A DNA stretch of 40,841 nucleotides from assembly GCA_003648625.1 (NCBI GenBank), contig QMPO01000001.1, positions 1-40,841 of the forward strand, given 5' to 3'. The notes beneath the pieces were generated by a model. That model ran no database searches and had not been told where the DNA came from. It saw only the letters and a list, made by a program, of their open reading frames with translations. How positions within the stretch are numbered: the first letter of the stretch is position 1; each line of letters starts with the position of its first letter. Source of the DNA: Bacteroidota bacterium (GTDB taxonomy: Bacteria > Bacteroidota > Bacteroidia > Bacteroidales > F082). A program made the position numbers and the translations under genes. Shown piece by piece: positions 1 to 40,841 of the stretch.

Positions 1-19
1 AAAAGAGGCTGTCTCAAAA
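1..19. repeat. Left terminal inverted repeat of the IS
   Basis: AAAAGAGGCTGTCTCAAAA is the exact reverse complement of 1795-1813. Confidence 0.7.
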
Positions 20-138
20 CAAATTGAGACAGCCCTTTTTTTTTCGAAGATTTTAGATTAGAAATAAGTTTCCGTTTTTTCTTTACCATTTGATTGTATT
101 TGGGTGATTTGAAAAGAAAAAAGGGCTATTAAGCTCTT

Positions 139-1677
139 CTAGTTAACCATTTTCCGGATATTATGTGCTAAAGCGAGCAGGCCGGCCTCAATTTCCACCT
201 TATCTAAACCCCTGAGCATAAATCTCCTGAAGTTGTGATTATTCTTGATAATACCGAATACAGCTTCCACATCAACAGGCCGTTGACTTCGATATTTTTT
301 ACCTTGCTCGCTATTGAGTTTTTGTCGGATGACGGATTTGTACCGCATCAATTTGGGGCTAACTTCTATAGTGCGATTTCCCTTACCAGCATGACATACC
401 CCGCGCATTGGACATCCAGTGCAGTTTTGTGCCTGATAATGGTGTTTTTGTTGCTTATAACCAGTCGTTGTGGTTCTTGTTGATGCTTTTACAAAAGTCA
501 TGGCCTGCCCCATGGGGCAATAAAAGCAATCGAGATGCTCATTATAATGCAGGTTTTCTGCTCGGGCAGGGTCTTCTCTCCATTTTTTAGTCTGTTCTTT
601 ATGAAAGTAGTTGTACTTTACAAAGGCTTCAACCCCATTGCTTTCAAGATATTCATAATTTTCTTCTGACCCGTATCCGGCGTCAGCAACAAGTATTTCG
701 GGCATCTGTCCCAGAGTCTCTTCAAGTGATTCCATGTGTGGCTGAAGAGTGGTGGTGTCAGTAGTGGTTTGATGTATGGTGTAACCCAGGATGAACTGCT
801 CTTGTGTGGAGATTTGCCAGTTATAAGCAGGCTTTAGTTGACCATTCAGCATATGATCTTCTTTCATGCGCATAAACGTAGCGTCAGGATCCGTTTTGGA
901 GATGCTATTACGATCACCCATTTGCTTTTCCTGCTCATCATATTTATCAAGGTTCTTTGGCCAGTTTCTTCGAGCATAATTTAACTTCTGCTTTTTCTTT
1001 TTATCAACCTCCTTCCCTGATAAGGCTTTATCAATATTATCAATCGTTTGTCTGACTTTCTCAGCATCAATATGCTCGAAGTCTTCGGGCTCATTATTTT
1101 TCAACTCTTCCCTGGCAATACTTTCAGCATAAGCCCACAACTCTTTAAGCTGACGTTTGATCTTTTCACGATGGGTTTTAATACTTCGACCCCAAACAAA
1201 AGTATAACGATTAGCATTGGCCTCGATCTTGGTCCCATCCAGGTAAGCTGCTTCTTTTAAAGATACATGACCTGCTTCAACTAATAATAAAACAACCTGA
1301 CTGAACACTTGCTTTAAGACTCCCTTTAAACGCTCACTCCTGAAGCGATTGATTGTATTGTGGTCAGGATAGCTCATGCCGCTGAGCCACATAAAGTGAA
1401 TGTTCTGATGAAGGGCATCTTCTATCTTGCGACTCGAGTACTGATTGGTCAGGTATCCATAAATTAGTACCTTTAACATCAAACGAGGATGATAACTTGA
1501 AGTGCCACCACCTTTAAACTTCTTGATCAAAGGATCAATATCAATATGATCTATTACCTGGTTGACTACGCGAACAGAATGATTTTCATCGATTAACTCG
1601 TCCAGCGAAGGAGGTAAAAGCATATTTTGCTTGGGATTGTAGTCTTTAAATACTACTTTTGATTTATTAGATTGCAT
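139..1677 (-). CDS. IS1182-family (IS5/IS4-like DDE) transposase
   Basis: The N-terminus (YNPKQNMLLPPSLDELIDENHSVRVV...GGTSSYHPRLMLKVLIYGY...SSRKIE) is typical of IS1182 transposases. A DDE region follows (ADAGYGSEENY) and then a Cys-rich C-terminal part. ATG at 1677. The ORF is intact. Confidence 0.85.
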   Translation of the reverse strand: MQSNKSKVVFKDYNPKQNMLLPPSLDELIDENHSVRVVNQVIDHIDIDPLIKKFKGGGTSSYHPRLMLKVLIYGYLTNQYSSRKIEDALHQNIHFMWLSGMSYPDHNTINRFRSERLKGVLKQVFSQVVLLLVEAGHVSLKEAAYLDGTKIEANANRYTFVWGRSIKTHREKIKRQLKELWAYAESIAREELKNNEPEDFEHIDAEKVRQTIDNIDKALSGKEVDKKKKQKLNYARRNWPKNLDKYDEQEKQMGDRNSISKTDPDATFMRMKEDHMLNGQLKPAYNWQISTQEQFILGYTIHQTTTDTTTLQPHMESLEETLGQMPEILVADAGYGSEENYEYLESNGVEAFVKYNYFHKEQTKKWREDPARAENLHYNEHLDCFYCPMGQAMTFVKASTRTTTTGYKQQKHHYQAQNCTGCPMRGVCHAGKGNRTIEVSPKLMRYKSVIRQKLNSEQGKKYRSQRPVDVEAVFGIIKNNHNFRRFMLRGLDKVEIEAGLLALAHNIRKMVN

Positions 1678-1706
1678 ACCTCAAGTTACTAAACTTGATG
1701 GCTTTG

Positions 1707-1733
1707 GAGGGGGAGGCATCCCCCTCTTTTTTT
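1707..1733 (+). terminator. Terminator-like GC hairpin plus T-run inside the IS, upstream of and antisense to the transposase start
   Basis: GAGGGGGA (1707-1714), loop GGCA, TCCCCCTC (1719-1726), then TTTTTTT (1727-1733). The 8-bp stem is perfect. Confidence 0.5.
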
Positions 1734-1794
1734 AACAATCTTATTAACAAATCCCCCGATAAATAAGAAAATTAGAGATGTAAAAAGGCTGCCC

Positions 1795-1813
1795 TTTTGA
1801 GACAGCCTCTTTT
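1795..1813. repeat. Right terminal inverted repeat of the IS
   Basis: TTTTGAGACAGCCTCTTTT is the exact reverse complement of 1-19. Confidence 0.7.
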
Positions 1814-1832
1814 ATTTCAATTACTCTCCCTC

Positions 1833-2879
1833 CTACTTAAATACCGTAATGCTGCTGAATAAGGTTTGCCAGGCAAATGTTTGCGCAAGGTAAGCAACCG
1901 GAGAATTCAACCGGATTCCTTTGTCAGGTCCTTTTACAATAACTCCGAACATGTCGTATTCATTCCCTATATCGTCTTTCATCACTACCGGTAATGAGTT
2001 CTGAACTGCATAATACTTAGTTGCTTTGAGTCTGGAATCTTTTATAAAAGCAAGAAATAAGTGTTCCTCAAAATTACCAGCCACAACCAGGTTCATATTT
2101 CCGAATCTGGTTTCTATCACACGTGTCGAACCGGCAAACAAGGTCAATTCAAACAATAATAAGTTTTCATCCTTTAACACACCGAAGTATCTGGCTTCAG
2201 GCGGCAGTATCGTAGTTTCATCTCCGTTACCCGGGTCACCGAATTCACGTCCGCCTCCTGTTCCGCAGCTTCCTTCCGTGCATAATTCGTGATCTAAAAC
2301 AAGTGCATCGGGATAGGCATTTTTTATCAGAGCAAATGTCGTTTCCACTAACAAGCCCGTTTCAGGTTGAATACCAATAAACGATCCATTGATACATAAA
2401 TTTTTCATTTGCGACCAATGGCTTATTGTGTTTCTGTCATAAGGTATCAGATTTTCTTTGTATAACATTCCCGATACACCAAATTCCGTTATTTTTCCAT
2501 TAATCATACGGTTCCATGCCAACGTGCTTTCGGTACGCGGACAAAAACTTACCGAATAATAATAGGTTCCGATTTTATCATTCACAATTTCGTGCATGCC
2601 CATAACCGACTGTGGATAAACTTTTGTAACACCTTCGTAATGAAAAGCATAAACCAGCGCGTTATCATCCAGCCCGACATCACGAACAGGCACAAATATG
2701 GGCGTATCAATCGATTTGATCTTGTCCTTTTCAGCACCGAAATGTATGATATCGTCTGTATTTACAAGCCATACATCCTGACCCGTGGTCCTGTTATCAA
2801 CAGCTGCGTTTTTTTTTGCACATCCGATTGCCATGAGTAACACGATGCTGAGTATGTATATGAGTTTTATAGTTTTCAT
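1833..2879 (-). CDS. DUF3179 domain-containing lipoprotein
   Basis: Lipoprotein signal (LLMAIGC). The core SFCPRTESTLAWNR...FGVSGMLYKENLIPYDRNTISHWSQM matches the conserved DUF3179 pattern. The track start at 2882 is a TTG; the ATG lies at 2879. Confidence 0.7.
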   Translation of the reverse strand: MKTIKLIYILSIVLLMAIGCAKKNAAVDNRTTGQDVWLVNTDDIIHFGAEKDKIKSIDTPIFVPVRDVGLDDNALVYAFHYEGVTKVYPQSVMGMHEIVNDKIGTYYYSVSFCPRTESTLAWNRMINGKITEFGVSGMLYKENLIPYDRNTISHWSQMKNLCINGSFIGIQPETGLLVETTFALIKNAYPDALVLDHELCTEGSCGTGGGREFGDPGNGDETTILPPEARYFGVLKDENLLLFELTLFAGSTRVIETRFGNMNLVVAGNFEEHLFLAFIKDSRLKATKYYAVQNSLPVVMKDDIGNEYDMFGVIVKGPDKGIRLNSPVAYLAQTFAWQTLFSSITVFK

Positions 2880-2880
2880 C

Positions 2881-3512
2881 AATAAAACTGTCGGGCAAAA
2901 AACGCAATCCTTACAAAGACCGGTCGAATTTGCTGCCGGTTCACTCCTCGGTTGTTGTCTGCATCAAACGCAAAGGATTGGGATAAAAAAGTAGGGAGTA
3001 TAATTTGTTGGTGAAGACACCAACAATGGGGGGCAAAGACCGGTCGAATTTGCTGGCGGTTCACTCCTCAGTTGTTGTCTGCATCAAACGCAAAGGATTG
3101 GGATAAAAAAGTAGGGAGTATAATTTGTTGGTAAAGACACCAACAATGGGGGGCAAAGACCGGTCGAATTTGCTGCCGGTTCACTCCTCGGTTGTTGTCT
3201 GCATCAACCGCAAAGGATTGGGAGAAAAAAGTAGTGAGTAATATTTGTTGGTGAAGACACCAACAATGGGGGGCAAAGACCGGTCGAATTTGCTGGCGGT
3301 TCACTCCTCAGTTATTGTCTGCATCAAACACTAGGAGTGAGATAAAAAAATAGTGGGTACAATTTGTTGGTGAAGACACCAACAATGGGGTGGCAGAAGA
3401 TAAAACTGTCGGGTAAAAAATGTGTTCTTTACAAAAGGCTAGCTGAATTCGCTGACAAGGAATGAGATAAAGCAGTGAGTATAATTTGTTGGTGAAGACA
3501 CCAACAACGAAG
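2881..3512. repeat. Tandem array of a ~120-bp unit filling the whole intergenic spacer: four near-identical copies plus one degenerate copy, each with a conserved hairpin
   Basis: Unit starts (CAAAGACCGGTCG...) lie at 2914, 3034, 3154 and 3274, a 120-bp period. Copies differ by 3-5 substitutions. A fifth, diverged and shortened copy spans about 3394-3512. The hairpin TTGTTGGTG-AAGA-CACCAACAA occurs at 3005-3026, 3125-3146, 3245-3266, 3364-3385 and 3486-3507. Confidence 0.9.
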
Positions 3513-3530
3513 GTGAAAGAAATAAAATTG

Positions 3531-4757
3531 TTACATGGACTGAAGTAAGGGGAGGTAGTGACTGACGACAGAATCAAAAGCAGCACGGTAATTCTCTTCA
3601 ACCGGTTTTGACGGAGGAGACTCAACTTTTAGCGGATTTATAGCCCGTCCGTTTCTGTAAAACCTGAAATCAAGATGTGGCCCGGTTGCCAACCCGGTAC
3701 TTCCCACAAAGCCGATCAGGTCGCCCTGATTTACATGCTGCCCTACCTTAATCCCTTTGGCAAATCCTTTCAGGTGCATATAAGTAGTTGAATAGGTACC
3801 GTTATGCTTGATTTTTATATAGTTTCCGCCCCCGTTTTTCTGATAGCCTTTTTTAACAACAACCCCATCACCGACTGTATGAACAGGTGTTCCTGCCGGC
3901 GCTGCGTAATCAACTCCATGGTGGGGCCTCCTGATCTTCAAAACCGGGTGCATACGACTGTTAGAGAATCCTGAACTGATACGCGAGTACCGTAATGGTG
4001 CTTTTAAGAATGTTCGTTGCAAGCTGTTTCCTGCTGTATCAAAATAATCTCCTTTTCCGTTTTGCTCAAAATAAAACGCATACAGATCCTTGCTTCCATG
4101 ATTAAAGCTGGCGGCCATTACTCTGCCAAGTCCCGTATAGTTATCGTCCACATAAAAAGTTTCGTAGATGGCTTTGTAACTGTCGCCTTTCTGAAGGCCG
4201 AAGAAGTCAATGGTCCAGGCATATATTTCCGATAATTCGTTCGCCAGGTTAGGATCCGCCTTATTTTCGACCAGGGCATTCCACAAAGATGACTGAATAT
4301 TACCTTTCGTAGTTGCTATCCTGGTTACAATTTCCTTCTCACCACGTACGGCATAAACGCTATCAACAAGGTGATACAAAACATAGGATGAAGGCGTTAT
4401 ATCGTACACAAAATACAGTGCCCGGGGAACTGAATCGGTCGTGTAAAAGATATGATAGGTGTTCCCGTATTTGATATGTCTGACATCAAATGTATCTTTT
4501 GTGTTCCGTGCAATATAATCGATAACGGAATAATCAACACCATTTCGCAACAGGATATCAGCAAGAAATTCATTACGTTTTACTTTATCCTGCCTGATCT
4601 CAAGCGTATCCACATTAATGCCATACACCAGTTCGGGCATATAATATGCAACTTTCGCTTCGAGTTGTTCCTTATTATTCCGGCTATTGCAGGAGCTAAA
4701 AAACAAAACAACTGCTACCAGATATATTCCTGCTACACTTATTTTCTGCATACTCAT
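3531..4757 (-). CDS. M23 family metallopeptidase lipoprotein
   Basis: HHGVDYAAPAGTPV...GNYIKIKHNGTYSTTYMHL...GFVGSTGLATGPHLDFRF are the M23 (LytM-type) zinc and catalytic motifs. Lipoprotein signal FFSSC. The track start at 4775 is a TTG lying inside a -7 promoter box; the ATG is at 4757 (alternative at 4751). Confidence 0.85.
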   Translation of the reverse strand: MSMQKISVAGIYLVAVVLFFSSCNSRNNKEQLEAKVAYYMPELVYGINVDTLEIRQDKVKRNEFLADILLRNGVDYSVIDYIARNTKDTFDVRHIKYGNTYHIFYTTDSVPRALYFVYDITPSSYVLYHLVDSVYAVRGEKEIVTRIATTKGNIQSSLWNALVENKADPNLANELSEIYAWTIDFFGLQKGDSYKAIYETFYVDDNYTGLGRVMAASFNHGSKDLYAFYFEQNGKGDYFDTAGNSLQRTFLKAPLRYSRISSGFSNSRMHPVLKIRRPHHGVDYAAPAGTPVHTVGDGVVVKKGYQKNGGGNYIKIKHNGTYSTTYMHLKGFAKGIKVGQHVNQGDLIGFVGSTGLATGPHLDFRFYRNGRAINPLKVESPPSKPVEENYRAAFDSVVSHYLPLLQSM

Positions 4758-4772
4758 GATAAAATCCGGGGG

Positions 4773-4780
4773 CAAAGATA
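4773..4780 (-). promoter_or_regulatory. Bacteroidota -7 promoter box (TATCTTTG) for the M23 peptidase gene
   Basis: The reverse complement of CAAAGATA matches TAnnTTTG exactly. It lies 16 nt upstream of the ATG at 4757. Confidence 0.45.
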
Positions 4781-4844
4781 CGTTTAAATAGCTGTGATAA
4801 CCCTTGAAAAGAGAAGGTCCTGATCAATATTTTATAATCGGTAG

Positions 4845-5429
4845 TTACGTTCTTTTTTCGGCATATTGGCGGCCTGCCCTGAGTGCTTTCAGATTAAGTT
4901 TAACGATGTCTTCTCCTTTTTTCGAAAAAACACTCTTAATAGCATCTGTAAATGACTCATACTGAATGCCCATGTAAGGTGATGCAGCTCCCAGAACCAC
5001 AATGTTTGCCGCTTTTACCGATCCTTGCTCTTTTGCAATTTTGTCGGCATCAAGGGTCACATAATGCGGCAGTTTCCATATTTCGTTCAATACCTCTTCC
5101 AGATCCGGGTAATCGGAAATATTATTGAAAGGGTTCATACTGGTAACCAGCCAGCCACTTTCTTTATCCAGCATATTCACATACCTCAATGATTCCATCG
5201 GCTCCACGGAAATGATCATATCTGCTTTCCCTTCGGGAATCAGGTCGGAAGCAATATTTTTTGAAGAGATTCTTAAATGCGATTGTACGTCTCCGCCTCT
5301 CTGGCTCATGCCATGCACCTCAGACTGTTTTAGTTGAAGCCCTTCGGAAAGAGCTGCCGTACCAATAATTGTGGCAATGGTTAATATACCCTGGCCACCA
5401 ACACCGGCCAATATAATATCTTTCTTCAT
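4845..5429 (-). CDS. iorB: Indolepyruvate:ferredoxin oxidoreductase subunit beta
   Basis: MKKDIILAGVGGQGILT...HGMSQRGG is the 2-oxoacid:ferredoxin oxidoreductase gamma/IorB signature. The gene lies directly downstream of iorA. The start was moved to the ATG at 5429, because the longer track ORF overlaps iorA by 73 nt. Confidence 0.8.
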   Translation of the reverse strand: MKKDIILAGVGGQGILTIATIIGTAALSEGLQLKQSEVHGMSQRGGDVQSHLRISSKNIASDLIPEGKADMIISVEPMESLRYVNMLDKESGWLVTSMNPFNNISDYPDLEEVLNEIWKLPHYVTLDADKIAKEQGSVKAANIVVLGAASPYMGIQYESFTDAIKSVFSKKGEDIVKLNLKALRAGRQYAEKRT

Positions 5430-5470
5430 GTTTTTATCATTCTTTTCATAAACCAAATAATCTGCAATTT

Positions 5471-7096
5471 TTACGCTTTTGCGGCTGCTTTCTTTTTCTC
5501 CATCGCTTTTAGCTTCATTCTTCTGGCCAGTGTCTGAACACATTCGCGTCGTGCAATAACTACTGAAACTCCCTCATATTCTAACTCCTCTTTGATCACC
5601 TGAACATTCTCTTCGTGCAGCCTTCTTAACGGTTTTATTATCCTGATATGATCTTCTTCCACACCTACACCACGGCAAATATCTTCCACTTTGCCATAAG
5701 CTGCCGAATCTTGTCCGCCAGTCATTCCGGTCGTTGCATTATCATTGATCAATACAGTAATAGGAGCCTTGCGATTAACTGCATCCAGCAAACCTGTTAT
5801 TCCCGAATGGGTAAAAGTTGAGTCGCCAATAGCTGCGACAGCAGGTACCAGACCCGCTTCGGCAGCACCAATAGCCATAGTGATGGATGCACCCATGTCG
5901 ACACAACTGTTAATAGCTTGCAGCGGAGGCAAAGCACTCAATGTGTAACAACCGATATCGGAAAGCACACGCCCTCCGGAATATGGTTTTAACGCTTCAT
6001 TTAATGCAGCGAACGAATCCCAGTGTCCGCAACCGTCACAAAGCTTGGGAGGCCTGCCTTTTACTATCTCTGCCGGGTCAAATCCTTCGGCAATACCTAT
6101 TCCCAATGCTTTGGCTACAATGTTGGGGTTCAGTTCTCCGGCACGCGGGACACTCCCTTCCATTCTCCCTCTTATTTTTTTACCGAGATTTAAATAACCC
6201 CTTAAAAGTTCTTCAAGTATCGGATAACCTTCTTCCAAAACAAGCAGTTCATCCACACTCTCGTATAACTTCTGCAGCATCTTTTTGGGTACCGGGTACT
6301 GGCCTACTTTTAATACCGGGAAAGGCACTTTTCCGTCTTCATAATTTTCTATTAAATAATTGTATGCAATTCCGCAGGAAATGATTCCCAATGTTTTATC
6401 ACTCCCGTCAATATATTCGTTGAAACCTGACGTTGCGGCATCTTCTTCCAGTGCATCCTGTTTTGCTAACAGCGTATTGTATTGTTTCCGGGCAATAGAT
6501 GGAAGCAGCACAAACTGGCGCAGATCGGAAGGCAGTTTTAATTCGTTTTCAGTGGCAGATTCCGTGCGGAGCACTCCAGACCTTGAATGTGCCAGACGTG
6601 TAGTGATCCGGAGTAATACGGGAACTCCGTATTTTTCCGATAATACAAATCCATACCTCGTCATATCATAGGCTTCCTGCTGATTCGAGGGTTCAAGTAT
6701 TGGTACAAAAGCAAATTTGCCATAGAACCTTGAGTCTTGCTCATTTTGTGACGAGTGCATAGACGGGTCATCGGCAGCTAGAACAACCAGCCCGCCATTA
6801 GCACCGGTAATGGCAGAATTAATAAACGCATCAGCTGCTACATTAAGGCCGACATGCTTCATACATACCAATGATTTTTTCCCGGCATACGACATACCAA
6901 TGGCCGTTTCCATAGCCGTTTTTTCATTGGATGACCACATCGATTTAACGCCTCTTTGTTTCGCTTCGGCAGACGCCTGAATGTATTCTGTGATTTCTGT
7001 TGATGGTGTTCCCGGATAAGCATAAACTCCTGATATACCGGCATCAATAGCGCCCTGAGCAATAGCTTCGTCACCCAATAACAACAATTTCTTCAT
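5471..7096 (-). CDS. iorA: Indolepyruvate:ferredoxin oxidoreductase subunit alpha (TPP-binding)
   Basis: The N-terminus LLLGDEAIAQGAIDAGISGVYAYPGTPSTEI and the C-terminal TPP motif GDSTFTHSGITGL...NDN are present. The gene is paired with iorB. Confidence 0.8.
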   Translation of the reverse strand: MKKLLLLGDEAIAQGAIDAGISGVYAYPGTPSTEITEYIQASAEAKQRGVKSMWSSNEKTAMETAIGMSYAGKKSLVCMKHVGLNVAADAFINSAITGANGGLVVLAADDPSMHSSQNEQDSRFYGKFAFVPILEPSNQQEAYDMTRYGFVLSEKYGVPVLLRITTRLAHSRSGVLRTESATENELKLPSDLRQFVLLPSIARKQYNTLLAKQDALEEDAATSGFNEYIDGSDKTLGIISCGIAYNYLIENYEDGKVPFPVLKVGQYPVPKKMLQKLYESVDELLVLEEGYPILEELLRGYLNLGKKIRGRMEGSVPRAGELNPNIVAKALGIGIAEGFDPAEIVKGRPPKLCDGCGHWDSFAALNEALKPYSGGRVLSDIGCYTLSALPPLQAINSCVDMGASITMAIGAAEAGLVPAVAAIGDSTFTHSGITGLLDAVNRKAPITVLINDNATTGMTGGQDSAAYGKVEDICRGVGVEEDHIRIIKPLRRLHEENVQVIKEELEYEGVSVVIARRECVQTLARRMKLKAMEKKKAAAKA

Positions 7097-7138
7097 CCGT
7101 TTATATTATTTATGAATTATTCGTTTTATAAAACGTTA

Positions 7139-7146
7139 CAAAATTA
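7139..7146 (-). promoter_or_regulatory. Candidate -7 box (TAATTTTG) for iorAB
   Basis: Exact TAnnTTTG match on the minus strand, 43 nt upstream of the iorA ATG. Confidence 0.35.
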
Positions 7147-7208
7147 CCAAAATTCACTACTCCCGATCAGCAAATTTTGAATCTATAATGAATATAAATT
7201 GATTTGGT

Positions 7209-7216
7209 TAATTTTG
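7209..7216 (+). promoter_or_regulatory. Candidate -7 box (TAATTTTG) for acpH
   Basis: Exact TAnnTTTG match, 17 nt upstream of the ATG at 7233. Confidence 0.35.
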
Positions 7217-7232
7217 CCGCTCAATAAAGGTT

Positions 7233-7841
7233 ATGAATTTACTGGCACACGCACACCTTTCCGGAAACGATCATAATATTCTTCTGGGCAATTTTATTGC
7301 TGATGCTGTGAAGGGTAATAAAATACTCGATTATAAAAAAGAGATCCAATCCGGTATACTTCTGCACCGTAAAATTGACACATTTACCGACAACCATCCG
7401 GTTGTTAAACAAAGTATCGAAAGGGTACGACCTGATTTTGGCAGGTTTGCAGGCATTGTTGTGGACATATATTACGATCATTTTCTGGCCCGCAACTGGC
7501 ATGTTTATGATGAACGGGAACTGTCGGTTTTTGCAGCACATGTATATGGTATTCTGGCGCGAAACCTGTTTATCCTTCCCCATCGTACCAAAAGACTTTT
7601 ACCTTTCCTGATAGCCCAGAACTGGCTTACAGCCTATGCCAGTTTCAGGGGATTGCAACAGGTTTTTTACGGAATGGACCGCAGAACCAAAAGGATTTCA
7701 GGTATGGACAAAGCTATCGAAGTGTTAAAAATTAATTATGATGAGCTGTTCAACGACTTCACGAACTTTTATCCTGAACTGATTGACTATTCAAAAAGTG
7801 AACGTGAAAAAATAATCCGGGATATTAATAATACAGAGTGA
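7233..7841 (+). CDS. acpH: Acyl carrier protein phosphodiesterase
   Basis: MNLLAHAHLSG...LGNFIADAVKG...HRKIDTFTDNHP...YDHFLA is collinear with the AcpH (DUF479) family. Confidence 0.8.
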   Translation: MNLLAHAHLSGNDHNILLGNFIADAVKGNKILDYKKEIQSGILLHRKIDTFTDNHPVVKQSIERVRPDFGRFAGIVVDIYYDHFLARNWHVYDERELSVFAAHVYGILARNLFILPHRTKRLLPFLIAQNWLTAYASFRGLQQVFYGMDRRTKRISGMDKAIEVLKINYDELFNDFTNFYPELIDYSKSEREKIIRDINNTE

Positions 7842-8235
7842 CAACCAGCCTCCTGGCTCCCCCGTGATCTCTGAACTCACACAAATAAATACTTTGCCAT
7901 GTTCCGAGGTTCATTCTGTGATTGGTTACAGGCACGGTCAGTGACTGCCCGAAAACAGATGATTTGAAATGAGCAGGCATGTCATCCGGACCTTCCATCG
8001 TATGCACATAAAACGGAGCTCCTTCAGGGGCTAATTTGTTTAGAAGAGTTTTCATATCAGTCCTTACATCCGGATCCGCATTCTCGTTGATCATTAAACC
8101 GGCCGAAGTATGTTTGATGAAGATGTGCAGCAAACCTTTTTCGGGCAGATCGCCAATAGCTTCTTCAATATAGCGGTCAATAATATGAAACCCTTTACGA
8201 AATGAGGGAAGTACGATTTCCTTTTGCTTAATCAT
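7825..8235 (-). CDS. yjbQ: YjbQ/UPF0047 family protein (secondary thiamine-phosphate synthase)
   Basis: HTSAGLMINENADPDVRTDM...EGPDDMPAHFKSS...GTWQSIYLCEF is the YjbQ family signature. Confidence 0.8.
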   Translation of the reverse strand: MIKQKEIVLPSFRKGFHIIDRYIEEAIGDLPEKGLLHIFIKHTSAGLMINENADPDVRTDMKTLLNKLAPEGAPFYVHTMEGPDDMPAHFKSSVFGQSLTVPVTNHRMNLGTWQSIYLCEFRDHGGARRLVVTLYY

Positions 8236-8250
8236 AGTGGTGCTAAATTA

Positions 8251-8279
8251 AAAAAAGCCCTGCAATGCAGAGCTTTTTT
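8251..8279 (-). terminator. Rho-independent terminator after gltA
   Basis: The minus strand reads AGCTCTGC-att-GCAGGGCT (8-bp stem with one G.U pair) followed by TTTTTT. It lies 19 nt after the gltA stop. Confidence 0.6.
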
Positions 8280-8297
8280 CATAAATGTAATTTCAGT

Positions 8298-9602
8298 TTA
8301 TTTAACTCCTACCATTTGCTCAAGCATATCGGTAGTAATTGACTTCGGTCTTTCAATTGGATAACCCAAAGCTCTGTCCCAGACAATATTTGCCAGTACG
8401 CCCAATGCTCTTCCTATAGAAAACAATACTGTGTAAAAGTCGTATTGTGTAACCCCGTAATGCCATTGAACCACACCCGATTGTGCGTCAACATTAGGCC
8501 ATGGGTTTTTGGCTTTACCTTGTTCCTTAAGTATTGGCGGAACAACTTTGTACAGCAGGTCAACATACCTATACAGTTCATCATCCGGCATATGGCTTAA
8601 GCAAAACTCCCGTTGTATTTGATACCTCGGGTCTGTTTTACGCAATACTGCGTGACCAAATCCCGGAATAACCTGACCGCTGTTCAATGTTTTCCAGACA
8701 AATTTTTCCATATCTTTTTCACTGGGCAACTTACCCCCCATGTTAGCTTTTAAAGCCTGTATCCAACGTAACACTTCCTGATTTGCCAGACCATGCAGCG
8801 GGCCTGCCAGACCGTTGATCATACCAGAAATAGCATAGTACACATCTGATAACGAACTGGCGATCAGGTGTCCTGTATGGGCACTAACATTACCACTTTC
8901 ATGGTCAGCATGGATAATGAAATACATTCGGGAAACATCATCATAAGGATTATCTTTGCCCATCATGTGCGCAAAATTGCCACCAAAGTCGAGTGTTGGA
9001 TCGTGGTATACATTGCTTTCACCCCTGTACAGTTTATTGTAAATATATGCTCCGATAACAGGCATTTTGGATACCAGATTAAGCGCATCCTCGTAGGTTG
9101 GCTTCCAATAATCTTTCTTATCCATTCCCCGCTGATACTTAATATTAAATATAGACTCTCTTTGCATTGACATCACTGCTGCCGAAAGGATTGCCATCGG
9201 ATGGCTGTGATTTGGAAACGCGTCTATAACCTCATAGACATATTTTGGCAGCTGGCGCCTGTTCACACTGGTATAAATCAGATCATCCACTTCTTCCATT
9301 GTGGGAATTTCCCCTGTGAGAAGCAAATAAAACAGACCTTCTACATAGGGCATTTCTCTTCCGGCAGGTTTGGGTAACTTTTCAAACACTTCCGGAAGCG
9401 TGTATCCCCTATACCTGATGCCTTCGTACGGATCGAGATAAGAGATGTCTGTTACCAGACTTTTGATTCCCCTCATTCCACCAATTACCTGCTGAACGGT
9501 AACTTCATTAATAACCTTTTCTCCATGTTCTTGCAGAAGCTTTTTAACCCGCGGCCGATGAGCTTCTATCTTTTCTTCCAATTTTTCCTTTAACGCTTTC
9601 AT
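8298..9602 (-). CDS. gltA: Citrate synthase
   Basis: 434 aa with the citrate synthase motifs (IHADHESGNVSAHT, GPLHGLANQEV, GFGHAVLRKTDPR). Confidence 0.9.
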   Translation of the reverse strand: MKALKEKLEEKIEAHRPRVKKLLQEHGEKVINEVTVQQVIGGMRGIKSLVTDISYLDPYEGIRYRGYTLPEVFEKLPKPAGREMPYVEGLFYLLLTGEIPTMEEVDDLIYTSVNRRQLPKYVYEVIDAFPNHSHPMAILSAAVMSMQRESIFNIKYQRGMDKKDYWKPTYEDALNLVSKMPVIGAYIYNKLYRGESNVYHDPTLDFGGNFAHMMGKDNPYDDVSRMYFIIHADHESGNVSAHTGHLIASSLSDVYYAISGMINGLAGPLHGLANQEVLRWIQALKANMGGKLPSEKDMEKFVWKTLNSGQVIPGFGHAVLRKTDPRYQIQREFCLSHMPDDELYRYVDLLYKVVPPILKEQGKAKNPWPNVDAQSGVVQWHYGVTQYDFYTVLFSIGRALGVLANIVWDRALGYPIERPKSITTDMLEQMVGVK

Positions 9603-9614
9603 TTTATTATGTTT

Positions 9615-10841
9615 TTATGATAGCCTAGACTTTAATCCCTCATCAAGAGCAGATAAAAAGTCTTCGGTATGTAAATAATGTTCCTGTTTCAGGTCTTTAC
9701 CATGAATGAGTAATGCCAGGTCTTTAGTCATTTTTCCCGATTCAACTGTTTTAACACAAACATCTTCCAGCGTATGGGCAAAGTCCGTCAATTTCTGATT
9801 GCCATCAAGATGTCCCCGGTGAGCCAATCCTCTGGTCCACGCAAAAATAGACGCGATGGGGTTAGTTGATGTAGGGTTGCCTTTCTGATGTTCGCGGTAG
9901 TGTCTTGTAACCGTACCATGAGCTGCTTCAGCTTCCAACGTTTTTCCATCGGGAGCCATAAGGACAGAGGTCATTAAACCAAGCGATCCAAATCCCTGGG
10001 CTAAGGTATCTGACTGAACATCGCCGTCATAATTTTTACATGCCCAAACAAATCCGCCTTCCCATTTTAAGGCAGCAGCAACCATATCATCAATTAAGCG
10101 ATGCTCATAATGGATTCCGACAGCTTCAAACTTATCTTTATAACTTTCATCAAATATTTCCTGGAAAATATCTTTAAATCTTCCATCATATTTTTTAAGG
10201 ATGGTATTTTTTGTTGACATATACAGCGGCCATTCTTTTTCAAGAGCCATATTAAAACACGAATGAGCAAACCCTTTGATCGACTCATCAGTATTGTACA
10301 TAGCCATAGCAACTCCATCGCCATCAAAATCATGTACGTTGTACGTTTGCGGTTCACTCCCGTCATCAGGAGTATATGTGATGGTTAATTTTCCTTTTCC
10401 TTTGGTTAAAAAGTCCGTTGCACGATACTGGTCGCCGAATGCATGACGGCCTATGACAATAGGTTTTTTCCATCCCGGAACAAGGCGCGGAACATTCTTA
10501 ATAAGAATCGGTTCACGAAATACCGTACCTCCCAAGATGTTCCTTATTGTTCCATTAGGTGATTTCCACATATGTTTCAGCCCAAACTCCTCTACCCTTA
10601 TCTCGTCAGGTGTAATGGTAGCACATTTAATCCCCACATTATATTTTTGAATAGCATGGGCAGCATCTACAGTTATCTGATCATCTGTCTCATCTCTTTT
10701 TTCGATACCCAGATCATAATATTTTATATCAATGTCCAGGTAAGGAAGGATAAGTTTATCTTTAATCATTGCCCAGATAACCCGGGTCATTTCGTCTCCG
10801 TCCAGTTCCACAACAGGATTTGCTACATGAATTTTTTTCAT
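9615..10841 (-). CDS. icd: NADP-dependent isocitrate dehydrogenase (about 400-aa eukaryote-like homodimeric type)
   Basis: [13 protein letters not shown]...KCATITPDE...NYDGDVQSD...GTVTRHYR are present. The stop lies 12 nt upstream of the gltA start, suggesting an operon. Confidence 0.9.
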
Positions 10842-10894
10842 ACGTTAAGAATCTTCTTTATTAATTTTGATAGTCAATTATTTAATTAGGAGCG

Positions 10895-10902
10895 CAAAGG
10901 TA
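10895..10902 (-). promoter_or_regulatory. Candidate -7 box (TACCTTTG) for icd-gltA
   Basis: Exact TAnnTTTG match on the minus strand, 54 nt upstream of the icd ATG. Confidence 0.35.
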
Positions 10903-11068
10903 CAAAATATAGCTGTGTTTTCTAAGGATTTAAGTAACATATTGAACTATTTCTATATGTTTTTTTCACTTTTTGACAAAATGTAAAATACATATGGTTT
11001 ATCGCCCCATTTACCGACTAAATACCACCGCTCACCGATTTATTATTTACATCAGAACACCCCTTCTA

Positions 11069-11076
11069 TATCTTTG
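11069..11076 (+). promoter_or_regulatory. Candidate -7 box (TATCTTTG) for the PspC-domain gene
   Basis: Exact TAnnTTTG match, 36 nt upstream of the ATG at 11112. Confidence 0.4.
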
Positions 11077-11111
11077 CTTCATAATACTTTTAAATCATTA
11101 ATATTTAAAAA

Positions 11112-11624
11112 ATGGAAAAATCAAAAAGATTGTACCGATCGAATACCGACAAAGTTATCGGTGGTGTTTCAGGAGGTTTGGCAAACTACTTTGGGGTTGA
11201 TCCCGTTCTGATCAGAGTTGCGTTTGTATTACTCACTTTATTTGGAGGCGGGGGTGTTCTTGTATATATTGTTATGTGGATTACAATCCCGGCAGAAACA
11301 ATTGATTATAAGGCTACCTTTAATAAAAACCCGGATGAAGTTGCAGATACCGACACAGAAGCAATCCCGGTAAAAAACAATCAATCTAACACAGCACTTA
11401 TTGCAGGAGTTCTGTTAATTATTGCCGGGTTATTGTTTCTTGCCGACCGTTTAATACCTTTTTATAACCTGATAGACTTCTGGCCGGTTATTTTAATAAT
11501 TGCCGGAGTTCTGGTCATTAAACCCGACCTTTTTAAAACAACTCCTGTTAAAGAGGACGATACCTCATCAGATACTACAACAGAAACGACAGATATAGTA
11601 ACACCTAAAAATATAGAATCATGA
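11112..11624 (+). CDS. PspC domain-containing membrane protein
   Basis: LYRSNTDKVIGGVSGGLANYFGVDPVLIRVAFVLLTLFGG..VLVYIVMWITIP is the PspC domain. A second transmembrane pair follows. Confidence 0.8.
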   Translation: MEKSKRLYRSNTDKVIGGVSGGLANYFGVDPVLIRVAFVLLTLFGGGGVLVYIVMWITIPAETIDYKATFNKNPDEVADTDTEAIPVKNNQSNTALIAGVLLIIAGLLFLADRLIPFYNLIDFWPVILIIAGVLVIKPDLFKTTPVKEDDTSSDTTTETTDIVTPKNIES

Positions 11625-12562
11625 AATTCAGAAACATTTTTTGGGGAATCATCCTCATACTGATAGGCGTACTGTTTATTCTACAAAACCTTAACATCAT
11701 TGATTTCAGATGGGTAAGCCTTTGGCGCCTGTGGCCGGTGTTCCTGATCCTTTGGGGCGTATCAATACTACCGGCAAATAACTGGATTAAAACATCGTTA
11801 ATAGTTATTGTACTGGCAGGATCAGTGTATTTTATGCTGAACAGGACTGTTGCATGGAGAGACTACTCCCCTAATATTCATATAGGAAGGAATTATGATG
11901 ACTACGATGATGATGAAGTATATAACGATGAAGGGCAGGCTGACCAGTACTTCAATATACCCTATGAAGATAGTGTGGCAACCGCATCGTTAAATTTTGA
12001 TGCTGCTGCAGGTTCCTTCTATATCAATGATACATCGGACGATTTACTTACCTTTTCAAAAAAGGGCCGCACGGGAACATACACGTATTATGTGAAGAGT
12101 ACCAATGATAATGCCAATATAACTATTGAGCGTGAAGGCCAGGAATTGTTCCTGAACAACAACAATACACACCATAATGTAGATATTTCTTTAAATCAGG
12201 CTCCCGAATGGAATATGAATTTTGACATAGGAGCTGCTAAAGTCAATTTTGATTTATCGCAATTCAAGCTAAAAAAACTGGATCTGGATGGTGGTGCTGC
12301 TTCCATTAAAATAAAACTGGGCGATAAGCTGCCGAAATCACACGTAAACATTGATGCCGGAGCTTCAGAGATTGTTTTAAGAGTTCCGCAGAGTGCGGGA
12401 TGCGATCTTAATTTAAATGCTGTTTTATCAGGAAAAACTATTTCAGGTTTTGAAAAAGTGGACAACGGGCATTACAGAACCAGTAATTTTGATGAATCAG
12501 ACAATAAAATATTCATTACTGTTGATGCCGCTGTTTCCAGCTATAAAATCACCAGGTATTAA
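11621..12562 (+). CDS. LiaF/LiaI-like transmembrane protein with a putative beta-rich C-terminal domain
   Basis: The N-terminus FWGIILILIGVLFILQNLN...LWPVFLILWGVSIL resembles the LiaI-LiaF-like (DUF5668) transmembrane region. The repetitive C-terminus (NFD.GAA...L.LDGGAASIKIKLG...NIDAGASEIVL) suggests a toast-rack-like fold. The start overlaps the upstream stop (ATGA). Confidence 0.55.
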   Translation: MKFRNIFWGIILILIGVLFILQNLNIIDFRWVSLWRLWPVFLILWGVSILPANNWIKTSLIVIVLAGSVYFMLNRTVAWRDYSPNIHIGRNYDDYDDDEVYNDEGQADQYFNIPYEDSVATASLNFDAAAGSFYINDTSDDLLTFSKKGRTGTYTYYVKSTNDNANITIEREGQELFLNNNNTHHNVDISLNQAPEWNMNFDIGAAKVNFDLSQFKLKKLDLDGGAASIKIKLGDKLPKSHVNIDAGASEIVLRVPQSAGCDLNLNAVLSGKTISGFEKVDNGHYRTSNFDESDNKIFITVDAAVSSYKITRY

Positions 12563-12594
12563 ACCTGTATATATATTCTCCTTATACTCCAAAT

Positions 12595-12620
12595 TAAAGC
12601 CACGCATGAACGTGGCTTTA
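12595..12620. terminator. Bidirectional terminator hairpin between convergent genes
   Basis: TAAAGCCACG-catgaa-CGTGGCTTTA forms a perfect 10-bp stem with A/T-rich flanks on both sides. Confidence 0.65.
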
Positions 12621-12628
12621 ATATTTTA

Positions 12629-15600
12629 CTAAAGCCGGACTATTTTAGTGGAATACGATTCTTTACCGGAAATCAGCCGGATAAAATAAATCCCTGTTGG
12701 CAAAGCACACCCGTTCAGATCGCTGCCATCCCAGTTTAGTATAAGCTCATTATTCTTTACTGAGTTTTTATCAATCTTTTTTATATAAACAAGTTTACCA
12801 AACTGATTAAACGCTTGCAGTGTGGGAGATGCCGCATTCGGTAATGAAACCTGAATGGTTACATTTCTTTTGAACGGGTTGGGATATGCCTTTATATTTC
12901 CGGTGTTGCCACGCACAGCAGCCAGTTCATCAACACCAACACTATTCTCTTTAAGGCCGAAGAAATCAATAATGAAGTTTAAGTAATCGACAGTAGTAAA
13001 CGAAGAGTCTGTATCAGCAAGTGCACCGTATTCGATTACTGATACGATCGTTTTATAATTATCTGTTTCGTTAGCCACTACACAGGCCGAATCACTCTTT
13101 CTGAACAACAATACATTAAAAGCACTATCGCGGGGTATTAAATAATAATCGTTATACGGCCTGTCACTGAGATATTCAAAGCCTTTTTGCCCGGTCGTAT
13201 CATTTAATGGTTTATAGACAGTATCAATTAAAAATATGACAAAATCTTCCGAAATATCTACATCAAACTTACTATGGACAGGGGTTTGTTCCTGTTTCCA
13301 TGTAACACGCCCCTCCATGTATAAGTTGCCGCCCTCGTCCAAATAATCTGACAAAGCCCGTCCCTCCGAATAGGTTAACTCGTGGTTCGCAAACATAGAA
13401 CCCAAAAGAACGAACACAGACTTATACTGCGTTAAATGGTCCGGTATCCACGAAACACTGACATAATCCGTATTGGTGGTTTCCAGATCGTCCCGGAATT
13501 TCCATGAGGACAGATGATTTGGGTCCAGATCAACTAATAAAACAGGTGTTCTCCCAATTTGTAAATCAATCGTGTCAACACTAATGACAGAGCCTTCACG
13601 TGAAAATGTAAGCCAGCAGGGTATTTTTGTACCCGGAGTTACCCAGGGGCTCACCTTCAGCTGGTAGTCAATAATTATGTCATTGTTGGGAGGCAGGTAA
13701 TCAATAATCTGGCTGTCAGACCCGACTAATTCTATTGAATCACTTTCAAAAATAATTTGCACCTCTACATCGTCAGCCACTGCATGCCCCGCATTCGCTA
13801 TTCGAAAATCTACCTGCCGTGTTAGCCCCGGTTCTATCCAGGTATTGCCTTCACTTACCACATCAGCAACGACAAGATTCGGCGCATTTATAACCAGCCA
13901 TGAATCTGACTGCCAGCTTGTGTTTTCGCTCGTTATTGAATTCGTCATTCTGAATGTATGCCGGTCAGGTGCATCTACTGCTATTTTTATTACGAATGAG
14001 CTGTCAATTATTTTGGTTTCTCCCGGTGCCAAAGCACCAACCTCTTCATCTGTCTGAATAATTGTGACATAATCGTTTTCAGCCGAATAATCCAGAAGGA
14101 TATCATTTATAACACTTGCAGAAATATTTTTAACTATAGCTTTGATAGCTGCCGTTTCGCCGAAACCAATAACATCATCATTTCCTGAACTTATCTCATA
14201 GGAAACTATAAGCCCTGATGAAAGCTGAAACTCTTTAATTGCCGATATATTCCGGTTGTCGGTAGCCGCTACACGCACCTGATAAATATGAGTGTCATCC
14301 AAACCTGACACTTCCAGCAATCCGTCAGAAGAGACAGACAAATTTTCGGCCTTAACAGTCAGGGGCATATAACGGAAGCTTTTTTCCGGCAATCCGAAGG
14401 CAGGTATCTCTATATGATTTATCAGGTAATTAATTCCGTCTCCTACAGAAACTCCCGAAGACCAAAGCACGCCGTCAGGGACATCCATATCCTCAAAATA
14501 AGTAACGAAATCGCCTGATGGAAATATTTTTAATGCAAACACAAGAGTTGTAACATCAGAACTATACACAGATGTTGCCTGCCATTTAACCAGAAAATAA
14601 TCATCCGCTGACTCATACGACACCTTATGCTCAATGTCGGAATTCAATTCAAGATCACATAAAAAAGGGGCGATCATTTTATTGTTTTGCAACATGGCCG
14701 ACTCTCCCATAAAATAAGGATACGGTAAGTCGTTCTTTTCAAAGGTTATAAAACCATCAATATGGACTGTTATCCGGTTCATTGTATCTCCGTAAAAAGG
14801 AAAAGGGAAAGGCAAATCAAAACGTACAAAAGCCGAATCGCTGTTTGAAAACTCAATTTCTTCTCCTTCTGCTTCCGGAAACTCTTCTACTGTGTTTAGA
14901 AGCTTGTACTCTTTTAAAACAGACCACTTATAGGGTATATCACCTCCTTCGGCATGCAGTTGTACGCTGTAAAGTGTTCCCGGCTCAACTACGGGTAACT
15001 CATCGGTAACTATCCGAACCTTATTGAATTGCAACTGCCCGATTACAGAAAGTGATGTGATGCTGTTGTCATTAATATTCGTTGGTATATCGGAGCATAT
15101 AATTTCATCATCATGAGTATAATCCACAATACTGAAAAACAAAATTTGTCCTTCGCCTTCCTTCTTTTTATCCCGTTCAATTATCTGAACAAAATACCGT
15201 GCCCATGCATCCGGGCTCACATAGGTAAGCAACGGAGTAATATCCAGCTCAAGTTCCAGTTCATCTGCATCGGGCAGTGTATCCGATCCCTGCAATACTT
15301 TATTCCCTCCCTGAAAATTAACAATGGGAAAATCAATGGTATGCCTGGCGAAACTTAATGCCGTATCAGCAGAAACACCGGCAATGATCTTTAATTTGTT
15401 ACGTGAATTATGTTTCAGTTTTAATTTAAGCCCCAGCAGAGGCTGATAATCCGGTTTGACTTTCAGCACATTTACCGACTGATTCCAGATGCCACCCTCC
15501 TGGTACGTATAACCAAATGCGTTATACATGGCATAACAAAATCCCGAGTCAGCCCAGTGGTCGCCATAGCTGTTTACAAACAAAAAGCCACCGATCTCCC

Positions 15601-16477
15601 AGTCTTTCAGGTCAACTACTCCGTCATCATTAATATCAATGTCGTTTGTAAACTTCCCGTCGTTGTTATAATCGAACCTTATGGAATCGTTGTATCCAAC
15701 AATTGTCAATGCATGTGTGGCCGGGGCATACCACTTGGTAATCACATGCTTTCCGGCTTCAGGACTGTCTTCAGGCAAGAAAGTATAATTCCAGGCGCTG
15801 TACGAATAAAAGCTGGCAACTCCTCCGTGATCATGATCTTCCAGGTGGTCGTACAACCAGTATTTTAATGTGTTAATTCCTTCAATGGTACCCACATCAA
15901 TATAATAAACTTCATCTATTCTGTTCAACATCGAACTGCGGTAAGCTTCATATCCCGACATCCACCTTTCTTCTCCCCCTTTATACATACCACCATAATC
16001 CTCAACAGAAGGTGTTCCTGCTTTTTTTAGGATTTCGAAACTGTGGAAGTAGCTTACACCATACCACCCGCTGCCACCATTCATAAAATTCCAGGCAAAC
16101 TGCGGTGTATACTGATCAGCTTCTATATTAGCCGGCACATCTCTTGCGCGGTCCATTTCATACGTAAAGTTATAGGCTACTCCTGCCGATTGGCCACAAT
16201 TGGCATAATTTTCCTGCGAAAACACTGGCCTTAAGAACGGGAGTTCCGCATTATTGATAACTGCCGGCAGGTCCCTGCCCATTCTTCCCTTGTACTGTTC
16301 GGGAAGTGTCAACTCAGGTATTTTTAATGCTAAAATTGAATCGTACGTAGTTAAAGAAAGTTGTTGCTCCCGACAAATATCTTTCCCGGTTATACTATAA
16401 GATTGTTGTGCCCGCAATTGCCAGGCAAACACCACCGTCAAAAAAGACAATAGTGCAATGGTTACGATTCTCTTCAT
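12629..16477 (-). CDS. T9SS-secreted multidomain protein with an N-terminal papain-like (C1-type) cysteine peptidase domain
   Basis: The catalytic pattern is Q94-x5-C100 (QENYANCGQS), H261 (ATHALTIVGYN) and N308 (VNSYGDHWADSGF). Signal peptide present. The C-terminal ~85 aa (AYPNPF...GIYFIRL...KIVRL) is a T9SS type A sorting domain. The track start at 16495 is a TTG; the ATG is at 16477. Confidence 0.65.
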   Translation of the reverse strand: MKRIVTIALLSFLTVVFAWQLRAQQSYSITGKDICREQQLSLTTYDSILALKIPELTLPEQYKGRMGRDLPAVINNAELPFLRPVFSQENYANCGQSAGVAYNFTYEMDRARDVPANIEADQYTPQFAWNFMNGGSGWYGVSYFHSFEILKKAGTPSVEDYGGMYKGGEERWMSGYEAYRSSMLNRIDEVYYIDVGTIEGINTLKYWLYDHLEDHDHGGVASFYSYSAWNYTFLPEDSPEAGKHVITKWYAPATHALTIVGYNDSIRFDYNNDGKFTNDIDINDDGVVDLKDWEIGGFLFVNSYGDHWADSGFCYAMYNAFGYTYQEGGIWNQSVNVLKVKPDYQPLLGLKLKLKHNSRNKLKIIAGVSADTALSFARHTIDFPIVNFQGGNKVLQGSDTLPDADELELELDITPLLTYVSPDAWARYFVQIIERDKKKEGEGQILFFSIVDYTHDDEIICSDIPTNINDNSITSLSVIGQLQFNKVRIVTDELPVVEPGTLYSVQLHAEGGDIPYKWSVLKEYKLLNTVEEFPEAEGEEIEFSNSDSAFVRFDLPFPFPFYGDTMNRITVHIDGFITFEKNDLPYPYFMGESAMLQNNKMIAPFLCDLELNSDIEHKVSYESADDYFLVKWQATSVYSSDVTTLVFALKIFPSGDFVTYFEDMDVPDGVLWSSGVSVGDGINYLINHIEIPAFGLPEKSFRYMPLTVKAENLSVSSDGLLEVSGLDDTHIYQVRVAATDNRNISAIKEFQLSSGLIVSYEISSGNDDVIGFGETAAIKAIVKNISASVINDILLDYSAENDYVTIIQTDEEVGALAPGETKIIDSSFVIKIAVDAPDRHTFRMTNSITSENTSWQSDSWLVINAPNLVVADVVSEGNTWIEPGLTRQVDFRIANAGHAVADDVEVQIIFESDSIELVGSDSQIIDYLPPNNDIIIDYQLKVSPWVTPGTKIPCWLTFSREGSVISVDTIDLQIGRTPVLLVDLDPNHLSSWKFRDDLETTNTDYVSVSWIPDHLTQYKSVFVLLGSMFANHELTYSEGRALSDYLDEGGNLYMEGRVTWKQEQTPVHSKFDVDISEDFVIFLIDTVYKPLNDTTGQKGFEYLSDRPYNDYYLIPRDSAFNVLLFRKSDSACVVANETDNYKTIVSVIEYGALADTDSSFTTVDYLNFIIDFFGLKENSVGVDELAAVRGNTGNIKAYPNPFKRNVTIQVSLPNAASPTLQAFNQFGKLVYIKKIDKNSVKNNELILNWDGSDLNGCALPTGIYFIRLISGKESYSTKIVRL

Positions 16478-16582
16478 ACAATAAATGACGTACAATACTT
16501 TCTAAAATTACAAATTATATCAATTGTAACGAAATATTCGGCCAAACTCTGTGGTTTTAAGTCACATTTTTAATTACTTTGC

Positions 16583-18943
16583 ATGCATCTTTACAAGAAT
16601 CGGAATCATATGAAAACGACGCAACCTAATTTCAACATTTTCCTGATATTTATCTTGTTGTTTCCTTTTATCTTAAATGCCCAGGAAGCAACCGTGAGAG
16701 GGTTTGTATATGAAGAGGGATCAGGAGAACCGGCTATATTCTCGAATGTTTATTTGCAGGGGACAACATACGGCGCCTCGACAGATAACAACGGTTACTA
16801 TTTAATTTCCAGGATACCTCCCGGGGAATATTTGCTTATAGTAACCTATCTCGGTTTCGACACTATACAGATTCCCGTTACCTTACAACCGTCCATGATC
16901 ATCAATAAAAATTTCAGCCTGAAAGAATCGTCTATAAAGCTGGAAACCGTTGAGATCAATGCCGAACGAATTGAAGCCCGCACGGAAACAAAAACGTCCG
17001 TTGTGAAAGTAACACCCAAAGATATCAAGCAGATCCCTTCGGTTGGCGGGCAGGCCGACTTCGCACAGTATCTGCAAGTGGTACCCGGTGTGATCTTTAC
17101 AGGTGATCAGGGGGGGCAGTTCTATGTAAGAGGAGGCTCCCCGATTCAAAATAAGGTGATCCTGGACGGAATGACTATTTATAATCCGTTTCATTCCATC
17201 GGCTTATTTTCGGTATTGGAAACCGATGTTATCCGAAGTGCCGATGTTTATACCGGAGGGTTCAATGCCGAATATGGAGGAAGGATTTCCTCTATCATGG
17301 ACATTACATATAAAGACGGAAACAAAAAAAGGTTTTCAGGAGCTGTCGGAGCATCCACTTTTGGCGCCAGGGCTTTGCTTGAAGGGCCATTGTCAAAGCA
17401 AAAATCGCCAGAAAGCGGTAGTGCTTCCTTTATTCTTTCATATAAAGGTTCTTATCTTGAACAGACATCCAAATCACTCTATTCGTATGTGGATGAAGAC
17501 GGGCTTCCGTTCAATTTCAATGACTTTTACGGAAAAATTTCTCTAAACAGCGGAAATGGAAGTAAAGTCAGTTTTTTCGGCTTTAGTTTCAATGACAAAG
17601 TAAATAACTACAATGCCATTTCAAGTTACGGATGGAATTCATTTGGGGGAGGTGTTAATTTTGTAGTAATTCCCGGAAAATCGCCTATACTTATCGAAGG
17701 GGTCTTTGCCTATTCTCAGTATGAGAGTAATATAAGTTCAACAGCTTTAAATCAAAAACGCAGCCTCATCAACGGGTTTAATGGCGGCCTGGATTTTACC
17801 TACTTTTTAGGTAAAAACAGCCTGAAGTACGGTGTTGAACTGGAGGGCTACCGTACTGAATATGAGTTCAGCATGATTACGGGAGGAAGAAAAACCAATC
17901 TGACGGAAAACACCACACAATTGGGTTTGTATGTCAAATACAAAGCGATTGTAGGGAAATTCATCATCGAACCCGGTTTTCGTTTGCAATGGTATGCTTC
18001 TTTATCAGAGATTTCACCCGAACCCCGCTTATCAATAAAATATAATGTAACGGACAGGTTCAGGCTCAAATTTGCCGGGGGCATGTATACACAGAATTTT
18101 ATTGCCGCCACTTCCGATCGTGATGTGGTCAATTTGTTTTATGGTTTTCTCTCAGGCCCCGAAAACCTGCCTTCCACATACGATGGTAAAGATCTCAAAA
18201 CAAAGCTCCAGAAATCAGATCATCTGATCCTGGGTACCGAAATAGATTTGGGAAGATACATAAACCTGAACATTGAGGGTTATTATAAATATTATCCTCA
18301 GCTAACCAATATTAACCGCTTCAAACTATTTAACGAAGGAGATGCCCCCCCGGGAACCCCTGAAACACAGGTTAAGGATTTCATTGTTGAAAAAGGCGAT
18401 GCTTACGGTCTGGATTTATCAATGCAATACGATTATAAAAAGATATATATGTGGTTTGTTTACTCGCTGGGATTTGTACACAGGGAGTACGAAAATGTAC
18501 AGGGTGAGCTTGTGACCTACACGCCACACTTTGACAGGAGACATAATATAAACGTTATCTTTTCGTATGTTACCGGCCCTAAGAAACAGTGGGAGTTTAA
18601 TGTAAGATGGAACTTCGGAACCGGATTTCCCTTTACACAGGTTCAGGGGTTTTATGAGCACCTCGCACTTTCTGATGGCGTAAACAGCGACTACCCCAAT
18701 GAAAACGGTCAATTAGGGATTATTTACGGTGAGCTGTTCGGTGGCAGGTTACCTACATACCATCGGCTTGATATCGATATAAAAAAGAATTTCTACCTGG
18801 GAGCCCACACAAAATTTGTACTTGATCTGAGTGTTATCAATCTTTATAACCGGGAAAATATATTTTATATTGACCTGATCACAAATGAGATTGTATATCA
18901 GCTTCCCTTTATGCCAAGTCTTGGATTGAATTTCTATTTTTAA
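16583..18943 (+). CDS. TonB-dependent receptor with an N-terminal carboxypeptidase-regulatory-like domain (no SusD partner)
   Basis: The CarboxypepD_reg-like region is RGFVYEEGSGEPAIFSNVYLQGTTYGASTDNNGYYLISRIPPGEYLL. A plug region follows (VKVTPKDIKQIPS..GQADFAQYLQ.VPGV) and the C-terminus is aromatic (LNFYF). An alternative ATG lies at 16610. Confidence 0.8.
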   Translation: MHLYKNRNHMKTTQPNFNIFLIFILLFPFILNAQEATVRGFVYEEGSGEPAIFSNVYLQGTTYGASTDNNGYYLISRIPPGEYLLIVTYLGFDTIQIPVTLQPSMIINKNFSLKESSIKLETVEINAERIEARTETKTSVVKVTPKDIKQIPSVGGQADFAQYLQVVPGVIFTGDQGGQFYVRGGSPIQNKVILDGMTIYNPFHSIGLFSVLETDVIRSADVYTGGFNAEYGGRISSIMDITYKDGNKKRFSGAVGASTFGARALLEGPLSKQKSPESGSASFILSYKGSYLEQTSKSLYSYVDEDGLPFNFNDFYGKISLNSGNGSKVSFFGFSFNDKVNNYNAISSYGWNSFGGGVNFVVIPGKSPILIEGVFAYSQYESNISSTALNQKRSLINGFNGGLDFTYFLGKNSLKYGVELEGYRTEYEFSMITGGRKTNLTENTTQLGLYVKYKAIVGKFIIEPGFRLQWYASLSEISPEPRLSIKYNVTDRFRLKFAGGMYTQNFIAATSDRDVVNLFYGFLSGPENLPSTYDGKDLKTKLQKSDHLILGTEIDLGRYINLNIEGYYKYYPQLTNINRFKLFNEGDAPPGTPETQVKDFIVEKGDAYGLDLSMQYDYKKIYMWFVYSLGFVHREYENVQGELVTYTPHFDRRHNINVIFSYVTGPKKQWEFNVRWNFGTGFPFTQVQGFYEHLALSDGVNSDYPNENGQLGIIYGELFGGRLPTYHRLDIDIKKNFYLGAHTKFVLDLSVINLYNRENIFYIDLITNEIVYQLPFMPSLGLNFYF

Positions 18944-18961
18944 ACTCTAATACTTTCAACT

Positions 18962-21091
18962 ATGTACTTATTGAACAACCTGAAATGGTACTTTTTTCCT
19001 GTACTCGGCTTATTAATTTTTAACGGATGCACCCAACAAAAAGAGGAACCTATGAAAGCTCCTGTAGCAAAAAAAACAGAAAAAGTATTTGACGAACACG
19101 GCCATAAAAGAGTGGACAATTACTATTGGCTCAACCAACGTGATAATGCTGAAGTAATTAAATACCTGGAAGCTGAAAATGCTTATACCGACGAAATGCT
19201 GAAAGGAACGGAAAAACTCCAGGAAAAAATATATGAGGAAATCGTTTCGCGCATTAAGCAAACAGACATGTCTGTACCCTATACATTAAATGGATATACC
19301 TATTACACCCGCTATGAAGAAGGAAAAGAATACCCGATTTATTGTCGGAAAACCCTGACAACAGACGCTCCGGAAGAGGTAATGCTTGACGGAAATAAAA
19401 TGGCTGAGGGCCATGCTTTTTTTAGGATTGGAGGCTGGGATGTAAGTCCGGATAATGAACTGCTGGTGTACAGTGTGGATACTGTCAGCCGCAGAAAATA
19501 CACCCTGCACTTTAAGAATCTGAAAACGGGTGAAATTTATAAGGAGAATATTCCCAATACATCCGGAAATGTTACCTGGGCAAATGACAACAAAACCGTG
19601 TTTTATGCCATTAAAGATGAAACACTGCGCCCATATAAAATATTAAGGCACAGCTTAGGTCAGAATGTGAAAAACGATGATGTTGTGTATCATGAAACGG
19701 ACCCTACTTACAATACTTATGTTTATAAAACAAAATCGGAAAAATATCTTGTGATCGGGTCGGAAAGCACGCTCACATCTGAATACAGAATACTTGACGC
19801 TGCACAACCCGAAGGTGTATTCAAACTTTTCCAAAAAAGAACACACGGTATCGAATACGATATCTCTCACCAGGGAAACAGATGGTTGATAAGAACAAAC
19901 TACAAAGCCAAAAATTTCCGGCTGATGGAAACTCCTGAGAATAAGACTGAGCTGGACAACTGGACTGAAATAATTCCTAACAGGGATGATGTCTTATTTG
20001 AATATGTGAGTGTGTTTCAGAACTATTATGTGCTTGCTGAAAGGAAAAACGGACTTATCCGATTCAGGGTTTATGACACCAAAGAAAACAGCGACTATTA
20101 TATAGACTTTGATGAAGAAGACTATTATGCATACACATCAAACAATCCCGATTATTACAGTCAAAAACTGCGGTATGGATTTACTTCATTAAAAACACCT
20201 GAATCTGTGTATGACTATAACATGGTTACCCGCACTTCGGTTTTACTTAAGCAGCAGGAAGTTTTAGGTGGCTATGACCCGTCCGAGTATATTACGGAAA
20301 GGAAATATGCCCCTACGCGTGACGGAGTTAAGGTCCCAATCTCTATTGTTTACAAAAAAGGATTTAAAAAAGACGGTTCGCAACCGTTGATGCTCTATGG
20401 TTACGGTTCTTACGGTTATAGTGTTGAGTCATACTTCCGTTCTGCCCGTTTAAGTTTACTCGACCGGGGCTTTGCTTTTGCCATTGCACACGTCAGAGGT
20501 GGTGAGGAGTTGGGGAGGCAATGGTATGAAGACGGAAAACTTCTGAAAAAGAAAAATACCTTTTTTGACTTCATCGACTGTGCCAACTATTTAATTGAAA
20601 ATAAATATACATCTTCCAATAAAATATTTGCCTACGGCGGAAGCGCCGGCGGTTTGCTGGTCGGAGCCGTGGTCAATTACGAGCCACAACTTTTCGAAGG
20701 CGTTATTGCCGCTGTTCCTTTTGTAGATGTAGTTACTACCATGCTTGATGAGCGTATTCCGCTAACAACCGGTGAGTATGATGAATGGGGCGACCCGAAC
20801 GAAAAAGAATATTATGAATATATGCTATCGTATTCACCGTACGACAATGTGGAAGCAAAAGCATACCCAAACATGTTGGTGACCACGGGGCTGCACGACA
20901 GCCAGGTGCAATACTGGGAGCCTGCCAAATGGGTGGCCAAACTACGTGACATGAAAACGGATGACAATCTGCTGTTACTCAAGACTAATATGGATTTTGG
21001 CCACGGAGGAGCTTCCGGTAGATTTGAAACCTATAAAGAAACAGCTCTGGAATATGCCTTTATGCTTTATCTGCTGGGGGTTAACCAATAG
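18962..21091 (+). CDS. ptrB: S9 family serine peptidase, oligopeptidase B-like lipoprotein
   Basis: The N-terminus HGHKRVDNYYWLNQRDNAEVIKYLEAENAYT is typical of the family. Catalytic Ser in GGSAGGLLVG, and His in DFGHGG. The lipobox reads LIFNGC. The gene starts 18 nt after the receptor gene. Confidence 0.8.
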   Translation: MYLLNNLKWYFFPVLGLLIFNGCTQQKEEPMKAPVAKKTEKVFDEHGHKRVDNYYWLNQRDNAEVIKYLEAENAYTDEMLKGTEKLQEKIYEEIVSRIKQTDMSVPYTLNGYTYYTRYEEGKEYPIYCRKTLTTDAPEEVMLDGNKMAEGHAFFRIGGWDVSPDNELLVYSVDTVSRRKYTLHFKNLKTGEIYKENIPNTSGNVTWANDNKTVFYAIKDETLRPYKILRHSLGQNVKNDDVVYHETDPTYNTYVYKTKSEKYLVIGSESTLTSEYRILDAAQPEGVFKLFQKRTHGIEYDISHQGNRWLIRTNYKAKNFRLMETPENKTELDNWTEIIPNRDDVLFEYVSVFQNYYVLAERKNGLIRFRVYDTKENSDYYIDFDEEDYYAYTSNNPDYYSQKLRYGFTSLKTPESVYDYNMVTRTSVLLKQQEVLGGYDPSEYITERKYAPTRDGVKVPISIVYKKGFKKDGSQPLMLYGYGSYGYSVESYFRSARLSLLDRGFAFAIAHVRGGEELGRQWYEDGKLLKKKNTFFDFIDCANYLIENKYTSSNKIFAYGGSAGGLLVGAVVNYEPQLFEGVIAAVPFVDVVTTMLDERIPLTTGEYDEWGDPNEKEYYEYMLSYSPYDNVEAKAYPNMLVTTGLHDSQVQYWEPAKWVAKLRDMKTDDNLLLLKTNMDFGHGGASGRFETYKETALEYAFMLYLLGVNQ

Positions 21092-21095
21092 ATTT

Positions 21096-21830
21096 TCAAC
21101 TGTGTTCCTGCTCAATGCTTTTTTCCTGAATCTCCAATCTAAAGCCAATTCCGTGAACGTTAATGATCTTTACATCCGGGTCGGAGTTTAAGTATTTTCT
21201 AAGTTTGGTGATAAATACATCCATGCTGCGCCCGATAAAATAGTCATTCTCACCCCATATTTTTTCCAGTGCTTCTTCACGTGGCAGCAGCGTGTTTTTA
21301 TTCATACAAAGCAATTTGAGCAATTCCGATTCCTTTTTTGTCAGTTTCTTTTCTTCCTCCTCACTTTTCAGCAAAAGGTTATTACTGTCGAATGTAAACT
21401 TCCCGATCTCAAATTCCTCATCGATTTTAGCATCCAGCATCTTTGCGGCAGCACAACGGCGTAAGATAGCTTTTATTCTCAGATTCAGCTCCTCCGTACT
21501 GAACGGTTTTGTTATATAGTCGTCACAGCCATACTGAAATCCCTGAATACGGTCTTCCTTAAGATTTCTGGCAGTTAAAAAGATAATCGGAACATTATGC
21601 TTCCTGGCTCTGATTTCTTTCGCTAAAGTAAAGCCGTCTTTTTTGGGCATCATCACGTCCAGCAGGATCAGGTCATACTCATTCTTATGAAATAGTTTGA
21701 AACCAACTTCACCGTCTTTGGCAAGGTCAACATGATAACCCACCATTTCCAGATAATCCTGTAAGATCATGCTTAAGTTTGCGTCATCTTCGACGAATAA
21801 TATGCGTGTTTTTTCTTTTTCTTCTTGCAT
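21096..21830 (-). CDS. OmpR/PhoB-family response regulator (receiver plus winged helix)
   Basis: ILFVEDD...LLDVMMPKKDGF...IFLTA is the receiver domain. The C-terminus LTKKESELLKLL...RSMDVFITKLRKYL...VHGIGFRL is the winged-helix domain. Confidence 0.85.
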   Translation of the reverse strand: MQEEKEKTRILFVEDDANLSMILQDYLEMVGYHVDLAKDGEVGFKLFHKNEYDLILLDVMMPKKDGFTLAKEIRARKHNVPIIFLTARNLKEDRIQGFQYGCDDYITKPFSTEELNLRIKAILRRCAAAKMLDAKIDEEFEIGKFTFDSNNLLLKSEEEEKKLTKKESELLKLLCMNKNTLLPREEALEKIWGENDYFIGRSMDVFITKLRKYLNSDPDVKIINVHGIGFRLEIQEKSIEQEHS

Positions 21831-21832
21831 CT

Positions 21833-23110
21833 TTATTGTATTTTAAAAGGTAAAAAGAGATTGAATTTAGAACCTGCACCCACCTGACTGATTACATTAA
21901 TATGCCCTCTATGCTGATCGACAACGGTCTTAACGTAGTACAACCCCAACCCAAACCCTCTTGTTTCCTGAATGTTTCCGGTGGGTACACGGTACAGGTT
22001 CTTAAAAATTTCCTTTTGGTATTCTTTTTTTATTCCGATACCGTTATCTTCCACCCTGATCATGATGCCGTTATCAACGTTCCATGTGCTTATCTTAATA
22101 ACAGGATTATCGGGTGAATATTTGATTGCATTGTCGACCAGGTTAAAAAAAACATTCTGAAGATGCTCCTTATCGCCAATAATATTATGATTTTTAGCAG
22201 TCAGATGTGTCTCCAGAATAACATTGTTTTCCTTTATTCTTAAATCGAAACTCGCGATAACGTTGTTTATTAGTTTATGTACATCCACTTTCAACAAATG
22301 GTATTTTATCCTGCCTAGTTCAAGTGCTGCCAACTGCAGCATTTGTTCCAGCTGATTTTGTAATCTGTGGTTTTCATCCAAAATCACCTTGGCGTATTTT
22401 TTTATTTTCCCGGGATTATGTTCAATCTCGGGTCGTAATAGCATCTCGGCAGCTAATGAGGACGTTGCGATAGGTGTTTTGAATTCATGCGTCAGGTTAT
22501 TGATAAAATCGTTTTTTAATTCCGATAGTTTTTTCTGGCGCAAGATGGTAAAGATTACAGAAACAAAGGTGACAATAAGAATTACAACAAAAACAATGGA
22601 CAGCACCAGCCACAACTCCATCTGATGTATCAGGTGATGCATTTTCCCCGGAAAATAAATAGTCAGATAGTAATTGCCGGGTTTGTATAAGCCAGCTACT
22701 GAGAACTGAAACTTTGATTCTGCCAATTGTTTTTCAAATCCCTCATACTTTCCGGTGACAAACTTGTTGCTTCCCCTTTTGTACAAAGCATAGTAATAAT
22801 TGCTGTCAATCGCCATGGATCCCAGTTCATCATGCATTAATGAATCCAGTTGTTCCGGAATAATAATATCAGTAACATCCAGCTTTGTCTTACGACATTT
22901 TAAAATGGCCATGTTTTGTCTGAAAACCGAATCGTTTTTTTGATCAAGAAACTGGTTTAAGACAGTTTTTACAGCAATCCGTACACTATTATCAAACTGT
23001 TCCTCCTTTAACGCGTACGCCTTTTTCACCCAGTACAATTGTGTAAGCACAATCCCAACCAAAGACGTGGCAGCAAGAGCAATAATCAATATAACGGCTT
23101 TCTTTTTCAT
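21833..23110 (-). CDS. Sensor histidine kinase (two transmembrane segments, HisKA, HATPase_c)
   Basis: H-box HEFKTPI, N-box DNAIKYS, G1 DNGIGI, G2 GFGLGL. The stop lies 2 nt upstream of the response regulator start. Confidence 0.85.
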   Translation of the reverse strand: MKKKAVILIIALAATSLVGIVLTQLYWVKKAYALKEEQFDNSVRIAVKTVLNQFLDQKNDSVFRQNMAILKCRKTKLDVTDIIIPEQLDSLMHDELGSMAIDSNYYYALYKRGSNKFVTGKYEGFEKQLAESKFQFSVAGLYKPGNYYLTIYFPGKMHHLIHQMELWLVLSIVFVVILIVTFVSVIFTILRQKKLSELKNDFINNLTHEFKTPIATSSLAAEMLLRPEIEHNPGKIKKYAKVILDENHRLQNQLEQMLQLAALELGRIKYHLLKVDVHKLINNVIASFDLRIKENNVILETHLTAKNHNIIGDKEHLQNVFFNLVDNAIKYSPDNPVIKISTWNVDNGIMIRVEDNGIGIKKEYQKEIFKNLYRVPTGNIQETRGFGLGLYYVKTVVDQHRGHINVISQVGAGSKFNLFLPFKIQ

Positions 23111-23120
23111 AAAACTTATT

Positions 23121-23128
23121 CAAATTTA
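23121..23128 (-). promoter_or_regulatory. Candidate -7 box (TAAATTTG) for the kinase-regulator operon
   Basis: Exact TAnnTTTG match on the minus strand, only 11 nt upstream of the ATG at 23110, so the transcript would be nearly leaderless. Confidence 0.3.
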
Positions 23129-23156
23129 GCCTTTGAAACAGAGCATCACATACAAA

Positions 23157-23194
23157 TTAACAAATAGTTAACAGTTTTTAACACGCACTTAACA
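23157..23194 (+). promoter_or_regulatory. Four direct TTAACA repeats at 10-11-bp phasing; candidate response-regulator binding array
   Basis: TTAACA occurs at 23157, 23168, 23178 and 23189 (spacings 11, 10, 11). The array ends 22 nt upstream of the -7 box at 23216-23223. Confidence 0.45.
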
Positions 23195-23215
23195 CAGCTG
23201 TTGTATTTTCCCATC

Positions 23216-23223
23216 TATTTTTG
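23216..23223 (+). promoter_or_regulatory. Candidate -7 box (TATTTTTG) for the small secreted protein gene
   Basis: Exact TAnnTTTG match, 40 nt upstream of the ATG at 23263. Confidence 0.4.
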
Positions 23224-23262
23224 TTGTGAAAGATAATACTAACTGAAAGAGAAATAAATAAT

Positions 23263-23499
23263 ATGAAGAAAAAAATAGCAGCATTAAGTTTTAGTTTGAT
23301 TTTTTTTGGAGCCATAACATTCTCCGGTTTGGCTATGACAACTGGTTTAACCGATACGAATCAGGTTATTGATAAAGATAAAGACAAAAAAGCAAAAAAG
23401 TCTAAAAAAAGCGAATGCAAAAATGAGAAATCGTGTTGTGATTATAAGAAAGTTGACAAATCATGTGACGATAAAAACAAAGGAGAAGACGACAAATAA
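23263..23499 (+). CDS. Small secreted Lys/Asp/Cys-rich protein (78 aa), unknown function
   Basis: It has a signal peptide (MKKKIAALSFSLIFFGAITFSGLA), its own promoter box and a strong downstream terminator. The mature part is highly charged and contains 5 Cys. Confidence 0.55.
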   Translation: MKKKIAALSFSLIFFGAITFSGLAMTTGLTDTNQVIDKDKDKKAKKSKKSECKNEKSCCDYKKVDKSCDDKNKGEDDK

Positions 23500-23530
23500 T
23501 AACTTTTTCATTAATTAATTTGGTTTGAAG

Positions 23531-23561
23531 CCCTGCCAGCAATATGCTGCAGGGTTTTTTT
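23531..23561 (+). terminator. Rho-independent terminator after the small protein gene
   Basis: CCCTG-C-CAGCA ata TGCTG-CAGGG hairpin followed by an 8-T run. Confidence 0.7.
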
Positions 23562-23581
23562 ATTCTCTCCCATGTTTCAAT

Positions 23582-26341
23582 TTAGCGGACTATAAGTTTT
23601 TTCACGCCTGTTTTACCTCCATTTTCCACCTTTAAAAAATACATCCCGGGGCGAATTCCTTCAATACTTGCATTAACGTAGTTTACCCCTTTGCTGAGTT
23701 GCGTTCTGGCTATTTCTTTTACTTTCATGCCTGTAATATCAAACAGACTCATGTTGAGAGTTCCTCCTTTCTCAGTTTCTACTCTTATATGCACCTCTGA
23801 TGTTGCCGGATTGGGATAAAGTTCAATCTTCAGGTCATCTACAGAGGCTTTTTCTTCATTTATTCCAACATATTCAGGCGCTGACAGTTTTTTGCTGGTA
23901 TATAATCTATACTCTCCGGCCTGCAGTAACACCAATTCATTTACATTGGTTACTTCAATCGAATCTCCGGTCCAGTACTCATACCATGTTCCTGTAAAAT
24001 AAAAATCAGGATCAATTTCTGCTTCTGCAACATCGAAATTACCCAGCACAACAACTGACATATCAGGCGTTGTAAGTTTTACTTTTTTTACTGCCCCACG
24101 CACATCCAGTTCAAAATCTTCTGTTTTAAACACATCAAGATTTTTCTTCAGATCGATCAACGATGCATAGGTATAATATAAGCTGCGCCGCTTCCAACTT
24201 TCCATGTAATCCCATCTCGGAGGTTTCTCTCCTACCCTTCCGTTGTAGTTAATCGTATAATCATAACCGCGCTCACCAAACTGCCAGATCATTTTCGGTC
24301 CCGGGATGGTAAAGAAGAAATTAGCCGCAAGCGCTTCACGCTGCAATGCCGTTACCGTATCCTTGATGTCATAATTTCCGGATGAATTCCCGAAAGAGAT
24401 GTTCTTAAACATCAGTCTTTCTTCATCGTGGCTTTCCATATATCCTACCACATGCGGTTCATCCCAGCCACGTTTTTGATACGAAATCCATGAAAAATCG
24501 GATTTTCCGCTGTCATTATAACCCATGGTAGCTTCGTTGTAATTATAATTCGAGTTACCCCAAAGCAGCATTCCGTTACCAGATAGTGTTTTTTCTTCAC
24601 TGTTGGCGGCAAAATGTTCAAGAATTACATAGGCATCCGGATCGTAAGACCAGATGACATTTGCCATGCGTGTCAGGATATTAATACGCGACTGGTCATA
24701 ACCACCACCATCACCCGGCGTATTGGTAAATCCTTTTGTAAAATCAAACCGGAAGCCATCCACTCTGTATTCTTCAATCCAATACCTGTTTACGCGGTCC
24801 ACAAAATTCCTGGTATCCTGACTTTCGTGGTTAAAATCACTGCCCCAGCTAAAAACCGGATTGGGTGACACGGTATTAAACCAGGGATTGTTAGCTGCCG
24901 GTCTGTTGTTTGTAGCATCCCAGTACATCATCACCAAAGGGCAGGTATTGTAGGCATGGTTCAGTACCATATCCATTACAACAGCAAATCCCCGGCTGTG
25001 ACACTCGTCGATAAAAGCCTTTACCGTATTTTTCGGGCCATAATATTTGTCGGGAGCAAAGTAATAGTTGGGGTTGTACCCCCAGCTCGAGTTACCTTCA
25101 AATTCACTGAACGGCATTATTTCAATCACATTAACACCCAGTCTTTCCAAATAGTCAAGTGTATCTTTTAAGGCAGCAAACGTGTGGTTGCCGGTAAAGT
25201 CACGTACCAGCAGTTCATAAACCACCATATCTGTTATTTCTGGACGAGTGAAATCATCAGTTTCCCATGAATATTCTGTTTGTGCTGTTTGAAAAACCGT
25301 GGCTATCCCGGTGGTTTTCCCTTCCGGATATGTCAGCATGTTCGGGTAAGTTGCTGCGGTAATCCATTTGTCGTTCCATGGGTCACTTACTTTATCAGCA
25401 TAGATATCACCAACACGAATATCCCCGTCAATAAAGTACTGGTAAATATATTCTCTGCCCGGTTCCAGATTGTTTATCTCTATCCAATAGCGTTTGCTGT
25501 CAACAGAGCGTTTCATATAATAATCGTCCTCAAGTTCCCAATTACTGAAATCACCTACAGCAAAAACAAATTCTTTTTCAGGAGCATAAAGGCTCAGGAT
25601 TACAGTTTGATCATCGATGTAATTAATACCGTCTGTTATTCCTTCGGGAGGGTCTTCTATTACCAAAGGAGGCCTGACAAAATAATAAAATGAGTCGGCC
25701 ACACTTTCCATACTGTTAACAGCAATTGCTTTCACCCAGGTTTTACCCGTGTTTTCAACAACAATATCATAAGAAAAGCTGCTTCCGGTATCGGCATACA
25801 CCTGTTGCTCTCCAACATACAGGAATGTAGAATCTGCTTCACTGCTGTTACCCTCTACATGGATAATATCCTCGGTTTCGACAATAACCGGAAATTCCTC
25901 AGGCAAGGTAATCTGAATGGCCAGGCCTTCTTCGTAAACGGGATAAAAGATATCGGGATACGTTTGCTGGCTGGCATCGGCACTCCTGAAAACAAAACAT
26001 AATTCGCTGATAACTTCTGATAAATCAACATTATAAAATGTACGTATTGAAGGTGTAATCTCAAGCTGGTAAAGGTTAGCTCCCGTCTGTGTCAGCTTAG
26101 GCTGTGTGTTGTTATCTCCCCAACTGCCAATTACATTTTGCCAGTTTGTACCGTTAACTGTCACGCCGGTATGCGCATATACATCACCCGAATACCCTTC
26201 AAGGCCTGTTCCGGTAGTATTTAATGTAATTGTTACTGCTGCGTCAGCTGTTGGGAACGGCGGATCAACAATAATTACCTGGGCATTAACTGATAATCCT
26301 GTAAGAAAGCAAATTATTAGTACGGAAAGTTTTTGTAGCAT
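23582..26341 (-). CDS. GH13 alpha-glucan hydrolase (amylase/pullulanase-like, with a CBM48-like module), T9SS cargo
   Basis: GH13 regions are present: VVMDMVLNHA, VDGFRFDFTKG, VILEHF, YMESHDEE. A CBM48-like region precedes them (FAVGDFSNWE...YQYFIDG). A signal peptide is present. The C-terminus LYPNPATSEVHIRV...GMYFLKV...KLIVR is a T9SS sorting domain. Confidence 0.8.
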   Translation of the reverse strand: MLQKLSVLIICFLTGLSVNAQVIIVDPPFPTADAAVTITLNTTGTGLEGYSGDVYAHTGVTVNGTNWQNVIGSWGDNNTQPKLTQTGANLYQLEITPSIRTFYNVDLSEVISELCFVFRSADASQQTYPDIFYPVYEEGLAIQITLPEEFPVIVETEDIIHVEGNSSEADSTFLYVGEQQVYADTGSSFSYDIVVENTGKTWVKAIAVNSMESVADSFYYFVRPPLVIEDPPEGITDGINYIDDQTVILSLYAPEKEFVFAVGDFSNWELEDDYYMKRSVDSKRYWIEINNLEPGREYIYQYFIDGDIRVGDIYADKVSDPWNDKWITAATYPNMLTYPEGKTTGIATVFQTAQTEYSWETDDFTRPEITDMVVYELLVRDFTGNHTFAALKDTLDYLERLGVNVIEIMPFSEFEGNSSWGYNPNYYFAPDKYYGPKNTVKAFIDECHSRGFAVVMDMVLNHAYNTCPLVMMYWDATNNRPAANNPWFNTVSPNPVFSWGSDFNHESQDTRNFVDRVNRYWIEEYRVDGFRFDFTKGFTNTPGDGGGYDQSRINILTRMANVIWSYDPDAYVILEHFAANSEEKTLSGNGMLLWGNSNYNYNEATMGYNDSGKSDFSWISYQKRGWDEPHVVGYMESHDEERLMFKNISFGNSSGNYDIKDTVTALQREALAANFFFTIPGPKMIWQFGERGYDYTINYNGRVGEKPPRWDYMESWKRRSLYYTYASLIDLKKNLDVFKTEDFELDVRGAVKKVKLTTPDMSVVVLGNFDVAEAEIDPDFYFTGTWYEYWTGDSIEVTNVNELVLLQAGEYRLYTSKKLSAPEYVGINEEKASVDDLKIELYPNPATSEVHIRVETEKGGTLNMSLFDITGMKVKEIARTQLSKGVNYVNASIEGIRPGMYFLKVENGGKTGVKKLIVR

Positions 26342-26367
26342 CTTATTTCGTTTTTAATTTTCAGGTG

Positions 26368-26375
26368 CAAAAGTA
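26368..26375 (-). promoter_or_regulatory. Candidate -7 box (TACTTTTG) for the GH13-T9SS gene
   Basis: Exact TAnnTTTG match on the minus strand, 27 nt upstream of the ATG at 26341 and downstream of the terminator at 26394-26425. Confidence 0.45.
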
Positions 26376-26393
26376 GCTGAAACTTTATAAGGA

Positions 26394-26425
26394 TATAAAA
26401 AAACTGCCCCGATTGGGGCAGTTTT
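26394..26425 (-). terminator. Rho-independent terminator after the multi-CBM gene
   Basis: The minus strand reads CTGCCCC-aatc-GGGGCAG followed by TTTTTTT. It lies 24 nt after the stop at 26449. Confidence 0.75.
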
Positions 26426-26448
26426 ATATAGTTTAAAGATGTATCATC

Positions 26449-29400
26449 TTATTGAACAATGAGCTTTTTAACCGCACGTTTGCCGTCTTCGCCCATAATG
26501 TTTACGAAGTAGACTCCTCTTGAGAGACCACTCATGTTGAACTGTACCAGTCCGCTTGCACGGAAGCTGTCTTGTACCTGAACAATAACTCTTCCCTGAA
26601 TATCAGTTACCATTACCTGAACATCACCTTTGAATGTTTCACCTATTGATTTGAGGTTTACATATCCATTGGTTGGGTTCGGGAACAATAAGATGTCAGC
26701 ATTGTATAAAACATTATTCTCACTGATACTGTTAGCAAAGAAGTATGGACCACCAGCTAATTGTAAATCACCAAGATCGCCGGTATTGTTCCAGTTATCA
26801 CCTGTTCCGTACCAAACTGTCTGGTAATCCCTGCCCTGATCCAGATCATTGTCGTTGTTGCCAAGGCTCCATCCCATGACACGTCCTTTACCTGGTGCAA
26901 AATTGAAGTTATCCCATCCAAGACGGATTTCAACCGCATAACCATCATCTGTATTCAACCATTGAGAGTTATAGTTTGTAATAGGTACTCCATCTGCTTT
27001 AATCCACAAGAGGTCGGTTCCATTAGCGCCATCAGCATTATTGCTAACCACATCCATTATTAATTGCGTGTCAAAATCGCCATCATAAGTACCGTCTTTG
27101 TCATTGTTACCGTCAATGTACATTTCAATAGCATCATTATCCCAGGGGTTGCCAACAGATGCAAGATTAACAACTCCATCAACAACATTAGCTCCGATGT
27201 ACAAGTTAAACTCATCCCATTTAGCACCCCATGTAACTGTATTGTTATTCGGGCCTGTGCCAACAACAACGCCATCACTACCATATGCCAGGTCGTACTC
27301 ACTTAAATCACCATCAATCGCCGGTGGTGTTTCCGTATATTGTGCCTGAGCAAGTCCTTCTTCAGGAACTGTTCCATCAGCGTTGAAATTGTACTCGCCT
27401 GTAATACAATCAAATGAAACTCTGTACCTGTTAGCCGTTGCCGGAACCATTGGTCCGCCAATAACAGCTGTTCCTGTCGGGAAATCGGCAGCGCCCCACT
27501 CAACTGTTGATTGACCATCTTTTCTGAATACAACATCCTGTGCATCGAAAAACTCATAAGTTCCCACATAATTTGTCGGCATATCCGTCGGGTTTCTCAA
27601 AATAACATCACCAATTGTTGAGTTGTACACACTAATGCAACCGCATGATAATTCGCCAAAGGTCAAATCACCGAATGAAGATGTATTCGAAACATTTTCT
27701 AATCCACCATTCCACGCAAGTGTATAAGCTACACCTTCACCATCATCATCATAATAGAACAGGTCAAATCCCATTTGGTTTCCTTCTTCGGGAGTTACCC
27801 CCAGTTTATCCAAAGGAATGCCAATTTCTGCTGAATAACCATCAGCGGTAATCTGGAATCCCAGTAAAATATCAGAAGCGGTGAAGCCATCAGGTCCTTC
27901 CAGAATCTCAACACCGGTAGCACCAAATTTTGCTCGTAAATCATGACCATCATATACACCTCCTGACTTATCTCCATCAATAAACACCTCACCGGCATCG
28001 TCCACGTAAGGAACAGCATCCTTAACATCAACACCTACAAACAGGTAAGCTCCTTCGCGTGCATCAGGATTTTTATAAGTAACACCAAAATTAACTTCGT
28101 TTACATCATCATTTGCTTCACCATCAATAATACGCGAAATATTCTTGCTAATATCCCAGTCGGCTTCGTTTAATTTACCATCTACTGTTATGTCAAACAC
28201 TTTGGGGGCGATGACAGAATTACCCAAACGTGTAAAACAGAAATCACCCGATTTGCAGTTAAATGTAATATCGTATTTACCTCCGGGCACCTGGATCAAT
28301 TTAGTTACATCGTGCATGCCTGTACCACAAGGGAATGTACCTCCCCAGATATTATCGTTTCCAATAGGCTGTCCATCGGACATTTTAAAGAAAAGATTTG
28401 TTGCTGCCGTAAAATTGTACGATAAAGTAAACTCGCTCGGATAATCTGCATCACGTGCCATAAATGTTGGTGGCAGATCTTCATTTGCACCCCACTCGTT
28501 GAAATCACCTAATAACTCTATTTCAGTACAAACGTCATTGTTTGGAACAAAATTATATTCAAAGGTCAACGCGTTAAAAGTAACGTCATATGTTCCAGCC
28601 ACTAACGGGATGTTTGGTCCATTATCAGGATTACCAACACCACTTGGCCAGTCGCTGTTGCCCCAGGCTTGCGTCCAGTCTTTGTTCTCACGGAATTTCA
28701 CTTCTGAATCTTCGTACCATGAACGGGTAAGTTTCCATAACTGCGGATTAAGAGGGTCACGATGCATCATCACATCACCGTTCCAGTTATTAAAAGCGCC
28801 AATCATACTGATTGGACCACTGGTGAGCTGGAAAGTATATTGACAGGTTGTATCGTCTATCCAAGTAAACAAGACGAGGTAGTCAGTTGTAATTCCCGGA
28901 TCAGCTTCGTCATTTAGCGGCACCTGGATGTTCGGTCCGTTAACGGCTGTACCTGTTCCTGAAGGAAAATCTGACCCTCCCCAGCTTACAGTCCAATCGG
29001 CATCCTGACGGAATTTAACTTCTACTGTATCATTGCCATTATCATCGCTGTCAGCATTCAGGTGTAAAACCGCTCCCCACATGTTTGGGTTATCCGGCAA
29101 TCTGTACATTGGATAATCGGCGCTCCAGCCATTGAACTCGCCAATCATGGAAATGACTCCACTTGATTTCTGGAACGTATAATTGGCTGTAGTATCATTC
29201 AGCCATTCAAATGTTACAAAGTAACTGCCTTCAGGAGCTTTGATATTTGGCCCGCTATTTACAGCTACTCCGGAAGGAAAATCAGCACCTCCCCAGTTAT
29301 AAGTCCATTCAGCATTCTGCCGGAACTTAACCTCAACGGTATCGTCCGGGGTTTCAGTGATGTCTTTCAGCGTGATTCCTGTTGTCCATATATCAGGATC

Positions 29401-29847
29401 TGAAGCGTCACGAGTCATCTCATGATCGCCCGTCCACAGGTTAAATTCTCCTATCATACCAATGTTACCACTTGTTCTCTGAAAATTGTACGTAGCCGTT
29501 GAATCTGCCGGATTGAATTCAAACGTTACATAGTAGTTACCTTTAGGTGCCAGGACATTTGCCCCGCCCATTGTTGCTGTTCCTGATGGAAAATCAGCAG
29601 AGCCCCAGTTTACGGCCCAGTCGGCATCAAGCCTGAACTTAACCTCAACGGTATCATTCGGAGTTTCCGTAATATCAACTAAATTGATGTACGTTGACCA
29701 CATGTTCGGATTTTCCATGTCACGTGTCATGTTATGATCACCGTTCCATAGATTGAACTCGCCAATCATGCTGACTTGTCCCTGCTGACTTATTGCGTTC
29801 AGCGAAACAAAAACAGCCAAAATTACTAACAGTAAAATTCTCTTCAT
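26449..29847 (-). CDS. Non-catalytic multi-CBM surface/secreted protein: six starch-binding-like beta-sandwich repeats, two CBM9-like domains and a T9SS sorting domain
   Basis: It has a signal peptide. Five tandem ~100-aa repeats (aa 25-540) share the pattern IGEFNxW..D..M.RD...P..W....L......D.VEVKFR....W...WG..DFPSG....GPNI..P.G.Y.VTF.....YxFQ, and a sixth lies at aa ~745-825. Two CBM9-like regions are marked by DGKLNEADWD... and IDGDLSEYD...WDNDAIEMYIDGNNDKDG. The T9SS C-terminal domain reads LLFPNPTNGYVNL...GVYFVNI...KLIVQ. No glycoside hydrolase catalytic motif was recognised. Confidence 0.7.
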   Translation of the reverse strand: MKRILLLVILAVFVSLNAISQQGQVSMIGEFNLWNGDHNMTRDMENPNMWSTYINLVDITETPNDTVEVKFRLDADWAVNWGSADFPSGTATMGGANVLAPKGNYYVTFEFNPADSTATYNFQRTSGNIGMIGEFNLWTGDHEMTRDASDPDIWTTGITLKDITETPDDTVEVKFRQNAEWTYNWGGADFPSGVAVNSGPNIKAPEGSYFVTFEWLNDTTANYTFQKSSGVISMIGEFNGWSADYPMYRLPDNPNMWGAVLHLNADSDDNGNDTVEVKFRQDADWTVSWGGSDFPSGTGTAVNGPNIQVPLNDEADPGITTDYLVLFTWIDDTTCQYTFQLTSGPISMIGAFNNWNGDVMMHRDPLNPQLWKLTRSWYEDSEVKFRENKDWTQAWGNSDWPSGVGNPDNGPNIPLVAGTYDVTFNALTFEYNFVPNNDVCTEIELLGDFNEWGANEDLPPTFMARDADYPSEFTLSYNFTAATNLFFKMSDGQPIGNDNIWGGTFPCGTGMHDVTKLIQVPGGKYDITFNCKSGDFCFTRLGNSVIAPKVFDITVDGKLNEADWDISKNISRIIDGEANDDVNEVNFGVTYKNPDAREGAYLFVGVDVKDAVPYVDDAGEVFIDGDKSGGVYDGHDLRAKFGATGVEILEGPDGFTASDILLGFQITADGYSAEIGIPLDKLGVTPEEGNQMGFDLFYYDDDGEGVAYTLAWNGGLENVSNTSSFGDLTFGELSCGCISVYNSTIGDVILRNPTDMPTNYVGTYEFFDAQDVVFRKDGQSTVEWGAADFPTGTAVIGGPMVPATANRYRVSFDCITGEYNFNADGTVPEEGLAQAQYTETPPAIDGDLSEYDLAYGSDGVVVGTGPNNNTVTWGAKWDEFNLYIGANVVDGVVNLASVGNPWDNDAIEMYIDGNNDKDGTYDGDFDTQLIMDVVSNNADGANGTDLLWIKADGVPITNYNSQWLNTDDGYAVEIRLGWDNFNFAPGKGRVMGWSLGNNDNDLDQGRDYQTVWYGTGDNWNNTGDLGDLQLAGGPYFFANSISENNVLYNADILLFPNPTNGYVNLKSIGETFKGDVQVMVTDIQGRVIVQVQDSFRASGLVQFNMSGLSRGVYFVNIMGEDGKRAVKKLIVQ

Positions 29848-29954
29848 TTTTATTAAGTTTTAATGAATAATTAGGATATATTTTGTGCTAAGATAATGAA
29901 ATTTTAGCTTTTTGTCCAGCTTCACAAGGCAACCGGAGTGTTTTTATCCACCGG

Positions 29955-29987
29955 CAAATTTAAATTGCCTGAAACAATTGATGCAAA
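29955..29987 (-). promoter_or_regulatory. Candidate promoter of the multi-CBM gene: -7 TAAATTTG (29955-29962) and -33 TTTG (29984-29987), 21-bp spacer
   Basis: Both elements match the Bacteroidota consensus TTTG-N19-21-TAnnTTTG on the minus strand. The -33 element lies inside the palindrome at 29981-29996. Confidence 0.45.
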
Positions 29988-29996
29988 CGTTTGTGT
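29981..29996. promoter_or_regulatory. LacI-family-type palindromic operator (ATGCAAACGTTTGTGT)
   Basis: The core CAAACGTTTG (29984-29993) is a perfect 10-bp palindrome centred on CG, like PurR/CcpA-type boxes. It sits in the divergent region between the multi-CBM gene and susC, and a LacI-family regulator is encoded in the locus. Confidence 0.5.
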
Positions 29997-30163
29997 TAAA
30001 ATTTGTTAATTGATCTTTTTGCCTTACTGCCAGATCAGCACATAAAACAGTTACCAGCCAGTTTGTATGTGTATATTTTCATAACACATTGAATGTGTTT
30101 TTTTTAAAACTTCAATACCCATGCTAAACAACTTTAAAAAATATTGAATCAATATCTTTCTGC

Positions 30164-30177
30164 TGCAAGCACTTACA
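30164..30177. promoter_or_regulatory. Weaker LacI-like box (TGCAAGCACTTACA) at the -33 position of the susC promoter
   Basis: 10 of 14 positions are symmetric. The left half-site TGCAAGC resembles TGCAAAC of the strong box. It ends 20 nt upstream of the -7 box at 30198. Confidence 0.25.
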
Positions 30178-30197
30178 GTATCTATTCTTACGTGTAT

Positions 30198-30205
30198 TAT
30201 CTTTG
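30198..30205 (+). promoter_or_regulatory. Candidate -7 box (TATCTTTG) for susC-susD
   Basis: Exact TAnnTTTG match, 65 nt upstream of the ATG at 30270. Confidence 0.45.
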
Positions 30206-30269
30206 TATTTAATTTAGTAATTTCGTATCAAATCAAAATCATAAGTTAAGAAACCAAAAAACAACATTT

Positions 30270-33269
30270 ATGCTTAAAAAAATACGTTTTCTTAAAGTAT
30301 TCCTGTTGACATTCCTGCTTTTTGGCATTACCCAAATGTATGCGCAGGAAAAGACAATTACAGGAGTTGTTACAGATGCCGAAACCGGTGAAACGTTGAT
30401 TGGTGTTAACGTAACATGGGGCAGTGACATGGGGAAGGGCGCCGTTACGGATATCGATGGAAATTACCAGTTGATCGTACCCGACACATTGAGTGCTCTC
30501 CGGTTTTCTTATGTCGGATACACTCCGCAAATCATTCCGATCACTTCCGATGTAATTCATGTGGCTTTGCAGCCCGGCGAAGAGTTACAGGAGGTGGTTA
30601 TTGTGGGTTACGGCACGCAAAAAACAAAAGAAGTTACCAGTGCCATTGCGCGTGTGAAACCGGAAGATTTCAATCAGGGCAACATCAGCGATCCAATTCA
30701 GCTTATACAAGGAAGGGTTGCAGGGGTTTCCATATCGAAGCCCGGCGGTGATCCTAACCAGGACTTCAACGTAAGGATCAGAGGCCTTTCCACTTTTGGT
30801 TCGAACACACAACCACTGATCATTATTGACGGAGTACAGGGTACAACAGATTTATTAAACTCTCTTGACCCTGACGATGTTGCTTCTTTTGATGTGTTAA
30901 AAGATGCTTCGGCAGCTGCTATTTACGGAACAAAAGCCGCTTCGGGAGTAATTATTATTACCACTAAAAAAGGAGAGTTTGTTCAGGGTGATAAGAAAAC
31001 CTTCAACCTGACATTTAACACTGCCCTCACTTCCGAATCGGTAGCAAGAAAACTGGACGTTTTATCGGCAGACGAGTATCTGCAGTTTTCAAATGCAACC
31101 AATTACAACAACGCTACCGACTGGATGGATGAAATCACACAGAAAGGATTCCAGCAGGCATATAACCTGGCAGCACAGGGAGCAACTAAAAATTCCAGTT
31201 ACAGAATATCTTTCAACTACAGAGGAGGTAACGGAGTTGTAAGATCAACCGGATATGAGCAACTGAACGGGCGGGTTAATTTTACCCAAAAAGGACTTAA
31301 TGACAAGCTTACTCTCGATTTCAATTTGTCGGGAACAACGAGGAAAGAAGATTATACACAGAGTGATGCGATGACTTTTGTAGCCCGGTATAATCCCACG
31401 GCACCGGTTATGGCGACAACAGACACTATAGATTCTTTCTCCCAGGAGTGGGGAGGATATTTCCAAAGGGAAGCATTCTCGTTTTATAATCCACGTGCTA
31501 TAATCGACCAGGGAACGCTTGACGGTAAGAAATCAAATATTGTGGGGAGTCTGAAAGCAACTCTTGAGCCAATTAAAGGATTGAAATTAAGTGGTTTCTA
31601 TTCTGTTACGCAGGGCAACGAATTGTTTGGCACCTATTGGAGTAAGAACGCCTACTGGACACCCTATGCTGTAGGAAGCCATAAAGGTTTTGCAAGAAAA
31701 GAAACAAAAGATCACTTTAACCAACTTTTTGAGATTATAGGTAGTTATGAGAAACGCTGGGAGAAGGTAGGATTTAGTGTTATGGGAGGTTACTCGTGGC
31801 AGGAAGCTATTGATGATGAATTCTGGGCTTATGGCGAAGGATTTCTATCTGACGGTTTCTCCTATAACAACTTAGGCTCTGCATCGGTAAACAAAGCCAA
31901 TAAAGAAACAATGAGCAGCTATAAAAAAAGAGCTACACTTATCGGCTTCTTCGCAAGAGCTTCATTTACTTTCTTGGATGGAATATATTTAACAGGTAGC
32001 TTCAGGAGAGACGGCTCAACAATGTTTGGTGAAAATAATAAATGGGGTAATTTCCCTGCCGTCAGTGCCGGCTTCGACCTGGCTAAGTTTGTAGATCTTG
32101 GATTCGTAAACCAGTTGAAATTCAGAGGAGGCTATGGTGTTACAGGAAACCTTCCTCCCGAACCCTATTTATCACAAGAGCGATTTAATGTTACCAACGA
32201 AATGTTCTTCTACAATGGAGAATACATTCAGGCATACGCTCCTGTACGAAATGCTAACCCAAACCTTAAATGGGAAACAAAAGCAGAAATAGATGTGGGT
32301 GTAGACTTTTATATGTTAAATTATAAAATCAGCGGATCTATCGATTATTATCAGAGTAAAAGTTCAGACCTGCTGTTGGAATATACAGTGCCGGTTCCGC
32401 CCAACGCTTCTGACAGGATGTGGATCAACCTGGGGGAGTTGAAAAACGCCGGGCTTGAGTTTGCTGTAAGCTGGAAAGTGTTCGAAAATAAAAAATGGGG
32501 GTGGACAACCAATTTCAATTTTTCAAAATACTTCGATACCAAACTGGCTAAAATTACAAGTGAATTTGTGGACTCAGATGCTACTATCTATCTGGGTGAT
32601 TTAGGAGCTCCTTTCTTTACGGGCATACAAACTATCCTGGTTGAAGAAGGTCAGCCAATAGGGCAAATTATTGCCCCTATATATGTGGGCATCGACTCAA
32701 CCGGTAAATTATTGTATCAGGTTTCAGCAGATACAATTGATGGAATTGGCACAAACCCTGATCAGTATGACGATTACCACACAGTAGGTAACGGGCTTCC
32801 TGACTTTGAGCTTGGTTGGGGAAATACTTTTTATATAGGAAATTTCAACATTAACTTTTTCCTGAGAGGTGTATTCGGCCATTCGCTACTCAACGTAAAC
32901 AATGCACGCTACGGGGTTCCGGTAGTTATGGGAATCCAGAGCGGTATGGCACAGGCCCTTGATTTTATTGATGCGACCAACGGCCCTGTTTATTCAAACG
33001 TACATGTTGAGAAGGCTGATTTTGTCTCGCTTGACAACTTTTCGCTGGGATATCGATTTGATTTCCCCAACAGCAATTATGTAAGTAATATGAACATTTA
33101 CATTTCAGGGCAGAATTTATTTACCATCACAGGTTATTCCGGAGTTTCTCCCGAAGTAAGATACGGCGATGCGTACAACAACAACAATCCGCTGGCACCG
33201 GGAATCGACAGAGAGAATACATATTTCAGAACCAAAAGCTTCACATTGGGAGCGAGTATATCATTTTAA
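30270..33269 (+). CDS. susC: SusC/RagA-family TonB-dependent outer membrane transporter
   Basis: 999 aa with an N-terminal CarboxypepD_reg-like domain. The SusC signature VVIVGYGTQKTKEVTSAI is present, followed by plug and barrel regions, and the C-terminus ends in F. A SusD gene follows immediately. Confidence 0.9.
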   Translation: MLKKIRFLKVFLLTFLLFGITQMYAQEKTITGVVTDAETGETLIGVNVTWGSDMGKGAVTDIDGNYQLIVPDTLSALRFSYVGYTPQIIPITSDVIHVALQPGEELQEVVIVGYGTQKTKEVTSAIARVKPEDFNQGNISDPIQLIQGRVAGVSISKPGGDPNQDFNVRIRGLSTFGSNTQPLIIIDGVQGTTDLLNSLDPDDVASFDVLKDASAAAIYGTKAASGVIIITTKKGEFVQGDKKTFNLTFNTALTSESVARKLDVLSADEYLQFSNATNYNNATDWMDEITQKGFQQAYNLAAQGATKNSSYRISFNYRGGNGVVRSTGYEQLNGRVNFTQKGLNDKLTLDFNLSGTTRKEDYTQSDAMTFVARYNPTAPVMATTDTIDSFSQEWGGYFQREAFSFYNPRAIIDQGTLDGKKSNIVGSLKATLEPIKGLKLSGFYSVTQGNELFGTYWSKNAYWTPYAVGSHKGFARKETKDHFNQLFEIIGSYEKRWEKVGFSVMGGYSWQEAIDDEFWAYGEGFLSDGFSYNNLGSASVNKANKETMSSYKKRATLIGFFARASFTFLDGIYLTGSFRRDGSTMFGENNKWGNFPAVSAGFDLAKFVDLGFVNQLKFRGGYGVTGNLPPEPYLSQERFNVTNEMFFYNGEYIQAYAPVRNANPNLKWETKAEIDVGVDFYMLNYKISGSIDYYQSKSSDLLLEYTVPVPPNASDRMWINLGELKNAGLEFAVSWKVFENKKWGWTTNFNFSKYFDTKLAKITSEFVDSDATIYLGDLGAPFFTGIQTILVEEGQPIGQIIAPIYVGIDSTGKLLYQVSADTIDGIGTNPDQYDDYHTVGNGLPDFELGWGNTFYIGNFNINFFLRGVFGHSLLNVNNARYGVPVVMGIQSGMAQALDFIDATNGPVYSNVHVEKADFVSLDNFSLGYRFDFPNSNYVSNMNIYISGQNLFTITGYSGVSPEVRYGDAYNNNNPLAPGIDRENTYFRTKSFTLGASISF

Positions 33270-33293
33270 CGACTATAAAAAACAAGATATATC

Positions 33294-34847
33294 ATGAAAA
33301 GATTATCAATTTCATTTAAAATAATGTTGGTTGCCTTACTGATTCTTGTGGTGGGCACCCAGCAATCGTGTACTAAACTTGAGGAACCTGTGTATTCGGA
33401 GCTTACCGGAGACAAGTTTTTCGAGAATCCTGATAATTTAATCTACGCTTTCGGTGTGGCTTATACAAACCTGTATCAGCTAATGGGACATAAGTATGGT
33501 ATTGGTTTCGATGCGGGAACTGACATTCTGGTTGTTCCCCAAAGAGGCGGCGACTGGTTCGATGGCGGAGAATGGATTCGCTGGCATCGGTTAGAATACC
33601 GACCGTCAGAAGCTTATGTTAGCAGATGGTGGAATATCATTTATTATGGAATTAACACATGTAACCGCCTTATATTTCAGTTTGAGGCCCTGGAAGAAGT
33701 AGACGTGACACCTGCCGTTTCAGAATTACGTGCTTTGCGGGCTTTGTATTATTACTGGCTGGTTGATATTTACGGAAACGTACCAATTCAAACAGATTTC
33801 AATGTACCTCCCGATTTCAAACCGAGTACCAAAACCCGGCAGGAAGTGTATGATTTTATTGAAGCAGAATTAAAAGAAGTAATGCCTCATCTCTCAAAAG
33901 AGACAGGCCTTGCCTATTTTGGCAGAATGAATTATTATGCTGCACAAATGGTTTTGGCAAAACTTTATCTGAATGCCGAAGTTTATACAGGAGTACCCCA
34001 ATGGGAGAAAGCATCGAAAGCCTGCGATTCAGTTATGACAGGGAACTTTAGCTTAACCGGCAATTTCTTTACAAATTTTGAAGAAGATGCAACTACTTCG
34101 CCTGAATATATTTTAGGCATTGCCTTCGACCAGGTAAATGCACCTGCCTTTGAAGTTCATCTTTTTACACTTCATTACAATCTGTCGAGTAAATATCAAT
34201 TTGAAGACAATTGCTGGAACGGGCTTTCCATTCAGGAATCTTTGTACAACTCATTTGAGGAACAAGACGTAAGAAGAAACGGGCTGTTGGCAGGATTTCA
34301 ATACTTTGACGATGGAACTCCTGTAGAAGACCCCAGTTACGAACAGTTCAATCCTAACGACCCGACGGCACCTATTGATCCGGACGGTGCGCCGCTGAAC
34401 CTGACTCCTGAGATAAACATGCTTGAGCCAAACTGTTTACGTCAGGCAGGAACAAGGGTAGCCAAATTCCCGTTTATTGTAGGCAGTGACAGGTATACAA
34501 GTAATGACTTTCCGATTTTCAGATATGCTGATGTTTTACTGATGAAAGCCGAAGCCTTAATGCGCTCGGGCGGTGACATAGGGTTGGCACTTAGTCTTGT
34601 GAACCAGGTAAGAGCTCGTGCCAATGCTACTCCTTTAACAGAGCTAACGTATGAAAATCTGCTGGCCGAACGTGGTCGCGAATTATATGCTGAAGGATTC
34701 AGACGTTCTGATATGATCCGGTTTGGCGTTCTTCTAAATACACGTTGGGAGAAGCCTGAGGTTTCACCTTCATATGTTACATTATGGCCTATTCCCGAAA
34801 GCCAGATCCAGGCAAATCCAAACCTGATACAGAACCCAGGGTATTAG
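33294..34847 (+). CDS. susD: SusD/RagB-family nutrient-binding outer membrane lipoprotein
   Basis: The lipobox reads GTQQSC. The SusD-like TPR core is present (RALRALYYYWLVDIYGNVP, LMKAEALMR, LLAERGRELYAEGFRRSDMIRF). Confidence 0.9.
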   Translation: MKRLSISFKIMLVALLILVVGTQQSCTKLEEPVYSELTGDKFFENPDNLIYAFGVAYTNLYQLMGHKYGIGFDAGTDILVVPQRGGDWFDGGEWIRWHRLEYRPSEAYVSRWWNIIYYGINTCNRLIFQFEALEEVDVTPAVSELRALRALYYYWLVDIYGNVPIQTDFNVPPDFKPSTKTRQEVYDFIEAELKEVMPHLSKETGLAYFGRMNYYAAQMVLAKLYLNAEVYTGVPQWEKASKACDSVMTGNFSLTGNFFTNFEEDATTSPEYILGIAFDQVNAPAFEVHLFTLHYNLSSKYQFEDNCWNGLSIQESLYNSFEEQDVRRNGLLAGFQYFDDGTPVEDPSYEQFNPNDPTAPIDPDGAPLNLTPEINMLEPNCLRQAGTRVAKFPFIVGSDRYTSNDFPIFRYADVLLMKAEALMRSGGDIGLALSLVNQVRARANATPLTELTYENLLAERGRELYAEGFRRSDMIRFGVLLNTRWEKPEVSPSYVTLWPIPESQIQANPNLIQNPGY

Positions 34848-34872
34848 AACAAAACAGGTACTTTTTTATATC

Positions 34873-34902
34873 AGAAAAGCAGGCCGGAAGGTCTGCTTTT
34901 CT
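34873..34902. terminator. Bidirectional terminator between susD and the LacI-family gene
   Basis: AGAAAAGCAGGCC-GGAA-GGTCTGCTTTTCT forms a 13-bp stem including one G.U pair, with T/A-rich tracts on both sides. Confidence 0.75.
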
Positions 34903-34925
34903 TTATTTAATAAATATATCTTTTA

Positions 34926-35933
34926 TCACGTGGTTCCCCGAACAACAACCTGTGTTTTCATCATCCGTCGTTCTACCTCATATTCAAATGTATTCAGTTT
35001 TATACGCGCAAGCAGTAATCCGGTAGCTTCTTTGCCAAGTTCAAATCCAAATTGATCAACTGTGGTAAGTTCCGGCTCGCAAATCCACGAACTCCTGCTG
35101 TTTTCAAAGCCTACAAACCGGATATCATCAGGTACGCGCAACCCAAGCTTTTTGGCTACTTTCATTGCTCCGATAGCTGTCAGATCATTCACAGCAAATA
35201 TGGCATCGGGTCTGTCGTGCTTTTTCAGGATGCTGCGGGATATTTTTTCTGCTTCATCAAATGTGTCGCACGAATAAACCAATTCAGGATTGTAGGTAAT
35301 CCCATGATCCTCTAAGGCGGCTTTATATCCTTCCAGTCTGTTTTTTCCAAGAACAAGATGTTCGGGCGCCGAATAAAAAGCAATCCGCCTGCTTCCTTTT
35401 GAAATCAGATGGGAAACCGCATGATAGGCACCGGAATAATCGTCAACAATCACACTGTCGGCGTGCAACTCTCCACGTTCACGGTCGAAAAACACCAGAG
35501 GAATTTCATTTTCAATAATTTGTTTGAAATGAGAAAAATCGTGGGTGTTTTTTGAAAACGAAGCCAGCACACCATCCACCCGGTTCGTTAGAAAGTTTTG
35601 TGCGATTAGCACTTCACGCATATATGATTCGTTTGACTGAAAAACCATAACGCTGAAATTGTTCTTATACGCTACTTCTTCAACACCATTTAAAACACTG
35701 GAAAAAAAATAGTGTTCCACTTCGGGAACCAAAACTCCAATGGTGTTTGTCCGGCTATGCTTCAGGTTTAAAGCAATCATGTTAGGTTTATAGCCCAGAA
35801 TATTTGCCAGTTCTTTTACCGCCTCTCGTGTTTTCACACTGATATCAGGATGGTCTTTCAAAGCGCGGGAAACAGTCGAAGTGGAGACTCCGAGTTTTCT
35901 GGCAATATCTTTAATGGTAACCTGATGCTTCAT
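34926..35933 (-). CDS. LacI-family transcriptional regulator
   Basis: The helix-turn-helix reads VTIKDIARKLGVSTSTVSRALKDHPDISVKTREAVKELANILGYKPN, followed by a periplasmic-binding-protein-like sugar-binding core. The ATG at 35933 was chosen because the track start (TTG at 35960) lies inside the -7 box. Confidence 0.9.
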   Translation of the reverse strand: MKHQVTIKDIARKLGVSTSTVSRALKDHPDISVKTREAVKELANILGYKPNMIALNLKHSRTNTIGVLVPEVEHYFFSSVLNGVEEVAYKNNFSVMVFQSNESYMREVLIAQNFLTNRVDGVLASFSKNTHDFSHFKQIIENEIPLVFFDRERGELHADSVIVDDYSGAYHAVSHLISKGSRRIAFYSAPEHLVLGKNRLEGYKAALEDHGITYNPELVYSCDTFDEAEKISRSILKKHDRPDAIFAVNDLTAIGAMKVAKKLGLRVPDDIRFVGFENSRSSWICEPELTTVDQFGFELGKEATGLLLARIKLNTFEYEVERRMMKTQVVVRGTT

Positions 35934-35957
35934 TAATCGGGTGTTCAAATGTGCGCA

Positions 35958-35965
35958 CAAAGTTA
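35958..35965 (-). promoter_or_regulatory. Candidate -7 box (TAACTTTG) for the LacI-family gene
   Basis: Exact TAnnTTTG match on the minus strand, 25 nt upstream of the ATG at 35933. It overlaps the palindrome TGTGCGCACA (35950-35959). Confidence 0.4.
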
Positions 35966-35999
35966 CGGAAAATTCACTAAACCAACTGAAACAACGGTT

Positions 36000-37394
36000 C
36001 TAGTTGGTCAGTACAAAATACGACCACGGGCTGATATCCATAACCATATCAGGTACAAGCTCCATTTTCCCGCCTGTAAAAACATTTGTATAGGTTCCGT
36101 AAACCTGGTCGGAAGACGGCTTAAACTGTGTCTGCTCGCCACTCAAATTAATGATAGAAATTATTTTATTGTCATCCTTTTCACGTAAAAAGGCCAGAAT
36201 ATTCTCATTATTTTCTTCGCCTATATTGACTATATTTCCTCCCTCAGTCCCATTCCATAACGCTTTATTCGTCTTCTTCAGCAGGTTCAACTTGGTATAA
36301 AAATCCTGATATCTGATGTTGCTCCAGTCGATGGTGTCTTTTTCAAAAAACCGGAGCACTTTATCATTACCGGTTTCTTGTCCGCTGTATATTAACGGCA
36401 TGCCCGGGATGGTATATGTTAGTACGGCAAAGGCCTCAACACCATCGCCCAAACGTTTTTGCACAGTTCCATTCCATGAGTTTTCATCATGATTGGTGAT
36501 GAATGTCATACGATAATCTTCCCTGGAAAAGGTATTTTCATTCCAACTCAGATAATCCCAAATGTCATTTGCATTCTTTTTGCCTTTCGCAATATCATTC
36601 ATCAGATGAAGCAATTTCCACGAATAGTTCATGTCAAAAGCATGCTCCAGAAGTGCCGTATTATCTTCATCCTCAGCCAGCATAAATACCGGTTTGATCT
36701 GTTTCAGCTGAGCTACTGCATCATTCCAGAAATCGACAGGCACCATTCCTGCCACATCGCAGCGGTATCCGTCCACATCTGCTTCTTCAATCCAGAATTT
36801 CAACGCCCTGATCATACTGTCACGCATGGCCGGATTATCATAGTCAAACTCAATCACATCTGTCCAGTCGTAAGGCGAGTGAAAAGTGCCATCATCATTT
36901 TTAACATAGTATTCAGGGTGCTCCTCAGTCCAGATATTATCCCAGGCCGAATGGTTAGCTACCCAGTCGAGTATAACATACATACCCATTTCGTGGGCTT
37001 CTTTTACCAGGTCTTTCAAATCCTGCATTGTACCAAATTCAGGATTGACCGCTTTGTAATCCTTTACCGAATAATAACTTCCCAGTGAACCTTTTCTGTT
37101 TAACCCGCCAATGGGCTGAACCGGCATAAGCCACAAAATATCCACGCCCATTTCCTTCAATCTGGGCAGATGTTCCCTGAAAGCATTTATTGTACCCTCG
37201 TTGCTATATTGTCTGATATTTACCTCGTAAATATTCGCATTTTTACTCCATTCCACATGTTTCATTTCTGTCTCCTTTTTATCATTTTCATTAGTTGTGT
37301 TATTCTCTTTTTGCTGTGACCCGCAGGAAATCAGAAAAACCGGTAACAAAACACAGGCAAATATGACCGCTATATTCTTTTTCATATAATTCAT
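36000..37394 (-). CDS. GH13 alpha-amylase lipoprotein
   Basis: The lipobox reads FLISCGS. GH13 regions are VILDWVANHSA, VDGYRCDVAGMV, FMLAEDED and FITNHDENSW. Confidence 0.85.
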   Translation of the reverse strand: MNYMKKNIAVIFACVLLPVFLISCGSQQKENNTTNENDKKETEMKHVEWSKNANIYEVNIRQYSNEGTINAFREHLPRLKEMGVDILWLMPVQPIGGLNRKGSLGSYYSVKDYKAVNPEFGTMQDLKDLVKEAHEMGMYVILDWVANHSAWDNIWTEEHPEYYVKNDDGTFHSPYDWTDVIEFDYDNPAMRDSMIRALKFWIEEADVDGYRCDVAGMVPVDFWNDAVAQLKQIKPVFMLAEDEDNTALLEHAFDMNYSWKLLHLMNDIAKGKKNANDIWDYLSWNENTFSREDYRMTFITNHDENSWNGTVQKRLGDGVEAFAVLTYTIPGMPLIYSGQETGNDKVLRFFEKDTIDWSNIRYQDFYTKLNLLKKTNKALWNGTEGGNIVNIGEENNENILAFLREKDDNKIISIINLSGEQTQFKPSSDQVYGTYTNVFTGGKMELVPDMVMDISPWSYFVLTN

Positions 37395-37397
37395 GAT

Positions 37398-40166
37398 CTA
37401 TTCTTGTTTTTGGTTTTTATTCACGATCAACTTTTTCTTTGAATGCACTTTCCATGCAAAGCGAGTCGTTAACATATCTGCTTTGCTACCAGCTACGTCC
37501 TGCCCAATAATTTCCAGCTTTATTTCCCTCTTACTAAAATCCAATGGGAGGCTATAATTCCGGCTTTCAAATATAAACGAATAGGTATTATTATCAGACG
37601 TTACACTAAAATTTAAGATTTCATAGCCGGTTTCTGCCGTATGAGGCAAATACGTTTGACCATCATCATTGTATATAAACCCTTGGTTGTAAGAGGTTAA
37701 ATTATCCGGATAATAACGGATTGTGAGTTGTTCGGTTGTATAATTATCAGTGGTTTGAACGGTTTGCGAAAACGGAATAAAGGAACCGGCTTTTACAAAA
37801 ACAGGAATTGTCTCAGGTTCCGTCTTAACCTCGATCCATTGCCCGCCATCGTAACGAAAGTGATGCCAGAAGTCGTACCATACCGTTCCGTCCGGTAAAT
37901 AAACTTTCCTTTTTTTCTGGCCATGCTCAAGAACCGGCGCTACCAGCAAATTTTCTCCGAACATGTATTCGTCACCAACAGAATAAGTTGCGGTATCGTC
38001 GGGGAATTCATAGAATAAGGGCCTTACTATCGGTTCTCCTTCGATACTTGCCAGGTAAGTGAGCGTATAAATGTAAGGCAATAAGCTGTAGCGCAGTTTT
38101 ATAAAATCGCGCACAATCTGCTGCGTGGTGTCACTAAAATAAACCGGTTCAGACGGAATATCCGAGCCATGCGGGCGCAGGATGGGTGAAAAACAGGCCA
38201 TTTGCAGCCAACGCGTGTACAACTCTTCATCTTTCGTGCCTTGTGCAAAACCTCCGGCATCGGAATGGATGAATGGCAATCCACTCAGGCTCATGTGCAG
38301 CATCAGGGGCAATTGTGCCTGCAAACCACCCCAACTTCGCGACACATCGCCAGTCCACGGGTAAACAGCGTATCGCTGCGAACCGGCATAACCTGCCCTG
38401 TTTAAATTGAATAGTCTTGTATTGGGATATTCTTCCCGGTATTTTTCATACAGGAATTTGTGCCAGTAGTGTCCGTAAATATTGTGTACTTCGTCCGCTT
38501 TGCCATTTACATGATATATGTCTGAAGGATGGCTTTCGGGTTCGCCCAAATCGCCCCACCAGCCGGCCACTCCTATTTCGATCTGCTTTTTATACTGTGC
38601 CCAGAACCACTCCCATGCTGCCGGTTTGAACATATCAATCAGCCCGCCATTCCCAAAATAGAATTCGTAGTTGATGTATGGATTCCCGAAGCTGTCAGTT
38701 GCCAGGATTCCCTTCTCTGCTGCTATCCTGAAATTTTTAAGCGAATCTAAAATATATGGTTCGGTGATAAGAATGGTTTTTACGCCTTCTTTTCTAAACT
38801 TTTTAATCATTCCTTCAGGATCCGGCCAGTTAGGTTTGTACCATTTGAGCCTTCCGAGAGTTCCCAGAATGCTGTCGCCAAACCAGTAAAAATCGAGAAT
38901 CACTGCATCCAGCGGAAAATCTTTCTTTAACATCAGGGCTACAATCGAATCTGTTTCATATTGCGTACGGTAAGCCATCCGCGATTGCAGGTTACCTAAT
39001 GCCCAAAGAGGCGGTAACGGCTGGTAACCGGTTAAACCGGCATAGTCTTTTGTAATACTTTTATAATCGTTTCCGGCAATCACAAAATATTTCATCAGTC
39101 CGCCAATAGCGCCCCACTCCAGAATACCAGCTTCCGTTTCGCCAATATCAGCATAACCTTTTTGGGGGTTATCGAAAAATAATAAGTATTTTTTAGATGA
39201 AACAATAAGCGGAATGGAATAATTCAAATTTTGGGCGCCGATCTCATAGCCGTATTTGGGTCGGTTGTATAAGTTATACCTCACTCCTGCAAGATTAAAA
39301 GCATTGGCCCGCTCTCCCAATCCGTATATCTTTTCACCACTACCCAATCTGAATCGCAGGCCATCGTTATCTGTCCGGCTAAAAAACCCGCGTTCTTCCT
39401 GCAATATAGTATCGCCATCAAAAATAAAAGAAAGACGGAAGGGGGTTTTGTTCATAACAACTTCCAGACTATCGGTAATCAATTTAAGGGTATTGCTGTC
39501 TTCTTTTAAAGCAAACTCAATTTCATGCGGAACTAATATAGCCGCCACTGAAGAATCTTGTTCGGGTTCATTGCTTCTGAAATTTTTAACTTCAACAATG
39601 CGATTGGTATAAGGTATTACCTGCGTCAGACCATAATCTGTGTGTACAAATAAGGTGTTATTACTTATCTCATGCGATACATATTTTCTTAGATTGAACA
39701 GATATTTAGCCGGTGCCCTTTCAGGTGGTTTATACCCGTTTACATTCAGGAAAATATCTTCATTGGTTTTTGTTTTTCCCACTTTTGAACCGTCAACACT
39801 TCGAAATACAAACGCCAGTTGCTGCGGGATTTCATCAGAACTTAAACCATAAAAATCCTTTATAACAAACGTAAATTGATGCAATCCATTATCAATTGGA
39901 GTCATCTTTACCCTGGGGTCATCTTTACCCCAAGTTCCTACAACATGCTTCCAGTCGCCGCCATCAATACTTTTTTGTGTGATTACACCGGTGTGCAGAT
40001 AAACGGTCCCGTCGTAATCTGCCAACGCTCTGTTTCCTTCATTGGCATTGTACGTCAGCGTCACTGTGTCGGTTGGTGACGGGTCGGGAGGGTCCAGCCA
40101 GGCAATCTGAGCTTGCACATGAATAAATACGAAGAGGATTAGTAATAAAAATGTAGTGCGCATCAT
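37398..40166 (-). CDS. GH31 alpha-glucosidase with an extra N-terminal ~110-aa module
   Basis: GH31 motifs are DAVILDFYWFG, GVAGWWGDLGEPE and YPWTGDVSRSWGGL. A signal peptide is present. The stop lies 3 nt upstream of the next gene's start, suggesting an operon. Confidence 0.85.
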   Translation of the reverse strand: MMRTTFLLLILFVFIHVQAQIAWLDPPDPSPTDTVTLTYNANEGNRALADYDGTVYLHTGVITQKSIDGGDWKHVVGTWGKDDPRVKMTPIDNGLHQFTFVIKDFYGLSSDEIPQQLAFVFRSVDGSKVGKTKTNEDIFLNVNGYKPPERAPAKYLFNLRKYVSHEISNNTLFVHTDYGLTQVIPYTNRIVEVKNFRSNEPEQDSSVAAILVPHEIEFALKEDSNTLKLITDSLEVVMNKTPFRLSFIFDGDTILQEERGFFSRTDNDGLRFRLGSGEKIYGLGERANAFNLAGVRYNLYNRPKYGYEIGAQNLNYSIPLIVSSKKYLLFFDNPQKGYADIGETEAGILEWGAIGGLMKYFVIAGNDYKSITKDYAGLTGYQPLPPLWALGNLQSRMAYRTQYETDSIVALMLKKDFPLDAVILDFYWFGDSILGTLGRLKWYKPNWPDPEGMIKKFRKEGVKTILITEPYILDSLKNFRIAAEKGILATDSFGNPYINYEFYFGNGGLIDMFKPAAWEWFWAQYKKQIEIGVAGWWGDLGEPESHPSDIYHVNGKADEVHNIYGHYWHKFLYEKYREEYPNTRLFNLNRAGYAGSQRYAVYPWTGDVSRSWGGLQAQLPLMLHMSLSGLPFIHSDAGGFAQGTKDEELYTRWLQMACFSPILRPHGSDIPSEPVYFSDTTQQIVRDFIKLRYSLLPYIYTLTYLASIEGEPIVRPLFYEFPDDTATYSVGDEYMFGENLLVAPVLEHGQKKRKVYLPDGTVWYDFWHHFRYDGGQWIEVKTEPETIPVFVKAGSFIPFSQTVQTTDNYTTEQLTIRYYPDNLTSYNQGFIYNDDGQTYLPHTAETGYEILNFSVTSDNNTYSFIFESRNYSLPLDFSKREIKLEIIGQDVAGSKADMLTTRFAWKVHSKKKLIVNKNQKQE

Positions 40167-40180
40167 TATACCCGGGGTCT

Positions 40181-40841
40181 TTATTTCATCAATTCCACAA
40201 TCATCGGTGATTTTGCCGGCACAGTGATGTAATCAAGTTTTTCAAACATGGTTCTGCTTAAAACACTTCTTCCGGCCGTATAACCTTTCAGATTTTCGGC
40301 AAACCGTGATAAATCCACCTTGCTTTCTTCTTCCGTGTTGTTCAGCAAAACCATCACTGCTTCATCATCCGTATGCCTGAAATAAACGTACACTCCGTTT
40401 TCAGGAATGTATTGGGTAAACTCGCCTGATTGAACAGCCTTGTTATTCTTTCTCCAGTTCAGCAGTCTTCGTGTAAAATTAAAAGCATCCAGTTGCTCAG
40501 GTTCCAGCCCCACTTGTTCAAATACATTCACTTTATCACCCGGCCATCCTCCCGGAAAGTCTTCCCGGATATAGCCATGGCCATCGTGTTCGTTACCGGT
40601 CATCAGGATTTCGCCACCATAATATATTTGTGGTATTCCTCTTATGGTCATCACAAATGTCATCCCCAATTTGAACTTACGGATATCTTCCTGCATTTTA
40701 GTGTAAAACCGATCCCCGTCGTGGTTGTCTGTAAAAACAATCAAATTCATCGGGTTGCTGTAAAGAAAATCCTGTGCAAGTATTTCGTACAATGCAAGAG
40801 TTCCCCTGTCCCATCCATCTTCTTCATTAAAGGCTCTGTTT
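40181..40841 (-). CDS. GH13 family enzyme, C-terminal part only (cyclomaltodextrinase/neopullulanase SusA-like); the 5' end is cut by the window edge
   Basis: The reading frame stays open from 40792 to the window end (…NRAFNEEDGWDRGTLALYEIL…). GH13 conserved region IV is present (VFTDNHDGDRF), followed by the C-terminal beta domain. The stop lies 14 nt upstream of the GH31 start. Confidence 0.7.
   Translation of the reverse strand, partial: NRAFNEEDGWDRGTLALYEILAQDFLYSNPMNLIVFTDNHDGDRFYTKMQEDIRKFKLGMTFVMTIRGIPQIYYGGEILMTGNEHDGHGYIREDFPGGWPGDKVNVFEQVGLEPEQLDAFNFTRRLLNWRKNNKAVQSGEFTQYIPENGVYVYFRHTDDEAVMVLLNNTEEESKVDLSRFAENLKGYTAGRSVLSRTMFEKLDYITVPAKSPMIVELMK

Follow-up and report, generated by a model that had tools for sequence, protein, structure and literature searches.

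The stretch of DNA analysed here (the window, 40,841 nucleotides from a Bacteroidota bacterium) contains a 651-bp spacer (2880-3530) between the genes for an M23 peptidase and a DUF3179 protein, which an earlier note, made from the letters alone, had described as filled by a tandem array of ~120-bp repeats, each with a hairpin and a promoter-like box. The question raised by this locus is what kind of element the repeats represent, how they came to occupy the spacer, and what they might do to the transcript that runs through them. Since the M23 and DUF3179 genes both lie on the minus strand, the array sits between the stop of the former and the start of the latter. Its features are given below in the sense of the two genes; the assignment of the hairpins to a REP-type family, and of a second, degenerate copy to units 1 to 4, is argued further on.

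3531-4775, minus strand: M23 peptidase, the upstream gene (Csd3_N2 and Peptidase_M23; Pfam and the list of open reading frames); its stop lies 24 nt before the first hairpin
3436-3512, minus strand: unit 5, shortened and diverged, with an intact REP-type hairpin at 3486-3507 (22 of 22 positions identical) and ~68% identity over the aligned remainder
3400-3435, minus strand: D3', which repeats the DUF3179 leader segment (83%) inside the array (repeat finder, family D3)
3274-3393, minus strand: unit 4, REP-type hairpin at 3364-3385, putative degenerate inverted REP at ~3311-3327, 119 nt between hairpins
3154-3273, minus strand: unit 3, REP-type hairpin at 3245-3266, putative degenerate inverted REP at 3191-3207
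3034-3153, minus strand: unit 2, REP-type hairpin at 3125-3146 with the change G3133A, putative degenerate inverted REP at 3071-3087
2914-3033, minus strand: unit 1, REP-type hairpin at 3005-3026, foot CCCA at 3027-3030 (minus strand), putative degenerate inverted REP at 2951-2967, and GACCGGTC at 2918-2925
2882-2917, minus strand: D3, leader segment immediately before the ATG of DUF3179, kept in array-less relatives as TTGTAAGG-N14-CG(A/T)CA(G/A)TT
1833-2879, minus strand: DUF3179 protein, the downstream gene (Pfam, E = 3.7e-44)

The tandem organization is genuine and, as originally described, fills the spacer with four units of ~120 bp and a diverged fifth. Tandem Repeats Finder reports a period of 120, 4.1 copies and 92% matches over 2914-3400, and a repeat finder places a hairpin-bearing 58-mer at five sites spaced 120, 120, 119 and 122 nt apart. 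The starts assigned to units 1 to 4 in the earlier note (2914, 3034, 3154 and 3274) are correct and the units are ~90-97% alike; its figure of 3-5 substitutions between them holds for unit 1 against unit 2 (3) and unit 3 (5), but not for unit 2 against unit 3 (8) or for unit 4, which is ~90% identical and has a 1-nt deletion that brings the hairpin spacing to 119. Two positions, 23 and 37 of the unit, read C,G / G,A / C,G / G,A across units 1-4, an alternation that had already been pointed out and that fits duplication of a 240-bp dimer. The shortened fifth unit ends at 3512, as had been stated; it is ~68% identical to the others outside the hairpin and has a ~35-nt deletion. The recurrence of sequence from just upstream of the DUF3179 start could likewise be recovered, as the 36-nt segment D3 and its copy at 3400-3435. 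The hairpin TTGTTGGTGAAGACACCAACAA (TTGTTGGTG-AAGA-CACCAACAA), thought to be perfect in every unit, is exact in units 1, 3, 4 and 5 but carries the single change G3133A in unit 2; its five occurrences (one with 1 mismatch) are the only ones in the 40.8-kb window, and 0 are expected in shuffles of the window. The palindrome GACCGGTC and the G-run, also ascribed to each unit, are present in units 1-4. Two statements had to be abandoned: the promoter-like box TATAATTTG is found only in units 1, 2 and 5, being replaced by TAATATTTG in unit 3 and by TACAATTTG in unit 4, and the insertion sequence (139-1677) said to adjoin the array lies beyond DUF3179, on its far side relative to the array.

The regular spacing of palindromic repeats recalls a CRISPR array, a reading that had been dismissed from the outset and that we also rejected: the sequence between the hairpins is itself repeated (92-97% identical), so that there are no unique spacers, and no cas domains were found in the window. 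The coding potential of the array amounts to three minus-strand open reading frames in one frame, interrupted by TGA in alternate units, without a Pfam match. No RNA family had been recognized in the array by eye, and the Rfam search agrees: nothing reached a gathering threshold, and lowering the bar to E <= 10 brought up weak matches at chance level to DnaX, FuFi-1 and HrrF (the best, DnaX, 18.9 bits against a threshold of 35); a tRNA/tmRNA scan found none. A scan of 2600-3800 for sigma-70 promoters and terminators remained at shuffle level, the sole 'terminators' being weak 5-bp stems on the plus strand. The Bacteroidota promoter (-33 TTTG / -7 TAnnTTTG, the two ~19-21 nt apart and a gene following on the same strand) was also tried as a candidate: TATAATTTG misfits TAnnTTTG in every register, consists of the last spacer bases and the first stem bases, its TTTG being part of the hairpin stem, and, as a plus-strand sequence, points antisense into the M23 gene at its 3' end.

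These results bear on the proposal that the array is a cis-regulatory tandem set of promoters, small-RNA genes or operators, the hairpin being a palindromic operator or an RNA element, which includes the tandem small-RNA or promoter array first suggested for this locus. A stem sequence kept across bacterial orders, as described below, would suit a conserved binding protein, and a TATAAT-like box does lie beside the stem in each unit. Against this, Rfam gives no match at either threshold and the array contains no sigma-70-like promoter, while the box overlaps the stem, differs among the units and is not kept beside the hairpin elsewhere. The genomic surroundings of the hairpin in other organisms, to which we now turn, argue in the same direction.

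When one genome per species was scanned (596 Gb; estimated chance expectation ~0.07), the exact 22-mer of the hairpin was found in 16 other genomes, 15 of Bacteroidota and one Chlorobiota MAG, in one stretch each. The carriers are Ohtaekwangia, Algoriphagus, Pontibacter, Dyadobacter, Arcicella, Rufibacter, Daejeonella and three Mucilaginibacter, together with Chitinophagaceae and Sphingobacteriaceae MAGs, three unclassified Bacteroidota MAGs and the Chlorobiota MAG, so that the orders represented include Cytophagales, Sphingobacteriales and Chitinophagales. The flanks of the hairpin in these genomes are unrelated to the unit of the window. When the loop was relaxed, further copies appeared in the same 8-kb loci, giving 4 in L006, 3 each in L009 and L010, and 4 in L011, where they lie in both orientations within one 450-bp spacer. 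Of the ~31 hairpins, all but two or three fall between open reading frames of 100 aa or more; the one clear exception is the copy inside a tricorn protease gene in L003. The intergenic copies lie between co-directional or convergent genes whose products are functionally unrelated (shikimate kinase, ABC permease, POT transporter, EF-P, ThuA, M28 peptidase, ferrochelatase and others), and no shared neighbour gene or regulon emerged among the fetched loci. A tblastn search of the 16 loci with the DUF3179 and M23 proteins of the window gave no match. The sole DUF3179 neighbour among these loci, in Dyadobacter (L006), was found by Pfam.

Four of the copies (L012-L015) are located between convergent genes, where no promoter would be expected, which argues against a promoter or operator role, as do the functionally unrelated neighbours and the complete absence of the element from relatives that share the operon (L021-L023, see below). 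A cis-regulatory tandem set is therefore improbable in our view.

The anatomy of the dispersed hairpin points to a different class of elements. It consists of a 9-bp stem and a 4-nt loop, with an RNA fold energy of -12.1 kcal/mol. Copies were oriented by loop composition alone, the loop being pyrimidine-rich on one strand (TCTT, TTCT, TCCT, TTAT and others), and the flanks were examined afterwards; on the pyrimidine-loop strand, a one-sided 5' foot, GCCN, is apparent (G at -4 in 15/30 copies, C at -3 in 24/30, C at -2 in 26/30), and the 3' side shows no conservation among the 30 copies. In some variants, paired changes in the arms retain the pairing, as in ATGTTGGTG...CACCAACAT of L006, and inverted doublets with a spacing of 34-54 nt are present in L006, L012, L015 and L024. 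A palindrome of this small size (REPs measure 20-40 nt) with its stem, an extragenic location, a one-sided foot, and the occurrence of inverted doublets and clusters together make up the anatomy of REP/REPIN elements.

A published counterpart exists. In the classification of HUH Y1 transposases by Quentin et al. 2018 (PMC6006769), the REP-associated subclass 2.6 is chiefly found in Bacteroidetes and its REPs are termed atypical, without GT[AG]G. Table S1 of that paper ('REP manually identified in REPtrons') gives, as the REP flanking the gene for the subclass 2.6 REP-associated tyrosine transposase (RAYT, TnpA_REP) AEI49282.1 of Runella slithyformis, the sequence GCCGTTGTTGGTGTTATCACCAACAACC, with the stem GTTGTTGGTG/CACCAACAAC and the foot GCCG (PMC6006769). 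The Runella REP is the window hairpin with a different loop, and its foot agrees with the independently derived GCCN; the likeness extends to the 4-nt loop length, the extragenic location, the presence of several copies per locus in some genomes and the inverted doublets. Judged by sequence and anatomy, the conserved hairpin is thus best regarded as a member of a REP-type family dispersed between genes in many Bacteroidota, and not as novel. The possibility that the repeat would turn out to be a known REP or MITE family scattered across genomes, which the earlier note had named as fatal to its own proposals, has come true for the hairpin. The closest of those proposals, a novel satellite or MITE-like element, was right in so far as a repeat element is concerned, but the hairpin is not novel and, as shown below, the unit as a whole is not dispersed.

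The element differs from described REP/RAYT systems in several respects. Its foot is GCCN, that of classical REPs being GTAG or CGTC. Neither the window nor any of the fetched loci yielded a RAYT or other Y1 transposase (Pfam and motif scan), and the RAYT-like genes of Bernardetia and Fulvitalea, retrieved from plasmids by tblastn with the E. coli RayT, are flanked by other REPs; the association of this hairpin with a RAYT thus rests on the single published case, that of Runella, and is accordingly a weak one. In addition, REP/RAYT systems consist of dispersed insertions, whereas the array here is composed of direct tandem repeats derived from local duplication, and within the ~50 kb available from the window's species the array accounted for every hairpin, an extent over which the element has not proliferated by transposition. 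A viral scan, bearing on a phage origin, gave 2 matches to the hairpin, both with self-complementary loops and at chance level. BLAST of the hairpin against plasmids returned one record, the search being insensitive because each hairpin arm is shorter than the search word, and a full-text search of the literature on the stem sequence led to no relevant paper.

Knowledge of the family allows the 120-bp unit to be dissected. On the minus strand, the sense of both genes, the foot CCCA comes before the intact hairpin; a spacer of 36 nt separates the latter from a degenerate inverted copy, and a ~30-nt linker with GACCGGTC comes last. The degenerate copy reads TTGATG-CAGA-CAACAAC and then CGAGG; it agrees with the inverted REP in 14 bases out of 17, a score reached by 7 of 2000 shuffles. 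Since this second copy is oriented relative to the intact one as in the doublets of other genomes (the distance between the two is 56 nt per unit), the unit looks like a decayed REP doublet with its linker. BLAST of the unit against all fetched loci gave matches limited to unit positions ~91-116, and a scan of a metagenome collection with a unit-specific 22-mer found this locus alone. The repeat therefore does not behave as a MITE: the whole unit is not dispersed, and only its hairpin part matches other loci.

The history of the locus can be traced through relatives of the DUF3179 gene. The synteny of isocitrate dehydrogenase, citrate synthase, YjbQ, ACP phosphodiesterase, POR, M23, DUF3179, SusD and SusC is kept in relatives with 50% DUF3179 identity (L022, L023), and the M23-DUF3179 spacer measures 63 bp in L021 (61% DUF3179 identity), 50 bp in L022 and 44 bp in L023 (50%). 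The hairpin is absent from these three spacers, which all lie in a conserved POR-M23-DUF3179-SusD-SusC order; the D3 leader is recognizable in them. In L019, with 80% DUF3179 identity, the spacer has one hairpin, preceded by a D3-like copy, as well as a homologous body of ~95 nt and D3. As the 50-61% relatives have no hairpin and L019 has one, insertion into a short operon spacer would postdate the split from the former, with amplification only in the lineage of the window.

Through this history, the hairpin has been conserved far more than its flanks. Between units 5 and 1 it is identical at 22 of 22 positions, against ~68% elsewhere, and between L019 and the window the arms are identical at 18 of 18 positions, against ~63% elsewhere; by our own calculation, the probability of such conservation under uniform divergence is ~2e-4 in either comparison.

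On the basis of these data, we propose that a REP doublet, consisting of one intact and one now degenerate inverted copy, entered the 44-63-bp operon spacer of an ancestor of the lineage together with a linker of ~30 nt, the DUF3179 leader being duplicated in the course of the entry. The first copy would presumably have arrived by the action of a RAYT on single-stranded DNA. Unequal homologous recombination or replication slippage would then have raised the number of units from 1 to 2 and, via the 240-bp dimer, to 4, and the same process may continue to change the copy number, giving the 2 to 5 hairpins seen among near-identical assemblies. Given that the hairpin belongs to a known REP-type family, the array would be a repeat of known kind that was amplified in tandem at one locus, and not a new RNA or promoter system, and we regard this account of its identity and origin as highly probable. 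For the whole explanation, in which amplification seeded by the REP is combined with an effect on the transcript, we estimate a probability of about 0.65.

The evidence for changing copy number comes from contigs that encode an identical or near-identical DUF3179 protein, in short-read assemblies with 2, 3, 4 or 5 hairpins in head-to-tail units:

5 hairpins (the window, L001/L037, L018/L034, L031): units 5-4-3-2-1
4 hairpins (L036): the last unit is a hybrid of units 2 and 1
3 hairpins (L033): units 5-4-1
2 hairpins (L032, L035): unit 5 followed by a body of the unit-3 type with D3 joined to it

In addition, L040 has units 4-2-1 and is mosaic, as are the units of L020, from a strain of 97% identity, and in L018 unit 1 carries the unit-3 variant at 3001-3002 of the window. 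All of the shorter forms are in-register recombinants, and the flanks of the copy-number forms differ at 0-2 positions in 1200 nt. Because the flanks are nearly identical among the forms, real variation and collapse produce the same picture: unequal crossing-over could generate such forms, and so could collapse of a tandem dimer, and part of the spread could stem from the latter since the assemblies are short-read.

A more radical version of this doubt, already voiced in the earlier note, is that the array or its copy number is altogether an artefact of assembly. Three contigs break off inside the array, one scaffold (L041) has a 100-N gap there, and the shorter forms are those expected from collapse of a tandem dimer. 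However, at least five assemblies, made from different samples and with different pipelines, show the 5-hairpin form with identical unit-specific substitutions, and the units differ from one another every 20-40 nt, so that they are distinguishable with 150-nt reads. The 5-hairpin structure is secure on account of its repeated recovery, and a wholly artefactual origin is very improbable; of the original concern there remains the part that touches the copy-number differences, which may be due in part to collapse.

The same differences would be the substance of a control of DUF3179 by copy number, another suggestion of the earlier note and a possible one, and in particular of a contingency or rheostat locus, in which frequent gain and loss of 120-bp units is selected because it alters the expression of DUF3179 from one cell or population to another and the REP hairpin merely seeds recombination. 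Besides the presence of 2, 3, 4 or 5 hairpins between nearly identical flanks, this would be in keeping with the position of the array immediately upstream of the conserved DUF3179 leader and with a REP doublet of Dyadobacter (L006) 16-92 nt upstream of a DUF3179 gene. Yet the variation may be neutral or partly a matter of assembly collapse, the Dyadobacter coincidence is a post hoc one (chance ~0.02) in a locus that also has REPs by unrelated genes, and the relatives work with a spacer of 44-63 bp. A selected rheostat is compatible with the data but unlikely, if less so than a cis-regulatory tandem set, and amplification around a REP-type element remains the preferred reading.

As to the transcript, the minimum-free-energy fold predicted for the minus-strand spacer RNA contains all five hairpins (z = -5.6). 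The G3133A change of unit 2 retains a pair, G-U, only on the minus-strand RNA, one weak hint that the sense strand may be the relevant one. No U-tract follows the hairpins, and the stems are for this reason not canonical intrinsic terminators. In enterobacteria, REPs have a stabilizing effect on the mRNA upstream and an attenuating one on transcription, and tandem duplications use them as join points. By analogy, each stem-loop (~-12 kcal/mol) would block 3'-to-5' exonucleases and partially terminate the M23-DUF3179 transcript, and the M23 part would be stabilized and the expression of DUF3179 lowered or uncoupled, approximately in proportion to copy number. Roles in mRNA stabilization and transcription termination have been described for REP/BIME elements in operon spacers (PMC3733652). 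Such buffering or attenuation of the M23-DUF3179 transcript by the stem-loops is a tentative suggestion, and a nearly neutral array is equally plausible. A bolder idea, in which the hairpin would be more than a selfish REP, the host having recruited it as an element throughout the phylum, and its tandem amplification a fast-mutating dial on DUF3179 expression in hydrothermal-sediment populations, seems to us unlikely, and slightly more so than the rheostat. The feature cited for host recruitment is that the stem is identical across Bacteroidota orders and the loop freely variable.

A cluster of REP-type elements is in itself of a known kind. The BIMEs of enterobacteria are clusters of REPs in operon spacers, such as malE-malF and hisJ-hisQ, and resemble the present array as REP stem-loop clusters between two co-directional genes of an operon; they differ from it in the alternating orientation of their REPs and in their defined short linkers, the array being built of head-to-tail 120-bp units with one intact REP each. 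Tandem intercistronic units of 45-120 bp with strain-variable copy number are known as MIRU-type VNTRs in Mycobacterium tuberculosis and as the boxB modules of pneumococcal BOX elements, and the array is similar to both in tandem arrangement, unit size, intercistronic position and, apparently, differing copy number. MIRU and BOX units, however, are dispersed at many loci, whereas here the unit is confined to a single locus and only the hairpin core is dispersed. What is new is a hairpin footed by GCCN whose 9-bp stem is shared by several Bacteroidota orders. This is unusual in view of the common picture of REPs, in which they diverge rapidly together with their RAYTs. Also new is the growth of this hairpin to a tandem minisatellite, apparently a variable one, in an operon of an uncultured Bacteroidota bacterium from hydrothermal sediment.

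For annotation, the present analysis removes a false lead, the array being neither a new RNA nor a new promoter or defence array. For the biology of these bacteria, the locus provides a dated series in which insertion of a REP into an operon grows to a minisatellite, from no copy through one to between 2 and 5. If the copy-number differences are real, the array would be a natural strain marker and a test case for the action of REP stem-loops on polycistronic mRNAs in a phylum where it is unstudied.

On its minus strand, the tandem array of roughly 120-bp units that lies between the M23 and DUF3179 genes is crossed by three open reading frames, and several further elements occur elsewhere; all are listed here with their positions in the window:

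2879-3625, minus strand: three open reading frames of 61, 78 and 105 amino acids, all in one common frame
2882-2917, minus strand: leader segment directly 5' of the DUF3179 start codon
139-1677: insertion sequence (IS) with a DDE_Tnp_1_6/DUF772 transposase, downstream of DUF3179
23582-40792: starch/maltodextrin utilization locus

The three array frames are separated solely by TGA codons, which stem from the CTCAG variant carried by every other unit. None of the three has a Pfam match, and they are very likely non-coding. The starch/maltodextrin locus, which comprises SusC/SusD, a LacI regulator, GH13 and GH31 enzymes and T9SS-sorted amylases, is ordinary Bacteroidota context, with no relation to the array.

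The IS is polymorphic among the window and the related loci L032, L041, L019, L020, L022 and L023. L032 carries it in the reversed orientation between identical flanks; L041, L019, L020 and more distant relatives have no IS, and SusD directly follows DUF3179.

Hairpins of the same REP family occur in other genomes, in different settings. In an uncultured Bacteroidetes MAG (L011), four of them fall within one 450-bp spacer (6640-7055), two in each orientation and each pair with conserved flanks of its own; this is a BIME-like cluster. In Algoriphagus hitonicola (L003, 1480-1501), a tricorn-protease homologue has the exact 22-mer in frame within its S41 peptidase domain, and the region translates as ...GVVGEDTNNG...; the match is either coincidental or the result of REP insertion into a coding sequence. 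The third setting, in Dyadobacter sp. CY323 (L006), again involves DUF3179:

468-1753: REP/DUF3179 neighborhood
517-1662, minus strand: distantly related DUF3179 gene

Here an inverted REP doublet is located 16-92 nt upstream of the gene and a single REP 28 nt downstream. REPs therefore adjoin DUF3179 in two distant lineages, an arrangement with an estimated chance probability of ~0.02 in a comparison that is post hoc.

The start of the window's DUF3179 gene (1833-2879) differs by gene caller, the ATG at 2879 giving 348 amino acids and a start 45 nt downstream giving 333; some sources name homologues "DUF3179 domain-containing (seleno)protein". The leader segment has the following counterparts:

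L019, 455-490
L021, 2227-2262
L022 and L023, in the spacers

The pattern TTGTAAGG-N14-CG(A/T)CA(G/A)TT is kept among relatives with protein identity as low as 50%. Its spacing does not match that of the Bacteroidota -33/-7 promoter, and the segment may serve DUF3179 genes in translation initiation or as a regulatory element.

Follow-up and report, generated by a model that had tools for sequence, protein, structure and literature searches.

Which protein could capture starch for a SusC/SusD pair when no SusE or SusF lipoprotein is encoded beside it? Lipoprotein accessory binders underlie the Sus paradigm and, with it, the "utilisome" picture. SusE has two starch-binding modules and SusF three; both are lipoproteins through an N-terminal lipidated Cys, and their genes directly follow susD (PMC4173775). 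In the 40,841-nt stretch of Bacteroidota DNA analysed here (the window), susC (30270-33269) and susD (33294-34847) occupy 30270..34847 on the plus strand. No SusE/F-positioned lipoprotein gene follows susD within the window. A spacer of 422 bp separates susC (30270..33269, +) from the divergently oriented gene of the scaffold protein studied here (26449..29847, -), an ORF of 1132 aa with an ATG start; both its length and its orientation agree with the original prediction. [quoted passage not shown]

Module content of the scaffold protein

From N- to C-terminus, the protein comprises a signal peptide, five tandem repeats of ~100 aa, a CBM9-like domain, a sixth repeat, a second CBM9-like domain and a type-A T9SS sorting domain. 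AlphaFold returned an all-beta model of the full-length protein (mean pLDDT 89.9), in which each segment was assigned to one of these modules. When this model was searched with Foldseek, only CBM9, SusF/SusE and Sas6-type binders appeared at a probability of 1.00, including SusF over 556 alignment columns (1e-10) and the Ruminococcus bromii starch adherence protein Sas6 (3e-7). A hidden catalytic domain was considered and rejected, since the confident model has no spare segment and therefore no room for one, and no enzyme fold was matched at high probability. The absence of a GH, PL or CE signature, noted earlier from the sequence, is thus matched by the model and the Foldseek search. As modelled, the scaffold protein is enzyme-free and built of SusE/SusF-type modules. 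In this it resembles SusE and SusF of Bacteroides thetaiotaomicron, which are also non-catalytic, consist of tandem ~100-aa beta-sandwich modules and belong to a starch PUL with susC/susD (PMC4173775). It differs from them in having six modules, four of them with predicted competence, and two CBM9 domains, which are absent in SusE/F. Sas6 and Sas20 of the R. bromii amylosome are likewise extracellular, enzyme-free multi-CBM starch binders, but they differ in their Gram-positive host, their dockerin-cohesin tether and their CBM26/CBM74 modules.

The repeats, all on the minus strand, were delimited as R1 (aa 22-126, 29470..29784), R2 (aa 127-229, 29161..29469), R3 (aa 230-343, 28819..29160, with an extra loop), R4 (aa 344-440, 28528..28818), R5 (aa 441-545, 28213..28527) and R6 (aa 737-826, 27370..27639). 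The extents first proposed for them (aa 25-540, nt 28228-29775, with a sixth copy at ~745-825) were correct to a few residues. Each repeat scored 88-122 bits against the family profile; R4 is closest to the consensus (122 bits), and R6, at 104 bits, is divergent and has no GxFNxW motif. A recent tandem duplication at the DNA level was rejected, as Tandem Repeats Finder detected none and the copies are too diverged.

Modelling of a single repeat, proposed earlier as a check on the SusE/SusF, CBM48-like reading, was carried out on R2 and gave a pLDDT of 96.4 with AF2. In the Foldseek ranking of PDB entries for this model, SusF (4fe9) came first (TMq 0.71, prob 1.00) and SusE (4fch/4fem) second and third, followed by AMPK CBM48 at ranks 4, 11 and following; the E-values for a single repeat were modest, 5.5e-3 at best. 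None of the six single repeats exceeded a Pfam threshold, including those of SusF_SusE (PF16411, curated at 27.5 bits) and CBM48 (16.5 bits for a single repeat), and on the whole protein CBM_48 (PF02922) gave a weak match of 28.8 bits at aa 24-76 only. A PDB sequence search with the repeat profiles yielded nothing significant, SusF appearing only at E 3.6. Across the orthologue family, 22 of 86 repeat units matched PF16411 at E<=1, the best at 1.2e-5. The repeat profile matched P0125 with an hhalign probability of 99.3% (E 8e-21), and P0125 in turn matched PF16411 at 1.3e-44. In the relatives P0161 and P0178 the same module is fused to GH13 amylases. Among the other proteins of the window, the repeat profile found no more copies; the CBM48 region of the neighbouring GH13 amylase matched it weakly.

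With CBM48 and the AMPK beta-subunit module (PF16561, PF02922) the repeats share the pattern GxFNxW ... KF(R/F)xxxxW and weak Pfam matches. The AMPK alignment, however, spans about half of the module at a probability of 65%, and W100 has no counterpart in the repeats. In their C-terminal half (NWG..FPxG..GPNI..Y.VTF..Y.F) the pattern is that of SusE/F and not of CBM48. Compared with SusE/SusF themselves, the repeats form a divergent "GEFNxW" branch whose members lie singly under the PF16411 threshold. Taken together, fold and profile agree with the earlier reading: by these measures the repeats are true SusE/SusF-type, CBM48-like modules, with a sequence homology that is transitive.

Predicted binding sites

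In the AMPK alignment, hhalign placed K48 and W55 of the repeat opposite two residues of the rat AMPK beta1 CBM, K126 and W133, which we take to be its glycogen-binding residues; the match has a probability of 65% and covers 46 columns, in the first half of the module only. Across 116 homologues, K48, W55, N58 and N75 are 92-100% conserved in R1, R2, R3 and R4. In R5, which belongs to the same fold family, and in R6, these positions are replaced, the loss of the Lys48/Trp55/Asn58/Asn75 equivalents in R5 being family-wide. On this evidence R1-R4 are predicted to be binding-competent SusE/F-type CBMs, and R5 and R6 have lost the signature. The original count of six starch-binding-like repeats therefore overstated the valency, although four of them do keep the Lys/Trp/Asn signature.

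Both CBM9-like domains that had been proposed were found by Pfam (CBM9_1, PF06452) as two stretches (7.6e-30, 104.6 bits, cutoff 23.4), but a Trp/Trp clamp is present only in the second. In the first (CBM9a, aa 546-736, 27640..28212, -), the clamp positions carry Thr/Ser and Tyr/Leu in the family instead of conserved aromatic residues; CkCBM9.1 is likewise reported to lack the clamp (PMC8280721). The second (CBM9b, aa 830-1036, 26740..27360, -) matched PDB 1i82 at 1.6e-11 by sequence and at 3.5e-11 with Foldseek (TMt 0.83). Its W902, W1019 and E908, conserved at 100%, 99% and 100% in the family, align with the clamp residues Trp71, Trp175 and Glu77 of TmCBM9-2 (PMC8280721). CBM9b thus keeps the clamp Trps and the Glu, as in TmCBM9-2 (Thermotoga maritima Xyn10A, 1i82) and CkCBM9.3 (7nwn/7nwo), whereas the equivalents of Arg98 and Gln151 of TmCBM9-2 are replaced (Ile930, Gly). 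It also differs in context: the known CBM9s are appendages of xylanases with beta-linked chain ends as ligands, and CBM9b belongs to a protein that has no enzyme domain and is encoded in an alpha-glucan locus.

These domains raise the question of whether the ligand is a starch at all. Characterised CBM9 modules bind chain ends of beta-linked cellulose, xylan and xyloglucan, as well as glucose, and not alpha-glucans (PMC8280721), and CBM9 is alone among the domains of the scaffold protein in strongly passing a curated Pfam threshold. The protein might then bind a non-starch glycan, for example beta-glucan or xylan ends through CBM9, with the repeats mostly serving as Ig-like spacers, which would suit the degenerate R5 and R6. 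We regard this as very improbable. The enzymes of the locus, three GH13 and one GH31, are all alpha-glucan-directed; the conservation of surface Lys, Trp and Asn in R1-R4 would be unexpected in pure spacers; and the GH13 fusions in P0161 and P0178 place the same module on amylases. Moreover, TmCBM9-2 also binds free glucose, and therefore the reducing end of an alpha-glucan is a possible ligand for CBM9b (PMC8280721). From the sequence we infer that alpha-glucans are bound, with what specificity and by which modules.

Gene neighbourhood, regulation and conservation

Downstream of the scaffold gene lies a gene for a 919-aa GH13 alpha-amylase (23582..26341, -) with a CBM48-like region and a T9SS C-terminal domain (CTD), assigned by profile and PDB matches and by synteny. 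Its closest matches among solved alpha-amylases included 8xx9 (9e-180) and 8dge (1e-128). We take 8xx9 to be the Rhodothermus GH13_47 amylase and 8dge/8dl1/8dl2 to be BoGH13ASus, in both cases partly on the basis of PMC11239784. Elsewhere in the locus, GH13, GH31 and cyclomaltodextrinase-like enzymes are encoded next to a LacI-family regulator (34926..35960, -).

In the susC spacer, 148 nt upstream of the ATG, we found a LacI-family operator-like palindrome, TGCAAACGTTTGTG (29982..29995), for which this regulator is a candidate binder. The palindrome recurs at the same position in other loci (L009, L010, L014, L015, L016), and L017 and L019 carry variants of it. A Bacteroidota -7-like box, TATCTTAG (29888..29895, -; pattern TAnnTTAGC), stands ~40 nt upstream of the ATG and ~90 nt downstream of the palindrome, and is conserved in nearly all orthologous loci compared; it is the putative promoter element. 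The box beside the palindrome, TAAATTTG, is common to close relatives only. The operator-like sequence of the original prediction is thus real, but its overlap with the promoter was not established.

Just past the stop codon, an intrinsic-terminator-like hairpin with an 11-bp stem and a U-tract (26400..26425, -) keeps its position in 7 loci, although the stem sequences of distant loci differ. A TAnnTTTG box, TACTTTTG (26368-26375), precedes the GH13 gene, which probably has its own promoter. An operon of the two genes was judged unlikely because the conserved hairpin and this box separate them. The placement differs from that of SusE/SusF: in the window the scaffold gene runs divergently from susC, ends in a terminator of its own and does not lie after susD.

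More than 110 full-length homologues, all from MAGs, share the entire eight-module architecture. All six repeats are present in 116 of 120 homologues, which points to selection on the architecture as a whole. Orthologous SusC/D (50-91% identity) are the neighbours in 10 of the 13 distinct loci, in Bacteroidales, Marinilabiliales, "Chlorobiota"-labelled and Saprospiraceae MAGs, and a T9SS GH13 gene lies directly downstream of the scaffold gene in 7 loci. In L005 and L018 the scaffold gene is downstream of susD on the same strand; a PDB search with a SusE-like neighbour from L005 matched BT3088 SGBPdex. At least 2361 protein clusters contain the repeat module itself, many with only tandem modules and a T9SS signal, and our literature search found no study of such proteins.

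The predicted position next to susC therefore holds in the window and in most loci, but no susC/D was found in the flanks examined of L003, L015 and L016 (for L016, 835 bp upstream only), and the L003 homologue has no PUL beside it. These three loci, and the fact that the scaffold gene is transcribed separately up to a terminator of its own, would suit a different role, namely a starch-binding protein that acts independently of SusCD, either diffusing off after removal of the CTD or bridging cells to insoluble alpha-glucan granules or particles as an adhesin, and not a SusE/F-like utilisome member. We hold this to be unlikely, as the adjacency to SusC/D is conserved across distant MAG lineages.

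Export, attachment and proposed role

The signal peptide that was called originally (aa 1-20, 29788..29847, -) is the hydrophobic N-terminus, MKRILLLVILAVFVSLNAISQQ; it is of Sec/SPI type, with a helix at residues 2-17 in the model, at low pLDDT. It has no lipobox Cys, and no Cys was found in the first 30 residues; it is therefore not a lipoprotein signal. Lipoprotein status was also judged unlikely for homologues with a "...SQCG" consensus after the signal peptide, because this Cys recurs at each repeat start, accompanied by an "FNC" Cys, and a lipobox does not typically have Gln at -1. The sequence pattern suggests that the two Cys form an intradomain disulfide.

At the C-terminus, the sorting domain (aa 1051-1132, 26452..26697, -) matched Por_Secre_tail (PF18962) at aa 1054-1131 (6.7e-13, 49.2 bits, cutoff 27) and TIGR04183 (1.4e-11, 44.2 bits, cutoff 23), and was modelled by AlphaFold as a beta-sandwich. 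The protein thus carries the two marks of type-A T9SS cargo, a Sec signal and a profile-matching C-terminal CTD, in place of the lipobox of SusE/SusF. Other T9SS CAZymes, such as ChiA and AmyB of F. johnsoniae and the cellulases of "Ca. Paraporphyromonas polyenzymogenes", also combine CBMs with a type-A CTD, some in or near PULs (PMC5127042, PMC5831590, PMC12618676). These are enzymes, in contrast to the scaffold protein, which has no catalytic module and is a predicted binder only.

The earlier description of the protein as T9SS-anchored stands for the sorting domain; anchoring was an assumption, as such cargo can be released. AmyB of F. johnsoniae, with a type-A CTD, goes to the medium, and its CTD drives the release of a heterologous cargo, which favours a released binder or adhesin; RemA occurs in an anchored as well as a released form (PMC12618676). 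Against this, the degenerate R5, CBM9a and R6, close to the CTD, would fit the stalk of a C-terminally tethered protein. We infer attachment of the scaffold protein to the cell surface, and in the SusE/SusF-like role that we prefer it would also cooperate physically with SusCD and with the amylase.

In that role, the scaffold protein would leave the cytoplasm by Sec through its type I signal peptide, and the T9SS would recognise the CTD and pass the protein across the outer membrane. The CTD would then be cleaved, and the protein attached to the surface or released. A C-terminal anchor would place R1-R4 farthest from the cell, where starch or glycogen chains may be captured multivalently through the Lys/Trp/Asn signature. 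R5, CBM9a and R6 would serve mainly as a stalk, and the membrane-proximal CBM9b may grip a glucan chain end with its clamp. The neighbouring T9SS-tagged amylase would cut the bound polymer, SusC/D would import the oligosaccharides, and the GH13, GH31 and cyclomaltodextrinase-like enzymes would complete their breakdown. Control of the scaffold gene probably falls to the LacI-type regulator, acting at the conserved upstream palindrome.

A bolder and rather doubtful extension is that a distinct class of T9SS-delivered surface binders has replaced the SusE/F lipoproteins in several uncultured Bacteroidota, with a long stalk tethered covalently at its C-terminus, four distal starch sites and a membrane-proximal CBM9 that clamps alpha-glucan reducing ends, feeding SusCD. 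If true, no CBM9 specific for alpha-glucans would precede this one, and the protein would be the first part of a SusCD utilisome to be anchored by the T9SS. The modules divide clearly into conserved ones (R1-R4, CBM9b) and degenerate ones (R5, R6, CBM9a), which offers directly testable constructs. In this starch PUL the binder and the surface amylase, both outer accessory components, bear T9SS signals. If the scaffold protein is tethered to the surface and cooperates with SusCD, PUL rules that seek lipoprotein SGBPs after susD would overlook an entire class of proteins for glycan capture in environmental Bacteroidota.

Architecture and fold of the scaffold protein

The scaffold protein is encoded by an open reading frame of 1132 codons with an ATG start (26449..29847, minus strand). 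At its N-terminus, MKRILLLVILAVFVSLNAISQQ forms a typical Sec signal that contains no cysteine, and is therefore not a lipoprotein signal. Repeat units were delimited by anchoring on the GxFNxW, KFR and WG motifs and subsequent alignment, which placed R1 at aa 22-126, R2 at aa 127-229, R3 at aa 230-343, R4 at aa 344-440, R5 at aa 441-545 and R6 at aa 737-826. Each of the six scored 88-122 bits against a profile built from 696 homologue repeat units, and no other window protein contained anything comparable. Two CBM9_1 stretches (Pfam, 7.6e-30; CBM9a and CBM9b), a Por_Secre_tail at aa 1054-1131 (Pfam, 6.7e-13) and the type-A T9SS sorting domain TIGR04183 (NCBIfam) were also detected. The coordinates and domain list of the original prediction were right. 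A full-length AlphaFold2 model, based on an alignment of 111 homologues, was wholly beta-structured with a mean pLDDT of 89.9, and no leftover stretch in it could house a hidden enzyme domain, which bears out the claim that the protein is non-catalytic. Confident PDB matches of this model were CBM9 modules, SusF, SusE and the R. bromii starch adherence protein Sas6.

Single repeats R1-R6 matched no Pfam family above threshold, and the repeats gave no match among PDB sequences. For the model of R2 (pLDDT 96.4), the three best PDB matches were SusF 4fe9 (TMq 0.71, probability 1.00) and SusE 4fch and 4fem; AMPK CBM48 modules came next, and the E-values of the fold matches were modest (best 5.5e-3). 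Among 86 repeat units of the orthologue family, 22 matched Pfam SusF_SusE (best 1.2e-5), 12 matched AMPK1_CBM and 12 matched CBM_48. A profile search of 1.84 billion cluster representatives returned at least 2361 proteins at E<=1e-3, and one of these, P0125, links the repeat profile (hhalign probability 99.3%, E 8e-21) to Pfam SusF_SusE (1.3e-44). Because fold, family-level profiles and transitive homology converge, we conclude that, within the SusE/F-type starch-binding module, the repeats form a divergent branch marked by 'GEFNxW' whose N-terminal half resembles CBM48. The modules belong to the SusE/F-type family, whereas the protein itself stands outside the strict class of SusE/F proteins, as it lacks a lipid anchor and its gene is positioned differently.

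In the family consensus a cysteine opens each repeat, and the cysteine of an 'FNC' motif lies close to the repeat end; for R1, the 'FNC' cysteine occurs together with the cysteine opening the next repeat in 106 of 116 homologues. Both cysteines are gone from R1 and R2 of the window protein (aa 22, 109-113, 126, 213-217, 229), and in its R2 and R3 three residues are inserted at the 'FNC' site, which is rare. The cysteine pattern suggests an intradomain disulfide that may have been given up in the lineage of the window protein.

Predicted binding-competent and degenerate modules

When a repeat was aligned by hhalign with the CBM of rat AMPK beta1 (probability 65%, 46 columns), GEFNLW fell on GSFNNW and VKFRQNAEW on YKFFVDGQW. 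K48 and W55 (R2 numbering) thereby pair with AMPK K126 and W133, which we take to contact glycogen. We then counted position conservation over 116 six-repeat homologues. In R1-R4, K48 is kept in 99-100%, W55 in 96-100%, N58 in 93-96% and N75 in 92-99%. The same positions are Leu, Pro/Gln, Thr and Ile/Leu in R5, and Val, Ser/Asn, Thr and Ala/Pro in R6. The core residues F49, R50, W59, Y83, F87 and F99 are kept in all six repeats. Since the putative binding positions are lost in R5 and R6 and the core is kept throughout, we read R1-R4 as predicted binding-competent modules and R5 and R6 as modules that keep the fold only. The six starch-binding-like repeats of the original prediction therefore stand as six homologous units, of which four, R1-R4, are predicted to bind.

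The two CBM9-like domains, both confirmed by Pfam, differ in a similar way. In CBM9b, W902, W1019 and E908 (conserved in 100%, 99% and 100%) fall on Trp71, Trp175 and Glu77 of TmCBM9-2, in which Trp71 and Trp175 form the chain-end clamp (PMC8280721). The clamp positions of CBM9a are occupied by Tyr and Val in the window protein and mainly by Thr/Ser and Tyr/Leu across the family, resembling those of CkCBM9.1, a non-binding CBM9 (PMC8280721). The clamp is thus kept in CBM9b only, and this one of the two domains is predicted to be functional.

The starch locus and its probable transcription units

The scaffold gene lies in a starch PUL. Directly downstream is a gene for a 919-aa GH13 with its own T9SS sorting domain (23582-26341, minus strand). 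On the other side are susC (30270-33269) and susD (33294-34847) on the plus strand, followed on the minus strand by genes for a LacI-family regulator (34926-35960), a GH13 (36000-37394), a GH31 (37398-40166) and the C-terminal part of a cyclomaltodextrinase-like GH13 (40181-40792; Cyc-maltodext_C 3.2e-23). The last is cut by the right window end, so the starch locus is larger than visible. In the window, susD and the LacI gene are immediate neighbours, which leaves no SusE/F-positioned lipoprotein.

Among solved alpha-amylases, the 919-aa GH13 matched 8xx9 (9e-180) and 8dge/8dl1/8dl2 (about 1e-128); 8dge we take to be BoGH13ASus, which is the B. ovatus surface amylase equivalent to SusG. These matches are probably GH13_47 enzymes of the B. 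ovatus SusG-equivalent type. GH13_47 includes amylases of B. ovatus and Rhodothermus marinus (PMC11239784), and BoSusG is a GH13_47 with CBM98 and CBM48 (PMC11633381). The N-terminal ~240 residues of the window enzyme received no Pfam assignment. Both outer accessory proteins of this locus, binder and amylase, carry T9SS signals in place of lipid anchors.

A LacI-type operator had been proposed for the scaffold-susC spacer. We found there a palindrome, TGCAAACGTTTGTG with the core CAAACGTTTG (29982-29995), the sole such site in the window. As 23 of 100 shuffles gave at least one match at the same stringency, the count alone is statistically not compelling. Five homologous loci (L009, L010, L014, L015, L016) have the same palindrome at a distance of 149-152 nt upstream of the start codon, and L017 and L019 have variants, ACAAACGATTG, at the corresponding position. 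That the position is conserved across proteins sharing only ~52% identity speaks for a real operator. There are two candidate promoter boxes. A TAnnTTTG box, TAAATTTG (29955-29962), found in the window and close relatives, lies 19 nt from the palindrome and as promoter would put it over the -33 region. A TAnnTTAGC box, TATCTTAG (29888-29895), is conserved in nearly all loci; its distance to the ATG is about 40 nt, and the palindrome lies about 90 nt upstream of it. Promoter-operator overlap is a possible rather than an established arrangement.

The scaffold stop codon is closely followed by a strong hairpin (26400-26425), GC-rich and with a U-tract, which is present in 7/7 loci (the window, L005, L007, L008, L009, L010 and L012), with other stem sequences in distant loci. 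Past it, a TAnnTTTG promoter-like box (26368-26375, minus strand) precedes the start of the T9SS amylase by about 26 nt. With both elements between the genes (26342-26448), binder and amylase appear to be separate transcription units; the LacI-type palindrome is upstream of the binder only.

Elsewhere in the window, a 1288-aa protein with a TTG start (12629-16495, minus strand) is a second large T9SS cargo, with no Pfam domain besides its C-terminal sorting domain at E<=1e-5. The left window end carries an IS-type DDE transposase (DDE_Tnp_1_6, DUF772; 139-1677, minus strand). Two 2-oxoacid:ferredoxin oxidoreductase subunit ORFs (4845-5543 and 5471-7096, minus strand) overlap by 73 bp as listed, and for the former a later start codon is probable.

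Homologues and proposed function

More than 120 full-length homologues of about 1100 aa were found (45-69% identity). Without exception they derive from metagenomes or MAGs, whose labels are Bacteroidales, Marinilabiliales, Lentimicrobiaceae, 'Chlorobi/Chlorobiota', Saprospiraceae and the like; the protein names go no further than 'T9SS type A sorting domain-containing protein', 'sugar-binding protein' or 'hypothetical'. Bacteroidales bacterium UBA4459 is the closest genome (92% identity). All six repeats are present in 116/120 homologues. Orthologous SusC/D (50-91% identity to those of the window) adjoin the gene in 10 of 13 distinct loci with flanks, and the T9SS GH13 lies immediately downstream in 7. 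SusC/D were not found in the available flanks of L003 (2.9-Mb contig), L015, where a LacI gene is present, and L016 (flank 835 bp upstream).

The loci L001 and L007 come from one assembly (GCA_029935855.1), are syntenic and probably represent two related populations of one metagenome; their scaffold proteins are only 69% and their GH13 partners 78% identical, the binder diverging faster than the enzyme. A Marinilabiliales MAG (L005, 1-5008) has, immediately upstream of its orthologous starch locus, another SusC/SusD pair together with a SusE-family lipoprotein, for which BT3088 (SGBPdex; 2.9e-13) is the nearest solved relative. Lipoprotein-type and T9SS-type binders therefore coexist in that genome.

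Many of the at least 2361 module-bearing clusters consist of just 3-10 tandem modules and a T9SS sorting domain, for example with 3 (P0193), 5 (P0132) or 10 (P0122) units. Others, such as P0161 and P0178, are GH13 amylases with N-terminal units and the sorting domain, and fn3 domains occur in such amylases. P0264 combines two units with a DUF5122 beta-propeller and GBD_T9SS_assoc domains. T9SS-exported proteins with SusE/F-type modules are thus a large class, for which we found no experimental study in the literature.

From the observed architecture, homology, conservation and synteny, we infer binding, valency, tethering and regulation as follows. After Sec export, the scaffold protein would be translocated by the T9SS through its type-A sorting domain, which would be removed, leaving the protein surface-attached or released. 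F. johnsoniae is documented to show both fates for its type-A cargo (PMC12618676), and surface anchoring of the scaffold protein is a possibility rather than an established fact. If tethered C-terminally, it would present R1-R4 distally, with the degenerate R5, CBM9a and R6 as a stalk and the clamp-bearing CBM9b proximally. The scaffold may capture high-molecular-weight alpha-glucan multivalently, and the T9SS amylase would then cut the polymer into products imported by SusC/D. Multivalent capture would serve the role of the SusE/F binding sites, for which genetics in B. thetaiotaomicron showed a benefit to growth when the starch is large and in getting it past the capsule (PMC4173775).

In summary, the original observation was confirmed and its interpretation is largely right: the scaffold protein most likely functions in the manner of SusE/F. 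CAZymes linked to the T9SS have been described near PULs before (PMC5831590, PMC5127042), but an enzyme-free T9SS binder of fixed architecture replacing SusE/F lipoproteins is unstudied and readily testable.
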